Source of the DNA: an uncultured Fibrobacteria bacterium
GTDB taxonomy: Bacteria; Fibrobacterota; Fibrobacteria; UBA11236
DNA: 64,000 nt
Reading direction: 5' to 3'
Assembly: GCA_963716395.1 (NCBI GenBank)
Contig: OY970309.1
Location: 2,752,001-2,816,000, forward strand
Positions 1-64,000 of this stretch are shown here, in pieces. Position numbers and translations under genes: made by a program. The number at the start of each line of letters is the position of its first letter. Positions within the stretch are counted from its first letter, which is position 1. The notes below the pieces were generated by a model. That model saw only the letters and a program-made list of their open reading frames with translations. It made no database searches and was not told the origin of the DNA.

Positions 1-762
1 CCGCCGCGCGAAAGTCCGGTTGCCCCGGTGCCGGTTCGGTTACCCATCGTGTTTGAAGACGAAGAGTTGCTGGTGATCGACAAACCGGCCGGCTGGGCCG
101 CGCATCCCGGCACCGGCATCGCTCCGGGAGAATCGCTGATCGAGCGTGTGCAGGCCTATCTTGGCACGGATGCCAACCGGGGCGAATTGTTCCGCCCCGC
201 ACTGGTGCATCGCCTCGACCGGGAAACTTCGGGCGTGATTCTGGTCGCCAAAACCGGGGTCGCCTTGCGGCGGCTGCACGCCGCGCTGCGGGAGGGGAAA
301 ATCCGCAAACGGTATCTGGCTCTGGTGGCCGGGCATCCGCATCCTGAAGCCGGTGTGATCGACGATCCCCTGGAGCGCGTCGACAGCGCCGCGGGCGCGA
401 AGTCGCGCATCGCCGTCGCCGATGACGAAAACAGCAAGACCGCCGTGACGCATTACCGCGTGGTGAAAAAGGCCGGAACCTATGCGTTACTCCAGGTTAT
501 AATTGCAACCGGACGTATGCATCAAATCCGCGCGCATCTCGCGCATCGCGGCCATCCCGTGGCCGGCGACACGCGCTACGAACGCCCCGCGGCGGCACGC
601 GCGCGCCGGCAGGCGTTGCGGTTGCCGCGTGTGTTTCTGCACGCCGAGGAAATCTCCTGGCGCGAAACCCAAGGCCGGCGCGTCTTTCGCGCCCCCCTGC
701 CCGCGGACTTGCAGGCGGTGGTGCGCTGGTTGGAAAATGCCGCGGAGGCCGGGGCCGCATGA
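1..762 (+). CDS. RluA-family (RluC/RluD-like) pseudouridine synthase, probably 5'-truncated by the window edge
   Basis: Motifs DKPAG, HRLDRETSG (catalytic Asp), TGRMHQIR and GHPVAGD. The frame is open back to base 1. Confidence 0.9.
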   Translation, partial: PPRESPVAPVPVRLPIVFEDEELLVIDKPAGWAAHPGTGIAPGESLIERVQAYLGTDANRGELFRPALVHRLDRETSGVILVAKTGVALRRLHAALREGKIRKRYLALVAGHPHPEAGVIDDPLERVDSAAGAKSRIAVADDENSKTAVTHYRVVKKAGTYALLQVIIATGRMHQIRAHLAHRGHPVAGDTRYERPAAARARRQALRLPRVFLHAEEISWRETQGRRVFRAPLPADLQAVVRWLENAAEAGAA

Positions 763-3497
763 GCGAAACCAATCCGTTGCTGCCGCCTTCGTCGCGCTTC
801 GAGCCCGGTGCGCGGCTGGGCAAATACATCATCTTGAACGAGATCGGGCACGGCGGCATGGCCGTGGTGTACAAGGCGCATCAATCCGACCTCGATCGCG
901 TGGTGGCGGTCAAGGTGTTGTTCGGCACCATGCTGCAGCAGCGTTTCATCGACCGCTTCCAGGCCGAGGCGCGCGCCCTGGCCAAGATGAACCACCCCAA
1001 CGTCATCCGCATTTTCGAAGTGGGCGAGCAGAACGGGGTCTTCTATCTGGTGATGGAATACATCGCCGGCCAGGACCTGCTGCAATACCTGCACCAGCAC
1101 AAACCCAGCTTCGACGAGGTCATGGACATCGCCCTGCAACTCGCCGAAGCCCTGGCCTATTGCCACAAGCAGGGCGTGCTGCACCGCGATCTCAAACCCA
1201 CCAACATCCTCATGCATGAGCGCACCCCGGTGCTGATCGACTTCGGCCTGGCCAAATCCGTCGACCCGGATTTCGACGTCACCCTGACCCTGTCGGGCGA
1301 AGTGGTGGGTTCGCCGGCCTACATGTCGCCCGAGCAAGCGATGGGTCAGGCCGTGGGCGTGCTCTCTGACGTGTGCGCCTTGGGCATCATCCTGTACGAA
1401 TTGATCTCGTTCATCAATCCCTATCTCGACCCGCGTTCGCTGCATCAGACCGCCCTCAACGCCATCCGTTCCGAACCCGTGCCGCTGCGCTATCTCTGCC
1501 CGTGGGTCGACGCGGATTTCGCCGCCATCGTGGCCAAGGCCATGGTCAAGGAAACCGCCGATCGCTATCAGGATATGGATCAATTGCTCGGGGATTTGCA
1601 GGCCTTTCGCCTGGGGCAGCCCATTCTCGCCAAGCCACCGGGATGGTTGAAGACGGCGTGGCGCTTTATCCGCGCGAGCCCGGTGCTGTATCTCGGCGTC
1701 GCCTTCTTGCTGGCGCTGGGCGCGGTGGCAGGCGCTTTTCTGGTGCTCGAGAAAAAGAATCAGGAGGCGCCCTTCGGCCTGGTTTTCAGCCCGGCGTTTT
1801 CGCAGCCCGATTCCGGCGAGGAATTTCAATCCTTTGACTACAACGGCCGCTCCTGGATGCCTTCCTCCTCCTGGCGCGTGCGCAACGGACGGCTGGAAGG
1901 AACGTGCCGCGGACTGTGTTCGGCCGTCACGGATCAGGATTTTTTCGGCGACCTGCGCGTGGAGTTCACGGTGCAAGGCCTGCACGGTACGCGCGGAGAC
2001 TTCGACGCCTTTCTGCTCGGGCCCGACCCCGAAGATGCTTTTCGCTTCACTTTGGGCGAATGGGGCAGTTTGCGCGCCGGCATTGAGTTCGGTTCCTGGT
2101 CGCGTTTTCCCCATGGCGGCGCTTTGCTCAAGCTCAGTCCGGAAACGCCGTATCGCGTGACGCTGGAAAAGAGCGGCAACTATCTGCGTCTCTACGTCGA
2201 CGATACCTTGCGGGTGGAAAAGTTCTATTCCCTGCCGGTGAAAATCGAGCGCAACAGCAAAATCGGCTTCTATACCTGGAACGGCGAGGTGGCCGTATCC
2301 GGCCTGCGCGTCTATAAAAAAGCGGTGGCGCTGGCGGCCGGCCCCACGGTGGTGGCCGACGCCTACCAGGACGAAGGCTCGCTGCTCCACAGCATTCCCG
2401 CCTACCAGCATGTGATTGAGACCTATCCCGACCAGCCCGTGCGTTTCGAGGCCCATCTGAAAATGGGGAAGAGTTACATGGTGTTGGGCGACTTCGCCCG
2501 TGCGGAGCGGCAACTGACGATGGCGGCGGGCTCCACCGACCCGCAGCTTTTGCCCGAGGTGATTTTTCAGATGGCCGAATGCGACTTCAAAACCGGACAG
2601 GCTGCCGAAGGGTATGAGCGGCTGCGCCTTTTGCATTCCACGTATCCCGAATCCGACTTCAACCGCGGCGTCGTGGAATACCGGGTGCAGGCCGTGTACG
2701 ATTGTCTTGAGCATGCGGTCCGGCCCGCCGAATGCGTGCCGGGCTTCGAAGACGAGTTCCGCTTTTTGATCCGGAACGAAGATGCCTACCGCGCCCAATT
2801 CGGAACAGCCCATGCCGCCCTGCTCGACTTGTTCCGCCGCCTGGGCGTAGACGAAGCCTTGCAGAATGCGCCCGGCTTGCTGGCCTATTACGCGGGGATT
2901 CCCGAGGTATGCGCCTCACTGCGCCGCACCTTGGTACGCCGGGATATCGGGATGGGGAATCTTGCCGGTGCGCACTTGCTGCTCGACAGTGCTTCCCAGG
3001 ATGGGCCTGTCAGTCCCGCGGCTCTGGCCCGGAATGCTCTGCTCGCCGGCGAATTGCAGGTGCTGCAAGGCCGCGTCCACGAAGCGGGGCAAACCTTTTC
3101 GCGTTTGGGAGCCGAATTCGCCTCGGTGCCGGACATTCCTTTTGGCAGTTTGATCCAGGCCCAGGTCGCCCAAGCGCAAGCCGGCGAAACGCCTGCCTTG
3201 ATCGATAGCCGGTTGCTGGAAAACGATGCGGTATCCCGGCGCGAAGGCTGGTGGCTGGATTATTTGGATCACCGTATGTCTTCCGACAGTCTGCACGCTT
3301 TGTTGATCACCGCACCGGCCTCCGCTCCCGATTTGGAAGAAGTCCTGGCCGAGTACCTGCATCGCGGAGGCCCGGGCCCCGCGGGGCGGCAATATTTGCA
3401 ATCCATTCGGGCGTTGTTTCCGCCGCAGACGTTGGAAGCGGAGTATCTCGACTCTCTCCTGACCCACGGGCCGCAGCCCGCCGTTGAGGCGCCCTAA
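759..3497 (+). CDS. Membrane Ser/Thr protein kinase: Hanks kinase, TM helix, beta-rich domain, TPR-like region (PknD-like)
   Basis: GHGGMAVVY, VAVK, HRDLKPTN, DFG and GSPAYMSPEQ; hydrophobic segment VLYLGVAFLLALGAVAGAFLVL; helical TPR-like repeats in the C-terminal half. ATGA overlap with the upstream gene. Confidence 0.88.
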   Translation: MSETNPLLPPSSRFEPGARLGKYIILNEIGHGGMAVVYKAHQSDLDRVVAVKVLFGTMLQQRFIDRFQAEARALAKMNHPNVIRIFEVGEQNGVFYLVMEYIAGQDLLQYLHQHKPSFDEVMDIALQLAEALAYCHKQGVLHRDLKPTNILMHERTPVLIDFGLAKSVDPDFDVTLTLSGEVVGSPAYMSPEQAMGQAVGVLSDVCALGIILYELISFINPYLDPRSLHQTALNAIRSEPVPLRYLCPWVDADFAAIVAKAMVKETADRYQDMDQLLGDLQAFRLGQPILAKPPGWLKTAWRFIRASPVLYLGVAFLLALGAVAGAFLVLEKKNQEAPFGLVFSPAFSQPDSGEEFQSFDYNGRSWMPSSSWRVRNGRLEGTCRGLCSAVTDQDFFGDLRVEFTVQGLHGTRGDFDAFLLGPDPEDAFRFTLGEWGSLRAGIEFGSWSRFPHGGALLKLSPETPYRVTLEKSGNYLRLYVDDTLRVEKFYSLPVKIERNSKIGFYTWNGEVAVSGLRVYKKAVALAAGPTVVADAYQDEGSLLHSIPAYQHVIETYPDQPVRFEAHLKMGKSYMVLGDFARAERQLTMAAGSTDPQLLPEVIFQMAECDFKTGQAAEGYERLRLLHSTYPESDFNRGVVEYRVQAVYDCLEHAVRPAECVPGFEDEFRFLIRNEDAYRAQFGTAHAALLDLFRRLGVDEALQNAPGLLAYYAGIPEVCASLRRTLVRRDIGMGNLAGAHLLLDSASQDGPVSPAALARNALLAGELQVLQGRVHEAGQTFSRLGAEFASVPDIPFGSLIQAQVAQAQAGETPALIDSRLLENDAVSRREGWWLDYLDHRMSSDSLHALLITAPASAPDLEEVLAEYLHRGGPGPAGRQYLQSIRALFPPQTLEAEYLDSLLTHGPQPAVEAP

Positions 3498-3499
3498 AC

Positions 3500-4297
3500 A
3501 TGCGTGTTACGATGGGAGCCTGGGGAACCTGGGTGGCCGTATTGGGGGTCGCGGCCTGTCACGTCGAACCACCCGTGGCCGCGTACCAACTGTCCCGCCC
3601 CGTGCGCGGCCGCTTGGCCATCGATTTCTCGGCCGCGCGCGCCGCAGGAGACAGCACCGCCTACCATGCGCGTACCGAAGCCTGGGTGCGACTCCGGCGC
3701 ATCGATACCGCCGGTCCGTTGGCGGTGGAGTTGGAGGTGGATTCCGCGACCTGCGTCAGCCCGGGACGCAGCCCGGCCGAGATCGCTTTTGTGCGCGCGG
3801 GCTTGGCCCATTATCACGCCACCTGGAGCATGGGTCGGCAAGGGCATGTGCTCGATTTGAGTGAAACGCCGGCCTTTCCGCCCGGCGAGTTTGGATTTCG
3901 CCTAGCGCCGCTGCTCACCGCGACCTTGCCGGTGTTTTTCCCGGCTTCCGCGCCGGATAGCGCGGCGATCGATTCGCAATCGCTGTTCGACCCGGCTTCA
4001 CAGCGCACTGCACGCGTACAAAGCGCGGCCGGGCCTGATCGCCGCATGCGTACCGGCGGCGTTGCGGGCGCCCGGCATGTGGTTCTGCGGTTGGCCGACA
4101 CCGGCAGCCAGGCCATCGAATTTACCGGCGACGAGCGCTTTCAATTCGACACCGCCGTGGGTTTCCCCACCCGGATGTCCTGCGATTTGAGTGGAACTTT
4201 GCCACCGGACTCGGCTTCGCACCTCGGATTGCGCATGGATTTGCAGATCGACTTTGAAGCGCTTGAGCCTGCCCCGTCTCGCGTCGAAGACCAATGA
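3500..4297 (+). CDS. Hypothetical lipoprotein
   Basis: Signal peptide with lipobox-like VAAC; starts 2 bp after the kinase stop. Confidence 0.6.
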   Translation: MRVTMGAWGTWVAVLGVAACHVEPPVAAYQLSRPVRGRLAIDFSAARAAGDSTAYHARTEAWVRLRRIDTAGPLAVELEVDSATCVSPGRSPAEIAFVRAGLAHYHATWSMGRQGHVLDLSETPAFPPGEFGFRLAPLLTATLPVFFPASAPDSAAIDSQSLFDPASQRTARVQSAAGPDRRMRTGGVAGARHVVLRLADTGSQAIEFTGDERFQFDTAVGFPTRMSCDLSGTLPPDSASHLGLRMDLQIDFEALEPAPSRVEDQ

Positions 4298-4388
4298 GGT
4301 GAAGAGCCCTTAAAATTCCGGCGTTCAAGCCGGCGGCGGGATCTCCTATATTTGCGCGGCGACCATCGCCACGGGGAGAACTTCAGCA

Positions 4389-5222
4389 TTGCCGACTTGG
4401 GAAAAAAGCGCGCAGACCTTCGCGATGCGGGGCCCCCCTTCGCCTGCGCCGGCGGAAAATCTTTTGGAAACGTTGTCCGGCTGGATGGAACCGCGCCACA
4501 CCTTGCTGCTGCGCGCGCTGGCCGAGGGTATGACCCAGCCTCCGCGCTTGCCCGGCGATGCCGTGCTGCTCTTGCAGTCGGGCAGCCAGTTCGCCGCCCT
4601 GCGCCGAGAAGTCAGCCTGCGTTTCGCCGAGTTTCGCGGCAAATGGAGCCCGCGCCTCGAAACCGCCGCGTTGTTGCCGTTGCTTCAGCGTAATCAATGG
4701 ATCGTGGCGTATGCGCAAGGGGGCGTGATGCTGGCCGGCAAAGGCGGCCGCAAAGAGGCCAGACTGTTGTATCTGCAAACCCTGCACGACATGGTTTCGG
4801 ACTGCGCCCGGCAATGGAGCGGCCTGGCGGGGCGATTGCACGCCAGCCAAGAGGCGTTGGCGCGCGCCTGGCAAGCACGGACGGCGTCCGGCAACGAAAC
4901 GCGCATGTTACCGGCGTTGGAGGCGACCCTGCACCACGCCGAGTATGAAGCCTGGAAGTCGGTTCGCCTGTCTTTGGGCCACCTCGCCGAAACCGCCTTC
5001 GTGGACGCCGTCAGCCCCTGGGAAGGGCGTGCCTTTGCGCGCCCGGAAACCCTGGTGCGCGATTTGCCTGCGCCCTGGCGTCGTTTCGACGGCGCCGCGA
5101 ACGGATTCATGGGCTTCATGCGCGCCGTGTCGCAACTATCCGAGGCTTTCGTTTCCGCCCTGATCGATCATTACGACGGCAAATGGGAGCTTTACCTCCG
5201 CGGTTTCGCGGAATCCACTTGA
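4389..5222 (+). CDS. Hypothetical helical protein, DUF3348/ZorF-like
   Basis: GGGGAG RBS about 10 nt before the TTG start. Segments ENLLETLSGWMEPRHTLLLRAL and RMLPALEATLHHAE...LGHLAETAF resemble recalled DUF3348 segments. Adjacent to DUF802-like and DUF2894-like genes. Confidence 0.5.
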   Translation: MPTWEKSAQTFAMRGPPSPAPAENLLETLSGWMEPRHTLLLRALAEGMTQPPRLPGDAVLLLQSGSQFAALRREVSLRFAEFRGKWSPRLETAALLPLLQRNQWIVAYAQGGVMLAGKGGRKEARLLYLQTLHDMVSDCARQWSGLAGRLHASQEALARAWQARTASGNETRMLPALEATLHHAEYEAWKSVRLSLGHLAETAFVDAVSPWEGRAFARPETLVRDLPAPWRRFDGAANGFMGFMRAVSQLSEAFVSALIDHYDGKWELYLRGFAEST

Positions 5223-5240
5223 ACCACTTTCGGGGAACGC

Positions 5241-6635
5241 ATGGAATCATCGACTTCGCACGCGCCGGAGCGCAACCCTTTCGGAATCGGCATGGCCGGG
5301 GGCCTGGTTTTCAGCCTGGCCTGCTTTATTCTGGCGGCGCTGCGCCGGCCGCCGGATCTCTATTTGTTTGGGGGCGGCGCCGGATTGGTGGCCGCCGCCG
5401 TGTTGTGGTCCTGGCGCGGGGCTTTGGCACAGTTCCGCCAGGGTTGGGAAGACATGCGCTCCACCTTGGCGCGCCTCGAAGCGCCGGCCGCGGCTCCGGT
5501 CGTGGAGGCAACGCCGTCCGAGAATGCTGACGCCGAACAGCGCCACCGCGAGGCCTTCGAAAGCCGAACCCGGCAGTTGCGGCGTGCCCTGGAAGAAGGC
5601 TTGCAGGCCGGATTCGCGGCCCTGACGCCCGGTTTGTCACAAGGTTTGGAAACCGCCACCGCGCGCCTGGACGACGGCTTGAGAACGGAGCGCGAAGATC
5701 GCGCCCGGGAGATGCGCGAACTGCAAACAACCCTTGCGCAAAGTCAGGAAGCCTGGGCGCACTTGCAAGCCGCGCAGCGCGAGGCGCATCAGCACCTGTC
5801 CGAAACCCTCCAGACGGCGCTGGCGGGTCTGCAAACTTCGCAACGCGAAGCCGCGCAGGCGGCGGTCCGCGCCTGGGAAGAGTGGCGCGCGCAGGCGGCG
5901 GCCATCGGTCAGCCGATGGCAGAGCACGCCGTGCAATGGCAAGCCGCCGCCGATCGGGTGGATGCCGCCGTGGCCGCCTTGCCCGCGGCCGTGGCCGAGT
6001 TGTCCCGGGCTTTCCGACGCGAAGCCGATGCCGAATGGAACGCCCAGTTGCGCGGATTGGCCGAAGCTTGGGACAAGATGCTGCAGGCGGCGGAGGCGCA
6101 AAGCGAACGCAGCGCCGCGTCTATGACGGTCAGGATGGAAGCGCTCGCGGCGCAAAGCGAAACCGCGCCGGCGGCGGCGGCCGAACACTTGCGGGCGGCG
6201 GCGGAGCAGGCCCAAGCCTGGCTGGGCAGCCTGCAAGCGGCCGGGCAAAAACTGGAAGGCGCCTTTGCCGGCGCGCAGCGCTTCGGCGAGGAGGCGGCCG
6301 CACATCAAGCCGACCTCAAGGCGGTGGTGGAAATGTTGGAGCGCGGCATGACCGGCGTACTCGATCGCCTGCAAGCCTTGGGCTCCCTGGGTGAAGGCCA
6401 TGCGGCGCTGCTGGAAAAAATGCACGCCTCGGTGCGCCGCTTCGAGGAACGGGCCGCGGAATTGCTCGAGGAAAATTCCTTGAAAGCCCAAGAGGCCCTG
6501 CTCGAGGTGTTGGAACGAACCGCTCCGGCCCCCGCCGAAGATGCGCCCAACGGCGATCCGGATCTCCTCGGCGCCGCCGAAGACGAGGCGCGAGCAGGCG
6601 AAGCGGTCAAAAAGGCCGAAGCGCGTGGAGACTGA
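5241..6635 (+). CDS. Two-TM, long coiled-coil protein, DUF802/ZorA(type III)-like, truncated
   Basis: Two N-terminal TM helices followed by an Ala/Gln/Glu-rich heptad tail. SETAPAAAAEHLR and RRFEERAAELLEENSLKAQEALLEVLE resemble the recalled DUF802 motifs ASEAPKAAAEV and YYVAQAREVIDLSMLSQKQIIEDL. Confidence 0.55.
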   Translation: MESSTSHAPERNPFGIGMAGGLVFSLACFILAALRRPPDLYLFGGGAGLVAAAVLWSWRGALAQFRQGWEDMRSTLARLEAPAAAPVVEATPSENADAEQRHREAFESRTRQLRRALEEGLQAGFAALTPGLSQGLETATARLDDGLRTEREDRAREMRELQTTLAQSQEAWAHLQAAQREAHQHLSETLQTALAGLQTSQREAAQAAVRAWEEWRAQAAAIGQPMAEHAVQWQAAADRVDAAVAALPAAVAELSRAFRREADAEWNAQLRGLAEAWDKMLQAAEAQSERSAASMTVRMEALAAQSETAPAAAAEHLRAAAEQAQAWLGSLQAAGQKLEGAFAGAQRFGEEAAAHQADLKAVVEMLERGMTGVLDRLQALGSLGEGHAALLEKMHASVRRFEERAAELLEENSLKAQEALLEVLERTAPAPAEDAPNGDPDLLGAAEDEARAGEAVKKAEARGD

Positions 6636-7239
6636 TTGGACCGCGTTGCGCGCATGCGTGCAGGCCGCGCCGGCCGACCTGCATCGACGCGTTTTCTTCG
6701 ATGCCTTGCTCCGTCGCGGAGAAGCCGCCCAAGCCGCCCAGCCCGCCGTGGCCCGGCATTGCCGCGACCGGGTCGAAGCTTTTTTGCAGCATACGGCCGG
6801 AACCTCGACAGCCCCGGCGGTCGCGGAACCCGGGGTAACCTCGCCGCTCGAAGGGTTGAAAAGCCGTTGGGAAGAGGCGTCCCGCCGCCGGGCCGTCGCG
6901 TTGCTGGACCGCCTGGGTCGACATTTGACTCCGGCGGAGCGCGCCGCCTACACGACCAGGGTGGCCGAAGCCCCGGCCCCCGCGCTGGCGCCGCTGCGGC
7001 GTCATCTCCAGGATCGACTGCTGCGCATTCTGGCCCGCCGGCGCGCCGGAAACCGCGAAGTTACCGGGTCGGTCGAAATCGAAGCCGGGGCGGGCCCTTA
7101 CAATGCCCGGGCCACGCTGGCGGCGGTCTGGAACCGGGTAGTCGCCGCCGATGCGGAGTGGTTGCGCGAGTGGGTGGCGCTATATGCGCGCATGCAGAAA
7201 ACTCTGCGGACCTTCGGCGCTTTGCGGCCCGAAGGGTAG
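6625..7239 (+). CDS. DUF2894/ZorG-like protein
   Basis: GTG start at 6625 overlaps the previous stop. N-terminal RRVFFDALLRRG and C-terminal AGPYNARATL...EWLREWVALY match the recalled DUF2894 pattern (RFHFIEALARR; AGPLNS...LQHFLSY). Confidence 0.62.
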   Translation: METDWTALRACVQAAPADLHRRVFFDALLRRGEAAQAAQPAVARHCRDRVEAFLQHTAGTSTAPAVAEPGVTSPLEGLKSRWEEASRRRAVALLDRLGRHLTPAERAAYTTRVAEAPAPALAPLRRHLQDRLLRILARRRAGNREVTGSVEIEAGAGPYNARATLAAVWNRVVAADAEWLREWVALYARMQKTLRTFGALRPEG

Positions 7240-7244
7240 ACGAA

Positions 7245-7994
7245 TTATCGGCTTTTGGCGGTGGGGATTCCCGAGCCGAGAAAAATGCCCGCGATGCCCT
7301 GGAATTTGCCGCCGAGGGTGAGGCCGCCCGGTCCGATGGCGTATTCCACGATATCTTTGTCGTGATCGCTGCCGCGCATTTTCAGAATCATCAGGCAGCG
7401 TTTGATCTCGGATTCCATTTCCAGGTAGCGCAGCAGAAAATAAGCGTCGACGATAAAGGGAATTTTGTTGGCGGCGGAGTTCCATTTGCCCAGGATGTTG
7501 GCATTCTCCTTGAGCAGAAGGCAGGTGGCCTCTTCGCGTTTTAACCCGTTCACCACCTCGGTTTCGATGGAGCGCAAATCGCCGACGTCGCGCGCCAGGC
7601 TTTCGAAATGCGTGATGCTGTCGACCACCACCCGGCGCGTGTTGTGCTCGCGCAGCAGCGACGCGATTTTGCCGTCGGCGTCTTCCAGGTCTTCCACGAA
7701 GTTTTCCGGTGAGGTGAACACCACCAGCAGCTTGCCTTCTTTCTGCAGTTGGCGCAAATCCCAGCCCAATTCGGCGGCGCAGTCGTAATACTGTTCGGGA
7801 AATTGCTCGAAGGCGAAAAGCATACCATGCTCGCCTTCGGCCACGCCTTGCAGGATGAATTGCAGCGCCAAGGTGGTCTTGCCGGTGCCGGCCGCGCCTT
7901 CGACGAGCACCGCCGATCCCGGCAGCAGTCCGCCGCGCAGCATGGCATCGAGACCGGCGCATCCGGTTTTCACGCGTTTGGTTTTGGTTTCCAC
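7245..7994 (-). CDS. Single-domain KaiC/RAD55-like RecA-fold ATPase
   Basis: TGCAGLDAMLRGG, Walker A GAAGTGKT, Walker B VVVDSIT, KMRG. Confidence 0.88.
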   Translation of the reverse strand: METKTKRVKTGCAGLDAMLRGGLLPGSAVLVEGAAGTGKTTLALQFILQGVAEGEHGMLFAFEQFPEQYYDCAAELGWDLRQLQKEGKLLVVFTSPENFVEDLEDADGKIASLLREHNTRRVVVDSITHFESLARDVGDLRSIETEVVNGLKREEATCLLLKENANILGKWNSAANKIPFIVDAYFLLRYLEMESEIKRCLMILKMRGSDHDKDIVEYAIGPGGLTLGGKFQGIAGIFLGSGIPTAKSR

Positions 7995-8022
7995 GGATTT
8001 CCTTTCGGAGAAAAATGCGTGA

Positions 8023-8976
8023 TCACAGCATGGCCGCCAAGGCCATTTCGATTTCGAAGCGGTGAAGATAGCGCCCCTGCTTCATTTCCCACTCCAAGCG
8101 GGCCAATCGGGCCAGCAAAAGTTTCCAGCGTGCCAGCGAGCGGGAGCGCGCCTGATCCAGGTATTTCTCCTTCACGATGTGCAGAAATTGATTCAGGCGG
8201 CAGGCTTCGACGATTTCGTGTTCGCCCGCGCCTTGATCGAGCAGGGTGCGGATTTTGGCCAAGGTCAAAAAGTGGGCGAACAGGCGCAGCACCACTTGAA
8301 AACCTTCGGTGCCGTTTTCGAGCAGGTTGCGCAGGGCCGGTAGAAAATCACGCGAGCGCCGCAGTCCCATGGCTTTCTGGAATTCGAAGATGGCGTAAAC
8401 CTTAAGCGGGCTGACCAGGCTTTCTATGGCTTCGGCGGTAATGGCTTCGCCTTTCGGCAAAAAAGTGTCGAGCTTTTCCAGTTCCCGATCCAATTCGGCG
8501 GTTTCTCCGCCCACGATGTCTTGCAAAAGCCGCGCTTCGGCGGCTCCCAAGCCGCGGCCATAGCGCTGGCGCGCGCGCTCCTGTAGCCAGGCGGGAATTT
8601 TGTTGTCGTAGGGCAGCTTGAATTCAAACCAGCGACCCGCGCGTTCCAGGCTTTTGGCCAAGGTGGATCGGCCGTCGATTTTTTCCGCGCTGAGAAAGAC
8701 CGCCACCTGGGGGTTGTCGTCGAGCCAGGCTTTTTCCAATACCTTCTGGCCCGCCGCAGAAACCTTGTCGTAATTGCGCAGGATCACGGCTTTGCGCGGT
8801 GCGAACAAATCGGCGCCTTGATAGGCTTCGGCGACTTGGGCCGCGTTCAGCTCTTCGCCGAAATGGGTTTCACGCACCACCGCACCGGTCTCCGAGGACT
8901 CCCAGCGGTGCAGTTCGGTGTCGAGGGCCTCGTGTCTGCGCAACTCATCGTTCCCGGCAAAAGCGAAGACGGGCAT
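8023..8976 (-). CDS. holA: DNA polymerase III delta subunit
   Basis: 317 aa; DLFAPRKAV, ELEKL and IFEF motifs fit the delta-subunit architecture. Confidence 0.85.
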   Translation of the reverse strand: MPVFAFAGNDELRRHEALDTELHRWESSETGAVVRETHFGEELNAAQVAEAYQGADLFAPRKAVILRNYDKVSAAGQKVLEKAWLDDNPQVAVFLSAEKIDGRSTLAKSLERAGRWFEFKLPYDNKIPAWLQERARQRYGRGLGAAEARLLQDIVGGETAELDRELEKLDTFLPKGEAITAEAIESLVSPLKVYAIFEFQKAMGLRRSRDFLPALRNLLENGTEGFQVVLRLFAHFLTLAKIRTLLDQGAGEHEIVEACRLNQFLHIVKEKYLDQARSRSLARWKLLLARLARLEWEMKQGRYLHRFEIEMALAAML

Positions 8977-8990
8977 GGTGCTTCTGCGGT

Positions 8991-9464
8991 TCAGCGGTAA
9001 TTCAAAATTTCGAGCTTCAACTTGCCCTTGGGAATTTGCACTTCGACCACGTCACCGGGCTTGCGCCCCATCAGGCTTTTGCCGATGGGCGAAGCGCTGG
9101 AAATTTTTCCCAGGTTGACGTCTACTTCTTCGGAACCCACCAGGGTGTATTCCACCACATTGTTGTTGCCCAGGTTTTTCACCGACACCACCGCCCCGAA
9201 AATGATGCGGTCGCTGCCGCCCGGGTTCGCGGTGACGATTTCGGCACGCGCGATTTTGTCTTCCAGCTCCTGGATTTTGTCTTCAATCATGCCCTGTTTT
9301 TCTTTGGCCGCATGATACTCCGCATTTTCGGACAAATCCCCCTGCTGGCGCGCCGCGGCGATCTCCGCGATGATTTGCGGCCGGTCATTCTTCTTGAGAA
9401 ATTCCAATTCCTGCATCAGCTTTTCATAAGCCGGTTGGCTCATTGGCAGTCTGCCGTCTGACAT
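8991..9464 (-). CDS. greA: Transcription elongation factor GreA
   Basis: GDLSENAEYHAAKE and ISSASPIGKSLMG; ATG at 9464 gives 157 aa. Confidence 0.96.
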   Translation of the reverse strand: MSDGRLPMSQPAYEKLMQELEFLKKNDRPQIIAEIAAARQQGDLSENAEYHAAKEKQGMIEDKIQELEDKIARAEIVTANPGGSDRIIFGAVVSVKNLGNNNVVEYTLVGSEEVDVNLGKISSASPIGKSLMGRKPGDVVEVQIPKGKLKLEILNYR

Positions 9465-9687
9465 AGAAAACTCCCAGGCGAAAGCCCTAACAACGAACAC
9501 GGGCCTTGCGGCCCGCATTCAAACGGATTTAAACCTCTCCGTAGCTTGTCTAGAAAATAAACCCCTTTCCGCCTTATGGCCATCGGTTTTGTCCGGGAAG
9601 TGTGTAATTGTTCATTTCTGCAGGCCGGTTGTTATTTTCCCGCCCCAAAACACAGTTCGTTTTTCCGAAAACTTCGAAAGTGAAATT

Positions 9688-10863
9688 ATGCATGACGTAT
9701 CCTTTCCGCTGGGATTCAAGGCTGGCGGCACGGCTTGCGGGATTAAGAAAAACGGCCGACCCGATCTCGGCTGGATTGTCAGTGATCCTCCAGCGACGGC
9801 TTTGGGCGCGTTGACGCAAAACACCGCGGCGGCCGCGCCGGTGCGGTATTGCCGCCAGGTCTTGGCTTCGGGAGCCAAGGTTTCGCATGTGGTGGTGAAC
9901 AGCGGTAACGCCAATGCAGCCACCGGACCGCAAGGCGATGAAAACGTGTCGGCCACGGCGTCACATTTGCGGTCGGTCGCCGCAGTCCCGGGCGCGGTGT
10001 TGATTTGCTCCACCGGCGTGATCGGCGAGCCTTTGCCCATGGAATCGCTGCGGCGCGGCATCTTGGCTTTAAGTGCGGCAGCCACGGCCGATTTCGTGAC
10101 GGCCATCATGACCACCGACACTTTTCCCAAAACCGCGCAGACCTCCCTGAGGTTCGGCGATCGTGAAGTGCGTCTTGGCGGCGCGGCCAAAGGCGCGGGC
10201 ATGATATGCCCCAACATGGCCACCATGCTCGGCTTCGTCACCACCGATCTCGAATTGGATGCGGATTACCGGCCCCGGTTCCTGCACGTCGTGGATCGCA
10301 GTTTTAATTCCATCACGGTCGATGGCGATACCAGCACCAACGACACCGTCTTGTTATTGGCCAACGGCGCGTCCGGAATCCGCTATGTGGATCTTTCCGC
10401 GGCCGATCGCGATTTGTTCGACGGTGCCTTGTTGCAGCTCATGCGTCAGTTGGCTCAGGCCATTGTGCGCGACGGCGAAGGCGCCACGCATTTCATTTCC
10501 GTCGCCGTGCGGGGCGCGGCTTCGGAGGCCGACGCCAAGGCCGCGGCGCGGGCGGTGTCGAATTCCCCCCTCGTCAAGACCGCCTTCTTCGGCGGCGACG
10601 CCAACTGGGGGCGTGTGCTGGCGGCGGCCGGATATTCCGGCGCCGCGTTGGACCTGAACCGACTTTCGCTGGAGTTCTGCGGCGTCAAGGTGTTTGCAAA
10701 CGGCGCGCCCCTGCCGCGCGATGAAGAGGACCTGGCCCGCCGCATGCAGGCCAAAGACGTTTCCGTGAAGCTGGATTTGGGTCGGGGCGAGGCCGAATGG
10801 GTTTATTGGACTTGTGATTTCAGTTACGACTACGTGAAGATCAACGGCAGCTATCGGAGTTAA
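9688..10863 (+). CDS. argJ: Bifunctional ornithine acetyltransferase/N-acetylglutamate synthase
   Basis: NSGNANA, IMTTDT, KGAGMICPNMATML, DGDTSTNDT, DGEGA, NWGR; ATG at 9688. Confidence 0.96.
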   Translation: MHDVSFPLGFKAGGTACGIKKNGRPDLGWIVSDPPATALGALTQNTAAAAPVRYCRQVLASGAKVSHVVVNSGNANAATGPQGDENVSATASHLRSVAAVPGAVLICSTGVIGEPLPMESLRRGILALSAAATADFVTAIMTTDTFPKTAQTSLRFGDREVRLGGAAKGAGMICPNMATMLGFVTTDLELDADYRPRFLHVVDRSFNSITVDGDTSTNDTVLLLANGASGIRYVDLSAADRDLFDGALLQLMRQLAQAIVRDGEGATHFISVAVRGAASEADAKAAARAVSNSPLVKTAFFGGDANWGRVLAAAGYSGAALDLNRLSLEFCGVKVFANGAPLPRDEEDLARRMQAKDVSVKLDLGRGEAEWVYWTCDFSYDYVKINGSYRS

Positions 10864-11255
10864 GACACGAGCTGGCGCAGGCGGGCGGTGGTTTGCTCGC
10901 GGTCCAGCCGCGAGGCCGCGACGTCGAGCACGAGGTATTCCCACGCGTTCACCTGCAAGGTTTCTGGGGAGAGAAGATCGTTCTGTTCCAGAAAAACCAG
11001 GCAGACGGCCAAAGCCACGCGCTTATTTCCATCCAGGAAAGGATGGTTGCGGCACAGATAGAAGAGGTACGCAGCCGCGATTTCAATGCCATCGCTGAAA
11101 ACAGGCTCGCCAAAGGCGGTGGCTTGGGTGGCGGCCACACCGGATTCCAGTAAGGCGTCGTCACGAATACCTGACAACCCGCCATGGGCGGCAATCACTT
11201 CACGGTGGATCGCTTTTACGGCCGCCGGAGTCAGATGGACCCAGGGGTGGTTCAT
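10860..11255 (-). CDS. doc: Death-on-curing (Doc/Fic) toxin
   Basis: HPFLDGNKR motif (Doc-type NKR), 131 aa, ATGA-coupled to the antitoxin. Confidence 0.9.
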   Translation of the reverse strand: MNHPWVHLTPAAVKAIHREVIAAHGGLSGIRDDALLESGVAATQATAFGEPVFSDGIEIAAAYLFYLCRNHPFLDGNKRVALAVCLVFLEQNDLLSPETLQVNAWEYLVLDVAASRLDREQTTARLRQLVS

Positions 11256-11482
11256 TGAGAAAGGCGGCGGAATAATTCTTCGTTCTTGGCGATCCAATTC
11301 TTCGCGGAGCGAGCACCCTCATCTGGAGTTATCACGGGCCGAGTGGGAGTAAGTACGATGGTGCCGCCCTCGTGGACGGAAATGTTTATCTCATCACCCA
11401 CCTTGAGCCGGGCCAAATCCATCAGCGCGGCGTCGAGAATGATGCCTTGCGAGTTCCCGATTTTGGCGATGGTCTTGAGCAT
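11252..11482 (-). CDS. AbrB/MazE-family antitoxin
   Basis: KIGNSQGIIL swapped-hairpin motif and C-terminal ELFRRLS; directly upstream of doc. Confidence 0.88.
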   Translation of the reverse strand: MLKTIAKIGNSQGIILDAALMDLARLKVGDEINISVHEGGTIVLTPTRPVITPDEGARSAKNWIAKNEELFRRLSQ

Positions 11483-11603
11483 AACGTAATACTATGTTTT
11501 ACCTCGTCGAAAGTCAAGCAACTAAGCCCGCTTCCGGGTTTCATCGATTTTCCGCCGCAGGCCGCCCGACTTCGCTAAATTTTAGGCCCCCGAAAGGAAA
11601 CCC

Positions 11604-12851
11604 ATGTCTGCTTTGACCGCACTTTTGTCCCAAACCGATCCCGAAGTCGCGGCCCTCGTCGCCCAGGAAGGACGTCGCCAGGAAGAAGGCATCGAACTCA
11701 TCGCTTCGGAAAACTACGTGAGTCGGGCCGTGCTCGACGCCATGGGGTCGGTATTCACCAACAAGTATTCCGAAGGTTATGCGGGCAAACGGTATTACGG
11801 CGGCAACGAAGTCGTCGACGCCATGGAATCGCTGGCCGTGGCGCGCGCCAAAGAGTTATTCGGGGCCGAACACGTCAACGTGCAGCCCCTGTCGGGTTCA
11901 CCGGCCAACTTGGCGGTGTACATGGCCGTGGCCAAACCCGGCGACAAAGTGCTGGGCCTCAAACTGGATCACGGCGGCCATCTTTCCCATGGCCATCCGG
12001 TGAATTTTTCCGGCCTCAATTACAACTTCGCGCAATACGAAGTCGACGAAAAGACCGGACGCATCGACATGAACCGCGTGCGCGACATCGCCTTGCGCGA
12101 AAAGCCGCGCCTGATCATCGCGGGCTTTTCCGCCTATTCGCGCGACATCGACTGGAAGGCGTTCAAAAGCATCGCCGACGAAGTCGGGGCCGTGACCTTC
12201 GCCGACATCGCCCACATCGCGGGCCTTATCGCCGGCAAGGTGCTGGAAAACCCGGTGCCGATTTTCGACATCGTCACGACCACCACGCATAAAACTTTGC
12301 GCGGGCCGCGTGGCGCCGTCATTCTGTGCAAGGCCGCCTTCCAGAAAGACATCGACCGCACCGTGTTCCCCGGCATTCAGGGCGGGCCGCATGATCACAT
12401 CAATGCCGCCAAAGCCGTATGCTTTCGCGAAGCCTTGCAGCCGTCGTTCCAAAACTACGCGCGGCAAGTCATCCGCAACGCGCAAGCCATGGCCGCCGAG
12501 CTGATGAACCGCGGCTACCGCATTCTCTCCGGCGGCACCGACAACCATCTCATGGTGGTCGATTTGCGCAGCCAGGATTTGGCGGGCAAGGCCGCCGAGG
12601 TGGCGCTCGACAAGGTCGGCATTTCGTGCAGCCGCAGCACCATTCCCTTCGACACGCGCAAGGCCTTGGATCCGTCGGGCATCCGCCTGGGAACTCCGGC
12701 CATGACCACGCGCGGCATGGGCGAGGCCGAAGCCCGGCTCATTGCGGGCTGGGTCGACGCCGCCGTTCACCACGCCGGCGACGAAACCGCGCTGGCCAAG
12801 ATTCATAACGAAGTGCGGGAACTATGCCGACGCTTTCCCCTGTACGCGTAA
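11604..12851 (+). CDS. glyA: Serine hydroxymethyltransferase
   Basis: IELIASEN, NKYSEGY, GGHLSHG, TTTHKTLRGPRG. Confidence 0.98.
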   Translation: MSALTALLSQTDPEVAALVAQEGRRQEEGIELIASENYVSRAVLDAMGSVFTNKYSEGYAGKRYYGGNEVVDAMESLAVARAKELFGAEHVNVQPLSGSPANLAVYMAVAKPGDKVLGLKLDHGGHLSHGHPVNFSGLNYNFAQYEVDEKTGRIDMNRVRDIALREKPRLIIAGFSAYSRDIDWKAFKSIADEVGAVTFADIAHIAGLIAGKVLENPVPIFDIVTTTTHKTLRGPRGAVILCKAAFQKDIDRTVFPGIQGGPHDHINAAKAVCFREALQPSFQNYARQVIRNAQAMAAELMNRGYRILSGGTDNHLMVVDLRSQDLAGKAAEVALDKVGISCSRSTIPFDTRKALDPSGIRLGTPAMTTRGMGEAEARLIAGWVDAAVHHAGDETALAKIHNEVRELCRRFPLYA

Positions 12852-13960
12852 TCCCCGGGGCCGAAGCCCTGGCGGCGCGGGCCGCGCAGGTGCGCCGGGA
12901 ATTTTTTATCGGGAATCGGCGGATTTACCCCAACGCCTATTTGGCGCCCATGTCGGGCGTCACCGACATTTGCTTTCGACGGCTGGTGTCGCGCATCGCG
13001 AGCGGACGCACGGGCATGTTGATTTCGGAATTCATCTCGGTCGAGGGACTGACGCGCGACAACCCCAAGTCGATGCGGCAGATGGCTTTTGCCGAAGAGG
13101 AGCGCCCGTTCTCGCTGCAAATCTTCGGCGGGGAAGCGGCGCGCATGGCCTGGGGCGCGAAAATCGCCGAAGACACCGGCGCGGATTTCGTCGAGATCAA
13201 TTGCGGCTGCCCGGCCCCCAAGGTCGTCAACAAAGGCGGCGGATCGGGGCTGCTCAAAGACCTGCCCAACCTGGCGCTCATCCTGCGGGCGGTGAAAGCC
13301 GCGGTCTCGGTTCCCGTCACGCTCAAAGTGCGCATCGGCTGGAACGACGATCTCATCACCTTGTTCGAGACCCTGAACATCGCCGAGGGTGAAGGCGCGG
13401 CGGCCTTCGTCATCCACGGCCGCACGCGCGCGCAAGGTTATCGCGGCCTGGCGAACTGGGACCTGATCGGCCAGGCCAAGGCGCGCGCGCATATTCCCGT
13501 GGTGGGCAACGGCGACATCGTGCGCGTGGATCACATTCTCGATCGCCTGGAAACCTACGGCGTCGACGGCGTGGCCGTGGGCCGGGGAGCCATGCACAAT
13601 CCCTGGATCTTCGCCCACATCGCCGACCTCTACGACGGCAAGGTTCCCGTGGAACCGAATCGCGAAAATTACCTCTGGCTGTTCGACACCTACCGCGATC
13701 TTCTGCGCGAAGAAATGGATCTCGAAGTGCGCGTGCTGGGCAAGCTCAAGCAAATGGCCGCGCGCGTCTTGAAAGGCTTACGCGGCGCTTCGCTGGCGCG
13801 GCTGTCATTGCTGCGGTCGCAATCCGAAACCGAATTTTTCGACCTGCTGCAAGCCTATTTCGCGTCGCTCGAAGACCTCACCCCGCAGCTCGACGCCCTG
13901 GAAGATCTGAATGGCGGCGAAGTCAACGCGGTCGAATTCGGCAACGCGTATAAGAATTAG
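12824..13960 (+). CDS. dusB: tRNA-dihydrouridine synthase (DusB-like)
   Basis: LAPMSGVTD, INCGCP, GGSGLL, HGRT, GNGDI, GRG. Start codon uncertain. Confidence 0.88.
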   Translation: MPTLSPVRVIPGAEALAARAAQVRREFFIGNRRIYPNAYLAPMSGVTDICFRRLVSRIASGRTGMLISEFISVEGLTRDNPKSMRQMAFAEEERPFSLQIFGGEAARMAWGAKIAEDTGADFVEINCGCPAPKVVNKGGGSGLLKDLPNLALILRAVKAAVSVPVTLKVRIGWNDDLITLFETLNIAEGEGAAAFVIHGRTRAQGYRGLANWDLIGQAKARAHIPVVGNGDIVRVDHILDRLETYGVDGVAVGRGAMHNPWIFAHIADLYDGKVPVEPNRENYLWLFDTYRDLLREEMDLEVRVLGKLKQMAARVLKGLRGASLARLSLLRSQSETEFFDLLQAYFASLEDLTPQLDALEDLNGGEVNAVEFGNAYKN

Positions 13961-14157
13961 GCGGCGGATCTGTTTCCGTGGATCCAAGCGGTCTTTATTC
14001 TTCGCGAGCGAGTTTCGCAGGGCCAAAGGCCCAAGGACGTGTTTGAGCGTGCAAAGAAAAAGGTTTCCCGGCTCCATGCGTCGCACCGAGGAGGCGTCTC
14101 AACGGCTATTCCACTAGGGCAATGGTTGGAAACACCTCCGACAAGACCCGGCGCGGG

Positions 14158-15522
14158 TCACGTCTCTTCGGAAATCAATTCGGTGTCGGCCGGGGGCAGC
14201 AAACCCTTTTCACGGTAGATGGGGCGCATCAACGCCCGGATTTTGGGCAGTTCCCAGGTGAAGATGGCCGCACCCAGCAGACAGCATGCGCCGGTGGCCA
14301 TGACGGTGCGGGGCGCGCCGATGCGATGCGCCAGCGCGCCGGCCATGAGGCTGCCGAACGGGGCCGCGCCGAAAAAGGCCATGGTGTAATAACTCATCAC
14401 GCGGCCGCGCATGTTTTCGCTGACCAGCGACTGGATGACGGTGTTGGTGGCGGCCGCGCCTTGCATGAGGCCGAAGCCGGTGAATGCCAAGAGCAGCAGC
14501 GACAGCCACAGATGCCGCGACAGGCCGAACAGCACCAACGACGCGCCCAGCGTGGCGGACGCGATTTGAATCATGCGCGTCAACCCGAGCACCGATTTGC
14601 GCAGCATCAGGGAAAAACCCGAAACCAACGCACCCACGCCCGATGCGCCGGTGAGCCAGCCCAACGTATGCGCGCCGCCATGCAGCACCTGGCCCGCGAA
14701 AATCGGGAGCAGCACTCCGTATGGATAGCCCATCAGGCCGGTGAGCGCAAAGAGCAGCAGCAAGGTACGGATGGGCCGGAAACTGCGGACGTAATTCCAG
14801 CCCTCGCGCATTTGTTCGAACAGGGTGCGGGCCTGGTGGGAAAGCGTTCCCGGCGCGACGCGCATGCGCAGCAGCGAAGCGATGACGGCGAAGTAGCTGA
14901 GGCCGTCGATGAGAAAACACCAGCCTTCGCTGAACGCGGCAATCAATGCGCCGGCAATGGCCGGGCCGATCAGGCGCGCGCCGTTGGCCATGGAAGAATT
15001 GATGGCGATGGCCGAGCCTAGGTCGGCGCGATCGTCGACCATGTGCACGAGAAACGATTGGCGTCCGGGCATATCGAACGCGTTGATGGCGCCTTGCAGC
15101 AGGCTGAGCGCGATGATTTCGTCGATGGTGATGGTATGCGCCAGGGTCAAGGCGGCCAGGGCCAGCGATTGCAGGGCCGCGCCGGCTTGCGTCCAGAGGA
15201 GCAATTTGCGGCGGTTGAGGCGCTCAACCCACACGCCGGCAAAGGGTCCGAACACGAAGGCAAGGATTTGTCCGGAAAAGCTGACGACGCCGAGCAGCAA
15301 CGCCGAATGCGTCAGACGATACACCAGCCAGCCCGTAGCCAGTCGCGTCATCCAGTTGCCGATGAGGGAAACGCTTTGGCCAAAAACGAAAAGGCGAAAG
15401 TTGCGGTGCCGCAGGGCTTTCCACGCATGGGGCATGGGCGGCCGCCGGAAAAACTTTTTGACGGCAGGCGCGCCGTGAACAGGCGTGTTACCGTGCTGCG
15501 TATGGTTGCGGGCCGGACTCAT
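14158..15522 (-). CDS. MFS transporter
   Basis: About 12 hydrophobic segments; ALRHRNFRLF...GQSVSLIG N-terminus. Overlaps the MarR stop; alternative start near 15435. Confidence 0.9.
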   Translation of the reverse strand: MSPARNHTQHGNTPVHGAPAVKKFFRRPPMPHAWKALRHRNFRLFVFGQSVSLIGNWMTRLATGWLVYRLTHSALLLGVVSFSGQILAFVFGPFAGVWVERLNRRKLLLWTQAGAALQSLALAALTLAHTITIDEIIALSLLQGAINAFDMPGRQSFLVHMVDDRADLGSAIAINSSMANGARLIGPAIAGALIAAFSEGWCFLIDGLSYFAVIASLLRMRVAPGTLSHQARTLFEQMREGWNYVRSFRPIRTLLLLFALTGLMGYPYGVLLPIFAGQVLHGGAHTLGWLTGASGVGALVSGFSLMLRKSVLGLTRMIQIASATLGASLVLFGLSRHLWLSLLLLAFTGFGLMQGAAATNTVIQSLVSENMRGRVMSYYTMAFFGAAPFGSLMAGALAHRIGAPRTVMATGACCLLGAAIFTWELPKIRALMRPIYREKGLLPPADTELISEET

Positions 15523-15947
15523 GATTCCGCCAGGCGTTTGAGAATGGCGCCGGAGGCGAACAGGGTTGCGCGATCTTGGGCGTCGAGCCCGGCCAGGGCT
15601 TGGGCCAGCCAGGTTCGCCGGGCGAGGCGTACGCTTTTCCGCAGGGCGACGCCTTGGGCGGTCAGTATGAGATTCACCTGACGGCCGTCGGAGGGATGCG
15701 GCTTGCGCGCGACCAAGCCCCGCGCTTCAAGGGCCGCGAGCGTGGCTCCCATCGACTGCGGCTTCACGCCTTCGGCGCGCGCCAATTCCGCCGTGGTCGC
15801 CGGCCCGTCCGTGGCGATGCGCCGCAGCGTCGAAGACTCGGTCCAAGAAAGCCCATGCGCCGCCGCGGCGGCGCGCAGGCGGCGGGCCAGAAGTCCGATG
15901 GCATGGCTGAAATCGGCGACGGCGGCTTCAGGAATCTTGCGCGGCAT
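15519..15947 (-). CDS. MarR-family transcriptional regulator
   Basis: ELARAEGVKPQSM...LEARGLV...DGR winged-helix motif. Confidence 0.92.
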   Translation of the reverse strand: MPRKIPEAAVADFSHAIGLLARRLRAAAAAHGLSWTESSTLRRIATDGPATTAELARAEGVKPQSMGATLAALEARGLVARKPHPSDGRQVNLILTAQGVALRKSVRLARRTWLAQALAGLDAQDRATLFASGAILKRLAES

Positions 15948-15968
15948 TCCGAACGCAGGATACCAAAA

Positions 15969-16009
15969 AACAGGTAAACTGACAAGTTAAACTTGCAAGT
16001 TTACCTGTT
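15969..16009. promoter_or_regulatory. Putative MarR autoregulatory operator
   Basis: Inverted repeat AACAGGTAAACT (15969-15980) / AGTTTACCTGTT (15998-16009), plus the perfect palindrome AAACTTGCAAGTTT (15989-16002), about 20 bp upstream of marR. Confidence 0.65.
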
Positions 16010-16072
16010 GATCGCGGCGCTTTCACGCCGGCACGAATCTTGGGCCGCGGGATGGGATGTGGGAAGATTAAA

Positions 16073-16129
16073 GGGTACCTCTAGTAATCGGTCCGCCGTA
16101 GGCGGAGAATGCGATTAGTAGAGGCACCC
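16073..16129. mobile_element. 57-bp MITE-like element
   Basis: 18-bp terminal inverted repeats (16/18 match), internal hairpin TCCGCC-GTA-GGCGGA, and TAAA direct repeats at 16069-16072 and 16130-16133. Confidence 0.5.
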
Positions 16130-16239
16130 TAAAGATTTCCGGGATCCGAACGCCTCGATTTGAATATCGGGAAAGAAACTGGGCGGGCGTGGTTTTATTC
16201 GACCGTTCTCATCGGACGAAGCTCATCCTGAGCCGGAGT

Positions 16240-17610
16240 TCAGTGGCTCGTGCCGATGGTAAGGTGGCCGAACTCCCGGAGCTTGGACAGCACTTCGTCC
16301 TGGATTTGATCGCAACGCGCTTGCGTTTTGCCTTCAAAGCGCGTCACCAGGCTGGGCTGGGTATTGGAGGCCCGCACCAAACCCCAGCCGCCCTCGAAGA
16401 GAATGCGCACGCCGTCGATGTCGATCACCGGGTATTTCGCCGTGAAATAAGCTGCCGCCGCCTGCGCGATGCGGAATTTTTCCGCGTCGTTTTCGCAGCC
16501 GCAGCGGATTTCCGGTGTGTTGAAATACAGGGGCACGCCCGCCAAAAGCTGTGACGGCGTCTGGCCGGTTTTGTCGAGGATTTCCAGCAGGCGGCAGCCG
16601 GCGTAGATGGCGTCGTCGTAACCGAAGTAGCGGTCGGCGAAAAACATGTGTCCGCTGACTTCGCCGGCCAAGGGCGCGTTCTCCTCGGACATTTTTTTCT
16701 TGAGCAGCGAATGCCCGACCTTCCAGAGAATGGGCCGGCCGCCGGCGCGGGTGATTTCCTCTTCCAGCGCCATGGAAGATTTGACTTCGAAAATGATTTT
16801 GGCGCCGGGCTGATCGCGCAGAATGTCTTTGGCGAAAATCAAAGTCAGAAGGTCGCCGGCAATGAGTTTGCCGTTCTCGTCGATGACGCCGATGCGATCC
16901 GCGTCGCCATCGAGCCCGATGCCGACGCGGCTGCCTGTTGATTTCACTTTGGCCGACAGGTCTTGGACGTTTTCCCAGATGGTGGGATCGGGGTGGTGGT
17001 TGGGAAAATTGCCGTCCACCGTATCGTAAATCGAAATCACTTCGGCCCCGATGCGCTCGTAGATGCGCTTCGCGAACAGCGCGCCTGCGGCGTTGGCCGG
17101 GTCAAGCACCATCTTGATCTTGGCTTTCAAATGGAAGCGCGCGGCCAGGTAGTCGCTATAATCTTCGGTGATGTCTTGCCTGCGGGTATGGCCCGTTCCC
17201 GTCGCGAAGGTTCCGGCTTCGGCCAGGTCGCGGATGGCCGTGATGTCTTCGCCGAACAAGGTGGTTTTGCCCACGCCGAGTTTGATGCCGTTGTACTCCT
17301 TGGGATTGTGGCTGGCCGTGATCATGGCGAAACCGTCGACGGGCAGGCGAAAGGCGCTGAAGTAACACAGGGGAGACGTCACGGCGCCGAGATCGATGAC
17401 GTCGAGGCCGGTGGCGTTGGCGGCCGCGATGAAGGCGTCCATCAGCCCGCGGGTATGGGTGCGCACGTCACCGCCCACGGAAATGGTCTTGGCGCCGCGC
17501 CGGCGCAATTGGGTGCCGAAGGCCTTGGCGATGCGGGTTACGGCGTCGGCGTTCAGGTCTTGCGGCACGCGTCCGCGAATGTCGTATTCACGAAAGATGG
17601 ATGGGTTCAT
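16240..17610 (-). CDS. Phosphomannomutase/phosphoglucomutase
   Basis: IFREYDIRG, ITASHNP, DGDADR, GEVSGH, RASNT; ATG at 17610. Confidence 0.95.
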   Translation of the reverse strand: MNPSIFREYDIRGRVPQDLNADAVTRIAKAFGTQLRRRGAKTISVGGDVRTHTRGLMDAFIAAANATGLDVIDLGAVTSPLCYFSAFRLPVDGFAMITASHNPKEYNGIKLGVGKTTLFGEDITAIRDLAEAGTFATGTGHTRRQDITEDYSDYLAARFHLKAKIKMVLDPANAAGALFAKRIYERIGAEVISIYDTVDGNFPNHHPDPTIWENVQDLSAKVKSTGSRVGIGLDGDADRIGVIDENGKLIAGDLLTLIFAKDILRDQPGAKIIFEVKSSMALEEEITRAGGRPILWKVGHSLLKKKMSEENAPLAGEVSGHMFFADRYFGYDDAIYAGCRLLEILDKTGQTPSQLLAGVPLYFNTPEIRCGCENDAEKFRIAQAAAAYFTAKYPVIDIDGVRILFEGGWGLVRASNTQPSLVTRFEGKTQARCDQIQDEVLSKLREFGHLTIGTSH

Positions 17611-17733
17611 GCTGTTCCCGGGGTACGGTTTTGAAATCAAAATGCAAAGTGCAAATTGCAAAAATCAAGCTTTTTTTCCGAACAATTTTCGCTTTGCGGT
17701 TGGATCTTGGCCGCTTGAACCTGGCCTACCCAA

Positions 17734-18969
17734 TCACCCTTCGATCACCGTGTTTTTCGAGATGACCACGATGCCGGTGTCGCTGATGTGAAAGCGCCGG
17801 CGATCCTGCTCTGGGTCCATGCCCACCTGAAAGCCGGGCGGAATGCGGACGCCTTTTTCCACGATGGCCCGATGCACCCGGGCGCCGCGGCCCACGTCGA
17901 CATCGGGGAACAAGATGCTGTCGGTGACCAGCGAATGGCTGTGCAGATAATCTCCGGGCGAGAGAATGGAGCGCACCGCGCGGCCGCCGGACAAAATGCA
18001 GCCTTCGCTCACGATGGCGTCTTCGGCCGTGCCGCGCCGGTTCTCGGGATCGTTTTCGCCGAATACGAATTTGGCCGGCGGCAGGTTCCAATTCACGGTG
18101 CGTAGCGGCCATTTCGGATTGTACAGGTTGAAGATCGGCGAGATGGCGCGGCAATCCATATTGGCTTCGTAGAAAGCCTCCAAAGTGCCGATGTCGCGCC
18201 AGTAGCTGTGCGAAGTCTCGGTTTCGCCGCGGATATGGTTGGTGTAGAAATCGTACACATAAACCGGATGTCGGTTGTAAATGGCGGGCAGGATGTCACG
18301 GCCGAAGTCATGGTGCGAATTCGCCAATTCGCTGTCCGACAACAGCTCGCGTACCAGGAATTTGGAATGGAAGAGATAATTGCCCATGGAAGCCAGCGCC
18401 CAGCCCGGGCGGCCGGGAATGCTTTTGGGCTGCTCGGGTTTTTCTTCGAAACCGATCATCCGCCCTTCGGCATCGACGGCCAACACGCCGAAGGCCGAGG
18501 CGTCTTTGACCGGCACGGGGATGGCCGCGATGGTGGCCACCGCGGATTTCTGCAGGTGGTACGCCAGCATTTGGTTGATGTCCATTTTATAGACGTGATC
18601 GCCACCGAACACGGCCACCACGTCGGGCCGTACATCCCGGATGAGGTTGACGTTCTGGTAAATCGCGTCCGCGGTGCCCGTGTACCAATTCATGCCCATG
18701 CGCATCTGCGCCGGAACCAAGTCGACATATTGATCCAGATTGCGGTTCATGTCCCAGGCCGCGGCGACGTGGCGGTTCAGTGAGTCGGACTTGAATTGGG
18801 TCAACACCTTGATGCGGTAAAAGCCGGAATTGACGAAATTGTTGAGAACGAAATCGATCACGCGGTATTTGCCCGCGAAGTGGACGGCGGGTTTGGCCCG
18901 ATCCTGGGTCAGCGGTTGCAACCGAGAACCTTGGCCACCGGCCAAAATCATTGCCAGCAAATTTTCCAT
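17734..18969 (-). CDS. glgC: Glucose-1-phosphate adenylyltransferase
   Basis: [43 protein letters not shown]. Confidence 0.97.
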
Positions 18970-19136
18970 GGGAGTTTCGGCGAAAAAAATGGAAGAATTG
19001 AGTTCAAAAGCAGGTCAAGTTGGCGACGGAATGGGGCGTTCATCAACACAAGTAAACCTAAAAAACGCAGCCAAGTACAGCATAATCCGTTATGGATTTG
19101 GCATATTTTGATGGCAGGGAGGAGAAGGTGAAACGA

Positions 19137-19211
19137 TGGTAGTGCGTAGGGGAGTTGAACCCCTGCTTCCGCCGTGAGAGGGCAGCGTCCTAACCACTAG
19201 ACGAACACACC
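19137..19211 (-). tRNA. tRNA-Glu (anticodon CTC)
   Basis: Reverse complement GGTGTGTTCGTCTAGTGGTTAGGACGCTGCCCTCTCACGGCGGAAGCAGGGGTTCAACTCCCCTACGCACTACCA folds as a cloverleaf with T-loop GTTCAAC and an encoded CCA. Confidence 0.95.
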
Positions 19212-19226
19212 AAACCCATGCGACTT

Positions 19227-19262
19227 AAACTGTGAAACACAATCAAACTGTGAAACACAATC
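19227..19262. repeat. Perfect 18-bp tandem duplication AAACTGTGAAACACAATC x2
   Basis: Read directly; each unit contains TGTG-N3-CACA. Confidence 0.9.
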
Positions 19263-19421
19263 CGTACATGCCAATTTTAGCAATAATGTTAGATTCCCCA
19301 ACGATGTCTCGGTTACTTCCGCTTCGGACCGGCCTGAAGTCGAAGAAACCATGGCTTTTCCCGACCAGCTTTTCCTGTTCCCGAGGTCGCAAAGGCCCCA
19401 AGGAGATTGGGTGACGCATCT

Positions 19422-22400
19422 ATGAAAATATGGATGGTGGGCCTGGCCCTTTCTCTTTTCGCCCTGCAAGGGGCTTTGGCCTGTGGAACCAACGGCGACA
19501 CGGTGATCAACGTTCTGGCACTCGCCGGTTATGTCAGTGGAACCAATTCCGGAACCCTGAACCCGGCCACGGCCTTGAACTCCCTCTTATCGACGTCGGG
19601 TTGCACCGACACCTCGTTGACGATCCATTTGCGTTCTACGGTCGACACCCTCAAGTTACACGGTCCCATCATGGTGGCCCGCACCAACGGCAATGGGCGC
19701 ATCACCAGTTTTGTGGGCGAAGTGGGATTGGCTTCTCCGTATCGCTCACTAATTATTGTGGAAGACAGTTCGACGGCACCCACCGCCAATGGCGGACAGG
19801 GCTATTTATTCGATGCCACCAGCCCGGTGCAATTATCCGGATTCACGGTGCTGCGCATGGTGAACAGCCCCACGCTGAGACTACCCGCCATCATGTTGCG
19901 AGGCGGCAAGGGATCGATGGTTTCGGGTTGCCAATTCTGGTTGCAAGACGTCACGACCGCGAGTTACCCTCCGCCGTCATTGATCGAAATCAAATCCGAC
20001 AGCGTTTTGATCGAGCGCAGCCTGTTTCGTTCTCCGGCCGGCGGCACGGGGTATGGAACCGCCATTTTCGACTCCAGCAGCGGGACCAAGGTCGAAATTC
20101 GCGCCGACGTCTTCAACAATACCGGTGTGGTCGTGGGGGCCGGTCAATTCCACCTCTACGCCAACACCTTCGTGGGCACGCGCGATCGATATTCTCCGGT
20201 GGTCGTCTTTGACGCCACGGTCCCCAACGCCGATTCGGCCAATATTCAGCACAATCTGTTCGCGGTGCAGAACGACACCTTGCCCCCCATCGATTTTCGC
20301 GGAACTCCGGTGCCCTCCTCGGCGCCGAATGTGATATACAATGCTTGGACAAGTTCCCGCGACTCTTTGGAGTTGACGATGAGTGGGGCCGGGCCTTATA
20401 GCGAGGTTACATCCAGCCTGATTAACAACATTTTGATGCCCAAAGGCTTTTCCAATTACGGCGCCGCCGTGGCGGTGAAAGATTATCCCTTGGTAGAGTT
20501 ATCCAGCAATCCCACTTTGTCGCCTTCAGACCCGACCTTCGGAGAGTTGGCGAAAATTTACGCCGGGTATCCACATTCTTTATCCCACGGCCAGGCTTTC
20601 CCCGAAATCGATTCGGATTTGACGGCCGCTAAATTGTTTTTCCCCAACAACTTTCAACCCTACGTCTCCACCCCCACCTGGGGTGACAATGACATCAAGG
20701 TCGGTGCCTTCAGCGCGGTCGATGCTAACGATCCGCGGCCCAGCCCTATCAATCTACGGGCCCACAACCCCTCCGAGGCCACAAGCCTGCACTTCGCACC
20801 CCTGTCCGGTGACCCGACCAAGATCAGCCAAATCACACGCGTCTTCGATACCAGTTATTACGGAGCGTTTTTCGCGCCCAATCTTCGACTCTATTTTTTC
20901 AGCCCCACCCGCACCGACTTGAACGCCGCCGACTCCACTTCGCTGAAAACCGCCACCTCCAACGATTATACCGGCATCACCGGCGGATGCTGCGCTTCGC
21001 CCGATACCGTGAGTGTACCCCGGCAGGCGCGCGTGGCCGTGGCGCCCGGGCAAACCGAAACCCTGTATCTCAAGCTGTTGCACTACAACGGCACGGGTCA
21101 GGCGGTGATTGAAGACCCCAACGCCGTGGTGGACACCGTAACCGCGGTGCCGGCCTACCCGTTCAATGATTTGACCCTGAGCTATCTCGACACTACCGGC
21201 TTGGCCTCGGGGCAGGTGACTCTAAACGTCGCGCTGGGGAAAGAAGCGCCGGATTCGATTCGCGTCTATGAATTGGATGCCTCCAATGCGGTGGTCGACT
21301 CTTCGGTGCCGGCCCATGCCGTAACCGGGTCAAAGACCTTCGCCTTCAACAATGTGCCGGCTGGTCTGTATCATTTCGCTGCCGTGCCCATCGGCCTGGG
21401 CCGCCTCGGCGTGAAAACCGCCGGCGCCATCACGGCGGCCAAATTCTTCCGGCAAATCACCGGCGATACCGTGTATGTGAGCATTCCGGCGGGCACCTGT
21501 CCAACTGGCGCCAATGGTTCGGCCCAGTCGCCGTATTGCACCCTGGCCGCCGGGCTGAGTTATTTGCAAAGTCTTTCCCAAGGCGTATTGATCATCGATG
21601 CGGCCAGCCAGCCCATTCAAGACGCCGTCATTGCCACGGGAAGCGGCCCCAGCGGCAGTCTGACCATTACCTCGATGGTGGATACCTCCGGCAAATTCCC
21701 TCTGAACCGGCCGATTTTCTCCGACAGTACCGGCGGCGTGGCTTCGGCTTTGACCATCAGCCGTTCCAACGTGACTATTCAAGGCGTCGTTTTCCAAATG
21801 CCGCCTGCGACGAAGCAAGCCGCGGTGTCGGTTCAAACCGGAGGCACGGGCGTCGTGCTCGAAAGCAATTTGTTCCGTTCTACGTCGCGTTCCGGTTTGG
21901 TGGGCACCGCGCTCAGCCTGGGAGCGGCTTCGGGTCATGTTTCCAATAACGTATTCTGGGGCTTTTCCAAGGCCATCAATATCGCCAATGCTTCGCCGTC
22001 GTTCTGGATTACCGAAAACACCTTTCTCAATGATTCGGCCTTCACCGGTTTCGCCCAGGCTGCGGCCATCTCGGCCTCGGTTTCTGCCGTCGGCACCCGT
22101 ATCTTCCACAATTTTTTCGCCGATTACACCGCGCCCTTTGACGCTTCTTTCAAAGGGGGCACCGATACCCTGGCCGGCAATGTGTATACCGCCCCGGCCG
22201 ACGCCAATCTGCTGCAAGGGCATGTCGAGATTCGTCTTATGGCGACGGCCAATCCCATCCCGATCAAGGATCTCAGCGCCGCGAATTACGGCAAGAGCCT
22301 GAGCGATTCGGTGTTTTTACCCCTGGAAAATTGCAATCAACTCGTAGAATGCTCTCCCCTCTACGCCGGTGCCAATCCGGGCGCGTATGAATCCTCTTTG

Positions 22401-25205
22401 GGCTATACCGCGCCGGCCATCGACTTTTTCGGTAACTCGCGCCTGAGCGCCGGGCGCCCGGAAATCGGGGCGTATGAATTCCAGAACAAGGCCCATTCCG
22501 TACTCGGGCGATTGCAATTCACGGTGGGATTCGGCAATTCCTTTTCTCAGGCGAATGTGAATCTCTCTTCCATGAACATCGATTCCCTGGACGCCGATTC
22601 GGTGTCGGTATGGTGGTCGACGAATAAGTCCGACGTGTATTCCGCGGTGCCCAAGGCCAATCAATTGAGTTACCGCGTTGCCACCCTTGAAATAGGGGAC
22701 ACCATCCAAGGCAAGGCCTCTAATCTTTTGCCCAACGTGACCTATTGGTTCCACAGCCAACTCCTGAAGGTGGGTGCGGCCAGCGCCGGGTACATTTACA
22801 CCCAGTCGTTCCAAAGCGATTCGCTACTCACCTCGTCTTCCTGCGACTTGGCGACGACCAAGGGAGTTTGCCCTTCCGAGGCCGGAACCGAAGGGTATTT
22901 CATCGATACCACCAGCGGCCCCTTCAAAGGCTTGTACCGGACTCGCATCGTATTCAATACCGCGACTCCCGGCAACGGCACCGTACAGGCACCCATATTC
23001 TTGGTGCCCGATAGCAGCCGCTTACATGGGCTGACGGCGGCCGCCAATGCCCCCATGATTCGACTTCAGGTGCAAACGACCGGGAATATGGGGCAACCGC
23101 AGAGCAATGAGGGCTATCAGGTGACCGTGGTCGGGCTCTCGTCCCTATCCTCGACCTTGGCCGCCAACGACCTTTATTTACTGCCCTCGGCTTCGGGGGG
23201 ATTGCCGACCTATCTCAGCGATTGGTCGTTCGATACTACGGGAAACCTGACCATCCAACTGCACAGCCAGGGCACCTTGGATTTGGTGTTCGGGAAATTT
23301 CCGTCCACTGGCGGGGGAACCGTGGGGCCCGCCTCCACCAACCTTCAGACCTACGACTATGACGGCGTGGCCGCGCAAACCTTTAAATGGCCTTTGCAGG
23401 GCACTTCGTTCCGCACCGCAAATCCTCTGATTCTGGCCACGCCTGTGCCATGTGGGGGCGTGACCGGCAAAAGCGTGATTTCCAGTGCCTATCCCGTGCA
23501 GAGCGACCTGTTGTCTTCGGGCCTCATCGCGTCGGTGGGCGACAGTCTGAAATATGCGACCGCCCTTGCCTATTACCGCCGCGTCGTTTCCGCCGATTCC
23601 ACCGCGGCCTTTTTCGCCCATCAGAACAGGGCGTTTCACTTGAATGCCGTGGCCAGCGCGTCGGATCTTCAGGCGGCCGTGCAGGTGGACAGCCTGTCGA
23701 TGGACAATTCGGGAAACGCTTCACCCACGATGCAATTGACATTCGGAAAAACCTGGAAGTCGGTATCGGATCAGGCCACGCGCGGCGTCGAAGTGATTCT
23801 CACCGTCTTCGACGGGGGCGCCGTAAGCTATGGCCACGTCTTCTTGCAGACCAAGTTCAGTCAAGCGGATCTCGGGCCGCAGGATCAAACCGTTCAATAC
23901 CCTGTCCACCTATGGAATTTGTATACCTATCCCTGGCAGGAAGCGCCGGGCGGCGACATCTCCCGCGTGGTCGGTTCGAATTCGTTTAACCCTCCGAATC
24001 AAAAAGTGCTGAGCTATAAGGGTACGGGCGAAGGCCAAGACGCCTACACGGTTATCAACGCCACGACTTTTTCTTCCCTGACCATTGATTCCGGCCGCGC
24101 CTTCTGGAGCGGCAACGGCGACGCGCCTTACAAACCCAATACCGCCGGTGGATTTTCCCTGGACAACGGCGACTTTAGCCTGTCGCTGACCGCGGGGCAG
24201 TACAACGATTTCGGAACGCCTTTCAATTTTTCCGTGAAACTCCAGGATGTGCTCGACACCTCGGGCCTCGGGGCCGGCAACTTGGCCATTTACCGACTGG
24301 ACTATACCGGGGACAAGGCCGGATGGACGCGGATGGATGCGACGAAAAGTTCCTTGGGGGTCTTAAGCCCTTGGGTGGGATATACCGTCAAACCGGCCGC
24401 CGCCGTGAGTTTGAAATTCCCCTTGATCGACACGGCGCGGTCGACCACGCCGTTGGCCAAAAAAGCCGGGACAAATGCCGTGGCCTGGCAGGCTGATATC
24501 CAGGCGTCCGACGCGGCAGCCATCGCCACCTTGAGCTTGTCCAAAGGCGCGCGCGCGCAACAATACGGCGAAGCGCCGCAAGTTCCCGGCCAGACCTTTC
24601 GCATCGGTTTTGCTGCCGGGGGTGGCGATTCGCTGGCGAGCGAAATCGAAGATCCGGCCGCGGCCGGATTGCAAGGACATTGGCCGTTGGAGATCAAACC
24701 GCAAGACGGCTTTACGGGATTGGATTTGCAATTGCATCAAAGCACGGGCAAGACAGCGCTGTTTTTGGTGGAAACCATGAGCCGTCAGATCACGCCCTTG
24801 ACGGATTCGACCTTGCATCTCACCCCCGCCGACGTGTCGGGAGGGGACTACAACGTCGTGGCCGGTACGGCGCAATATGCCCAGGACTTCCTGAATTCGG
24901 TTCTAGGGGCTTACGATTTACGGCTGGTGAATTTTCCCAACCCGTTTACGGGTTCGACTTCGATTCGTTTCTCCTTGCCGTCGACCGTCGCGACGGTGGC
25001 GTACCGCCTGCGGGTGTTCGATTTCCAGGGGCGCCTGGTGTGGGAGAAGACTTGGAACGGCGGAGCCTCGTTGAATACGACCTGGGATGGCCGTAACCGG
25101 TTGGGCGAGATGGTTCCGGCCGGACAATACCATTTGCTGTTGGACGCCCAGCCCGAGGGTAAGCCGGCTTTCGAAGCCCGCCGCAAACTCATCAAGCTGG
25201 ATTGA
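19422..25205 (+). CDS. Large secreted/surface protein (~1927 aa): beta-helix modules and a C-terminal FlgD-Ig/T9SS-like sorting domain
   Basis: Signal peptide; NGSAQSPYCTLAAGL beta-helix cap; DFFGNSR...EIGAYE motif; C-terminal NFPNPF...VFDFQGRLV...WDGRN...AGQY. Confidence 0.8.
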   Translation: MKIWMVGLALSLFALQGALACGTNGDTVINVLALAGYVSGTNSGTLNPATALNSLLSTSGCTDTSLTIHLRSTVDTLKLHGPIMVARTNGNGRITSFVGEVGLASPYRSLIIVEDSSTAPTANGGQGYLFDATSPVQLSGFTVLRMVNSPTLRLPAIMLRGGKGSMVSGCQFWLQDVTTASYPPPSLIEIKSDSVLIERSLFRSPAGGTGYGTAIFDSSSGTKVEIRADVFNNTGVVVGAGQFHLYANTFVGTRDRYSPVVVFDATVPNADSANIQHNLFAVQNDTLPPIDFRGTPVPSSAPNVIYNAWTSSRDSLELTMSGAGPYSEVTSSLINNILMPKGFSNYGAAVAVKDYPLVELSSNPTLSPSDPTFGELAKIYAGYPHSLSHGQAFPEIDSDLTAAKLFFPNNFQPYVSTPTWGDNDIKVGAFSAVDANDPRPSPINLRAHNPSEATSLHFAPLSGDPTKISQITRVFDTSYYGAFFAPNLRLYFFSPTRTDLNAADSTSLKTATSNDYTGITGGCCASPDTVSVPRQARVAVAPGQTETLYLKLLHYNGTGQAVIEDPNAVVDTVTAVPAYPFNDLTLSYLDTTGLASGQVTLNVALGKEAPDSIRVYELDASNAVVDSSVPAHAVTGSKTFAFNNVPAGLYHFAAVPIGLGRLGVKTAGAITAAKFFRQITGDTVYVSIPAGTCPTGANGSAQSPYCTLAAGLSYLQSLSQGVLIIDAASQPIQDAVIATGSGPSGSLTITSMVDTSGKFPLNRPIFSDSTGGVASALTISRSNVTIQGVVFQMPPATKQAAVSVQTGGTGVVLESNLFRSTSRSGLVGTALSLGAASGHVSNNVFWGFSKAINIANASPSFWITENTFLNDSAFTGFAQAAAISASVSAVGTRIFHNFFADYTAPFDASFKGGTDTLAGNVYTAPADANLLQGHVEIRLMATANPIPIKDLSAANYGKSLSDSVFLPLENCNQLVECSPLYAGANPGAYESSLGYTAPAIDFFGNSRLSAGRPEIGAYEFQNKAHSVLGRLQFTVGFGNSFSQANVNLSSMNIDSLDADSVSVWWSTNKSDVYSAVPKANQLSYRVATLEIGDTIQGKASNLLPNVTYWFHSQLLKVGAASAGYIYTQSFQSDSLLTSSSCDLATTKGVCPSEAGTEGYFIDTTSGPFKGLYRTRIVFNTATPGNGTVQAPIFLVPDSSRLHGLTAAANAPMIRLQVQTTGNMGQPQSNEGYQVTVVGLSSLSSTLAANDLYLLPSASGGLPTYLSDWSFDTTGNLTIQLHSQGTLDLVFGKFPSTGGGTVGPASTNLQTYDYDGVAAQTFKWPLQGTSFRTANPLILATPVPCGGVTGKSVISSAYPVQSDLLSSGLIASVGDSLKYATALAYYRRVVSADSTAAFFAHQNRAFHLNAVASASDLQAAVQVDSLSMDNSGNASPTMQLTFGKTWKSVSDQATRGVEVILTVFDGGAVSYGHVFLQTKFSQADLGPQDQTVQYPVHLWNLYTYPWQEAPGGDISRVVGSNSFNPPNQKVLSYKGTGEGQDAYTVINATTFSSLTIDSGRAFWSGNGDAPYKPNTAGGFSLDNGDFSLSLTAGQYNDFGTPFNFSVKLQDVLDTSGLGAGNLAIYRLDYTGDKAGWTRMDATKSSLGVLSPWVGYTVKPAAAVSLKFPLIDTARSTTPLAKKAGTNAVAWQADIQASDAAAIATLSLSKGARAQQYGEAPQVPGQTFRIGFAAGGGDSLASEIEDPAAAGLQGHWPLEIKPQDGFTGLDLQLHQSTGKTALFLVETMSRQITPLTDSTLHLTPADVSGGDYNVVAGTAQYAQDFLNSVLGAYDLRLVNFPNPFTGSTSIRFSLPSTVATVAYRLRVFDFQGRLVWEKTWNGGASLNTTWDGRNRLGEMVPAGQYHLLLDAQPEGKPAFEARRKLIKLD

Positions 25206-25227
25206 ACGCAGGGAGGACGCGGGGCCG

Positions 25228-26292
25228 TCAGACCTCGGCGTACTCCTGAAATACCGCTACGAATTCCCGAAAACGCGTGTTGAAGGCATCGACCAGATCG
25301 GGGTCGAAATGCTTACCGCTGCTTTGATTGATGATATTGGCCGAGGTTTCCAAGGTAAAGGCGGGCTTGTAACACCGTTTCATGGTCAGGGCGTCGAACA
25401 CGTCGGCCACGGCGGCGATGCGTCCGATGATGGGAATCTCCTCGCCGCGCAGGTGGTCCGGGTATCCGCTGCCGTCCCATTTTTCGTGATGGGTGCGGGC
25501 CACGGTTTCGGCCATCTGCAGCACTTTGGAGTTCGCGTCTTTCAGAATCGATGACCCGATGCGCGTATGGCGCTTCATGATTTCGAATTCCTCGGCCGTC
25601 AGTTTCCCCGGCTTCAGCAGAATGTGATCCGGAATCCCGATTTTGCCGATGTCGTGCAACGGGCTGGCCTTGTGCAGCAGGGAGATCTCCTCCGGCGGCA
25701 GTCCGGATGCGCGGGCCAGGATTTCGCAGTACTTGCCGATGCGCAGCACATGGTTGCCGGTTTCATCGTCGCGGTATTCGGCTGCATGGCACAGGCATTG
25801 GAGGGTGTCGAAATGCGAACGCTCCAGGGCGTGCATCGCCTCCTGAATTTGTGACGTGCGTTCTTCGACCAGGTTTTCCAAACGTTGCTGATAGGTTTGC
25901 AATTCCGATTTCAAGCGTTTTTTTTCCAGCGCCTGATCGAGGCAATGCAACAACTGGTTCAATTGCACGGGCTTGATCAAAAAATCCGAGGCGCCGGCCC
26001 GCATGGCTTCGACCGCAGTATGCACGGCGGCTTGGGCTGTGATCAGTATGAATCCGATTTCCGGCCAGGTGCGGCGCACCTCATGCAACAAATCCAGGCC
26101 CGATCGTCCGGGCATGTTCATGTCGGAGAGCACGCAGTCGAAATCCGCTTTCCATAGGCATTCCAAAGCCGACTCGGCATCGCCGGCCGAGACGGTTTCG
26201 TATTCGTGGAATCCGAGATAATTGGAAACCACGCTGCAAATCGACGGCTCATCGTCGACGATGAGAATGCGGCCTTGCTTTTTTTCTTCCAT
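25228..26292 (-). CDS. Response regulator with HD-GYP phosphodiesterase domain (RpfG-like)
   Basis: REC (VDDE, SDMNMP), HDIGKIGIPD and HHEKWDGSGYP; likely ATG at 26292. Confidence 0.93.
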   Translation of the reverse strand: MEEKKQGRILIVDDEPSICSVVSNYLGFHEYETVSAGDAESALECLWKADFDCVLSDMNMPGRSGLDLLHEVRRTWPEIGFILITAQAAVHTAVEAMRAGASDFLIKPVQLNQLLHCLDQALEKKRLKSELQTYQQRLENLVEERTSQIQEAMHALERSHFDTLQCLCHAAEYRDDETGNHVLRIGKYCEILARASGLPPEEISLLHKASPLHDIGKIGIPDHILLKPGKLTAEEFEIMKRHTRIGSSILKDANSKVLQMAETVARTHHEKWDGSGYPDHLRGEEIPIIGRIAAVADVFDALTMKRCYKPAFTLETSANIINQSSGKHFDPDLVDAFNTRFREFVAVFQEYAEV

Positions 26293-26678
26293 AATTTTCC
26301 AGACGATTATCGGGCGACTGATTGTAGGGGATGCAACGGAGAATTCCCAGGAAAAAAAGGAAATCCGATCCGTCTCTTCTAAAAATCCAAAGTTCTTCGG
26401 CCGGTGGCGCCGACGTTCGTTCGTCCCGCGGCGCCTTTGCGACAAAAAATGCCAAGAGATTAGTGAAAGAGTTCTTGAAAACTTTCCCAATCGCGTAATG
26501 AAAGCTTCTCGTCTGCCGTGGATTTTTTGAGGGTCAGCAGACGTAACCCCAGGCAGATGATTCCAACCATGGCCAATAGCACGGCCTTGCGCATATCCCT
26601 AACGTATGCGGAGCGGAGAGCGCGGACCGGAGGAATCTTGAGGCGGTTCGGGTTCCGGATGCATGCGCTTGAAAATCC

Positions 26679-28532
26679 TCAATTCCGATAGACGAGATCC
26701 AGTTGGTTCTCGACCTTGGCCGCCTGGGGCAAATCGGTCAGCCATTGCTGGTATAAAGCCTTGAGCAGGTAGCCGTCGCCGAGCGCCACATTGGCGCGCG
26801 CTTTTTGCGCCAACGCGGCCGAATCGAGGTTTTGGGTTTGCAGGAGTTGGGCGATCACCGCGCCATGCTCGGCGTCGCGCACCGGCCCCCAAGCATCCGG
26901 CGGCTGCCGGAAACAGCGCAAAAGTTCCGGGCTGCTGTAACCGAAGACGGGTACATAGCCGTCGGAGGCCATCAAAACGGTACTGTCGAGTACGGCCATG
27001 CCGAGGCGAGGCGCAAAAGCGGTGGTTTGCGCCACGATTTGGGGGCGAAGGCTTTCCAAAGCCTGATGGCAGCGTTCGCGCTTTTTCGTACGCGCGAGAT
27101 CCGCCGCAATGGCCGCCTTGGCGCGTTCGAAATTCCGGCCGGCGGGGTATTGCGTGCCGCGGGCAAAGATGTAAATGCCTTCGTTGTTCTGCAGCACGTC
27201 GGAAACTTTTTCCTTGCGTTCATGCGGGCTGAAGGCGAACGACTCCACCCCTTGCAGATAATGCGTTCCCAGCGGGACCAAGTTGCCCTTGGCGAAGATG
27301 GGCGTAGTGTCCACCGCCAGACCGTGCTCTTTGGCCATGGCGTCGAGACCGTTTTTCTCGGCCTCGGCTTGCAGGCTTTGGGCGTAGTCGGTGAGGCTGT
27401 CGATGGTTTCGGTGCCGGCGGTGATCTTCAGTAGAATGTGGCTGACGTCGGCCTGCGGCACCGAGTCGACCAGACGCAGGGCGTTCAGTTTGATCACGTG
27501 GTAACCAAACCGGGTCAGCACGGGATCGGAAATCTCCCCGGGTTTCAGTTTGAAAACCGCGTCGGAGAAGGCCGGCACCCAGGTGCCGCGGGGTTGGAAT
27601 CCGCCCAGACGGCCGCCGCTGTCGGCGCTGGCCGAATCGTTGGAATAGCTTTTGGCCAGTTCGGCGAAACTCTCTCCGCCCAGGGCCCGCTGCTTCAACT
27701 CTTTGGCGAAGTTGAACATCAATTCGGTGTCTTGGATCGTGGGGCGGATGGGGATGCGCACATAGGGGAGTCGGGCTGCTTCATCGGGGAAATAAAAGCT
27801 GTCGGGACTGGCGTCGTAATGCGCCTTGAGCTCGGCATCGGAGAACTGATCCACCGCCACGGGGAATGAGTCGGCCGACACGGCGTAATAGCGGATGCGT
27901 CCCAGGTCTTCGCGGGTTTCCACGGTGAAGGCCTCTTCCAAATCCGTGCGGTGCAGTTGGGAGCGCAGCAGTTGCTGCAACTGCAATTGCGGCACGGTGG
28001 ACGACTTAAGCTGCTCTTCCATGGCCCGCATGCCGAGCCGGTCGTAGATCGAGTCTTGCGACAGCCAATTGCGATAGCGCAAAGTATCCAGGGTCGAATC
28101 GCGCAGGAACACGGGAACACGATCCGGGCCTTCATAGCGCGCGATGGCCTCGCCCACGTCCAGCGGATGCGTGAGCAGATATTCCTGCATTTCCTGCACC
28201 GAGGCGACGAGCCGGTAGGCGCTGAAAATCCGCTGGATCAGCAGCGACTTCACCTGGAACTGAAACAGGTTTTCCCGCAATTGGGCGAGTTCCACGCCTT
28301 CCGGGGCCTTGCCGGTCTGCATTTCCTGGGCGTTCATGTAATTGGTGAGTTCCTGCTGAAAGGATCCAGTGGAGATTTCTTCGCCGTCCACGCTGCCGAC
28401 GTAATCGCCGTGCACCCCGTAACCTTGGCGCGACGCGCCCACGCGGTCCATGAAGACGAGACCGAGCGCGACCAGGATGGTGGCCGCAATGACGACCCAC
28501 TTGGCGTGATTTTTCATCCACATGATGCTCAT
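26679..28532 (-). CDS. PpiD/SurA-like membrane-anchored parvulin PPIase
   Basis: N-terminal TM, SurA-N-like region, FAELAKSYSND...GGRLG, TRFGYHVIK, SHILLK; start near 28532 (MSIMWMK). Confidence 0.88.
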   Translation of the reverse strand: MSIMWMKNHAKWVVIAATILVALGLVFMDRVGASRQGYGVHGDYVGSVDGEEISTGSFQQELTNYMNAQEMQTGKAPEGVELAQLRENLFQFQVKSLLIQRIFSAYRLVASVQEMQEYLLTHPLDVGEAIARYEGPDRVPVFLRDSTLDTLRYRNWLSQDSIYDRLGMRAMEEQLKSSTVPQLQLQQLLRSQLHRTDLEEAFTVETREDLGRIRYYAVSADSFPVAVDQFSDAELKAHYDASPDSFYFPDEAARLPYVRIPIRPTIQDTELMFNFAKELKQRALGGESFAELAKSYSNDSASADSGGRLGGFQPRGTWVPAFSDAVFKLKPGEISDPVLTRFGYHVIKLNALRLVDSVPQADVSHILLKITAGTETIDSLTDYAQSLQAEAEKNGLDAMAKEHGLAVDTTPIFAKGNLVPLGTHYLQGVESFAFSPHERKEKVSDVLQNNEGIYIFARGTQYPAGRNFERAKAAIAADLARTKKRERCHQALESLRPQIVAQTTAFAPRLGMAVLDSTVLMASDGYVPVFGYSSPELLRCFRQPPDAWGPVRDAEHGAVIAQLLQTQNLDSAALAQKARANVALGDGYLLKALYQQWLTDLPQAAKVENQLDLVYRN

Positions 28533-28676
28533 GAGAACTCCGAAAGACCGCCTTTTCCAGCCCGGCGGCAGGGAAGTAAAGCTAATACCCGAAGCCGGGG
28601 CGGGGAAGTCCGGACCTGCCTGCGGCCGTTGGGCGCCGATGGAATCCTCGCGCCAGCGCGCTTTGCTAAATTCTTG

Positions 28677-28868
28677 CGAACCCATCTCGAAAGTCCGCGA
28701 AGGACAAAACCGTTGCGAGACCGGGGGTTCGGCTTGAAGCCGTCCCTTCACCGGCGGGCGCGTGCTGAACCTGTCCGCAGAAGTGTTCGCCCCGAAGGAT
28801 CGACTTCGAGCGGGCTTTCGGGGGGCCTTCTTTCGGGGGGCCTTAAACCCAGGAGGGTCGTTCGTCCC
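28677..28868 (+). promoter_or_regulatory. Structured 5' leader of nadB (candidate cis-regulatory RNA)
   Basis: Nested stems 28677-83/28725-31, 28685-89/28716-20 and 28693-96/28702-05; a 15-bp tandem repeat; an anti-SD that could pair with AGGAGG (28851-56); a TAAATT -10-like box at 28667. Confidence 0.35.
28815..28844. repeat. Perfect 15-bp tandem repeat CTTTCGGGGGGCCTT x2
   Basis: Read directly, just upstream of the nadB RBS. Confidence 0.9.
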
Positions 28869-30493
28869 ATGTACGATTTCATCGTGGTGGGTTCCGGCGT
28901 CGCGGGGCTGTCCTTCGCCCTGCGGGCCGCGCGTTACGGCAAAGTCCTGGTACTCACCAAGCAATTGAGCGGAGCGGGATCGACCCATCTGGCCCAGGGG
29001 GGATCGCCTCGGTCATGGATCCCGCCGATTCGATGGAGCAGCACGCGCAGGACACCTTGACCGCGGGCGCGGGCCTGTGCCGCCGCGAGCGCGTGGAGAT
29101 CCTGGTGTCGCACGGGCCGCAGGCGGTGCGCGATCTGGCGGATTGGGGGGTGCGCTTCACGCGCGCCAGCGCGCGGGTGCGGGCCCGTGGCGTGCCGTAC
29201 GATCTGGCCCGCGAGGGTGGGCATTCCAGTTCGCGCATCGTCCACGCCGAAGACATCACCGGTTTCGAGATCCAGCGCGCCCTGAACGCGGCCGTGCGTC
29301 GTAACTCCAATGTGACGGTGCGCGAGAACGCCTTGGCCATCGATCTCGTGACCCCCAAGCACCTGCGCCCCGGCGAACGCGCAGCGGGCCCGCGCCGCGT
29401 CTACGGGGTGTATGCCCTGGACGCGCACCGCAACCGCATCGAGATGCATCTCGGGGCCGCCACGATTTTATGCACGGGCGGCGTGGGCCAGGTCTACAGC
29501 CACACCACCAACGACTCCGTGTCGACCGGCGACGGCATCGCCATGGCCTACCGCGCCGGCGCCGCGGTGGAAGATTTGGAGTTCATGCAATTCCATCCCA
29601 CCTCGTTCTATAATCCCGGGCAGCCCACCTATCTCATCTCCGAAGCCTTGCGCGGGCACGGCGGCGTGCTGCGCAACCATCAGGGAGCGGCCTTCATGGA
29701 CAAGGTGCATCCCATGAAATCCCTGGCGCCGCGCGACATCGTGGCGCGGGCCATCGACTTGGAAATGAAGCGTACGGGCCGTCCCTGTGTGTTCCTCGAC
29801 ATGACCCGGTTGCCGCGCGCCGAATTGCGGCGCCGCTTTCCCAACATCGATCGCCATTGCCGCGAACGCGGCATCGACATGGCGCGCGCCTGGATTCCCG
29901 TGGTCCCGGCCGCGCATTTCATGTGCGGCGGGGTGAAGGTCGACGCCGACTCGGCCACCGAGATGCTCAACCTGTACGCCGTGGGCGAGACGGCCTGCAC
30001 GGGCGTGCATGGCGCCAACCGGCTCGCGAGCAATTCGCTGCTCGAAGGCGTGGTGTTTTCCGAACGGGCCTTGGAACGCATTCTGGTCACGGCCCCGGCC
30101 CGGCCGCTGCGCCGCCATTTTCGCGAATGGGACAGCCTGCGCCTGAAGCCGGCGCCGGAAACCATCATTTATTCCCACGCCCTGCAAACCATCCGCTCCA
30201 CCATGTGGCATTACGTCGGCATCGTGCGCAGCAATTTCCGGCTGGCGCGCGCGGCCGAGTTTCTGCATGTGATCAGCCGTCACATCCACGCCGACTATTG
30301 GTCTTTTTCCATCGAGCCCAATCTCATCGAGCTCCGCAACCTGACCTTGTGCGCCGAACTCATTGTGCGCAGCGCCCAGCGGCGGCGGGAATCGCGCGGG
30401 CTGCATTACAATCTCGATGATCCCGAAACCCGGCCGGTGGCGCGGCATACGGTGCTGCGGCCGGCGCGGGAACGGCCGGGGCCGCGTCCCTGA
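28869..30493 (+). CDS. nadB: L-aspartate oxidase, with a one-base frameshift at the G6 run 28997-29002
   Basis: VVGSGVAG...STHLAQGG in one frame continues as IASVMDP...REGGHS, QFHPT, SEALRG, HGANRLASNSL in another. Adding one G restores AQGGIA. Confidence 0.92.
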
Positions 30494-30511
30494 ACGGCGC
30501 GAACGGTTTGC

Positions 30512-32554
30512 ATGCCGGTTTTTTCCTCCGCCCCGTGGCAGTTCCTGGCTCTGGCCGCCGCGGGCCTGGGCCTCACCTGGATGTTGTATCGCCGGCGCAG
30601 CACTCCTCTGCGCACGGGTCCACGGCGGGTTTTGACCGTCTTGTCCGCCGTGGCCTGGCTCGGGTTGGCGGGGTTGTTGGCGCAGCCGATATGGGAGAAT
30701 ACGCAGGTGACCTACCATCCGCCCACGGCGGTGTTGGCCGTGGATCGCAGCGGCAGTTTCGCGGGCGGGACCGCGCTGGGAGCGGAAGCGGCCGTGCGCC
30801 GCAGCCTGGCCGCGGTGCGCGGGCACTACGCCCGCCTGGGATTTCACATCCGCGAGTTGGATTTCGCCGAAACCGCGGCGCCGGCGGGTGGCGGTCGGCA
30901 CCTGGGTGTTCTCTCCGACCTGGGGTCGCTGCGGCGTTACCTCGACTCGGCCGATATCGCCAATCTGCAGGGCGTTTTCCTCTGGTCCGACGGCCGGTTC
31001 AACCTGGACACGGAATCGGACTTGGAGGCCTCCTGGCCCGCGCCGGTGTTTCCGGTGGCGATGGCGCCGGCCTCGGCCGAAGTGCAGGGCGAACGCGTCG
31101 AACTGGATTGGGATACGCCCGACTCGGGAGCGGTGGGAACGGTGGCGTGGCGGCCGGCGGGGCGGGCCGCCGGAAAGGCGGAATTGGAATTGAAAGCGGG
31201 CGAACGCGTCGTTTGGAGGGAAACCCTACCGCATCCCGACGTCTACACCGGCGCCGCCGTGCAGCGGGAATTCCATCTCCCGGCGGCGGCGGCCCGTCAG
31301 GCCGCGGCGGCCGCCTCGCTGCAAGCCCTGGTTCGCCCCGAGCGTGAATCCGACAACGTCACGGCCGCCAACGACACCGTACCGTTGCTCGAGAGGGGGC
31401 GGGCGGCCGGCCATTTTTGGTTTGTGCGCCCGCTGCAATCCCTGGAAGAGCGCGGCTTGATCGACGCCCTGTTCGCCACGGAAACCATGCCGGTGGCCAC
31501 CCTCGCTCCCGATTCACTGGCCGCCCGGTCTTGGAATGAGAGCGACATGCTGTGGGTGCGCGCCGGCGCCGCCGCCGAAACCGCGGCGTTACGGGCGGCG
31601 GTTGCGGCGGCCATTCCGGCCGTGGTCTACACGCTGCCCGGCACCAAAGCCCCCGGCGCCGCAGTATTTTCCGGCGATGCGCGCGTGGTGTGGAGCGAAG
31701 CCGCCACCGGAATCCTGCCCGCCGGCGTGGTGCGTCTGGCCGATCTCGGAAGCGGAGATTGGGACCTCGCTACCGGCGATGCCGCCGTAACCCCCATCGC
31801 CTGGGCCGAGGAACACGGTCGCCGCGGACTGCTCTTCGCAGTAGATACTGCGGTGGATACCGCGGCGGAAACGGCGGTCGATGGCCAAGCCGCCGCCCCG
31901 GTGTTTCGCCTGGCCGATCCGCCGCTGTGGAGCGTCTCCTTTCGCGATCAACCCGACCCGCGCGTCGCTTCCTTGCAGCGGCAATGGGTGGCGGGGGTGA
32001 CGGAGTGGATTCGCCGGCACCGCCACCGGTTGCAAGTGCGCCGGCCCGGGGTTTTGTTGGCGCATCGGCCTTTTTGGCTCACGGCGGTTTCCGCCTCCGC
32101 GACTCCGGCGGCGGAGCGCGGTTGGGAATTGCGCCTCGGATCGCCGGCGCGGCGCATCGCCGCAACCCCCGGCCCCGACGGCGCAATGCGCTTCGGGCCT
32201 TTGGATCTGCCCGCGGGCGCGGTGCCGGCCACCCTGGTCGCAGCCGGACGCACGCTGTGGCACGACACCCTCGTCGTGCGGAGTGCCGAGGCGCTGGAGC
32301 AGGCGCGGATCGGCGTCGACGTGGAAGCGCTCACCCGTATCGCCTCGGTTACCCAGGGCGAGGTCGTGCGCGACTTCTCCGACTCCGGGGGCGGCGCGGA
32401 ATGCATCCGGGCCTTGCCGGAATTGCCGCAGGGACAGATGCGCGCCGAAGCCCGCCGCGACATCGCGCTGCTGCCGCCCTTCTGGGCTACGCTCGGCGTC
32501 GCCCTGTGCCTGAGCGGGATGTGGGCGCTGCGAAAAAAATTGCATCTCGATTAA
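30512..32554 (+). CDS. Membrane protein with vWA-like domain
   Basis: Two N-terminal TMs, DRSGS MIDAS-like motif, WSDG, and a C-terminal TM ending WALRKK. Confidence 0.65.
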   Translation: MPVFSSAPWQFLALAAAGLGLTWMLYRRRSTPLRTGPRRVLTVLSAVAWLGLAGLLAQPIWENTQVTYHPPTAVLAVDRSGSFAGGTALGAEAAVRRSLAAVRGHYARLGFHIRELDFAETAAPAGGGRHLGVLSDLGSLRRYLDSADIANLQGVFLWSDGRFNLDTESDLEASWPAPVFPVAMAPASAEVQGERVELDWDTPDSGAVGTVAWRPAGRAAGKAELELKAGERVVWRETLPHPDVYTGAAVQREFHLPAAAARQAAAAASLQALVRPERESDNVTAANDTVPLLERGRAAGHFWFVRPLQSLEERGLIDALFATETMPVATLAPDSLAARSWNESDMLWVRAGAAAETAALRAAVAAAIPAVVYTLPGTKAPGAAVFSGDARVVWSEAATGILPAGVVRLADLGSGDWDLATGDAAVTPIAWAEEHGRRGLLFAVDTAVDTAAETAVDGQAAAPVFRLADPPLWSVSFRDQPDPRVASLQRQWVAGVTEWIRRHRHRLQVRRPGVLLAHRPFWLTAVSASATPAAERGWELRLGSPARRIAATPGPDGAMRFGPLDLPAGAVPATLVAAGRTLWHDTLVVRSAEALEQARIGVDVEALTRIASVTQGEVVRDFSDSGGGAECIRALPELPQGQMRAEARRDIALLPPFWATLGVALCLSGMWALRKKLHLD

Positions 32555-32696
32555 AAAAACCATCGAAAACTACTGCCCGTTTGAGCAGATCCGCGCAGGA
32601 AACGGCGCGGTTACCTCGGCATTTTTCCTCCTAATTCACAAGCGGGCAACGGCTTGCCGCGTTTGCACGCGCAGCGGGAATTTCCGTTGCTGTATC

Positions 32697-32740
32697 TTGG
32701 GTGATTATGGTAGATTTTGGGTAATTCTGGATCAGAAAGG
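32697..32740 (+). promoter_or_regulatory. MraZ-binding direct repeats
   Basis: TGG recurs with exact 10-bp period at 32698, 32708, 32718 and 32728 (AGG at 32738), directly upstream of mraZ. Confidence 0.6.
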
Positions 32741-32753
32741 AATTGGGTCTTCG

Positions 32754-33194
32754 ATGCGCCTCGAATCTTTCATCGGCAAAGCCACTCTGGCGTTGGATTC
32801 CGCCGGGCGCACGAATCTTCCCAAAGAGTTCCGCAAGGTGCTGGCCGAAAGCAACAAGGGGCAGATCGTGGTCACCATCGCCAATGCGAAAACGCTGGCG
32901 CTTTTTCCTCTGGCCGAATGGGGGCGCTATGTGCAGTCACTGGCCGAGTTGGGCCGCGGTCCGTCGGTCGACAAATTTCGCACGCGGCTCACGGCCATGG
33001 CCAAGCTCTCGGTGTTGGATGCGCAGTACCGGTTCCTGTTGACCCCGGAACAACTGCGTTACGCCGGCCTCCAGGACGAAGTGACCTTCGTGGGCGACGG
33101 TCCGCGCATCCGGCTGTGGTCGCCGCAGCGCTACGCCGAAGAGATCGAGTCGCTGACCGCGGACGAAGAACAACAATTCGAAAACTGGTTTTGA
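32754..33194 (+). CDS. mraZ: Division/cell wall cluster repressor MraZ
   Basis: DSAGR..P..FR and DAQYR repeats; first gene of the dcw cluster. Confidence 0.9.
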   Translation: MRLESFIGKATLALDSAGRTNLPKEFRKVLAESNKGQIVVTIANAKTLALFPLAEWGRYVQSLAELGRGPSVDKFRTRLTAMAKLSVLDAQYRFLLTPEQLRYAGLQDEVTFVGDGPRIRLWSPQRYAEEIESLTADEEQQFENWF

Positions 33195-33208
33195 CGTGGA
33201 ACGGCGCC

Positions 33209-34129
33209 ATGCCTCCCTATCATCGCAGCGTGTTGGAGCAGGAAGCCGTGGACTGGCTGGTGCAAAACCGTGAGGCCGCCTATCTCGACGCCACCTTGGG
33301 CGGCGGCGGCCATGCCGCGGCGATTCTGGCGCGGCTGGAATCGGGCGGAAGCTTGATCGGCCTCGACCGCGACCCCGAGGCCATCGCGCACGGCGCCGCC
33401 TTATTGGGTGCGGACCTCCGCGTGCATCTTCATTGCGCCCCGTTTTCCCGGCTGGGCGAATTCTGTGGTCCGGCTTCGTTGGCCGGCGCGCTGTTCGATC
33501 TCGGCGTGAGTTCGCATCAGCTCGACGATCGCGCGCGCGGTTTTTCTTTCGCGCCGGGAACGCCGCTCGACATGCGCATGGGCCCCGACGCCGAGCAAAC
33601 CGCGCTGGAGTGGTTGCGCCGGGCCGACGAAGCGGAGTTGGCCGACGCCTTCCGCCGCTACGCCGATCTCGAACGGCCGCGCGCCCTGGCCCGCCGCGTG
33701 CGCGCCCTTTTGCAAAATGAGGCGCAGCCCACCAGCGATGTGCTGCGCCGCGCGGTGCGGGAGGTTTACGGCGGACGCGACGCCGAGGCGCGCACCCTGG
33801 CGCGCGTCTTTCAGGCCGTGCGCATGCAGGTAAACCGCGAGCCCGCCGAAATCCGCGCCGGCCTGTCGGCCGCGGTGACGGCGTTATCCGGCGGGGGCCG
33901 CCTGTGCGTGTTGAGTTACCACTCCGCCGAAGACCGCGCCGTCAAAGAAACCCTGCGCGCCTTTGAAAAGGATTGCGTGTGCCCGCCGCAATTTCCCGTC
34001 TGCCGCTGCGGCGGCGGACACCGGCGTCTACGCCGGCTCGTACGGCGCCCCCTGGAGCCGGATCCCCAGGAAGTGGCGGAAAATCCCCGCGCCCGCAGCG
34101 CCAAGCTGCGGGTGATGGAAAGGGTGTAA
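33209..34129 (+). CDS. rsmH: 16S rRNA m4C1402 methyltransferase
   Basis: DATLGGGGH, DLGVSSHQLD, LDMRM, SYHSAEDR, NPRARSAKLR. Confidence 0.96.
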   Translation: MPPYHRSVLEQEAVDWLVQNREAAYLDATLGGGGHAAAILARLESGGSLIGLDRDPEAIAHGAALLGADLRVHLHCAPFSRLGEFCGPASLAGALFDLGVSSHQLDDRARGFSFAPGTPLDMRMGPDAEQTALEWLRRADEAELADAFRRYADLERPRALARRVRALLQNEAQPTSDVLRRAVREVYGGRDAEARTLARVFQAVRMQVNREPAEIRAGLSAAVTALSGGGRLCVLSYHSAEDRAVKETLRAFEKDCVCPPQFPVCRCGGGHRRLRRLVRRPLEPDPQEVAENPRARSAKLRVMERV

Positions 34130-34131
34130 CC

Positions 34132-34512
34132 ATGCCCAGCGTCAAACTGCGCACCGTGATCGGATGGATGCTGCTGGTGATGACGGTATCGGCCTTTTTG
34201 CTCGGCGTGGTGTGGAAGCAATACACCTTTGTGGCCGAGTCGCGCGCGCTGCTGCGCGGAGAACAGGATCGCGAGCGGTTGCAGAACGCGGTGATGCTGC
34301 TGGAAACTCAGGTGCGCGCCCTGCGCCGGCCCGAACGGCTGGAGAAGTTGGCGCGCACGCGCTTCGGGCTCATCGATCCCGGACCTCCGGTGGCGGTGCA
34401 GCCTGAAGGCCAGGTGCTGGCGGACGGCGCGGGGCCGCAGGTGGCGGCGAATAAAAATTTGCAGGCCGCGCGCGGGCCGGAGGTGTTCGGGTGGCGACTC
34501 GGCGGTTGGTAG
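34132..34512 (+). CDS. ftsL: Cell division protein FtsL
   Basis: TM plus coiled coil ending PERLEKLARTRFGL; located between rsmH and ftsI. Confidence 0.8.
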   Translation: MPSVKLRTVIGWMLLVMTVSAFLLGVVWKQYTFVAESRALLRGEQDRERLQNAVMLLETQVRALRRPERLEKLARTRFGLIDPGPPVAVQPEGQVLADGAGPQVAANKNLQAARGPEVFGWRLGGW

Positions 34513-36308
34513 TGCTGGGCGGAGCCCTGGGCTTGGCCTGGGCCACGCTGGCCGCGCGCGTATTCCAAATTCAGGTTTTGCGTGGCGGCTATTATCGGGC
34601 TTTGGCCGCCCACCAAAGCCTGCGGCGCAATGTGTTGTCTCCGCAGCGCGGCGAAATCGAGGATCGCGACGGGGTGCAGTTGGCTGTGAACGTTGAAGGC
34701 AACGGCCGCGTGGCGCAAAGCTTCCGCGGCGCGCGTCTGTACCCCAACGGTCCGTTGGCCGGACAGATCCTGGGCGTGGTGGGGCGCGACGGCTACGGCG
34801 AATCCGGGCTCGAGTTCCGTCTCGATCGGGATTTGCGCGGCACCGACGGCTGGCGGCTGGCCCGCTACGACGCCCGCAACCGCTATGCGCCCGGAACCGA
34901 AGATCGCGGCCGCGATCCGGTCAACGGATTGACCGTGCAGTTGGCACTGGACGCCAAGGTGCAGTCCATCACCGAATTGGCTTTGGCGCGGGGCGTGGTG
35001 CGGTCCGGCGCCAAAGACGGCGTAGCCATCGTGGTCGATCCCGCCAGCGGCGACGTCCTGGCCATGGCGAATTATCCCTTCTTCGATCCCAACACCAATG
35101 CGCGCGGCGGCGATGAGAACTGGAAGGACCGCGCCGTGGTCAAGGTGTACGAGCCCGGTTCGACGTTCAAAATCGTAACCGCCGGCGCCTTGCTGCAGGA
35201 GCATGCCATGGCGCCCGACGACACCGTCGACGCCGAAGGCGGCAGCTATAAAATCGCGGGCGAAATCATCCGCGACACCCATCCCATGTACCGCCTCACC
35301 TTCACCCAGGCGCTGGCGTATTCTTCCAACATCTCTTTCGCCAAAATGTCGATGCGCCTCAAACCCATCGTCTTCTACAAGTACATCCGCTCTTTCGGAT
35401 TCGGCATGAAAACCGGCATCGATTTGCCCGGGGAAGAAAGCGGGTGGCTGGAACCGGTGGAGCATTGGAGCGCGCGTTCGCAACCCACCTTGGCGTTCGG
35501 CCATGAGATCGCCGTCACACCTTTGCAAATGGTGATGGCCGCCGCGGCTGTGGCCAACGACGGTGTGCTCATGCGCCCGCGTCTGGTGCGCGCCTGGCGG
35601 GATTTGTCGGGGGCGGTGGTGCGCACCGAGCCGGCGCGCCCGGTACGCCGTGTTCTCTCCGACTCCACCGCCGCCGTGCTGCGCGCCATGCTGCGGGCCG
35701 TGGTCGATTACGGCACGGCCAAGGACATCCGGCATTCCTACATCCCCATTGCGGGCAAAACCGGCACCGCGGAAATATTCGACTCGGCCGAGGGCCGGTA
35801 CGCCGAGGGGCGGTTCAATTCGTCGTTCGTGGGCATGGCCCCGGTGGATCATCCGGCCTTTGTCGCCCTGGTGCTGCTCGACGAACCCCAGCAATTCAAA
35901 TACGGCGGACAATCGGGGGCCCCCATCTTCCGCGAAATCCTGGATCGCCTGGCCGTGGAATGGGACTGGATGCCGCAGCATCCCGACCATTGGGCGGCGC
36001 GGCGCGACAGCGCCACCAACGCGTTGTCCGCAGGGGAGGTTCCCCTGCAGCGGGCCGCCGTTTCCCTTCCGGCGTTGGACGTGGACGCCGACGTCGTGGA
36101 TTCGGCGGCCGCCGCGGACACGGCGTCGGATCGCACCATGCCCGACCTGCGCAATTATTCCCTGCGCGACGTGCTTCGGCGCATGCGCGCGGCGGGTATT
36201 GAGGTGGAATACGACGGCGAGGGTCGGGTGGTGGGTCAAGAACCGGCGCCCGGTACGCCCCTGCACCGCGGCATGCATTGCCGCGTCACTTTGGGATGGA
36301 TGGGATGA
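34491..36308 (+). CDS. ftsI: Class B PBP (FtsI) with PASTA domain
   Basis: RGEIEDR, EPGSTFK, SSN, KTGT, and a C-terminal MPDL PASTA domain. Confidence 0.92.
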   Translation: MATRRLVVLGGALGLAWATLAARVFQIQVLRGGYYRALAAHQSLRRNVLSPQRGEIEDRDGVQLAVNVEGNGRVAQSFRGARLYPNGPLAGQILGVVGRDGYGESGLEFRLDRDLRGTDGWRLARYDARNRYAPGTEDRGRDPVNGLTVQLALDAKVQSITELALARGVVRSGAKDGVAIVVDPASGDVLAMANYPFFDPNTNARGGDENWKDRAVVKVYEPGSTFKIVTAGALLQEHAMAPDDTVDAEGGSYKIAGEIIRDTHPMYRLTFTQALAYSSNISFAKMSMRLKPIVFYKYIRSFGFGMKTGIDLPGEESGWLEPVEHWSARSQPTLAFGHEIAVTPLQMVMAAAAVANDGVLMRPRLVRAWRDLSGAVVRTEPARPVRRVLSDSTAAVLRAMLRAVVDYGTAKDIRHSYIPIAGKTGTAEIFDSAEGRYAEGRFNSSFVGMAPVDHPAFVALVLLDEPQQFKYGGQSGAPIFREILDRLAVEWDWMPQHPDHWAARRDSATNALSAGEVPLQRAAVSLPALDVDADVVDSAAAADTASDRTMPDLRNYSLRDVLRRMRAAGIEVEYDGEGRVVGQEPAPGTPLHRGMHCRVTLGWMG

Positions 36309-37807
36309 CGCGCCCCCTGGACGAATTTTTGCGTAGCGCCGGCTTGACGGTACCGGACGCGTTACCGCCGGTGGAAATCGGCGGGTTGCAGCTGGATTCG
36401 CGCAAAGTACGCCCCGGGGATTTGTTTCTGGCCTTGCCCGGGCATCGGCAGGATGGCGCCGCGTTCGCCGCCGAAGCTGTGGCCCGGGGCGCCGTGGCGG
36501 TGGCCTGCGACGCCGACGCGCCGGAATCGCCGCGGATGGAAGGCGGCGCCTGGCGGATTTTTGTGCCCGGGCTGCGCCGTGCCGTAGGCCTGTGCTTCGA
36601 CGCGTGGTACGGATTTCCCTCGCGGCGACTGAGCGCCTACGGCGTCACCGGCACCAACGGCAAATCCACCACGGTGTTGCTGATGACCGCGCTCCTGCGC
36701 GCGGCGGGTCGCAAGGTGGTGTCGCTGGGCACCATTCGCTACGACCTCGAGGGCGAAATCCTGAGTTCGGATTTGACCACGCCCGGCCCCGACGTGTTTT
36801 TCGAATTGCTGGCGCGCGCGGCGGACCAAGGTTGCGATTCCCTGGCCATGGAGGTTTCGTCCCATGCCCTGAGTCAGGATCGCGTGCGGGGCGTGCGCTT
36901 TCGCCGGGCGGTGTTCACCAATCTGACCCAGGACCACTTCGACTTCCACGGCGGTTTCGAGGATTATTTCGCGGCCAAGAAAAAGCTGTTCACCGCATAC
37001 CTGGCCGGCGACGGGGTCGGTATCGTCAACCTCGACTCGCCCTACGGAGCTCGCCTGTTGGAAGAATGGGGCGGACCGCGCCTCACCTTTTCGCGCGCCG
37101 AAACTGCGGAGGGACGTCGCGCCGACGTGACGCTGCGCCGGGCCGAACTCACCTTGGCCGGATCGCGCCTGGTGCTGTCGCACCGCGGCCGCGACCTGGA
37201 AATCCGTTCGCGCCTGGTGGGATCGCTCAACGTGGAAAACCTGTTGGCCGCCGCCGCCTTCGGTTTGTCGCTCGGCCTCTCCGACGCCACGCTCGCGGCC
37301 GGTATGGCCGAGGTTACGGTTCCCGGCCGCAACCAGGTGATTCCGCTGCCCGGCGGCGCGTTTGCCGTGGTCGATTACGCCCACAGCCCCGATGCGTTGG
37401 AGCGGGTGCTGCACAGCCTGCGTCCGCTTACACCGGGCCGCCTGGTGTGCGCCTTCGGCTGCGGCGGCGATCGCGATCGCGGCAAGCGCCCGCTCATGGG
37501 CGCCATCGCCGAGCGCCTGGCCGATGGCGTGGTGCTGACCAGCGACAATCCGCGCAGCGAAGACCCTGAAGCCATTCTGCGCGAGATTCGCGCCGGCTTG
37601 CGCCGGCCCGACGAGGCCCGCGTGATTGCGGACCGCCGCACGGCCATCCGGACGGCCCTGGCGGAACTCCGGGCCGGCGATTGCCTGCTGGTGGCGGGCA
37701 AAGGGCATGAGGACTATCAAATCGTGGGCGCGGAACGGCGCCACTTCAGCGATCCCGAAGAAATCGCCGCGTGGGCCGGCGGCCGCGCAGGTTCGGCATG
37801 GAACTGA
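36305..37807 (+). CDS. murE: UDP-MurNAc-tripeptide synthetase (mDAP type)
   Basis: GVTGTNGKST, MEVSSH, DYAH, DNPR, AGKGHE. Confidence 0.96.
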   Translation: MTRPLDEFLRSAGLTVPDALPPVEIGGLQLDSRKVRPGDLFLALPGHRQDGAAFAAEAVARGAVAVACDADAPESPRMEGGAWRIFVPGLRRAVGLCFDAWYGFPSRRLSAYGVTGTNGKSTTVLLMTALLRAAGRKVVSLGTIRYDLEGEILSSDLTTPGPDVFFELLARAADQGCDSLAMEVSSHALSQDRVRGVRFRRAVFTNLTQDHFDFHGGFEDYFAAKKKLFTAYLAGDGVGIVNLDSPYGARLLEEWGGPRLTFSRAETAEGRRADVTLRRAELTLAGSRLVLSHRGRDLEIRSRLVGSLNVENLLAAAAFGLSLGLSDATLAAGMAEVTVPGRNQVIPLPGGAFAVVDYAHSPDALERVLHSLRPLTPGRLVCAFGCGGDRDRGKRPLMGAIAERLADGVVLTSDNPRSEDPEAILREIRAGLRRPDEARVIADRRTAIRTALAELRAGDCLLVAGKGHEDYQIVGAERRHFSDPEEIAAWAGGRAGSAWN

Positions 37808-39197
37808 ACCTGGCGGAAATGGCGGCTTTGCTCCGCAGCGCGCCCGTGGGCCCCAAGCCCGCCGGCCGCCGCGTGGAGATTTGCACCGACTCGCGCGCGT
37901 TGCGGGCGGGTCAGGTGTTTTGGGCGTTACGGGGTCCGAATTTCGACGGGCATGCGTATGTGGAAGAGTGCTTTCAAAAAGGAGGGCTGGCGGCCGTGGT
38001 GGAACGCGAATGGTACGAACAGAATGGCAAGCCGGTGCGGGTCTATGTGCCCGTGGGCGACACGGGACAGGCGTTGCTGGCGCTGGCGCAGGCCTATGCC
38101 GCGCGCTTCCGCATCCCCAAAATCGCGGTGACGGGCAGCAACGGCAAGACCACCACCAAGGACATGATCGCCTCGGTGCTGCGCCGTGCGGGCAAGACGC
38201 TCGCCACCGAAGGCAATTTCAACAATCATATCGGCGTGCCGTTGACGTTGTTTCAGTTGCGGCGTGCCCATCGCTTTGCCGTGCTGGAAATGGGCACCAA
38301 CCATCCGGGCGAGATCCGCGTGCTCAGCGAAACCGCGCGCCCCAACCTGGCGGTGGTCACCAATATCGGCTGGTCGCATCTGGAACATTTCGGCAGCAAA
38401 GAAGCCATCCGCGACGAAAAGCTTTCCATCATTTCCGGATTCCCCAAAGCCGGCACCCTGTTCCTCAACGTCGACGATCCGCTGTTGTGCGACGCGCGCC
38501 CCGGACCGCGCTGCCGCGTGGTGACCTTCGGCATCCATCGCGGCCAGGTGCGGCCCGACGACGTGTCGCTGGGGGCCGACGGCTGCGCCTCTTTCGCCTC
38601 GGCCGCACCCGTTTTCAACTCACCGTGCCCGGCCTGCACAATGTGTACAACGCCCTGGCCGCCGTGGCCGTGGCCCTGCATCTGCGCGTGCCCAAGGGCG
38701 AGGCGGCGGCGGCCCTGGCCGCTTTTTCGCCGCCGGAATTCCGCATGCAGCTCAGGCGGCTGGGAACCATTTTGGTGCTCGACGATTGCTATAACGCCAA
38801 CCCGTCTTCGCTGCGCGCCGCGCTGGCCACCTTGGCCGCCTATCAAACCCGGGGCCGGCGCATCGCGGTGCTGGGCGACATGCTGGAACTCGGGCCCGAA
38901 TCCGAAAAACTGCATGTGGAAATCGGGCATTACCTGGTCGAGATGGGCGTCGACGCCCTATACACCTTCGGCGCGCTCAGCCGGCATATCAACCAGGGGG
39001 CGCGCGACAAAGGCTTTGCGCGCCAACAGGCGCATCACTTTTCCGATTTCGAATTGATGGCGTCGGAGTTGGCCGAGGCCTTGCGGCCCGGCGACGTGGT
39101 GTTGGTCAAGGCTTCGCGCGGCATGCGGCTGGAGCGGGTGTATGAATCGCTGCGCGCCCGTGCCAAGTCCGGCGTGGTGCCGCATTGGGCGAACTGA
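37798..39197 (+). CDS. murF: UDP-MurNAc-pentapeptide synthetase, with a one-base frameshift near 38592-38596
   Basis: GSNGKTTTK, NNHIG and EMG in one frame; GLHNVYN, DCYNANP, GDMLELG and KASRG in the other. Confidence 0.93.
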
Positions 39198-39213
39198 AGG
39201 AAGTGGAGGCGGC

Positions 39214-40431
39214 ATGGCCCGCAAAGGTTTGAAATTCGATCCCTGGCTCTGCGGCAGCGTACTGTGCCTGACCGGCCTGGGCGTGGTCCTGGTCGCCAGT
39301 TCGTCCGCCGACTTCGCCGCCAGCCGGCATTTGCCGGGATCGTATTACCTCGTGCAGCATGTGAAAAAAGTGCTGATCGGATTTCTGGCTTTTCTCGTGG
39401 GCATGATTCTGCCGTACAAAACCTGGGAGCGCCTTGCGCGTCCCATGCTGATCGCCACCATCGCCCTGCTGGCCCTGCTGATGGGCACGGGCATGGGGGA
39501 TCGCGTGCATGGCGCGCGCCGCTGGATTCAGTTCGCCAGCTTCGGCTTGCAGCCTTCGGAGTTGGCCAAGCTGGCGCTCATCTTTTATCTCGCGCGGCGT
39601 CTGGCCGAAAAGGCCGGCGATTTGCAATCGTTCCGCCGTGGTCTCTTGGCCGCGTTACCCGTGCCGCTGATCGTATTCGCCCTCATTCTGAAGCAGCCCA
39701 ATTACAGCACGGCCGCAACCGTGGCCTGCATCACCGTCGCCTTGGTGTTTCTGGCCGGATGCCGCGTCTGGCATTTGCTGGCCCTCGGGGCCGTGGCTTT
39801 GCCGGCCCTGGGCGCGCTCATGGTGTCGAGCGCGTACCGCATGCGCCGCGTACTCGCCTTCGTGAGCCCGGGAGCCAATCCGGCCGTGGCCTATCAAAGC
39901 CAGCAGGCCTTGATCAGTCTGGGTCATGGCGGCATCTTCGGAACCGGCCTGGGCAGCGGAACCGAAAAGCTCGGCTATCTGCCCATGCCTTTCACCGACA
40001 CCGTGTTCTCGATTCTCGGCGAAGAGCTGGGGTTCATCGGTACCCTCGCCGTGTTGCTGTTGTTCGGCCTGGTGGTGTGGCGCGGCTTGCGTATCGCGCG
40101 GCGCTGCCCGGATCGCTTCGGCGCCCTGGTGGCCACCGGGCTGTCGGTGTCGGTTGCCGTCAACGTCATCATGCACGTGGGCGTCTGCGTCAAGCTTTTT
40201 CCCGTCACGGGCCAGACTTTGCCCTTCATTTCCTACGGCGGCACGTCGCTGTTGGCCAATCTCTTCGGCATGGGCGTGCTGCTCAACATCAGCGGTGAGG
40301 TCGCCGAGGCCTCGGCGCGCGAATCGGCCTTGGGCGCGCCGGCGCGCAAAGCGGCGGCCGCCGCCCTGCTCAAAGGGCTGCCCGGCCGCGCGGTGCGGCC
40401 GCGGCCCTCCTTCCGCGAGGCCCGGACATGA
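39214..40431 (+). CDS. ftsW: SEDS glycosyltransferase FtsW
   Basis: GARRW, QPSELAK, QPN, EELG, LPFISYGG. Confidence 0.95.
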   Translation: MARKGLKFDPWLCGSVLCLTGLGVVLVASSSADFAASRHLPGSYYLVQHVKKVLIGFLAFLVGMILPYKTWERLARPMLIATIALLALLMGTGMGDRVHGARRWIQFASFGLQPSELAKLALIFYLARRLAEKAGDLQSFRRGLLAALPVPLIVFALILKQPNYSTAATVACITVALVFLAGCRVWHLLALGAVALPALGALMVSSAYRMRRVLAFVSPGANPAVAYQSQQALISLGHGGIFGTGLGSGTEKLGYLPMPFTDTVFSILGEELGFIGTLAVLLLFGLVVWRGLRIARRCPDRFGALVATGLSVSVAVNVIMHVGVCVKLFPVTGQTLPFISYGGTSLLANLFGMGVLLNISGEVAEASARESALGAPARKAAAAALLKGLPGRAVRPRPSFREART

Positions 40432-41807
40432 AACCCTCGGCCCGGTTGCGCCGCTTGCATTTTGTGGGCATCGGGGGCGCGGGCATGAGCGCCCTGGCCG
40501 AGACGTTGTTGGGATTCGGATTTGTGATCCGCGGATCGGATCGCTCCGACAGCGCGGCGGCGCGGCGGCTGCGCAGCCTGGGCGTGACCGTGTTCACGGG
40601 CCACGATGCCGCGCAGCTCGATCCGGGGTGCGATGCGGCCGTGTATTCCGCCGCCGTCGATCCCGAAAACCCCGAATTGCAGGCGGCCCGGGCGCGGGGT
40701 GTTCCGGTGGTGCGCCGCGCCGATTTGCTGGGCCTGGTGATGGCGCGCGGCCATGGACTGGCGGTGGCCGGCACGCACGGAAAAACCACCACCACCGGCA
40801 TGCTGATCCACATTCTCTGCGCGGCCGGCAACGATCCCACCTGGGTGGCCGGCGGCACCTGGCAAGGAGGCGCTTCCGGTCACGCGGGGCGGGGCGAATG
40901 CGTGATTGCCGAAGCCGACGAATACGATCGCGCCTTTTTGTCGCTGCGGCCGGCGTCGGCCATCGTGACCAATATCGACGCCGATCACCTTGATGTCTAC
41001 GGCAGCCTCGCCGCCGTGGGCGACGCCTTTGCGGTTTTTTTGCGGACGCTTCCCTTCTTCGGCACGGCGGTGGTGAACGCCGAAGACCCCGGCGTGCAGA
41101 GCATCCAATCACACCTGACGGGTCGCATCCGCACTTTCGGTTTCGATCAGGGAGATTATCAGGCCCGCCGCTTGGAAACTTCGGCCGCGGGCACGCGCTT
41201 CACCCTGTACCAATCCGAGCGCGAACTCGGCGCGGTGCGGTTGCGGGTGGTCGGCCGGCATAATGCGGCCAACGCCCTGGCCGCCGCGGCGCTGGCGCTG
41301 GAAGAAGGCTGTGGCTTCGACGCCGTGGCCGCGGGATTGGAAAGTTTTCCCGGTATGCTCCGGCGTCTCGAACGCATCGGCGCGCGGCGGAACATCGCGG
41401 TCTTCGACGATTACGCCCATCATCCCGCCGAGATCCTGGCGGCGCTGCAGGCGGCACGCCTGTTCACCACCGGGCGTTTGTGCGTTCTGTTCCAGCCGCA
41501 TTTGTATTCACGCACGCGCCAACTGTTGCCCGAATTCGCGCGCGCCCTCCAACTCAGCGATTGCCTGTTCGTGCTGCCGGTGTACGCTGCGCGCGAATCC
41601 GCCTCAGAGGGAATGCCCGGTGTCGACGGCGACGCCCTGGTTGCCGAAGCGAAACGCCTGGGCCACGTCGCCGCCATGTTTCTCCCGGATCGCGAAACCG
41701 CCGCCCGTACCGTAGCCCAACGCTTGCGGCCCGACGACGTGTGTGTGACCATGGGCGCGGGCGATGTGGGCGAACTGGCGCCCGCCATACTGGAGGCCTT
41801 GGCATGA
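40428..41807 (+). CDS. murC: UDP-MurNAc-L-alanine ligase
   Basis: GIGGAGMS, GTHGKTTT, EADE, DDYAHHP, FQPH. Confidence 0.97.
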   Translation: MKPSARLRRLHFVGIGGAGMSALAETLLGFGFVIRGSDRSDSAAARRLRSLGVTVFTGHDAAQLDPGCDAAVYSAAVDPENPELQAARARGVPVVRRADLLGLVMARGHGLAVAGTHGKTTTTGMLIHILCAAGNDPTWVAGGTWQGGASGHAGRGECVIAEADEYDRAFLSLRPASAIVTNIDADHLDVYGSLAAVGDAFAVFLRTLPFFGTAVVNAEDPGVQSIQSHLTGRIRTFGFDQGDYQARRLETSAAGTRFTLYQSERELGAVRLRVVGRHNAANALAAAALALEEGCGFDAVAAGLESFPGMLRRLERIGARRNIAVFDDYAHHPAEILAALQAARLFTTGRLCVLFQPHLYSRTRQLLPEFARALQLSDCLFVLPVYAARESASEGMPGVDGDALVAEAKRLGHVAAMFLPDRETAARTVAQRLRPDDVCVTMGAGDVGELAPAILEALA

Positions 41808-42664
41808 CGGTGCGCAAAAGCCGCGCGTCGGCGCGCAAAGCTCCGCCGGCCCGCAAAAAAGCGCCGGTGCGCAAGCCCGTCCGCCAGGGCGCCAACCGCC
41901 GTCGTCGGGCGGTGCAAAAGCGGGTGCTGCGCCAAGAGCAAATGCGGAGTTGGGGGCAGAACCTGGCGCGCCGGTTTTTCCATGCCGCCGCCTGGCTGCT
42001 GCTGGCTTGCGCCGCCGGGGCCGGAGCCTGGCAGGGCTGGCGCGCCTATCGCGCCGGGCGATTTCTCGTCGTGCGGCAAGTCGACGTGGAAGGAAACCGG
42101 CGTTGGGACGACGCGCGCATTCTCGCGGCTTCCGGGGTGGCCGTGGGCGAACATCTCTTCGCTTTGTCCTCGGGCAAGATTCGTCAGTCGGTGCTGCAAC
42201 TCCCGGGAATTCAGGATGTTGCCGTGCACGTGGGTTGGGACGGCGACGTGCGCCTCGACGTGCGCGAGGCCGACATCGTCGCCCTGCGCCGAACCGCCGG
42301 GTGGCAGGGTTTCACAGCCGCGGGGCAATGGATTCCGCTCCGGCGGGCCGTCGCCGACGTTCCCGTGGTGGAGGAGCGCCCCGGCGTGGACGACCGCGAT
42401 CGCGTCGCCTTGGCCGCTTTTCTGGAAGGGGCGCGCGCCGGTTACCCCGGTTTATTCGCCGCCTTTTCCCAGCTCGACGTGAAAAACGGGGACGAAGCCG
42501 ACATCTATTGGCGCGACGGCCGTCTTAAGGTCCGGGTTGATTATGCTAATAAGTCGTTGAATTCATTGGAGTTTCTGCGGGCTTTGCTGGCGCGCGAACG
42601 CGCGTCGTGGCCGCGGCAATGCACGGTCGACCTGCGCGTGGAGGGCTACGCCTATGTGCTTTGA
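41804..42664 (+). CDS. ftsQ: FtsQ/DivIB (POTRA)
   Basis: Basic N-terminal tail, TM, POTRA (VEGN) and C-terminal VDLR; located before ftsA. Confidence 0.8.
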   Translation: MTVRKSRASARKAPPARKKAPVRKPVRQGANRRRRAVQKRVLRQEQMRSWGQNLARRFFHAAAWLLLACAAGAGAWQGWRAYRAGRFLVVRQVDVEGNRRWDDARILAASGVAVGEHLFALSSGKIRQSVLQLPGIQDVAVHVGWDGDVRLDVREADIVALRRTAGWQGFTAAGQWIPLRRAVADVPVVEERPGVDDRDRVALAAFLEGARAGYPGLFAAFSQLDVKNGDEADIYWRDGRLKVRVDYANKSLNSLEFLRALLARERASWPRQCTVDLRVEGYAYVL

Positions 42665-42769
42665 GGGACCCGTCGCAGGTATGTTAAGTCACGTGCAGGA
42701 TCCGGGTCTCAGAAAAATTTTACTAATAGAAATGCGCACAAGGAAGTTATTATAATTGGAGGCAATCCC

Positions 42770-44005
42770 ATGGCGAATCCCATCGTAGGCCTGGACATCG
42801 GCACCACCAAGATCGGCGTCATCATCGGCGAGATCGACGGCAACCACGCGCTCAAGATCGTGGGCGTGGGCACCAGCCCCAGCGAGGGCCTGCGCAAGGG
42901 CGTCGTGATCAACATCGACAAGACCGTCAAGTCGATCAACCGCGCCGTCGAAGAGGCCGAACTCATGGCGGGCGTCGACGTCGAATCGGTGTACGTCGGC
43001 ATCGCCGGCGATCACATCAAGTCGATCAACAGCCGCGGCCTCATCGCCGTGTCGCGCGCCGATAACGAGATCACCCGCCAGGACGTAGCGCGCGTGATCG
43101 AGGCCGCGCGCGCCGTGGCCATTCCCCTGGATCGCGAAGTGCTGCACGTGATCCCGCAGGATTTCATCGTCGACGATCAGCCCGGCATCAAGGATCCCGT
43201 GGGCATGTCGAGCGTGCGCCTCGAAGGCGATGTGCATATCGTCACGGGCGCCATCACTTCGATGCAGAATATCTACAAGAGCGTGGAGAAGGCCGGCCTC
43301 AAAGTCGCCGACATCGTGCTCGAACCGCTGGCCTCGTCCTACGCGGTGCTCGAAGACGACGAGCGCGAATTGGGCTGCGCCGTGATCGACATCGGCGGCG
43401 GTACCACCGACCTCATCGTCTTCATCGAAGACAACGTGCGCCACACCGCCAGCATCGGGCTCGGCGGCCGCAACGTCACCAACGATTTGGCCATCGGCAT
43501 CCGCACGCCGCTGGAGCGCGCCGAGGAGATCAAACGCGCCTACGGCACCTGCCTGCGCTCGGGCCTCGAAGGCAGCGAATACATTCCCGTGCCGGGCGTG
43601 GGCGGCCGTGATCAACGCGAGGTGAGCCGCGCCGTGCTGGCCTCGATTATCGAGCCGCGCATGCGCGAAATTTTTGCCCTGGGGCTGCGCGAGTTGCAAA
43701 AGAACCATTATCTCGAAGTTCTCGGCGCAGGTGTGGTGCTTACCGGCGGCTGTTCCCTGTTGCACGGCGTTTCCGAACTGGCCGAACAGGTGTTCGGGAT
43801 GCCGGTTAAAATCGGCGTGCCCAAGGGATTCGGCGGCCTGGTCGACTCGGTGGCGTCGCCCATACACGCCACGGGCGTAGGCTTGGTGCAATACGGCATG
43901 CTACGGCGCACCGAGGGCAAAGAGGACGCGATGTTGGCGCCGGGAGGCGATCGCGTCAAAGACATTTGGAAAAGAATGACCGGGTGGGTCAAAAATTACG
44001 TCTGA
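42770..44005 (+). CDS. ftsA: Cell division protein FtsA
   Basis: LDIGTTK, DIGGGTT, AEEIK, VLTGG, C-terminal amphipathic helix. Confidence 0.98.
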   Translation: MANPIVGLDIGTTKIGVIIGEIDGNHALKIVGVGTSPSEGLRKGVVINIDKTVKSINRAVEEAELMAGVDVESVYVGIAGDHIKSINSRGLIAVSRADNEITRQDVARVIEAARAVAIPLDREVLHVIPQDFIVDDQPGIKDPVGMSSVRLEGDVHIVTGAITSMQNIYKSVEKAGLKVADIVLEPLASSYAVLEDDERELGCAVIDIGGGTTDLIVFIEDNVRHTASIGLGGRNVTNDLAIGIRTPLERAEEIKRAYGTCLRSGLEGSEYIPVPGVGGRDQREVSRAVLASIIEPRMREIFALGLRELQKNHYLEVLGAGVVLTGGCSLLHGVSELAEQVFGMPVKIGVPKGFGGLVDSVASPIHATGVGLVQYGMLRRTEGKEDAMLAPGGDRVKDIWKRMTGWVKNYV

Positions 44006-44034
44006 AAAATCGGAACGCGGGAAAGGAGCGGCCC

Positions 44035-45390
44035 ATGGAATTCATCCTGGATGAAGTGAAAGAAGAGCCCAAAACCCTGGCCAAACTCAAGGTCGTGGGC
44101 GTGGGCGGCGCCGGCGGCAACGCCGTGAACCGCATGGTGCAGTCGGGGCTGCACGGCGTGGAGTTCATCGCCGTCAATACCGACGCCATGTCCTTGAGCC
44201 AGAACCAGGCCCATGTCAAGATTCGCATCGGTACCCAAGTCACCGCGGGTCTGGGCGCGGGTGCCAATCCGCAGGTGGGCATGCTGGCCATGCAGGAAGA
44301 CCGCGATGCCTTGCGCGAACGGTTGCAGGGCGCCGACATGCTTTTCATCGCCGCGGGCATGGGCGGCGGCACCGGCACCGGAGCCGGACCGGTGGTGGCC
44401 GAGCTCGCGCGCGAACTGGGCATTCTCACCGTGGCCGTGGTCACCAAACCTTTTCTGTGGGAGGGGGCGGTGCGCGAACGCAACGCCCAGGCCGGCCTCG
44501 ACGCGCTGCGGCGGTCGGCCGACACCGTGATCGTAGTTCCCAACCAGAAACTGCTGTCGGTGGTGGAGAAGAACACGCCGCTGAAGGAAGCCTTCAAGGT
44601 GGCCGACGAGGTGCTGGGCGCCGCGGTGCGCGGCATCTCCGACATCATCCTGAAGCCGGGGTTGATCCAAGTCGACTTCGCCGACGTGCGCACCGTCATG
44701 GCGCAGGGCGGCGATGCGCTGATGGGCATGGGCGCGGCCAGCGGTGAAAACCGCGCCACCATCGCCATGGATCGCGCCATCCATTCGCCGCTCTTGGAGA
44801 ACATCAACATCGCCGGCGCCACCAGCGTACTGGTGAATTTCACCGGCGGCGAAGACCTCGCCCTGTCCGAAATTCACGAGGCCATGAACAGTCTGTTCGA
44901 AGCCGTGGGGTCCGAGGCCAACGCCAATATCATTTTCGGCACCGTCATCCATCCCGAAATGAAGGAAGAAGTATCGGTAACGGTGATCGCAACGGGTTTC
45001 GGGGCCCCGGCGGGGCAAAAATCCGCGGCCCGTCCGGCGGCGGAACCTCTGCGCCGTACGGCCCCGCCGGACGCGCGCCCGATGGGGATTCCTTCCGGGG
45101 GCGCTGAACCGCCGGAGCGGATTGAACGCCCGCTGCGCGAAGAGTTGACCCCGACCGACAAGGTGCCGTTCGGGGCGCGTTTGCCGCAGCGCCCGGTTTA
45201 TGGCGGTACCCCGCCCGTGCGCGCCGAAGAAAGCCGTTCGGTATTTCATGAAGCAGGGACGACTCCCGATGCGGGGCGGCGTTCGTCGCTACCGAATCTC
45301 TTCAGCGCTCCGCAACGCGGGCGATACTCCGAGTCAAGCCCCGACGTCGATTACGAAACGCCGGCATTTCTGCGCAACCAGGCGGATTGA
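44035..45390 (+). CDS. ftsZ: Cell division protein FtsZ
   Basis: GVGGAGGN, GGGTGTG, DFAD, C-terminal ETPAFLR. Confidence 0.98.
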   Translation: MEFILDEVKEEPKTLAKLKVVGVGGAGGNAVNRMVQSGLHGVEFIAVNTDAMSLSQNQAHVKIRIGTQVTAGLGAGANPQVGMLAMQEDRDALRERLQGADMLFIAAGMGGGTGTGAGPVVAELARELGILTVAVVTKPFLWEGAVRERNAQAGLDALRRSADTVIVVPNQKLLSVVEKNTPLKEAFKVADEVLGAAVRGISDIILKPGLIQVDFADVRTVMAQGGDALMGMGAASGENRATIAMDRAIHSPLLENINIAGATSVLVNFTGGEDLALSEIHEAMNSLFEAVGSEANANIIFGTVIHPEMKEEVSVTVIATGFGAPAGQKSAARPAAEPLRRTAPPDARPMGIPSGGAEPPERIERPLREELTPTDKVPFGARLPQRPVYGGTPPVRAEESRSVFHEAGTTPDAGRRSSLPNLFSAPQRGRYSESSPDVDYETPAFLRNQAD

Positions 45391-45613
45391 TTCCCACCCG
45401 GAATCGCTTCGACCTCATTCAATTTCCCTCCGCACGCGGTCGAATGCCCGCGGCATCCATTCCGGGAGCGCCCGGCAGAAGCGATGTCTCCCTGCGCCTT
45501 CACCATCCCTCGACAAATGGGGGAGCCTGACTTCGGCATGGATGGCTGCCGTGGGCGAGATATCGGCGGAGCCTGCAATTTAACCCCAGCAATCGTGCGG
45601 AGCGGGCGCCGAA

Positions 45614-47365
45614 ATGGGCTACATTGTCGGTACGATGGGCAAGCGTAAAGATGCTTCCCCCGGCGCCGCGCAGTTCGGACGTTATCGCGTACTTTCTGCG
45701 TTGGGTCAGGGCGCGATGGCCACCGTGTATCTGGCCGAAGATCCGCTGCTCAACCGCTTGGTGGCCATCAAGGTCATCCACTCCCATCTGGCTTCGGTGG
45801 GCAATCTGTTGGATCGCTTCACCGTCGAAGCCAAAACCGCCGCCGGGCTCCGCTGCCCCAACGTCGTCGAGATTTTCGACTACGGCGTACAGGACGGACA
45901 GCAATTTCTGGTGATGGAATACATCGACGGGCCCAATCTGCAAATAGTCCTCAATCTGCAGAACGGGATCCCGTTGGCTGCGGAGGTGGCCGCGGCCATT
46001 ATCGGCCAGGCGGCCGAGGGGCTGGCGACGGCCGAAAAGAACAACGTGGTGCATCGCGACATCAAACCCGAAAACATGATGTTCAGTTCCGAGGGCATCC
46101 TCAAAATCGCCGACTTCGGCATCGCGCATATCAATGAACAGAACCTGACGCAAACGGGCTCGATTCTCGGTTCGCCCAGCTTCATGTCGCCGGAGCAAAT
46201 CGAAGGCGGCAAGCCGACCCATCAAACCGACATGTTCTCGCTGGGGGCGGTCTTTTATTACTGCCTGACCGGGCGCAAACCCTTTGCGGGCAACAATATT
46301 CCCACCATCATGCGCAGTATTTGCGATCTCCCGCATCCCCCCGTGGTGGAAGCGCATGCCGCGGCCGATGCGGAGCTTACCGCGCTGGTCGGCACCTTGC
46401 TGCAGAAAGCGCCGGATGCGCGCGGGCAAGGGGCGCGCTGGCTGGCTTTGCAATTGCGCGCCTACCTGAACCAGAAGGGGGTGCTGGATCTTTCCGAGCG
46501 GGTGCGTGCGCACCTGCAGCAAATCAAGATCGATGAAGGCGATCGCACCTTGGTCGAATCCGAAGCTCCCGCGGCCGCGCCCGGGGGCACGCCTCCGCCG
46601 CGTCGGGGAAATACTTCGCGTTTGGCCGTTCCTTCCCAACCGGCAAAGGCTGCGCCTTCTTCAATCGCCCTGGGCGCCAAGAAAATTCCCTGGACTCTCG
46701 CGGCCGGCTTGGCGGTTTTGCTGCTGCTTGCGATCGGCGGAGCTGTGTGGTTGCGGAAAAAACCGCACCCTGCACCTCCGACCGCGTTGCCTGCTCTGCA
46801 ATCGCTCTCGCTCGTTCCTTCGGAAATCGAAATCGAGGCGGGGCAGAGCCGCGCGCTCCAGGTCGCGGCCGTTCCCCCGCAAGCCGCGCCCGAATTGGGG
46901 TGGCGCAGTTCTGATACGGCGGTCGCGCAGGTGGCGGCCGGGTTGGTGCGCGCCCTGCATCCCGGCCAGGCCCGCATCGAAGTTTTCGCCGCGGCGGACT
47001 CCTCGCTCACCAGTGCTTGCCAAGTTACGGTAACGGATGCGAAACCTGGGCAGAACCCGGCTGCCCAGGAGTCGACGGCCACGGGCACAACCCCGGCCGC
47101 GGCCGCCTCGGCCGCCACGGGCAAAGATACGGCGGCCGAAAAACCCGCGGCCGAAACCGCCAGCGTGGTCATCGCCTCGGCCCCGCCTTTTGCGGAAGTG
47201 TTTGTGGATCACCTGTATCTCGGCACCACCCCCCTGCATAAATCCGATCTTACGCCGGGTCGGCACCGGCTCTTGCTTTCCCATCGCAACTTCAAATCCC
47301 TCGATACTTCGGTGGTCATTCGCCCCGGCGCCAACCGTATGAAATTCCACCTCTCGGCGCTTTAG
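45614..47365 (+). CDS. Membrane Ser/Thr kinase with Ig-like (Big_2) and PEGA domains
   Basis: GQGAMA, HRDIKPEN, DFG, MSPEQ; TM; WRSSDTAVAQV (Big_2); SAPPFAEVFVD..GTTP (PEGA). Alternative ATG at 45635. Confidence 0.9.
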   Translation: MGYIVGTMGKRKDASPGAAQFGRYRVLSALGQGAMATVYLAEDPLLNRLVAIKVIHSHLASVGNLLDRFTVEAKTAAGLRCPNVVEIFDYGVQDGQQFLVMEYIDGPNLQIVLNLQNGIPLAAEVAAAIIGQAAEGLATAEKNNVVHRDIKPENMMFSSEGILKIADFGIAHINEQNLTQTGSILGSPSFMSPEQIEGGKPTHQTDMFSLGAVFYYCLTGRKPFAGNNIPTIMRSICDLPHPPVVEAHAAADAELTALVGTLLQKAPDARGQGARWLALQLRAYLNQKGVLDLSERVRAHLQQIKIDEGDRTLVESEAPAAAPGGTPPPRRGNTSRLAVPSQPAKAAPSSIALGAKKIPWTLAAGLAVLLLLAIGGAVWLRKKPHPAPPTALPALQSLSLVPSEIEIEAGQSRALQVAAVPPQAAPELGWRSSDTAVAQVAAGLVRALHPGQARIEVFAAADSSLTSACQVTVTDAKPGQNPAAQESTATGTTPAAAASAATGKDTAAEKPAAETASVVIASAPPFAEVFVDHLYLGTTPLHKSDLTPGRHRLLLSHRNFKSLDTSVVIRPGANRMKFHLSAL

Positions 47366-47467
47366 CGAATCTAAGGGCCGGGTACCGCCGGCCCCTCCAG
47401 AATTGTGGGGCTCTCGGCGGGCGAAGTGCGGTATGATTAAAAGGTTTTTTGCCACCCCCGTAGGCTG

Positions 47468-49267
47468 ATGGAATCCACTTCACCCCAGGAATCGTCCCCC
47501 ACCACCGAGACCCGGTTGGCGACGGCGCAAGGGGTGGGCGTTTCACTTTTGGTGGTGGGCCTGTTCGTGCTGGCTGTCTGGATTTTCAGCGATCAACCGG
47601 CCTTACCGCACCGCCAGGGATGGCGCGATGTCGCCGCGCTCACCACCTTATTATTGGGCTTCAGCGTGGTGCTGGTGCAGATGAATCGCCGGTGGGCGCT
47701 GCTATCGTCCCGGGCCAACCTAGCTCTGCGCGAAGAACATGCGCGCTTGCACCGGTTACTGGGCGAGAAAGAGCGCGCCGAATCCGAAGCGCGCCGCAGC
47801 CGCGAATTGCTGCAAACCGCGGTCTCCCATGCGCCGCTCGTCCTGTTCATGCTGGATCGGAACTACGTCTTTCAATTATCGGTCGGCAAAGGGTTGAACG
47901 CCGTGGGCATGAAGCAAAATCAATCGGCCGGACATTCGGTGCGCACGGTGTACGCCGGTTTCCCCGACTTTTTGCAAAGTCTCGACCAGGCCATGGCCGG
48001 CGCGCCGGCGGAATACCGGATTCGGGTGCGGGGGCGCGTTTTTCACGGTTATCTGAATCCGTTGCTGGACGATCACGAGAGCGTGCAGGGTGTCATCGGA
48101 CTGGCCATGGATGTCACCGAACAATTGGCTACCCAACAGGAGTTGCGGGCCAGCGAGGAGCGCTTTCGTACCCTCATGGAGCAATCGCCGCTCAGCAAGC
48201 AGATCTTCGACGCCGACGGAAACAGCCTGGCGGTGAACTCGTCCTGGGAGCGTTTGTGGGAGTCGCACCGGGAGGATTCAGCCGGCTACAACCTGTTCCA
48301 AGATGTGCACTGGCAGGCCACGGGTCTTCTTCCCCTGCTGCGTCGCGCCTTCGAGGGTGAGGCCGTTTCCATTCCCCCGCGGCGCTACGACCCCCGCGAC
48401 CATGGCAAAGCGGGCAATCCGCGCTGGACCCAAGGCCTCATGTATCCGCTCAAAGATCCCGACGGTAGGGTGCGCGAAGTGGTGCTGGTGCAGGAAGACA
48501 TCACCGAGCGTCGCGAAGCGGAAGAAGAAATACGCAACCTCAATGCGAGTTTGGAACACAAGGTGCGCGAGCGCACGGCGCAATTGGAAGACGCCGTACG
48601 GGAACTGGAGGCCTTTTCGTATTCCGTGTCGCATGATCTGCGGGCCCCGCTCCGCCATATCGGGGGTTTTGTGGAATTGCTTTCGAAGCGAGCGGCCCCG
48701 GTGCTCGACGCCGACAGCCTCCGCTATGTGGGCATCATTTCCGAATCCGTGCAGCGCATGGACAAATTGATTTCCGAATTGCTTTCGTTTTCGCGCATGA
48801 GCCGGCAGGAGTTGTTGCGTTCGCGTTTCAATCTGTCGGAGTCGGTGGGCCAATGCATTCGGGAATTGGACTCTGAAGTGCAGAATCGACACGTGACATG
48901 GAAACTGGCTTCTTTGCCGGATGCGGTGGGCGATCAGACCTTATTGCGCCAAGTCCTCGCCAATTTGTTGTCCAATGCCGTTAAATTCACGCGCTTGCGC
49001 GAGGAAGCCTGTATCGAGGTGGGGTCGCAGCCGGATGGCGAGGGGAGCACCGCCTATTTCGTGAGGGATAACGGCGTGGGGTTCGACATGAAATATGTCG
49101 ACAAATTGTTTGGGGTGTTCCAACGGTTGCACGGCGCCTCGCAATTCGAAGGCACGGGCATCGGTCTGGCCAACGTGCGGCGCATCATCAACCGTCATGG
49201 CGGCCGGGTCTGGGCCGAAGGACGGCCGGGTGAAGGCGCGGTGTTTTATTTTTCCCTACCGAACTGA
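47468..49267 (+). CDS. Two-TM PAS-PAS sensor histidine kinase
   Basis: ELEAFSYSVSHDLRAPL H-box, NAVKF, DNGVG, GTGIGL. Confidence 0.95.
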   Translation: MESTSPQESSPTTETRLATAQGVGVSLLVVGLFVLAVWIFSDQPALPHRQGWRDVAALTTLLLGFSVVLVQMNRRWALLSSRANLALREEHARLHRLLGEKERAESEARRSRELLQTAVSHAPLVLFMLDRNYVFQLSVGKGLNAVGMKQNQSAGHSVRTVYAGFPDFLQSLDQAMAGAPAEYRIRVRGRVFHGYLNPLLDDHESVQGVIGLAMDVTEQLATQQELRASEERFRTLMEQSPLSKQIFDADGNSLAVNSSWERLWESHREDSAGYNLFQDVHWQATGLLPLLRRAFEGEAVSIPPRRYDPRDHGKAGNPRWTQGLMYPLKDPDGRVREVVLVQEDITERREAEEEIRNLNASLEHKVRERTAQLEDAVRELEAFSYSVSHDLRAPLRHIGGFVELLSKRAAPVLDADSLRYVGIISESVQRMDKLISELLSFSRMSRQELLRSRFNLSESVGQCIRELDSEVQNRHVTWKLASLPDAVGDQTLLRQVLANLLSNAVKFTRLREEACIEVGSQPDGEGSTAYFVRDNGVGFDMKYVDKLFGVFQRLHGASQFEGTGIGLANVRRIINRHGGRVWAEGRPGEGAVFYFSLPN

Positions 49268-49279
49268 AAGCAGGTTGCA

Positions 49280-49750
49280 ATGGAAGCACTGAAACCCATT
49301 TTATTGGTCGAAGACAACGAACTCGACATTGAGCTGACGCTTGAAGCTTTCAAGGCCAATCACCTGGCCAATTCGGTATTCGTGGTGCGCGACGGCGAAG
49401 AAGCCTTGGAATACCTGTTCCGCACCGGGCGCTACGCCGATCGTCCGGAAGGCAGCCCCATCGCCGTGCTGCTGGATTTGAAAATGCCCAAGGTGACGGG
49501 GCTCGAAGTGCTGCGGCAGGTGAAATCCGATACGAATTTGAAGACCATTCCCATCGTGATGGTGACGACTTCGAAGGAAGAACAGGATTTGGTTCAGAGT
49601 TATCAGTTGGGCGTGAATGCCTATGTGATCAAACCCATTCATTTTCCCGAATTCGTCGAGGCTATCCGTAATCTCGGCACCTTCTGGGCTTTGGTGAACC
49701 AGCCCCCGCCGGGCTCGGTTCCGGGGGAACCCTTGCGCCCGGTGCCGTGA
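49280..49750 (+). CDS. Single-domain response regulator (Rcp1-like)
   Basis: VEDN, LLDLKMP, KP and FW motifs. Confidence 0.94.
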   Translation: MEALKPILLVEDNELDIELTLEAFKANHLANSVFVVRDGEEALEYLFRTGRYADRPEGSPIAVLLDLKMPKVTGLEVLRQVKSDTNLKTIPIVMVTTSKEEQDLVQSYQLGVNAYVIKPIHFPEFVEAIRNLGTFWALVNQPPPGSVPGEPLRPVP

Positions 49751-50020
49751 CAGGCGGCCGGAACTTCCCCTATTTTCCGGGTTTTGAAATCGCAACCACT
49801 TGCGGCGGAAAAGACGCGGCCGTTCTTCTTCTAGCGCGTATTGAGACGGGTTCCCGGGGCGTTTACGCCGTAAGCCATTGAATATCTCACGTGTATCCCG
49901 CGGATCAGGCCGAAGCGGGCGCCGGCTTTCGTCGGAAGCGAGAATTCGTTTCTATAGATGCGAGCAGTTCGGTCGGCGAAGATTGATTCGGATGTTATAA
50001 TTCCCTGTAGAGGTCAGACC

Positions 50021-52024
50021 ATGGCAAAGATCCGGATCTTACACTTGGAGGACGACGTTTTGTTTTCCAAAATGATCCAATACATGCTGGAAGAAAACGG
50101 CATGAACTGCCAGGTGCTGAGCGTTGAGAACAAAAGCGAATTTGAAGAAGCTTTGGGGTCCAACAGCTTCGATTTGATTCTTTCCGATCACACCCTGCCC
50201 GATTTCGACGGCTTGTCGGCCTTGAAATATTGCCGCCAGCGAGCCACCCAGACGCCCTTCATCTTCGTGTCCGGAACTTTGGGCGAGGACCTGGCCATTC
50301 AAAGCCTGCAAAAAGGCGCGGCGGATTACGTGTTGAAATCCAATATGTCGCGTTTTATTCCGGCCGTGAAGCGCACGCTCGACGTGGCGCGGGAGGCGCA
50401 GGAACTGCGGCATGCACAAGAGCGCATTCGCCATTATGAATTCAATTTGCGCGCGCTCATCGAGAATACTTCCGACGCGGTTTTTTCGCTGAACGTCGAG
50501 TTCAAGGTGCTGGCTTTCAATTCGGCGGCCAGCCTCCTGCTGCTGAAACTGTCGGGGAATCCGATGGAGCTCGGCGATGACTTCCTCGAGCACTTGTTTC
50601 CCCATGAGCGCGCCTATTGGCGCGCGGCCATGCAGCGCGCCTTGAAACGCGAACGGGGCGTGGACCAGCGTGAAATCCTCTGGCGCGGCGGCCGTGCTGT
50701 GCTGGAAATATCCTATAGCCACATCGCGGGGGATCACGAGGCCATGGGCTTGGCGGTTTTTTGCCGCGATGTGACCGGCTGCAACCGGGTATTGGAAGAA
50801 CGCGAACGGTTTTTCGCTTTATTACCGGATTTGTTCTGCATTTTGGGTTCCGGCGGAGTCATTCAGCAGGTGAATCCCGCCGGGGAACGCATTCTCGGGT
50901 ATTCCCAAGCCGAACTCCTGTCCCGGCCCATCACCGATTTCATCCATCCGGAAGACTTGGAAATCGCGACGCGGGCTTTCGAAAGAATGGCCCAATCGGG
51001 CCGGGTGGAAAACTTCGAAAGCCGTTGCCGCAGCGCGGACGGCAGCTACCGGTGGTTTTCCTGGACCGCGCTGTCGCAGACGCAATTCGATTTGATCTAC
51101 GCCGTGATGCGGGACGTGACCGAGTGGAAGTCGGTCGAGGAGGCATTGGAGTGCGGCCGGGAAGCCGGGCGTTCCGCGGTCCGCAATTCGGCGCCGCTGA
51201 ACATTCTGGTGGCCGAAGACAATCGTATCAATCAAATGGTGCTGCTTTGTCTGCTGGAGAAATTGGGGTATAACGCCGAAGTGGCGGTCAACGGCAAGCA
51301 GGCCTGTAGCCTCTGCAGTGAAAAAGAGTATGACCTAATCTTCATGGATTGCCAGATGCCGGAAATGGACGGGTATGATGCGACCCGCGAGATCCGGAAA
51401 ATTCGGGTGGATGCGCCAAAACGGCCCTGGATTGTGGCTATGACCGCCGACGCCTTAAGGGGCACCAAGGAAAATTGCCTGGCTGCGGGCATGGACAGCT
51501 ATCTCTCCAAACCCGTGATGCTGGCTTCGTTGCGCGAAGCGTTGGAAGATGCGCGCCAGCGGCAGGCCGCTGCGTGGAAAGAAGCACCCGGGTTCCGGGC
51601 TGGCCGTGAACAAGGCGGCATCGATCTCGGAATCGTGAATCGGTTGCGCTCCGAAGGCGATAAGGGCGATAACCGTTCTTTTCGCGAAATGATCGGGGAG
51701 TTTCTACGCCAGGCCTCGGAGCAAATCGTCGATTTGGCCGTACACTTCAAACATCGTGAATTTTCCCAGTTGGCCAAGGCGGCCCATGTACTCAAGGGAT
51801 TGTGCGCCAATTTTGGAGCGCTCGGTTTGGCGCGCGAATGCGACGCCCTGCAGCGTTATGCCGAAAATGAAGAGGCTCCTTGGATTCCCGGAATTCTGAC
51901 GCGGCTGCGGCAAAGCCTCGCTCAGGCTCGTAGCGTTTATTTCCACGAGGCGGCCTCGGGTTACGAAAACACAAGTCCCGAATCCGGTTCGCCTTCTGCG
52001 CCGAACGGCGAATCCAACGTCTGA
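50021..52024 (+). CDS. REC-PAS-PAS-REC-Hpt signalling protein without a kinase domain
   Basis: REC1 (LEDD, SDHTLP), two PAS (IHPED, RDVTE), REC2 (AEDN, MDCQMP), Hpt (AHVLKG). No H/N/G boxes. Confidence 0.85.
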   Translation: MAKIRILHLEDDVLFSKMIQYMLEENGMNCQVLSVENKSEFEEALGSNSFDLILSDHTLPDFDGLSALKYCRQRATQTPFIFVSGTLGEDLAIQSLQKGAADYVLKSNMSRFIPAVKRTLDVAREAQELRHAQERIRHYEFNLRALIENTSDAVFSLNVEFKVLAFNSAASLLLLKLSGNPMELGDDFLEHLFPHERAYWRAAMQRALKRERGVDQREILWRGGRAVLEISYSHIAGDHEAMGLAVFCRDVTGCNRVLEERERFFALLPDLFCILGSGGVIQQVNPAGERILGYSQAELLSRPITDFIHPEDLEIATRAFERMAQSGRVENFESRCRSADGSYRWFSWTALSQTQFDLIYAVMRDVTEWKSVEEALECGREAGRSAVRNSAPLNILVAEDNRINQMVLLCLLEKLGYNAEVAVNGKQACSLCSEKEYDLIFMDCQMPEMDGYDATREIRKIRVDAPKRPWIVAMTADALRGTKENCLAAGMDSYLSKPVMLASLREALEDARQRQAAAWKEAPGFRAGREQGGIDLGIVNRLRSEGDKGDNRSFREMIGEFLRQASEQIVDLAVHFKHREFSQLAKAAHVLKGLCANFGALGLARECDALQRYAENEEAPWIPGILTRLRQSLAQARSVYFHEAASGYENTSPESGSPSAPNGESNV

Positions 52025-52037
52025 ACCTTCGGGTGTT

Positions 52038-53129
52038 TCATCGGTAGGTATGCGGCGCCCCGCCGCTTCGCAACCATTCGTTGATGTCTTTGCCCGCCGG
52101 AATGGCGAGACGATGGGCCGTGACGCCGGCATCGGCCAGCAAGGCGATGGATTTGGCGGCGCCGGCTTCGCCCGCCGCGTCGGCGTCGAAGGCCACGAAA
52201 ACGGATTTGTTGCGGAACAGTCGGCACCAGGCGGGCTTGAAATTCGCCGCGCCCGGAATTCCCACGGCCGCGAAGCCGGCTTCGAGCAAGGTTAAGGTGT
52301 CGATCACGCCTTCGCACAGATAGAGATGGCCCGGCTCGCCGTCGAGCAATGCCGCGTTGTAAGGGCAGGGAATGGGTCCGGCTAGGGAAAGCTCTTTGGG
52401 CTTGATCTCGGCTTCCAGCGCGCGCGCTTGCAGATAAACCGGTGCGCCTTCGGCGTCGAAGTAAGGCAGCAGCAGCGGGTGGCGGTAAAAACGCAAATGG
52501 CCCTCGGCATTGAACAATCCTCCCGCCCGCAAGGCTTCCGGCGAAAAATGTTGCGTCAGGTGGTCGCTGATCGCGGCATAATCGTCGACCACGCGCAAGC
52601 GCTGGGCCGTCCAGGTTTTTTGAAAAATGCGGCGCGAACGCAGCCAGGCTGCGGCCTTGCCGGAGACGGGCCGGCAGCCGTGGAGTAACGCCTGTAAGAC
52701 TTCCCGCCGATTCCTATCGTCGTCGTCGCTCCACTCGGGCGGGCGCGGTGGTGGCGGGACAATGCGGGAGGGGAAGAGATCGGTTTGGGAGCGCGGCGTA
52801 TGCGATCCCCGCGCGGCATGGGGCGCGGCAACCGCCCCGCCGCGGGCGCGGAGAAATTCCACGGCTGGCAGAAAACCGCAACCGCGCATGCGACGCACCA
52901 AATCGATGACGTCGCCTTTGACATCCGGGCATACCCAGCATTTGAACGTGCCGCGCTCCGGCCAAATCGTCACCGAAGGCGTACGGTCGCCATGCGCATG
53001 CCGCTCGGGCGCGGGGCAGCGAAAGCGGTTGTACCGCACGTCGAGGCCCAACTCCCGCGCCACGTCGAGAATCGGATGGGCGGCTTTCAGCGCCTCGATG
53101 GTCTCGGAGTTCCGGTCCGCCATGGCCAT
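52038..53129 (-). CDS. DnaG-like primase: CHC2 zinc finger plus TOPRIM, short form
   Basis: CP...H..D.TPS...FKCWVC...GDVI, CEGVID, FDADAAG, KDINE. Confidence 0.85.
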   Translation of the reverse strand: MAMADRNSETIEALKAAHPILDVARELGLDVRYNRFRCPAPERHAHGDRTPSVTIWPERGTFKCWVCPDVKGDVIDLVRRMRGCGFLPAVEFLRARGGAVAAPHAARGSHTPRSQTDLFPSRIVPPPPRPPEWSDDDDRNRREVLQALLHGCRPVSGKAAAWLRSRRIFQKTWTAQRLRVVDDYAAISDHLTQHFSPEALRAGGLFNAEGHLRFYRHPLLLPYFDAEGAPVYLQARALEAEIKPKELSLAGPIPCPYNAALLDGEPGHLYLCEGVIDTLTLLEAGFAAVGIPGAANFKPAWCRLFRNKSVFVAFDADAAGEAGAAKSIALLADAGVTAHRLAIPAGKDINEWLRSGGAPHTYR

Positions 53130-53190
53130 AAGTTAAATGGGCGCGCCTTTCGTCCGCTTCGGCACCCATGGGCATGGGTATCTTTGCCCC

Positions 53191-54081
53191 ATGGATGTGG
53201 AAATTCGCCCCGAGGTGCCGCTGGCGCCCTTGCTTTCTTTTCACGTCGGCGGTCCGGCGCGGTTTTTCTGCGCGCCGCATGATGTCGAACAATGCGCCGC
53301 GGCCTTGCGGCAGGCGACAGAGCATCGCTGGCCCGTGTTCGTGTTGGGCAAAGGCACCAATGTGGTTTTTGCCGATGCGGGGTTTGACGGTTTGGTGCTG
53401 TACACCGGCGAGTTCACCGACATCGCGTCGAACGGCTCCACCGTCACCGCTGCCTGCGGCGCGGCCTTGATGGACGTGGTGACCCAGTCGGTGGATCGCG
53501 GGTGGGCGGGCCTGCAAAACCTGGCCGGTATTCCCGGCACGGTGGGCGGCGGCACCTTCATCAATGCCGGCGCTTTCGATCAGGAGTTCAAAGACGTGGT
53601 GACTGCGGTCGAGTCGCTGCGGCCGGACGGAACACCGGTGTTACGCTCGAATTCCGCGTGCGGTTTCGGCTACCGCCGGTCGGTGTTTTCCACCGTTCCG
53701 GAGTTGATCGTGCGTACCACGTTTTTGCTGCGCGCTGGTGATGCATCGGCCCTGCGGCAGGAAATGGAAGCCACTTTGGACAAGCGGGCGGCCCGACAAC
53801 CCCTGGACTTTCCCAATGCCGGCAGTATGTTCAAGCGCCCGCCGGGAGGTTATGCCGGGGCTTTAATCGAAGCCGCGGGACTCAAGGGCTTGCGCCGGGG
53901 CGGGGCGGGCATTTCCGCAAAGCACGCCAACTTCACCGTGAATCTGGGCAACGCCACGGCCCAGGACATCTGGGATTTGACCAGCGAAGTTATCGGCCGG
54001 GTGCGCGCTCATAGCGGGGTCACCTTGGAGCGCGAGGTGATTTTTGTGGGAAAGTTTCAGCCATGGCCGAGATCAGCGTAG
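53191..54081 (+). CDS. murB: UDP-N-acetylenolpyruvoylglucosamine reductase
   Basis: GGPA, GKGTNV, GIPGTVGG, NAGA, YRRS, AGSMFK, KHANF. Confidence 0.96.
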   Translation: MDVEIRPEVPLAPLLSFHVGGPARFFCAPHDVEQCAAALRQATEHRWPVFVLGKGTNVVFADAGFDGLVLYTGEFTDIASNGSTVTAACGAALMDVVTQSVDRGWAGLQNLAGIPGTVGGGTFINAGAFDQEFKDVVTAVESLRPDGTPVLRSNSACGFGYRRSVFSTVPELIVRTTFLLRAGDASALRQEMEATLDKRAARQPLDFPNAGSMFKRPPGGYAGALIEAAGLKGLRRGGAGISAKHANFTVNLGNATAQDIWDLTSEVIGRVRAHSGVTLEREVIFVGKFQPWPRSA

Positions 54082-54908
54082 TCATACCCGTGCACAACCG
54101 CGCCGATCGGCTGCCGCGCGCCGTAGCGTCGGTGTTGGAACAGACCGGACCGGCGCTGGAGTTGGTCGTGGTCGACGACGGGTCTGAAGACGACGTGAGT
54201 CAATCCCTGGCGCCGTTTGCGCGCGATGCGCGGCTGCGCCTGCTGCGGGTTGAACACGGCGGCGTCAGCCGGGCCCGCAACCTGGGCGTGGCCGCGGGCC
54301 GCGCGCCGCTCTTGGCATTTCTCGACTCGGATGATTATTGGCTGCCGGGAAAATTGCGGGCGCAGGTGGCGGAGCTTGAAGCCGGAGGCGGCGCCATCAA
54401 TCAAACCGAGGAAATCTGGATTCGAAACGGCCGGCGCGTCAACCCGCCGCAACATGCCATTAAGCGCGCCGGCGATCTGTTTTTGGCCTCGCTGGCGCAT
54501 TGTCTGATTACCCCCTCGTCGGTGCTCATGACCCGGGCCTTGTTCGATGCCTGCGGGGGCTTTGACGAAAGCCTGCCGGCCTGCGAAGACTACGATTTAT
54601 GGTTGCGGGTATGCACCCGTCATTTCGTGGGCCTGGTCGCCCAACCGCTGCTGGTGCGCGTCGGAGGACATGCCGATCAATTGAGCGCCCGCACTCCGGT
54701 GCTGGATCGCTTTCGGGTGGCGGCCCTGGACAAATGGTTGCAGGCCAACCCCGGCGAAGCGCGCACCGACGCGGTGCGCGAAGTGTTGCACAACAAGCTG
54801 CGGATTTTGGAAAACGGTTATGCGAAAAGGGGGAATGCTGAGGGAAACAGGTTCTGTCGCTCTGTGGCGTCGCGCTATCTCGCGAACGACCCGGCTAGAG
54901 CGGTTTAA
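54063..54908 (+). CDS. GT2 glycosyltransferase
   Basis: SVVIP, VVDDGSED, ARNLG, FLDSDD, CEDYDLW. Confidence 0.93.
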   Translation: MAEISVVIPVHNRADRLPRAVASVLEQTGPALELVVVDDGSEDDVSQSLAPFARDARLRLLRVEHGGVSRARNLGVAAGRAPLLAFLDSDDYWLPGKLRAQVAELEAGGGAINQTEEIWIRNGRRVNPPQHAIKRAGDLFLASLAHCLITPSSVLMTRALFDACGGFDESLPACEDYDLWLRVCTRHFVGLVAQPLLVRVGGHADQLSARTPVLDRFRVAALDKWLQANPGEARTDAVREVLHNKLRILENGYAKRGNAEGNRFCRSVASRYLANDPARAV

Positions 54909-55158
54909 AACCCATTTCCTCGGCCGCCACTCCGTCTTTGCGTCGATCCAATTTGGTGATGGCCCAATTCCCTTGGCGCCGCACGCATTGGATCACCAAG
55001 CCCCGAAAAGGCGGCGGGTCGATGGCGCCGCCCCAATGAAAACGGCGTCCCTCCCATTCCGGTTCCGGAATTCCCGCCGCACGTAAATGTTTTTCCGCCA
55101 ACGCCACCAAGTCGGCGGGCTGAAAATGGGAACATTGACCGGCTTCTTCGGAAGACAT
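54895..55158 (-). CDS. Small hypothetical protein (87 aa)
   Basis: Fills the gap between GT2 and DinB; protein-like composition; no recognised motif. Confidence 0.5.
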   Translation of the reverse strand: MSSEEAGQCSHFQPADLVALAEKHLRAAGIPEPEWEGRRFHWGGAIDPPPFRGLVIQCVRRQGNWAITKLDRRKDGVAAEEMGFKPL

Positions 55159-55224
55159 ACGCAAGATAAGGTAGCGACTTCGCTGAGGCCGTAATCTCGG
55201 GCGGCAAAATCTTATTTTCCGTCC

Positions 55225-55740
55225 ATGTCCGAAGCCCCTTTGGCATGGGAAGGCTCCTATTTGAAGAAATATGTCGATCGCAACGGTGTCGGGGATATCC
55301 CCGTTTCATTGGCGCCGCACTTCGAATCCGTGCTGTCTTTTCTGCGCGGGTTGCCCGCCAGCCGGGCCGGTTTTGCCTACGCCGAAGGCAAATGGTCGGT
55401 GCGCCAAGTCGCGGGGCATGTGGTGGACGCCCAGGTGATCTTCGCCTATCGCGCTCTGTGCATCGGGCGTGGCGAAAGCATAAGCCTGCCGGGTTTTGAT
55501 GAGAACGCGTATGCTCTGCACTGGCGGGACGAAGGAATATCGTTGGAGCAAATCGGGGATCTCTACGCGGCGCAAGCACAAGCCATTACTCTGCAGACCG
55601 CAGTGCTGCGTCCGGAGGATTGGCGGCGGGCAGGCATTGCCAACAGAATCCAAGTCACGCCGGCGGTGATTTTTCGCGCCTTGATCGGCCATGAACGGCA
55701 TCACCTGAACATGTTGCGCGAGCGCTATGGTTTGGGATGA
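55225..55740 (+). CDS. DinB/YfiT-family protein
   Basis: YAEGKWS...GH, LPGFDEN, GHERHH. Confidence 0.9.
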   Translation: MSEAPLAWEGSYLKKYVDRNGVGDIPVSLAPHFESVLSFLRGLPASRAGFAYAEGKWSVRQVAGHVVDAQVIFAYRALCIGRGESISLPGFDENAYALHWRDEGISLEQIGDLYAAQAQAITLQTAVLRPEDWRRAGIANRIQVTPAVIFRALIGHERHHLNMLRERYGLG

Positions 55741-55911
55741 TCCGGGTTTTCGCCGCGAGCGGCGGGGAACTTGACACGTCGGCGGGCCGGAGAGCGTATC
55801 GGCTTCTGCGCCGCAATGGCGAAGAAATTCGACCGGGCACGTCAATCCGTAAGCGCCAAATAAATCGCCCGAAATCCCGGTTGCCGCGTTTCCTTGATAT
55901 TTTTCAGCGCC

Positions 55912-57198
55912 ATGCCCGTGAATTTGATGCGCATCGTGACCCTGAAAAACCTGCGCCATCCCGAGGTCAATCGACTGCTGCAGCGCGAACCCAGCCCTTC
56001 GCCGGCCGTGCGCAAAACCGTACTGGATATTTTGCGGCGGGTGCGGGAACAGGGCCATGCCGCGGCACTGGAATTGGCCCGGAAATACGACGGACTCCAG
56101 GGTAACCTGCGGGTTTCCGACGCCGAGTTGCGGCGCAGCGCGGACCAAACCCCGCGCCCCGTGCGCGCCGCCATCCGCCGCGCCATCGCCAATGTGCGTC
56201 GCTTCCACCTCCGCCAGCGCGAAACCTCGTGGCAATTGCGCGGCCGTTACGGCGAAACCTTGGGTCAAATCATTCGCCCTCTCGATCGCGTGGGCCTGTA
56301 TGTTCCCGGCGGGGCGGGCGTTTACCCTTCCACCGTGATCATGAACGCCGTGCCGGCGCGGGTGGCGGGCGTTCCCGATCTCGTCATGGTCACGCCTTGC
56401 CCCCGGGGCTTGCCCCCGGCCGTGGCCTTTGCGGCCGCCGAACTCGGCATCGGCGAGATTTATAAAATCGGCGGCGCCCAGGCCGTGGCGCTGCTGGCCT
56501 ATGGAACTTCGCGGGTGCGCCGGGTCGACAAAATCGTGGGCCCCGGCAATGTCTTCGCGGCCCTGGCCAAAAAAGAGGTTTTCGGCACGGTGGATATCGA
56601 CATGGTGGCCGGGCCTTCGGAAATTCTGGTGTTGTTCGACGGAAGCGTCGATCCGGATTGGGTGGCGGTCGACCTGCTTTCGCAGGCCGAGCACGGCTCG
56701 GGTTATGAAGCCGTGATAGGAGTCACGACTTCGGCTTCAGCGGCGCGGCGGGTGGCGGACGCCGTCGCGGCCCAAACCGCGGCGTCGCCCAAGCGCGCCC
56801 TGATCACCAAGGCCTTGCGTCGTTACGGCCGCCTGTTCGTGCTGCCCGATTGGGAGCAGGGCTGCGATTTGGCCAATGCCCTGGCGCCCGAGCATGTCGA
56901 AGTGATGACGGCTTCTCCGCGCCGGCGGCTGCCGCGCCTGCGCAATGCCGGTGCCGTTTTTCTGGGCCCGTATTCTTCCGAGCCGGTGGGGGATTACCTG
57001 GCCGGCCCCAACCATGTCTTGCCCACCAACGGGTCGGCCCGGTTTTTTTCGCCCCTTGGGGTCTATGATTTTTACAAGCGCATGAGTTTAATCGAATATA
57101 CCGAGCGCGGCTTGGCCGCCGAAGGCTCTTTGATGGTGGCCTTGGCCGAAGCCGAAGGCTTCATCCATCATGCCGCGGCGGTGCGCAAGCGGCTTTAG
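55912..57198 (+). CDS. hisD: Histidinol dehydrogenase
   Basis: GLYVPGG, GPGN, AGPSE, QAEH, APEH, GDYLAGPNHVLPT. Confidence 0.97.
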   Translation: MPVNLMRIVTLKNLRHPEVNRLLQREPSPSPAVRKTVLDILRRVREQGHAAALELARKYDGLQGNLRVSDAELRRSADQTPRPVRAAIRRAIANVRRFHLRQRETSWQLRGRYGETLGQIIRPLDRVGLYVPGGAGVYPSTVIMNAVPARVAGVPDLVMVTPCPRGLPPAVAFAAAELGIGEIYKIGGAQAVALLAYGTSRVRRVDKIVGPGNVFAALAKKEVFGTVDIDMVAGPSEILVLFDGSVDPDWVAVDLLSQAEHGSGYEAVIGVTTSASAARRVADAVAAQTAASPKRALITKALRRYGRLFVLPDWEQGCDLANALAPEHVEVMTASPRRRLPRLRNAGAVFLGPYSSEPVGDYLAGPNHVLPTNGSARFFSPLGVYDFYKRMSLIEYTERGLAAEGSLMVALAEAEGFIHHAAAVRKRL

Positions 57199-57200
57199 CA

Positions 57201-59003
57201 CTAATTCATGGTGCCGTAATCGCGGCTCCAACTGGACTTGGGTTGGCTGGGCAGATTGGTCAAGGGAAGGTTGGTGACAATTTTTACATGCGAATCGACG
57301 GTGTGTCTTTCGCAGGAAAATGCGTCCAAAGGGTAGGTTTGCCCGTATTGCAGGCCGCTGAGGGTGTCGAGATTTACATTTCCGGACTCCGCGTTGTGAA
57401 CACCCCCCAAATCAATGACCAATTTGCTGTTGATGAAAACCCAAATGTCGTCGTCTCCGACGAACTGAAAAGTGAGACTGGAAGTATGCCGGAATTTCGA
57501 ATGAAGTTCCATGCAAAAGGAGTAATTATGCGGCGAATTAATACCCGCCCAGTTATAGGGCCCGAGTTCTTCCCCCGTATGGCATGCAGAACAGGTGTCA
57601 AAGCCTTTGTTGTCCATCCAAAAGAATTCATTATTGGTGGCGGAATAGTCGATTTCGTAAACATTTTGCCCTAACGACGGAGTTCGCACGAAGGGCAGGG
57701 AATCAAGCACCACGGCATTTTTAAAGGCCGTATCAGGGTAAGGGGAGGTGTAAATATTGTGGTGAGAAGGGCCGTTATGGCTGGTGGCTTGCTTCGTATT
57801 ACAGTCGTTAATTGAGGAGGCGTAAGTTTGCACGAAACCAATAGTATCCGAAGGTTTGAACCATCTGCCCACGTTGCAGTTGAGAATCGGATGCGGACCC
57901 AGCACCGGTTTAGGTAAAGTGGTCAAACCGAAGTAACTTGCGTTGGTGGCGTCGTAGGAGAAGGTGTCGGCCTGCACCATTCCAGTTCCGTAAAAGGTCG
58001 CTATCGCGCAGCATGTGGGATTTTCAAATTCCGGATTGCTCCCGTCGCTGTGATAGTCATAGAAAATCGCATGTACCCATTGCGTATCCGGAAGCGTTGT
58101 CCCGGACCCCAGCATGGAAATGAGTTGGTCCAAGGGTATTTGGCTGATGGTGTCGTTGCCGTTCGGGTTTTTCTGAAATCCATTGGTATTGATGGCGTAT
58201 TGGTTTAATCCCAAGGAGGTAATCCGGTACTTTACTGGAGTGATTCCCACGGTATAAGTGTTATATGCGCTGAATGTATCGGATGAATATTGACTGACTT
58301 CGGAACCGGCAATCGGCTTATCATCAATCCATTGCGGTCCAGTCCAACCTACATAGCAATAAGTTCCCCCGTTGCCTTGTTTGTGATAGTATTCGAAATA
58401 ATATCGTTTGCCGGATTGCAGAGCTATTGATCCTGATACTCCAGCATGGGCCCAATCCGGTTTCCAAATGGCAAGAGAACAGATGGGGGCTGTGGAAAGA
58501 TGCCCTGTGGTGGAGTCAGTACTGAGATAAAATGAGGACGCATCATCAGAGAGTGTATAAAAAGTATAGCTGCCCGATATCGGCGGTAAAATCCAGCCCG
58601 TCCATTTGTCGCCGAAATAGGAGGAATTCCAGGTTTCACCAATATAATACGAGGAATCGGTTCTGTTTGGCGAATGACCCCCAATCCAAGTTTTGAGTTG
58701 TGCAATGGAGGTATCCGAATGCGATTCGCCGGTCCAAAATTGACCGTAGATTTTTCCCGTATGGGTGGTATCGATGTATTTCATGGCGTTGCCGTTGATG
58801 ATTTCCTGGGCCAGCAAAGTCATTAATCCGTCGGAGGCGCAGAAGGTTTGGATTTTGTGTTTGTAGTTGTAGGCCGTGACGGTAGTCATCTTATTGTTGT
58901 AAAGCGTGCCCACGGCAATGGCGGTTACGCCGAGTATGAGCAGAATGGTGAAGACGAGGACGAAGCCTTGTGATTTTCGAGCGGGAGGGGGCGTAGGTGT
59001 CAT
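57201..59003 (-). CDS. PilX-like minor pilin with inserted PA14 and fibro-slime domains (copy 2)
   Basis: G|FVLVF prepilin lacking E5; PA14 (WTGWI.PP.SGSYTF..SDD); fibro-slime (HNYSFCME...GDDDIWVFIN..LVIDLGGVH...CERH). Confidence 0.82.
   Translation of the reverse strand: MTPTPPPARKSQGFVLVFTILLILGVTAIAVGTLYNNKMTTVTAYNYKHKIQTFCASDGLMTLLAQEIINGNAMKYIDTTHTGKIYGQFWTGESHSDTSIAQLKTWIGGHSPNRTDSSYYIGETWNSSYFGDKWTGWILPPISGSYTFYTLSDDASSFYLSTDSTTGHLSTAPICSLAIWKPDWAHAGVSGSIALQSGKRYYFEYYHKQGNGGTYCYVGWTGPQWIDDKPIAGSEVSQYSSDTFSAYNTYTVGITPVKYRITSLGLNQYAINTNGFQKNPNGNDTISQIPLDQLISMLGSGTTLPDTQWVHAIFYDYHSDGSNPEFENPTCCAIATFYGTGMVQADTFSYDATNASYFGLTTLPKPVLGPHPILNCNVGRWFKPSDTIGFVQTYASSINDCNTKQATSHNGPSHHNIYTSPYPDTAFKNAVVLDSLPFVRTPSLGQNVYEIDYSATNNEFFWMDNKGFDTCSACHTGEELGPYNWAGINSPHNYSFCMELHSKFRHTSSLTFQFVGDDDIWVFINSKLVIDLGGVHNAESGNVNLDTLSGLQYGQTYPLDAFSCERHTVDSHVKIVTNLPLTNLPSQPKSSWSRDYGTMN
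57203..57233. repeat. 31-bp exact direct repeat (3' end of pilX copy 2); partner at 59040-59070
   Basis: AATTCATGGTGCCGTAATCGCGGCTCCAACT is present at both sites. Confidence 0.9.
58299..58969. repeat. ~670-bp near-identical direct repeat (5' part of the pilX genes); partner at 60229-60902
   Basis: Aligned by eye: mostly synonymous differences and one 3-bp indel. Confidence 0.92.
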
Positions 59004-59037
59004 GACGATGAACCGATTCGGCGCTTTGGGTTTTCCA

Positions 59038-60933
59038 TCAATTCATGGTGCCGTAATCGCGGCTCCAACTCGCCGAGGGCTTTCCTACAGGGTGGGCTAC
59101 AGGAAGATTGGTTGAAAGGTAAAGATCGGAACCGGTGGCGTTGCGTTCGCAATAGAAAAAATCAAAGCGATAGGTTTTCCCATAGGTGAGATTGAGGTTG
59201 TCCAAGCCTACGGTGGCAGTGGAACTGCCATGCACGAAACCCAAATCGATGATCAGGCTGTCGTTGATAAAACCCCAGACATCGTCATCGCCTTTGAAGG
59301 TAAGGCTTAATCCGCTTGTTTGTACAAAAGGAATATGCATTTCCAAGCAAAAAGAATAGTTGTTTGAAAACGCAGGTACATCCGCTCCAAAACCTCTTCC
59401 ATTCAATGGGAAAAAATGGGCGGAAGAATCAAGTAAATAAGTGCCATCGGGTTGACGCGTGAATTGCAGGGAATCTTTAATCACTACATTTTTGAAAGCA
59501 GTGTCGCTTCCCGGAGTGCTAATTGTGGAGCAATCCGTACCCGTTCCATCATTACCCGTTCCGTCATATCGACTCCAAGTATTTGGCCCCTGATCCCAGT
59601 AAAACTGATTGTTGACGTTATCCCATGTAAAACCATATGCATGTTCCCCACCCGGTGGGCCGGTATGGACGGTGGAAGCCTGATAATTCGGCCTCGTAAA
59701 ATCGCCGGGTGTCCATGGCACAAACCATTTATTGAGATCGCAGGTAATTTTAGCGCGTACCGCCGTGTTCCGTATGGGTTTGGGTACGGAGTCTAGTCCG
59801 AAATATTGGGCGATATGATAAGTGGGGTCATCTTGATAATATTTCAGCGCGTTGTTCTTGACCAAATTGGGAGTTACACTGCCGTCATTCATATAAGGCT
59901 GGGCTTGGTACGGGGCGAGATGCACCGGAACGAGCAACCCATTGCTGTTCGAGTTGAACTCGGGATTTGAGCCATCAGCGTGATAATCGTAATAGACAAC
60001 TGGAAATTTAATCGTGGCGGGAGGCGCCGTGGCGTTGCCCAAAAGCGAGATCAATTGATCGAGTGGCACGCGCGCCACCGTATCCATGGTCCCGGCGGTT
60101 TTTTGATAGGCATCGGTGTTCAGCGCGTATTGGTTGATTCCTTCTGAAAAGACGCGATATTTAACCGGTGTAATTCCCACGGTATCGGTGTTGTACAGGC
60201 TGGTGGAATCGGACTGGTACTGGCTGATTTCGGAACCGGCGATTGGTTTATCATTAATCCATTGCGGTCCTGTCCAGCCTACATAACAATAAGTACTCCC
60301 GTTGCCTTGTTTGTGATAGTATTCGAAATAATATCGTTTGCCGGATTGCAGAGCTATTGATCCTGATACTCCAGCCTGGCTCCAATTATTCGGTTTCCAA
60401 GTGGCAAGAGAACAGATGGGGGCTGTGGAAAGATGCCCTGTGGTGGAGTCAGTACTGAGATAAAATGAGGACGCATCATCAGAGAGTGTGTAAAAGGTAT
60501 AGCTGCCCGATATCGGCGGTAAAATCCAGCCCGTCCATTTGTCGCCGAAATAGGAGGAATTCCAGGTTTCACCAATATAATACGAGGAATCGGTTCTGTT
60601 TGGCGAATGGCCCCCAATCCAAGTTTTGAGTTGTGCAATGGAGGTATCCGAATACGATTCGCCGGTCCAAAATTGACCGTAGATTTTTCCCGTATGGGTG
60701 GTATCGATGTATTTCATGGCGTTGCCGTTGATGATTTCCTGGGCCAGCAAAGTCATTAATCCGTCCGAGGCGCAGAAAGTCTGAATCTTGTGTTTGTAGT
60801 TGTAGGCCGTGACGGTAGTCATCTTATTGTTGTAAAGCGTGCCCACGGCAATGGCGGTTACGCCGAGTATGAGCAGAATGGTGAAGACGAGGACGAAGCC
60901 TTTTTGTTTGTGAGGAAGGTGGAGAACTGACAC
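59038..60933 (-). CDS. PilX-like minor pilin with inserted PA14 and fibro-slime domains (copy 1)
   Basis: Same architecture as copy 2; NNYSFCLE...GDDDVWGFIN..IIDLGFVH...CERN; ends SWSRDYGTMN. Confidence 0.82.
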   Translation of the reverse strand: MSVLHLPHKQKGFVLVFTILLILGVTAIAVGTLYNNKMTTVTAYNYKHKIQTFCASDGLMTLLAQEIINGNAMKYIDTTHTGKIYGQFWTGESYSDTSIAQLKTWIGGHSPNRTDSSYYIGETWNSSYFGDKWTGWILPPISGSYTFYTLSDDASSFYLSTDSTTGHLSTAPICSLATWKPNNWSQAGVSGSIALQSGKRYYFEYYHKQGNGSTYCYVGWTGPQWINDKPIAGSEISQYQSDSTSLYNTDTVGITPVKYRVFSEGINQYALNTDAYQKTAGTMDTVARVPLDQLISLLGNATAPPATIKFPVVYYDYHADGSNPEFNSNSNGLLVPVHLAPYQAQPYMNDGSVTPNLVKNNALKYYQDDPTYHIAQYFGLDSVPKPIRNTAVRAKITCDLNKWFVPWTPGDFTRPNYQASTVHTGPPGGEHAYGFTWDNVNNQFYWDQGPNTWSRYDGTGNDGTGTDCSTISTPGSDTAFKNVVIKDSLQFTRQPDGTYLLDSSAHFFPLNGRGFGADVPAFSNNYSFCLEMHIPFVQTSGLSLTFKGDDDVWGFINDSLIIDLGFVHGSSTATVGLDNLNLTYGKTYRFDFFYCERNATGSDLYLSTNLPVAHPVGKPSASWSRDYGTMN

Positions 60934-60946
60934 AAATTTATCCCGC

Positions 60947-61783
60947 TTAGTTTTTATTGCGAAACCTCACGTTCATGGAATCGATGATTTTCCGATAGCC
61001 TCCGGTGAGGGTGTAATTGGGGTCGGGGATGGCGGTGCGGGCCCTTACCGTGAAAGCCGCGGATTTCATGCTGTTCCAGTCCGTCGTTGAATTATGGGTG
61101 GCGTCATAAAATTTGATGTTCAACGAGTCGATATTTTCAGCCAGCACCACCCCCGCCAGCACCAGATTATTGGAGGATAGGCCAACGCTGTCAGTGCGAT
61201 AGGGGTAAATCAGGGAACCCGTATCCAATTGGTACGGCAGCGGCGGCGCTACCGTGATGGTTTCGAAGCCGTCGGGCGGCATGTCTTTCGCGATACTCGA
61301 GATTCTGCGCTTCACTGTCGCATGCGCGGGATTCGCATAATCCACCAGCACATAGGGAACGAGGGCGCCACCATACAGAAAAGCGGTGGAGTCTCCTAGT
61401 GGGATGGGGATTTTGGCGTAATTGGCGGGCGGCGTCGTGGACATGAAAGAGGAGCCGCCGTTGGGATTGTTGCCGACCACCAGCCAACTGGTTGAACTCC
61501 AATTTCCGGGGGGTGCGATGGAGAGCACCGAATCCCAACCGGTATCCGGTAAGGCAGAGCCCGCCTGTTGCAGGATTTCGGCCAATTTCTTGATGGTGTA
61601 ATATTCGTTTTGATTGCGTTCGGCGATTTGTTCTTGCAGGTTGTAGGCGCTGTACGAGTTGCGGTAAAACCGGGTCAGCACCGTCAATAAAATCGCCGAG
61701 GCAACCAAGGCCACCAGAATTTCGAGCAAAGTAAATGCATGCTGGCCGGGGGAGGGCCGGCGTTCAGAAGCGTTTGGAGACAT
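60947..61783 (-). CDS. PilW-like minor pilin
   Basis: A|FTLLEILVALV prepilin motif; located between the pilV-like and pilX-like genes. Confidence 0.8.
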   Translation of the reverse strand: MSPNASERRPSPGQHAFTLLEILVALVASAILLTVLTRFYRNSYSAYNLQEQIAERNQNEYYTIKKLAEILQQAGSALPDTGWDSVLSIAPPGNWSSTSWLVVGNNPNGGSSFMSTTPPANYAKIPIPLGDSTAFLYGGALVPYVLVDYANPAHATVKRRISSIAKDMPPDGFETITVAPPLPYQLDTGSLIYPYRTDSVGLSSNNLVLAGVVLAENIDSLNIKFYDATHNSTTDWNSMKSAAFTVRARTAIPDPNYTLTGGYRKIIDSMNVRFRNKN

Positions 61784-62195
61784 AGGTGGAGATTTTCAAG
61801 GTGTCGAGGGTTGCGCTTCCCCAATAGGTGGTGATGGCCACGCTGTCGACGTCGTTCACGACTGCGCCGTCTTTGGGAGAATGGGCCGCCCCATAGTGGC
61901 AGACGAGAGTAATCCCATCCGATCCGGCGGGGACGGTGGTGTTGGTACCGGGGGCCGGCCAGTTGGCGATGGTGTCTTGCGCGATTTTGATGCGCAGGTC
62001 TTCGATATACTTTTCGATCCTATGACCGGCCTTGAGAATGCGCGTATTATTCTCACTTTGTCGACTGGTCATTCCCTGAATTTTTACGAACAAGACCACT
62101 CCGATGGCGATAATCACCATGGCCGCCAGAACTTCCAAAAGCGACCAGCCATGATTTGAACTGCTTTTGAAAACGCTTTGGGTTTTCAAAATCAT
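61764..62195 (-). CDS. PilV-like minor pilin
   Basis: G|WSLLEVLAAMVII, 143 aa. Confidence 0.8.
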   Translation of the reverse strand: MILKTQSVFKSSSNHGWSLLEVLAAMVIIAIGVVLFVKIQGMTSRQSENNTRILKAGHRIEKYIEDLRIKIAQDTIANWPAPGTNTTVPAGSDGITLVCHYGAAHSPKDGAVVNDVDSVAITTYWGSATLDTLKISTYVSKRF

Positions 62196-62701
62196 TGGAC
62201 GATCACCTTAACCCTTCCGGTGCTGGCCAGCACGTTGATGGAGTCGACGAAGTTGTACAACTTGAATTTGACGCCCAGGCTGGTATTGGCGGACCCATCC
62301 CCGCGGAATACGATGGTGGTCGGACTGGCGCTGACGATATTGAGGCTGTCCTTGGCTTTGAAGACGATGGGCTGCAAATAGAGGGAATCCGTTCCCTTGT
62401 CGTACACGTTATTTAAGGGGTTGGATCGATCGAAGAAGGCGAAAATGGAATCCGCCGTGGGTGCCGCGTGCACCGCGAATACCACCCCGCAATGCAGTGA
62501 AGTATTGGAGACGGCGCGACTGCGCGCGTTGAGGATTAAATACTTGGCCGCATCGGCCCCATTTCGCAAGGTAATCCCCCGCACATACCCTCTAATGGGC
62601 GGAATGGCAAAGGCGGTTAAAATGGAGATCACGGCGAGCGCCACCATAAGTTGAATGAAGCTAACCCCCATTTCCTCTTTCCATTTCCGGGCTTTTGCCA
62701 T
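62192..62701 (-). CDS. FimT/FimU (GspH)-like minor pilin
   Basis: G|VSFIQLMVALAV, ARSRAV, FRGDGS, TGRV. Confidence 0.8.
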   Translation of the reverse strand: MAKARKWKEEMGVSFIQLMVALAVISILTAFAIPPIRGYVRGITLRNGADAAKYLILNARSRAVSNTSLHCGVVFAVHAAPTADSIFAFFDRSNPLNNVYDKGTDSLYLQPIVFKAKDSLNIVSASPTTIVFRGDGSANTSLGVKFKLYNFVDSINVLASTGRVKVIVQ

Positions 62702-63190
62702 GGGGTCCAACCTGATGAATGCCGCTTTCGATCCAAGAATTCCGAAATGCCGTTTTTATAATGTCAATTCTACCACTAAACATAGAAGTGGCGCGTAATT
62801 TATCGAGTTTGCCAGGGTAACTTCCCGAGGCAACGGAGATTTATCATTCATTTGACTGGCTTGACGTCCACGGTTTCCGGCCCGGAAGGGCCAGGGATTT
62901 TTCGCAGCGTCCCTGAATTTGGAAGACGTACCCTTTAACCGCTTCTCCACCAATTTTCCGGGTTGGCTCCGCGGGCCGACATGTCCAGGAACTCATCACC
63001 CCCGAATTGGAAAACCAAGCACGGTTCGGATGGGTTTTCTTGGAAAGTTGGTCCTGTGGGTGGATTGGAATCGCAATGTCGGCTAAAAAATCCCGCCGCC
63101 CTTGACGTATCGCAAAAAAGTAAGGAAACTCAAATCCGGTTTGCGGTATAATCGGGAAAGTTTTTGTCGAGGACGCATAAGGAGATTGCT

Positions 63191-64000
63191 ATGAGGTCGT
63201 TCAGAAAATATTGGAAATGGTGGACCTTTCCCCTCACGGCGTTGGCGGCCTCCGCCATCTGGTTCTGCGACCCGGGGAGTTCCCTGAATCCGGCCGCGCC
63301 GGGCGCGGGCAACGGCAAAGTGCCCCTGGTGTCGGCCACGATCAGCCAAGCCACGATTCTGCCCGACACCGACACCGCCACCGTGCACGTGATCGTGACC
63401 GATTCGGCGACCGGTGATCCTCTGTCGGGTGCCACCGTGCTCTTCAACACCGGATTGTTCACCCTGCTGGACGCCACGGGAACTAGCCCCCTGCAACTCG
63501 ACACCGTGCCCGCGGGCGGCGCGTTTGCCTTCAAACTGGTTTCGGGGAATCCGGGTGCGGGACAAGTTGTGATCACCGTCCTCAATGGGAATATAAAACG
63601 CACCGACACGGTGAAGGTTTTCGTCACCGAACGCCCGGTCGCCCCCCTGGTAAGCTTGGTCTATGCGTCGCAAATCAAGGAAACCGATACCGCCAAGGTT
63701 ACGGTCACGGTATTGGATTCCGTCAACGCGATGCCGCTGCAAGACGCCCTGGTCGCCGTTTCCAGCAGTTTTTTCAAAATATTGAAAGCCGGATCCTCCG
63801 ATACCTTGACCAGCGACACCACCCAATCCGACGGCACCCTGCAATTTCGGGTTTTGGCCTCGGATTCGGGCAGTGGGAACATCACCGTGCATGTGACCAC
63901 GGCGGCCGGCAAGCAGCACACCACCAATTTCACCATCACCGTAACCGGCAATCCGACCGTGGATCGCTCGCGCAACATGGTGTTCACGGTTTTGAAGCCG
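63191..64000 (+). CDS. Putative lipoprotein with tandem Ig-like (Big_1/invasin-like) repeats, 3'-truncated
   Basis: AAGGAG RBS and ATG at 63191; MRSFRKYWKWW...SAIWFC signal; repeated TATVHVIVTD..GDPLSG / TAKVTVTVLD..AMPLQD. The frame stays open to the window end, so it is absent from the ORF track. Confidence 0.72.
   Translation, partial: MRSFRKYWKWWTFPLTALAASAIWFCDPGSSLNPAAPGAGNGKVPLVSATISQATILPDTDTATVHVIVTDSATGDPLSGATVLFNTGLFTLLDATGTSPLQLDTVPAGGAFAFKLVSGNPGAGQVVITVLNGNIKRTDTVKVFVTERPVAPLVSLVYASQIKETDTAKVTVTVLDSVNAMPLQDALVAVSSSFFKILKAGSSDTLTSDTTQSDGTLQFRVLASDSGSGNITVHVTTAAGKQHTTNFTITVTGNPTVDRSRNMVFTVLKP

Follow-up and report, generated by a model that had tools for sequence, protein, structure and literature searches.

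A probable motor-less descendant of a type III Zorya-like gene cluster in Fibrobacteria

In this study, we describe three adjacent genes, here named A, B and C, which probably descend, by vertical inheritance and with loss of the motor, from a four-gene cluster built like type III Zorya. They lie in a 64,000-nucleotide stretch of DNA from an uncultured Fibrobacteria bacterium (assembly GCA_963716395.1, contig OY970309.1, positions 2,752,001 to 2,816,000), hereafter the window, in which gene positions are numbered. To our knowledge, ZorAB is regarded as a core that does not vary between Zorya subtypes. Payne et al. 2021 (PMC8565338) describe type III Zorya as zorAB with flanking DUF3348 and DUF2894 genes. 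Our comparisons support an ancestral order of DUF3348-position, ZorA3-like, ZorB3-like and DUF2894-like genes. A type III Zorya kinship had been proposed in an earlier note on this DNA: it is upheld by the four-gene form that we found in related families, but the B protein of the window is no longer a ZorA.

Gene Organisation and Genomic Setting

The three genes are closely packed on the + strand. Gene A (4425..5222) encodes a 265-aa soluble all-helical protein at the DUF3348 position of type III Zorya; its start is either the ATG at 4425, which is the protein-database start, or the TTG at 4389, from which the ORF (4389-5222) would encode 277 aa. After a spacing of 18 nt, gene B (5241-6635) encodes a 464-aa membrane-anchored helical protein. 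The third ORF extends over 6541-7239, and similarity to orthologues sets in at the GTG at 6625, which is most likely the start of gene C (6625-7239). With this GTG, C overlaps the end of B (TGA at 6633-6635) by 11 nt, and the resulting 204-aa all-helical protein has the same form as the database record. No OmpA/MotB gene is found between B and C, nor is there space for one, and all three frames are uninterrupted. In these respects the earlier note, which had described three intact, packed genes with the third starting at GTG 6625 inside the second, was accurate.

The layout recurs in other genomes: the same three-gene arrangement was found in 8/8 loci from other species of the genus. Moreover, the B/C junction is covered by a 151-nt contig from a soil-metagenome run that is either independent or the source; only portions of the window are spanned by the two DNA contig runs. 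The identical layout in these eight loci and the junction-spanning contig thus speak against both a chance ORF pattern and a local misassembly. The cluster is syntenic next to holA-greA-argJ in 8/8 genus loci, and in other genera too; the dcw cluster lies 25 kb from the locus. A promoter/terminator scan gave no signal above shuffles.

Upstream of the cluster, on the same strand, we located a putative 265-aa lipoprotein gene (3500..4297), whose signal peptide ends in ...VAAC and which has no Pfam match. A chain of BLAST matches (2e-5, then 7e-12) ties it to a ~279-aa gene that, in Fibrobacter-type relatives, is placed two genes upstream of the cluster and that falls narrowly below the DUF6263 cut-off (26.3 vs 26.7 bits). 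This neighbour is missing from some loci of family f2, and it is possibly an accessory neighbour outside the conserved core.

Gene B and the Loss of the Motor

Related families within the class carry an orthologous cluster composed of A, a B protein of ~600 aa, a ZorB3-type OmpA/MotB protein and a last gene, Y. This four-gene cluster was found in 10/10 complete loci of families f3, f5 and f8, all 10 with a MotA core in B and an OmpA protein of 212-223 aa. The long B of these relatives carries the MotA/ExbB channel helices and matches the PADLOC ZorA3 model (E 3e-13 and 1e-12). Their OmpA/MotB protein matches PADLOC ZorB3 (PDLC00651) with E-values of 1e-39 to 2e-50 and scores far lower on ZorB1 or ZorB2. 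It aligns over its full length with proteobacterial ZorB3 (33-38% identity, hhalign P 3e-41) and has an invariant W and a conserved transmembrane Asp. Throughout the class, A, the B tip and C/Y have orthologues that lie next to one another in the order A-B-(X)-Y, X being the ZorB3-type gene.

The B protein of the window has no match to MotA_ExbB (PF01618) or to the MotA-core HMM. Alignment with four-TM orthologues showed that ~140 residues are gone between its hairpin and its tail, and that this segment corresponds to the cytoplasmic loop and both channel helices. What B retains is a membrane hairpin, a helical stalk of ~300 residues and a conserved tip. The hairpin (residues ~16-58, 5286..5414) is the counterpart of TM segments 1-2 in the four-TM orthologues and in ZorA3; the hydropathy scan gives one clear segment (16-34) and the second stretch (~40-58) was read by eye. 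The tip (residues ~355-425, 6303..6515) is the best-conserved part of B, with a mean column identity of 0.32-0.49 vs 0.16-0.23 elsewhere. In ZorA proteins, a long tail follows a channel domain of the MotA/ExbB type, an arrangement that is found in the B orthologues of f3, f5 and f8 and not in that of the window. Since the channel helices are lost, B is, by family definition, no longer a ZorA, and we describe it as ZorA3-like.

Direct comparisons of B with known families were less informative. Its match to PADLOC ZorA3 is weak (E 0.004), lies in the helical tail and includes no passing stretch. Pfam, NCBIfam and PADLOC searches down to E<=10 returned coiled-coil-type noise only, the DUF802 repeat found no match in B, and the word-indexed search found a single relative. 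We discarded the hhalign comparison of whole B with ZorA3 tails (P 2e-6) because the reversed control scored equally (7.5e-7); the coiled-coil likeness of B is compositional. The B tip likewise showed no significant similarity to that of ZorA3 (P 0.04; reversed 0.03).

The reduced form was seen in 20/20 readable loci of families f1, f2 and f4 and in 3/3 loci of genus g23, all of which lack the OmpA gene together with the MotA core; in g23, the tip is the sole part of the tail retained in a mini-B of 180-228 aa. At a threshold of E<=1e-30, a ZorB3-like gene was found genome-wide in f3 (1/1), f6 (2/2), f7 (2/2), f8 (2/2) and f5 (133/151), and in no genome of f1 (0/31, a family whose tallies take in one unpublished genome, G276), f2 (0/6) or f4 (0/12). 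The window's own genome has none, and no MotB/OmpA peptidoglycan-binding protein with a transmembrane aspartate follows B, so the absence of ZorB noted earlier at the locus holds for the whole genome. On the gene-A tree, an AU test rejected a single clade for all stator-less rows (p 0.0021), and the joint loss of ZorB and the channel helices occurred at least twice. The deletion is ancient and recurrent, not recent, which had been one of the alternatives raised previously; against the other, a misassembly, stand the eight conserved loci and the junction contig.

The loci also form a natural deletion series, from a full motor to a hairpin with stalk and tip, and to a single TM helix with the tip.

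The Two Soluble Partners

In the literature that we searched, DUF3348 and DUF2894 are seldom mentioned, and Zorya and Fibrobacter appear together only in passing.

Gene C was joined to Y, the last gene of the four-gene clusters, by BLAST and HMM searches, and both fall into a single 30-sequence alignment. The only invariant columns among these 30 sequences are G157, Y159 and N160, which belong to the GPYN motif of C (G157, P158, Y159, N160; 7093..7104) within AGPYN...EWLREWVALY. Comparison of the C/Y profile with DUF2894 by hhalign gave P 8e-6 (84%) over the full length and P 7e-4 (26%) over the 48 columns of the motif region, against >=0.06 for the controls, although the P-value moves 100-fold with the choice of alignment. 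The match runs through a GPYN...DPxW..FL.LY motif and places GPYN on the invariant G-P-x-N (GPLNS) of DUF2894. C is an orthologue of Y and probably a remote DUF2894-like protein, the link to DUF2894 being visible in profile-profile comparison only. Indeed, at E<=10 neither Pfam nor PADLOC finds DUF2894 (PF11445) in C or in any of 14 C/Y members, no NCBIfam model matches C, and PF11445 was detected in 0/296 genomes of the phylum.

Gene A agrees in position and size with type III Zorya's DUF3348 protein. It has no match to any model of Pfam, NCBIfam or PADLOC, even at E<=10, and DUF3348 (PF11828) was recognised by Pfam or PADLOC in 0/39 members of the A family at the same threshold. The hhalign comparison with DUF3348 is weak (P 0.005 and 0.0016 over 150-163 colinear columns; controls 0.06-0.6) and the two may be related. 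A word-indexed search returned 44 close relatives of A, all without Pfam domains, and the A-family profile matched 72 clusters among 1.84 billion protein representatives; DUF3348 was absent from the 12 weakest or odd-sized of these 72 matches, which we examined. The same word-indexed search with C returned C alone.

The AlphaFold models of A (pLDDT 91), an elongated helical bundle, and of C (pLDDT 86) were compared with the PDB: A gave no match above helical-bundle noise and C gave none. No usable look-alike turned up in the ESM Atlas for C or for A, whose best score of 0.81 fell on unnamed clusters. When the PDB was searched by sequence with profiles of A, C, DUF3348 and DUF2894, nothing came out below E 0.008, and neither A nor C showed a recognisable enzymatic or binding domain. 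The statement that all three proteins carry family motifs is not supported in that form, as A and C go unrecognised by every Pfam, NCBIfam and PADLOC model at E<=10. Taken individually, the proposed link through the GPYN motif of C is supported, by profile-profile comparison with DUF2894, whereas that of A is weak and that of B equals its reversed control.

Selection and Possible Functions

Gene A is present in 202/296 genomes of the phylum and almost throughout the class (30/31 in f1, 6/6 in f2, 12/12 in f4), nearly always as a single copy. Defence islands are patchy, strain-variable and often found in variable or mobile regions, which is not what is seen in the distribution and fixed neighbours of gene A; its near-universal vertical inheritance speaks against a typical defence island. 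Together with the location in the core chromosome, it favours a housekeeping or envelope-linked role in the class, which we consider more likely than that of a classical mobile anti-phage system.

The locus could nevertheless be a working anti-phage Zorya derivative, in which A, C and the B tail, as a sensor and output module, would fire with no stator driven by protons; the TM hairpin could, for example, itself sense a disturbance of the membrane. We regard this as rather unlikely. In the accessible text of PMC8565338, the Stenotrophomonas system is the only type III Zorya tested for phage protection, and this canonical system protected E. coli; in the available part of PMC11946911, the ZorA tail of type I is needed to relay the signal to soluble effectors. 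In the window, selection has kept both soluble partners as well as the tail with its tip. Against it, gene A is near-universal, single-copy and fixed among housekeeping genes, whereas Zorya subtypes differ in distribution among strains (PMC11890865), as is typical of defence systems. Furthermore, the same part of PMC11946911 reports that rotation driven by the proton-motive force is essential in type I, defence requiring this rotation, ZorB and an intact tail alike, and neither A nor C showed a nuclease or any other recognisable effector domain.

It is improbable that the cluster is a lineage-specific operon without Zorya kinship, whose likeness would be a coincidence among helical proteins of similar size. 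The lack of any curated model matching A or C and the compositional nature of the coiled-coil similarity of B speak for this explanation, but the orthologous clusters of the relatives score best on the type-III-specific ZorA3 and ZorB3 models, they share gene order and sizes with the Ralstonia reference locus, and C/Y aligns to DUF2894 over a conserved motif, well above controls.

Slow decay of inert remnants of a broken system is very improbable, even if the defining motor parts have been lost and C evolves fast, with 30-49% identity inside the genus and a shortening at its N-terminus to 134-153 aa in 3/8 genus loci. Indeed, frames are intact in 20/20 readable loci of three families, pN is lower than pS in 18/18 pairwise comparisons, conservation of the B tip and of the GPYN motif in C extends over the class, and the same reduced set has been kept after independent losses. 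The dN/dS values of A (0.06-0.19), B (0.13-0.36) and C (0.19-0.43) are rough because dS is saturated. A, B and C are intact, syntenic and under purifying selection in at least two families. This selection and the core syntenic chromosome point to a functional motor-independent derivative, not to a decaying or misassembled one.

Finally, the idea, already raised in the earlier note, that A, B and C borrow a stator from elsewhere is barely tenable: the genome does carry 7 MotA_ExbB and 9 OmpA domains and one adjacent MotA-like/MotB-like pair ~1.2 Mb from the locus (~1.5606-1.5620 Mb), but the distant MotB, the best match in the genome, is generic, at 77 bits on the ZorB3-like profile vs >190 for true orthologues, no ZorA-like long-tailed MotA protein exists elsewhere in this complete genome, and the two helices which in 5:2 motors flank those of MotB/ZorB (architecture from the available part of PMC11946911) are missing from B, which leaves no surface for joining a stator.

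If the genes are indeed a motor-less descendant of the four-gene cluster, the B tail should still face the cytoplasm, since the N-terminal hairpin is kept. B would now act as a passive membrane tether displaying its tip domain, onto which A and/or C might dock, and A and/or C would perform the output function of the cluster without ion-driven rotation. The deletion series retains both helper proteins under selection in all three of its forms, which indicates the tail tip as the functional interface and suggests that the helpers can be useful without rotation. We tentatively extend this to the broader proposal, possible though by no means our firm expectation, that A, C and the ZorA-like tail tip form an autonomous module, independent of the ion-driven motor, that in this class has turned into a core cellular function or has been one all along, the motor being a dispensable input device that was shed at least twice. 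In that case, defence may not be the primary role of type III 'Zorya' clusters, and the natural deletions would map which part of ZorA contacts the partners. The locus and its relatives supply concrete constructs for probing type III Zorya-like function, be it defence or housekeeping.

Comparison with Known Zorya Systems

The ZorA5B2 motors of type I/II Zorya (PMC11946911, PMC11890865) likewise have a long cytoplasmic helical tail below the membrane domain and soluble partner proteins encoded alongside. The window differs from them in that the rotor-stator interface is deleted and that its partners are helical proteins without recognised activity rather than ZorC, ZorD or ZorE.

As a reference for type III, we used the locus of the Ralstonia pseudosolanacearum GMI1000 megaplasmid (NC_003296, 1859073-1863215). 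Its proteins of 246, 698, 215 and 219 aa compare with ~300, 600, 216 and 221 aa in the four-gene relatives and with 265, 464, none and 204 aa in the window. C/Y and DUF2894 share a C-terminal GP-x-N ... (D/S)P-x-(W/Y) ... F(L) motif. In contrast to type III, the window has no ZorB and no MotA/ExbB channel in B, and the models of DUF3348 and DUF2894 do not recognise its A and C proteins. ZorB was present in 54/55 proteobacterial type III loci fetched, the exception being a 2.5-kb contig fragment. Type III Zorya is also patchy, whereas the cluster of the window is near-universal and syntenic across the whole class.

The window also resembles the divergent, Zorya-III-like four-gene loci of Fibrobacter-type relatives (L110, L119 and others). 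These keep four TM helices in B, a ZorB3-like gene and an extra upstream beta-helix gene, all of which the window has lost. Nonetheless, their A, the tail and tip of their B and their C/Y are orthologous to those of the window, and the upstream DUF6263-like gene is common to both.

Organisation of the locus and its surroundings

The three genes are tightly packed on the plus strand, as the earlier note had read them: gene A (ORF 4389-5222; the database start, ATG 4425, gives 265 aa), gene B (5241-6635; 464 aa, TGA at 6633-6635) and gene C (ORF 6541-7239; 204 aa from the recorded start, GTG 6625). Similarity among orthologues of C starts at this same GTG, 11 nt within the 3′ end of B, and there is indeed no room for an OmpA/MotB gene between B and C. 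The motif AGPYN...EWLREWVALY is also present in C, and the B/C junction is covered by one short metagenome contig; a search for RNA data gave none. The surroundings are core chromosome (SHMT, Dus, argJ, holA, greA and the dcw cluster, including ftsA and ftsZ).

Upstream of A, a putative lipoprotein (3500-4297, plus strand) shows transitive homology to a DUF6263-like gene that is also found upstream of the Fibrobacter-type clusters described below; in these relatives (L119:6294-7846), the next gene after it encodes a right-handed beta-helix (NosD-like) protein. Conservation may extend beyond four genes and may involve a link to the envelope. Two genes upstream of A, a 912-aa Ser/Thr kinase with TPR repeats (759-3497, plus strand) keeps its position in several genera of f1, the window's family. 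Numerous PD-T4-6 models of PADLOC match its kinase domain (E to 3e-74); we read this as generic kinase similarity. A KaiC/RecA-like ATPase of 249 aa (7245-7994, minus strand) is convergent with C, with 5 nt between the gene ends, and has the same position in f1 and in a second family, f2. Elsewhere in the window, a 1932-aa ORF with coding-like GC3 (19407-25205, plus strand) and ORFs of 680 aa (30512-32554) and 656 aa (34308-36278) have no Pfam match at E<=1e-5.

Direct comparison with type III Zorya

According to passages of PMC8565338 and PMC11890865, type III Zorya is defined by zorAB with a DUF3348 gene (ZorF) on one side and a DUF2894 gene (ZorG) on the other. In PADLOC-DB (PDLC00652-00658), the DUF3348 models are called 'ZorG3|ZorG' and the DUF2894 models 'ZorF3|ZorF', which swaps the naming of the PADLOC paper text and later papers (DUF3348 = ZorF, DUF2894 = ZorG); we therefore prefer the DUF numbers. 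In the reference locus of the Ralstonia GMI1000 megaplasmid, the DUF3348 (246 aa), DUF802 (698 aa), OmpA (215 aa) and DUF2894 (219 aa) proteins all have strong Pfam and PADLOC scores. Among 55 further proteobacterial loci, ZorB and ZorG are each found in 54, ZorA in 53 and ZorF in 50, the misses being due to contig ends.

The earlier note took A for ZorF and C for ZorG by eye, and direct profile searches do not bear this out: neither protein has a DUF3348/ZorF or DUF2894/ZorG match in Pfam (E<=0.01 and E<=10), NCBIfam (E<=10) or PADLOC (E<=10). At E<=10 in Pfam, DUF3348 is matched by 0/39 individual members of the A family, and DUF2894 by 0/14 members of the family of C and Y, its orthologue in relatives. 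The window's complete 3.75-Mb genome gave no match to PF11828 or PF05650 and a single sub-threshold match to PF11445, away from the locus; PF11445 is found in 0/296 genomes of the phylum. Against 1.84 billion representatives, the A-family profile gave only 72 matches, DUF3348 being absent from all 12 that were inspected, and an ESM Atlas search returned nothing usable. B has only weak matches of the kind attracted by helical proteins, its tail matching three ZorA3 models at E 0.004-0.012 beside JetC, BrxC and similar. Its overall likeness to ZorA3 tails was discarded as evidence because a reversed control scores equally, and the B tip has no match to the ZorA3 tip.

Four-gene relatives and origin of the locus

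Comparative genomics is the decisive evidence on the origin of the locus. Gene A occurs in 202 of the 296 phylum genomes, in essentially every genome of one class and nearly always as a single copy: 30/31 in f1 (a tally that includes the unpublished genome G276), 6/6 in f2, 1/1 in f3, 12/12 in f4, 147/151 in f5, 1/2 in f6, 2/2 in f7 and 2/2 in f8, with none in families f9-f21, outside the window's class. The three-gene layout recurs beside holA-greA-argJ in 8/8 loci of the window's genus, and in the same neighbourhood in other f1 and f2 genera.

A four-gene cluster, A-B-X-Y, is found in f5, f8 and f3, the last belonging to the window's own order, with A of ~300 aa, B of 546-632 aa, X of 212-223 aa and Y of ~220 aa. 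The f5 relatives look like Fibrobacter, judging by a Fib_succ_major domain in a neighbouring gene. X carries an OmpA domain (E about 1e-16) and scores best, over its full length, on the type-III-specific PADLOC ZorB3 (E 1e-39 to 2e-50; 1e-16 to 1e-26 on ZorB1). It aligns end-to-end with proteobacterial ZorB3 at 33-38% identity, with the invariant TM aspartate kept (hhalign P 3e-41). For the long B, the top-scoring model is ZorA3 (E 3e-13 and 1e-12), the match covering the channel region and the tail, and its MotA/ExbB signature helices (LLGLMGTFFGLM ... GIFGTSLCG) are aligned with ZorA3 helices. The four-gene Fibrobacter-type locus is thus a divergent type III Zorya-like locus, and these type-III-specific scores in orthologous clusters make an operon unrelated to Zorya unlikely.

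C and Y form one family, linked by BLAST and HMM searches, in which only G, Y and N of GPYN are invariant among 30 aligned sequences, followed by DPxW(V)xDFLxLY. In profile-profile comparisons with DUF2894, our own alignments gave P 8e-6 (84% probability, 160-182 columns, full length; reversed and five shuffled controls, P >=0.06), and tool-generated alignments P 7e-4 (26%, 48 columns over the motif; cross-family controls, 0.084 and 0.11). The GPYN...DPxWVxxFLxLY of C/Y is aligned with the invariant GPLNS...SPxYLxxFLSY of DUF2894. For A and DUF3348, P values of 0.005 and 0.0016 over 150-163 colinear columns (controls 0.06-0.6) are suggestive only. We consider C likely to be DUF2894-like and A somewhat more plausibly DUF3348-like than not, much of the weight of both ratings coming from conserved position and size beside ZorA3- and ZorB3-type genes.

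Recurrent loss of the stator

X is absent from 20/20 loci of f1, f2 and f4 with a readable gene after B, and the MotA core is absent from B in 21/21 B-bearing loci of these families (L132 included); both are present in 10/10 complete loci of f3, f5 and f8. Genome-wide, at E<=1e-30, ZorB3-like genes are found in 0/31 f1 genomes (the window's own genome also has none), 0/6 of f2 and 0/12 of f4, and in 1/1 of f3, 2/2 each of f6, f7 and f8, and 133/151 of f5. In the alignment, the window's B keeps the N-terminal TM hairpin with the helical tail directly after it, ~140 residues corresponding to the cytoplasmic loop and both channel helices being missing. With loop and hairpin removed together, the tail should stay cytoplasmic.

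A stator encoded elsewhere, as the earlier note had envisaged, finds a candidate in the window's complete genome, where adjacent MotA-like (270-aa frame) and MotB-like (290 aa) genes lie at C1:1560606-1561993. The MotB of this pair, ~1.2 Mb from the locus, is the best match to ZorB3 in the genome but a generic one (77 bits vs >190 for true orthologues); neither a ZorB3 orthologue nor another ZorA-like protein was found in this genome. A borrowed stator is nevertheless unlikely, since the helices for contact with MotB or ZorB are missing from B.

Genus g23, within the otherwise stator-bearing f5, has no X in 3/3 loci, with A of 245-254 aa, B of 180-228 aa and Y of 174-185 aa. Its mini-B combines one TM helix, proline-rich repeats and a conserved tip. 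At L136:5358-6044 and L138:5519-6061, mini-B carries tandem 'PKIEIP'-like repeats and is flanked by A and Y without an OmpA gene. In a quick gene-A tree, g23 is nested in the f5+f8 clade (SH-aLRT 100), and an AU test on gene A rejects a single group of all 23 stator-less rows (p 0.0021); this implies at least two losses of the motor, and taxonomy and the ML tree both suggest three.

Retention under selection

The reading frames of the cluster genes are intact in every readable locus, and within the window's genus pN is below pS in 18/18 pairwise comparisons. In these comparisons, A has a dN/dS of 0.06-0.19, B of 0.13-0.36 and C of 0.19-0.43, ratios that are rough as dS is saturated. Conservation within B peaks at the tip (residues ~361-420; column identity 0.32-0.49 vs 0.16-0.23 elsewhere), the very piece retained by the g23 mini-B. 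That the genes are inert remnants is unlikely given this selection and their repeated retention.

In three species of the window's genus (L014:7624-8061, L017:6839-7243, L018:2210-2671), C is shortened to 134-153 aa, its N-terminal half being gone and its GPYN-bearing C-terminal half retained. In L019 (G001; 8709 to 10633), ~1.9 kb separate A and B, which are adjacent in the other loci of the genus that were checked.

Discussion

Altogether, we show that the locus descends from a Zorya-III-like four-gene module, that ZorB and the channel part of ZorA were deleted jointly and recurrently, and that the hairpin, stalk, tip, A and C have been retained under selection. We propose that B would act as a passive membrane tether, whose tip may dock A and/or C, and that A and/or C would have an output independent of ion-driven rotation. 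This motor-less, selected descendant with B as tether is, as a whole, a reasonably probable reading; its evolutionary part is very likely and the docking at the tip tentative.

Of the stator-less Zorya derivative proposed in the earlier note, type-III-like descent and ZorB loss hold; the ZorA channel is gone as well. With these two defining features missing, we class the locus as Zorya-derived and not as a Zorya member. In the literature listings and passages covered, we found no description of a ZorB-less Zorya derivative; there, mentions of DUF3348 or DUF2894 are sparse, and Zorya and Fibrobacter are mentioned together only in passing.

According to passages of PMC11946911, soluble effectors of type I Zorya receive the motor's signal through the tail, and the system cannot do without PMF, ZorB or the tail. 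A motor-less form under selection, such as the window's cluster with its tail kept and ZorB and the channel gone, is therefore unexpected for the family. Such a form could still serve in motor-independent defence, which we regard as rather unlikely. Zorya subtypes are patchy among strains according to passages of PMC11890865. A housekeeping or envelope-linked role is favoured for this cluster by its near-universal occurrence, nearly always as a single copy, and by its synteny.
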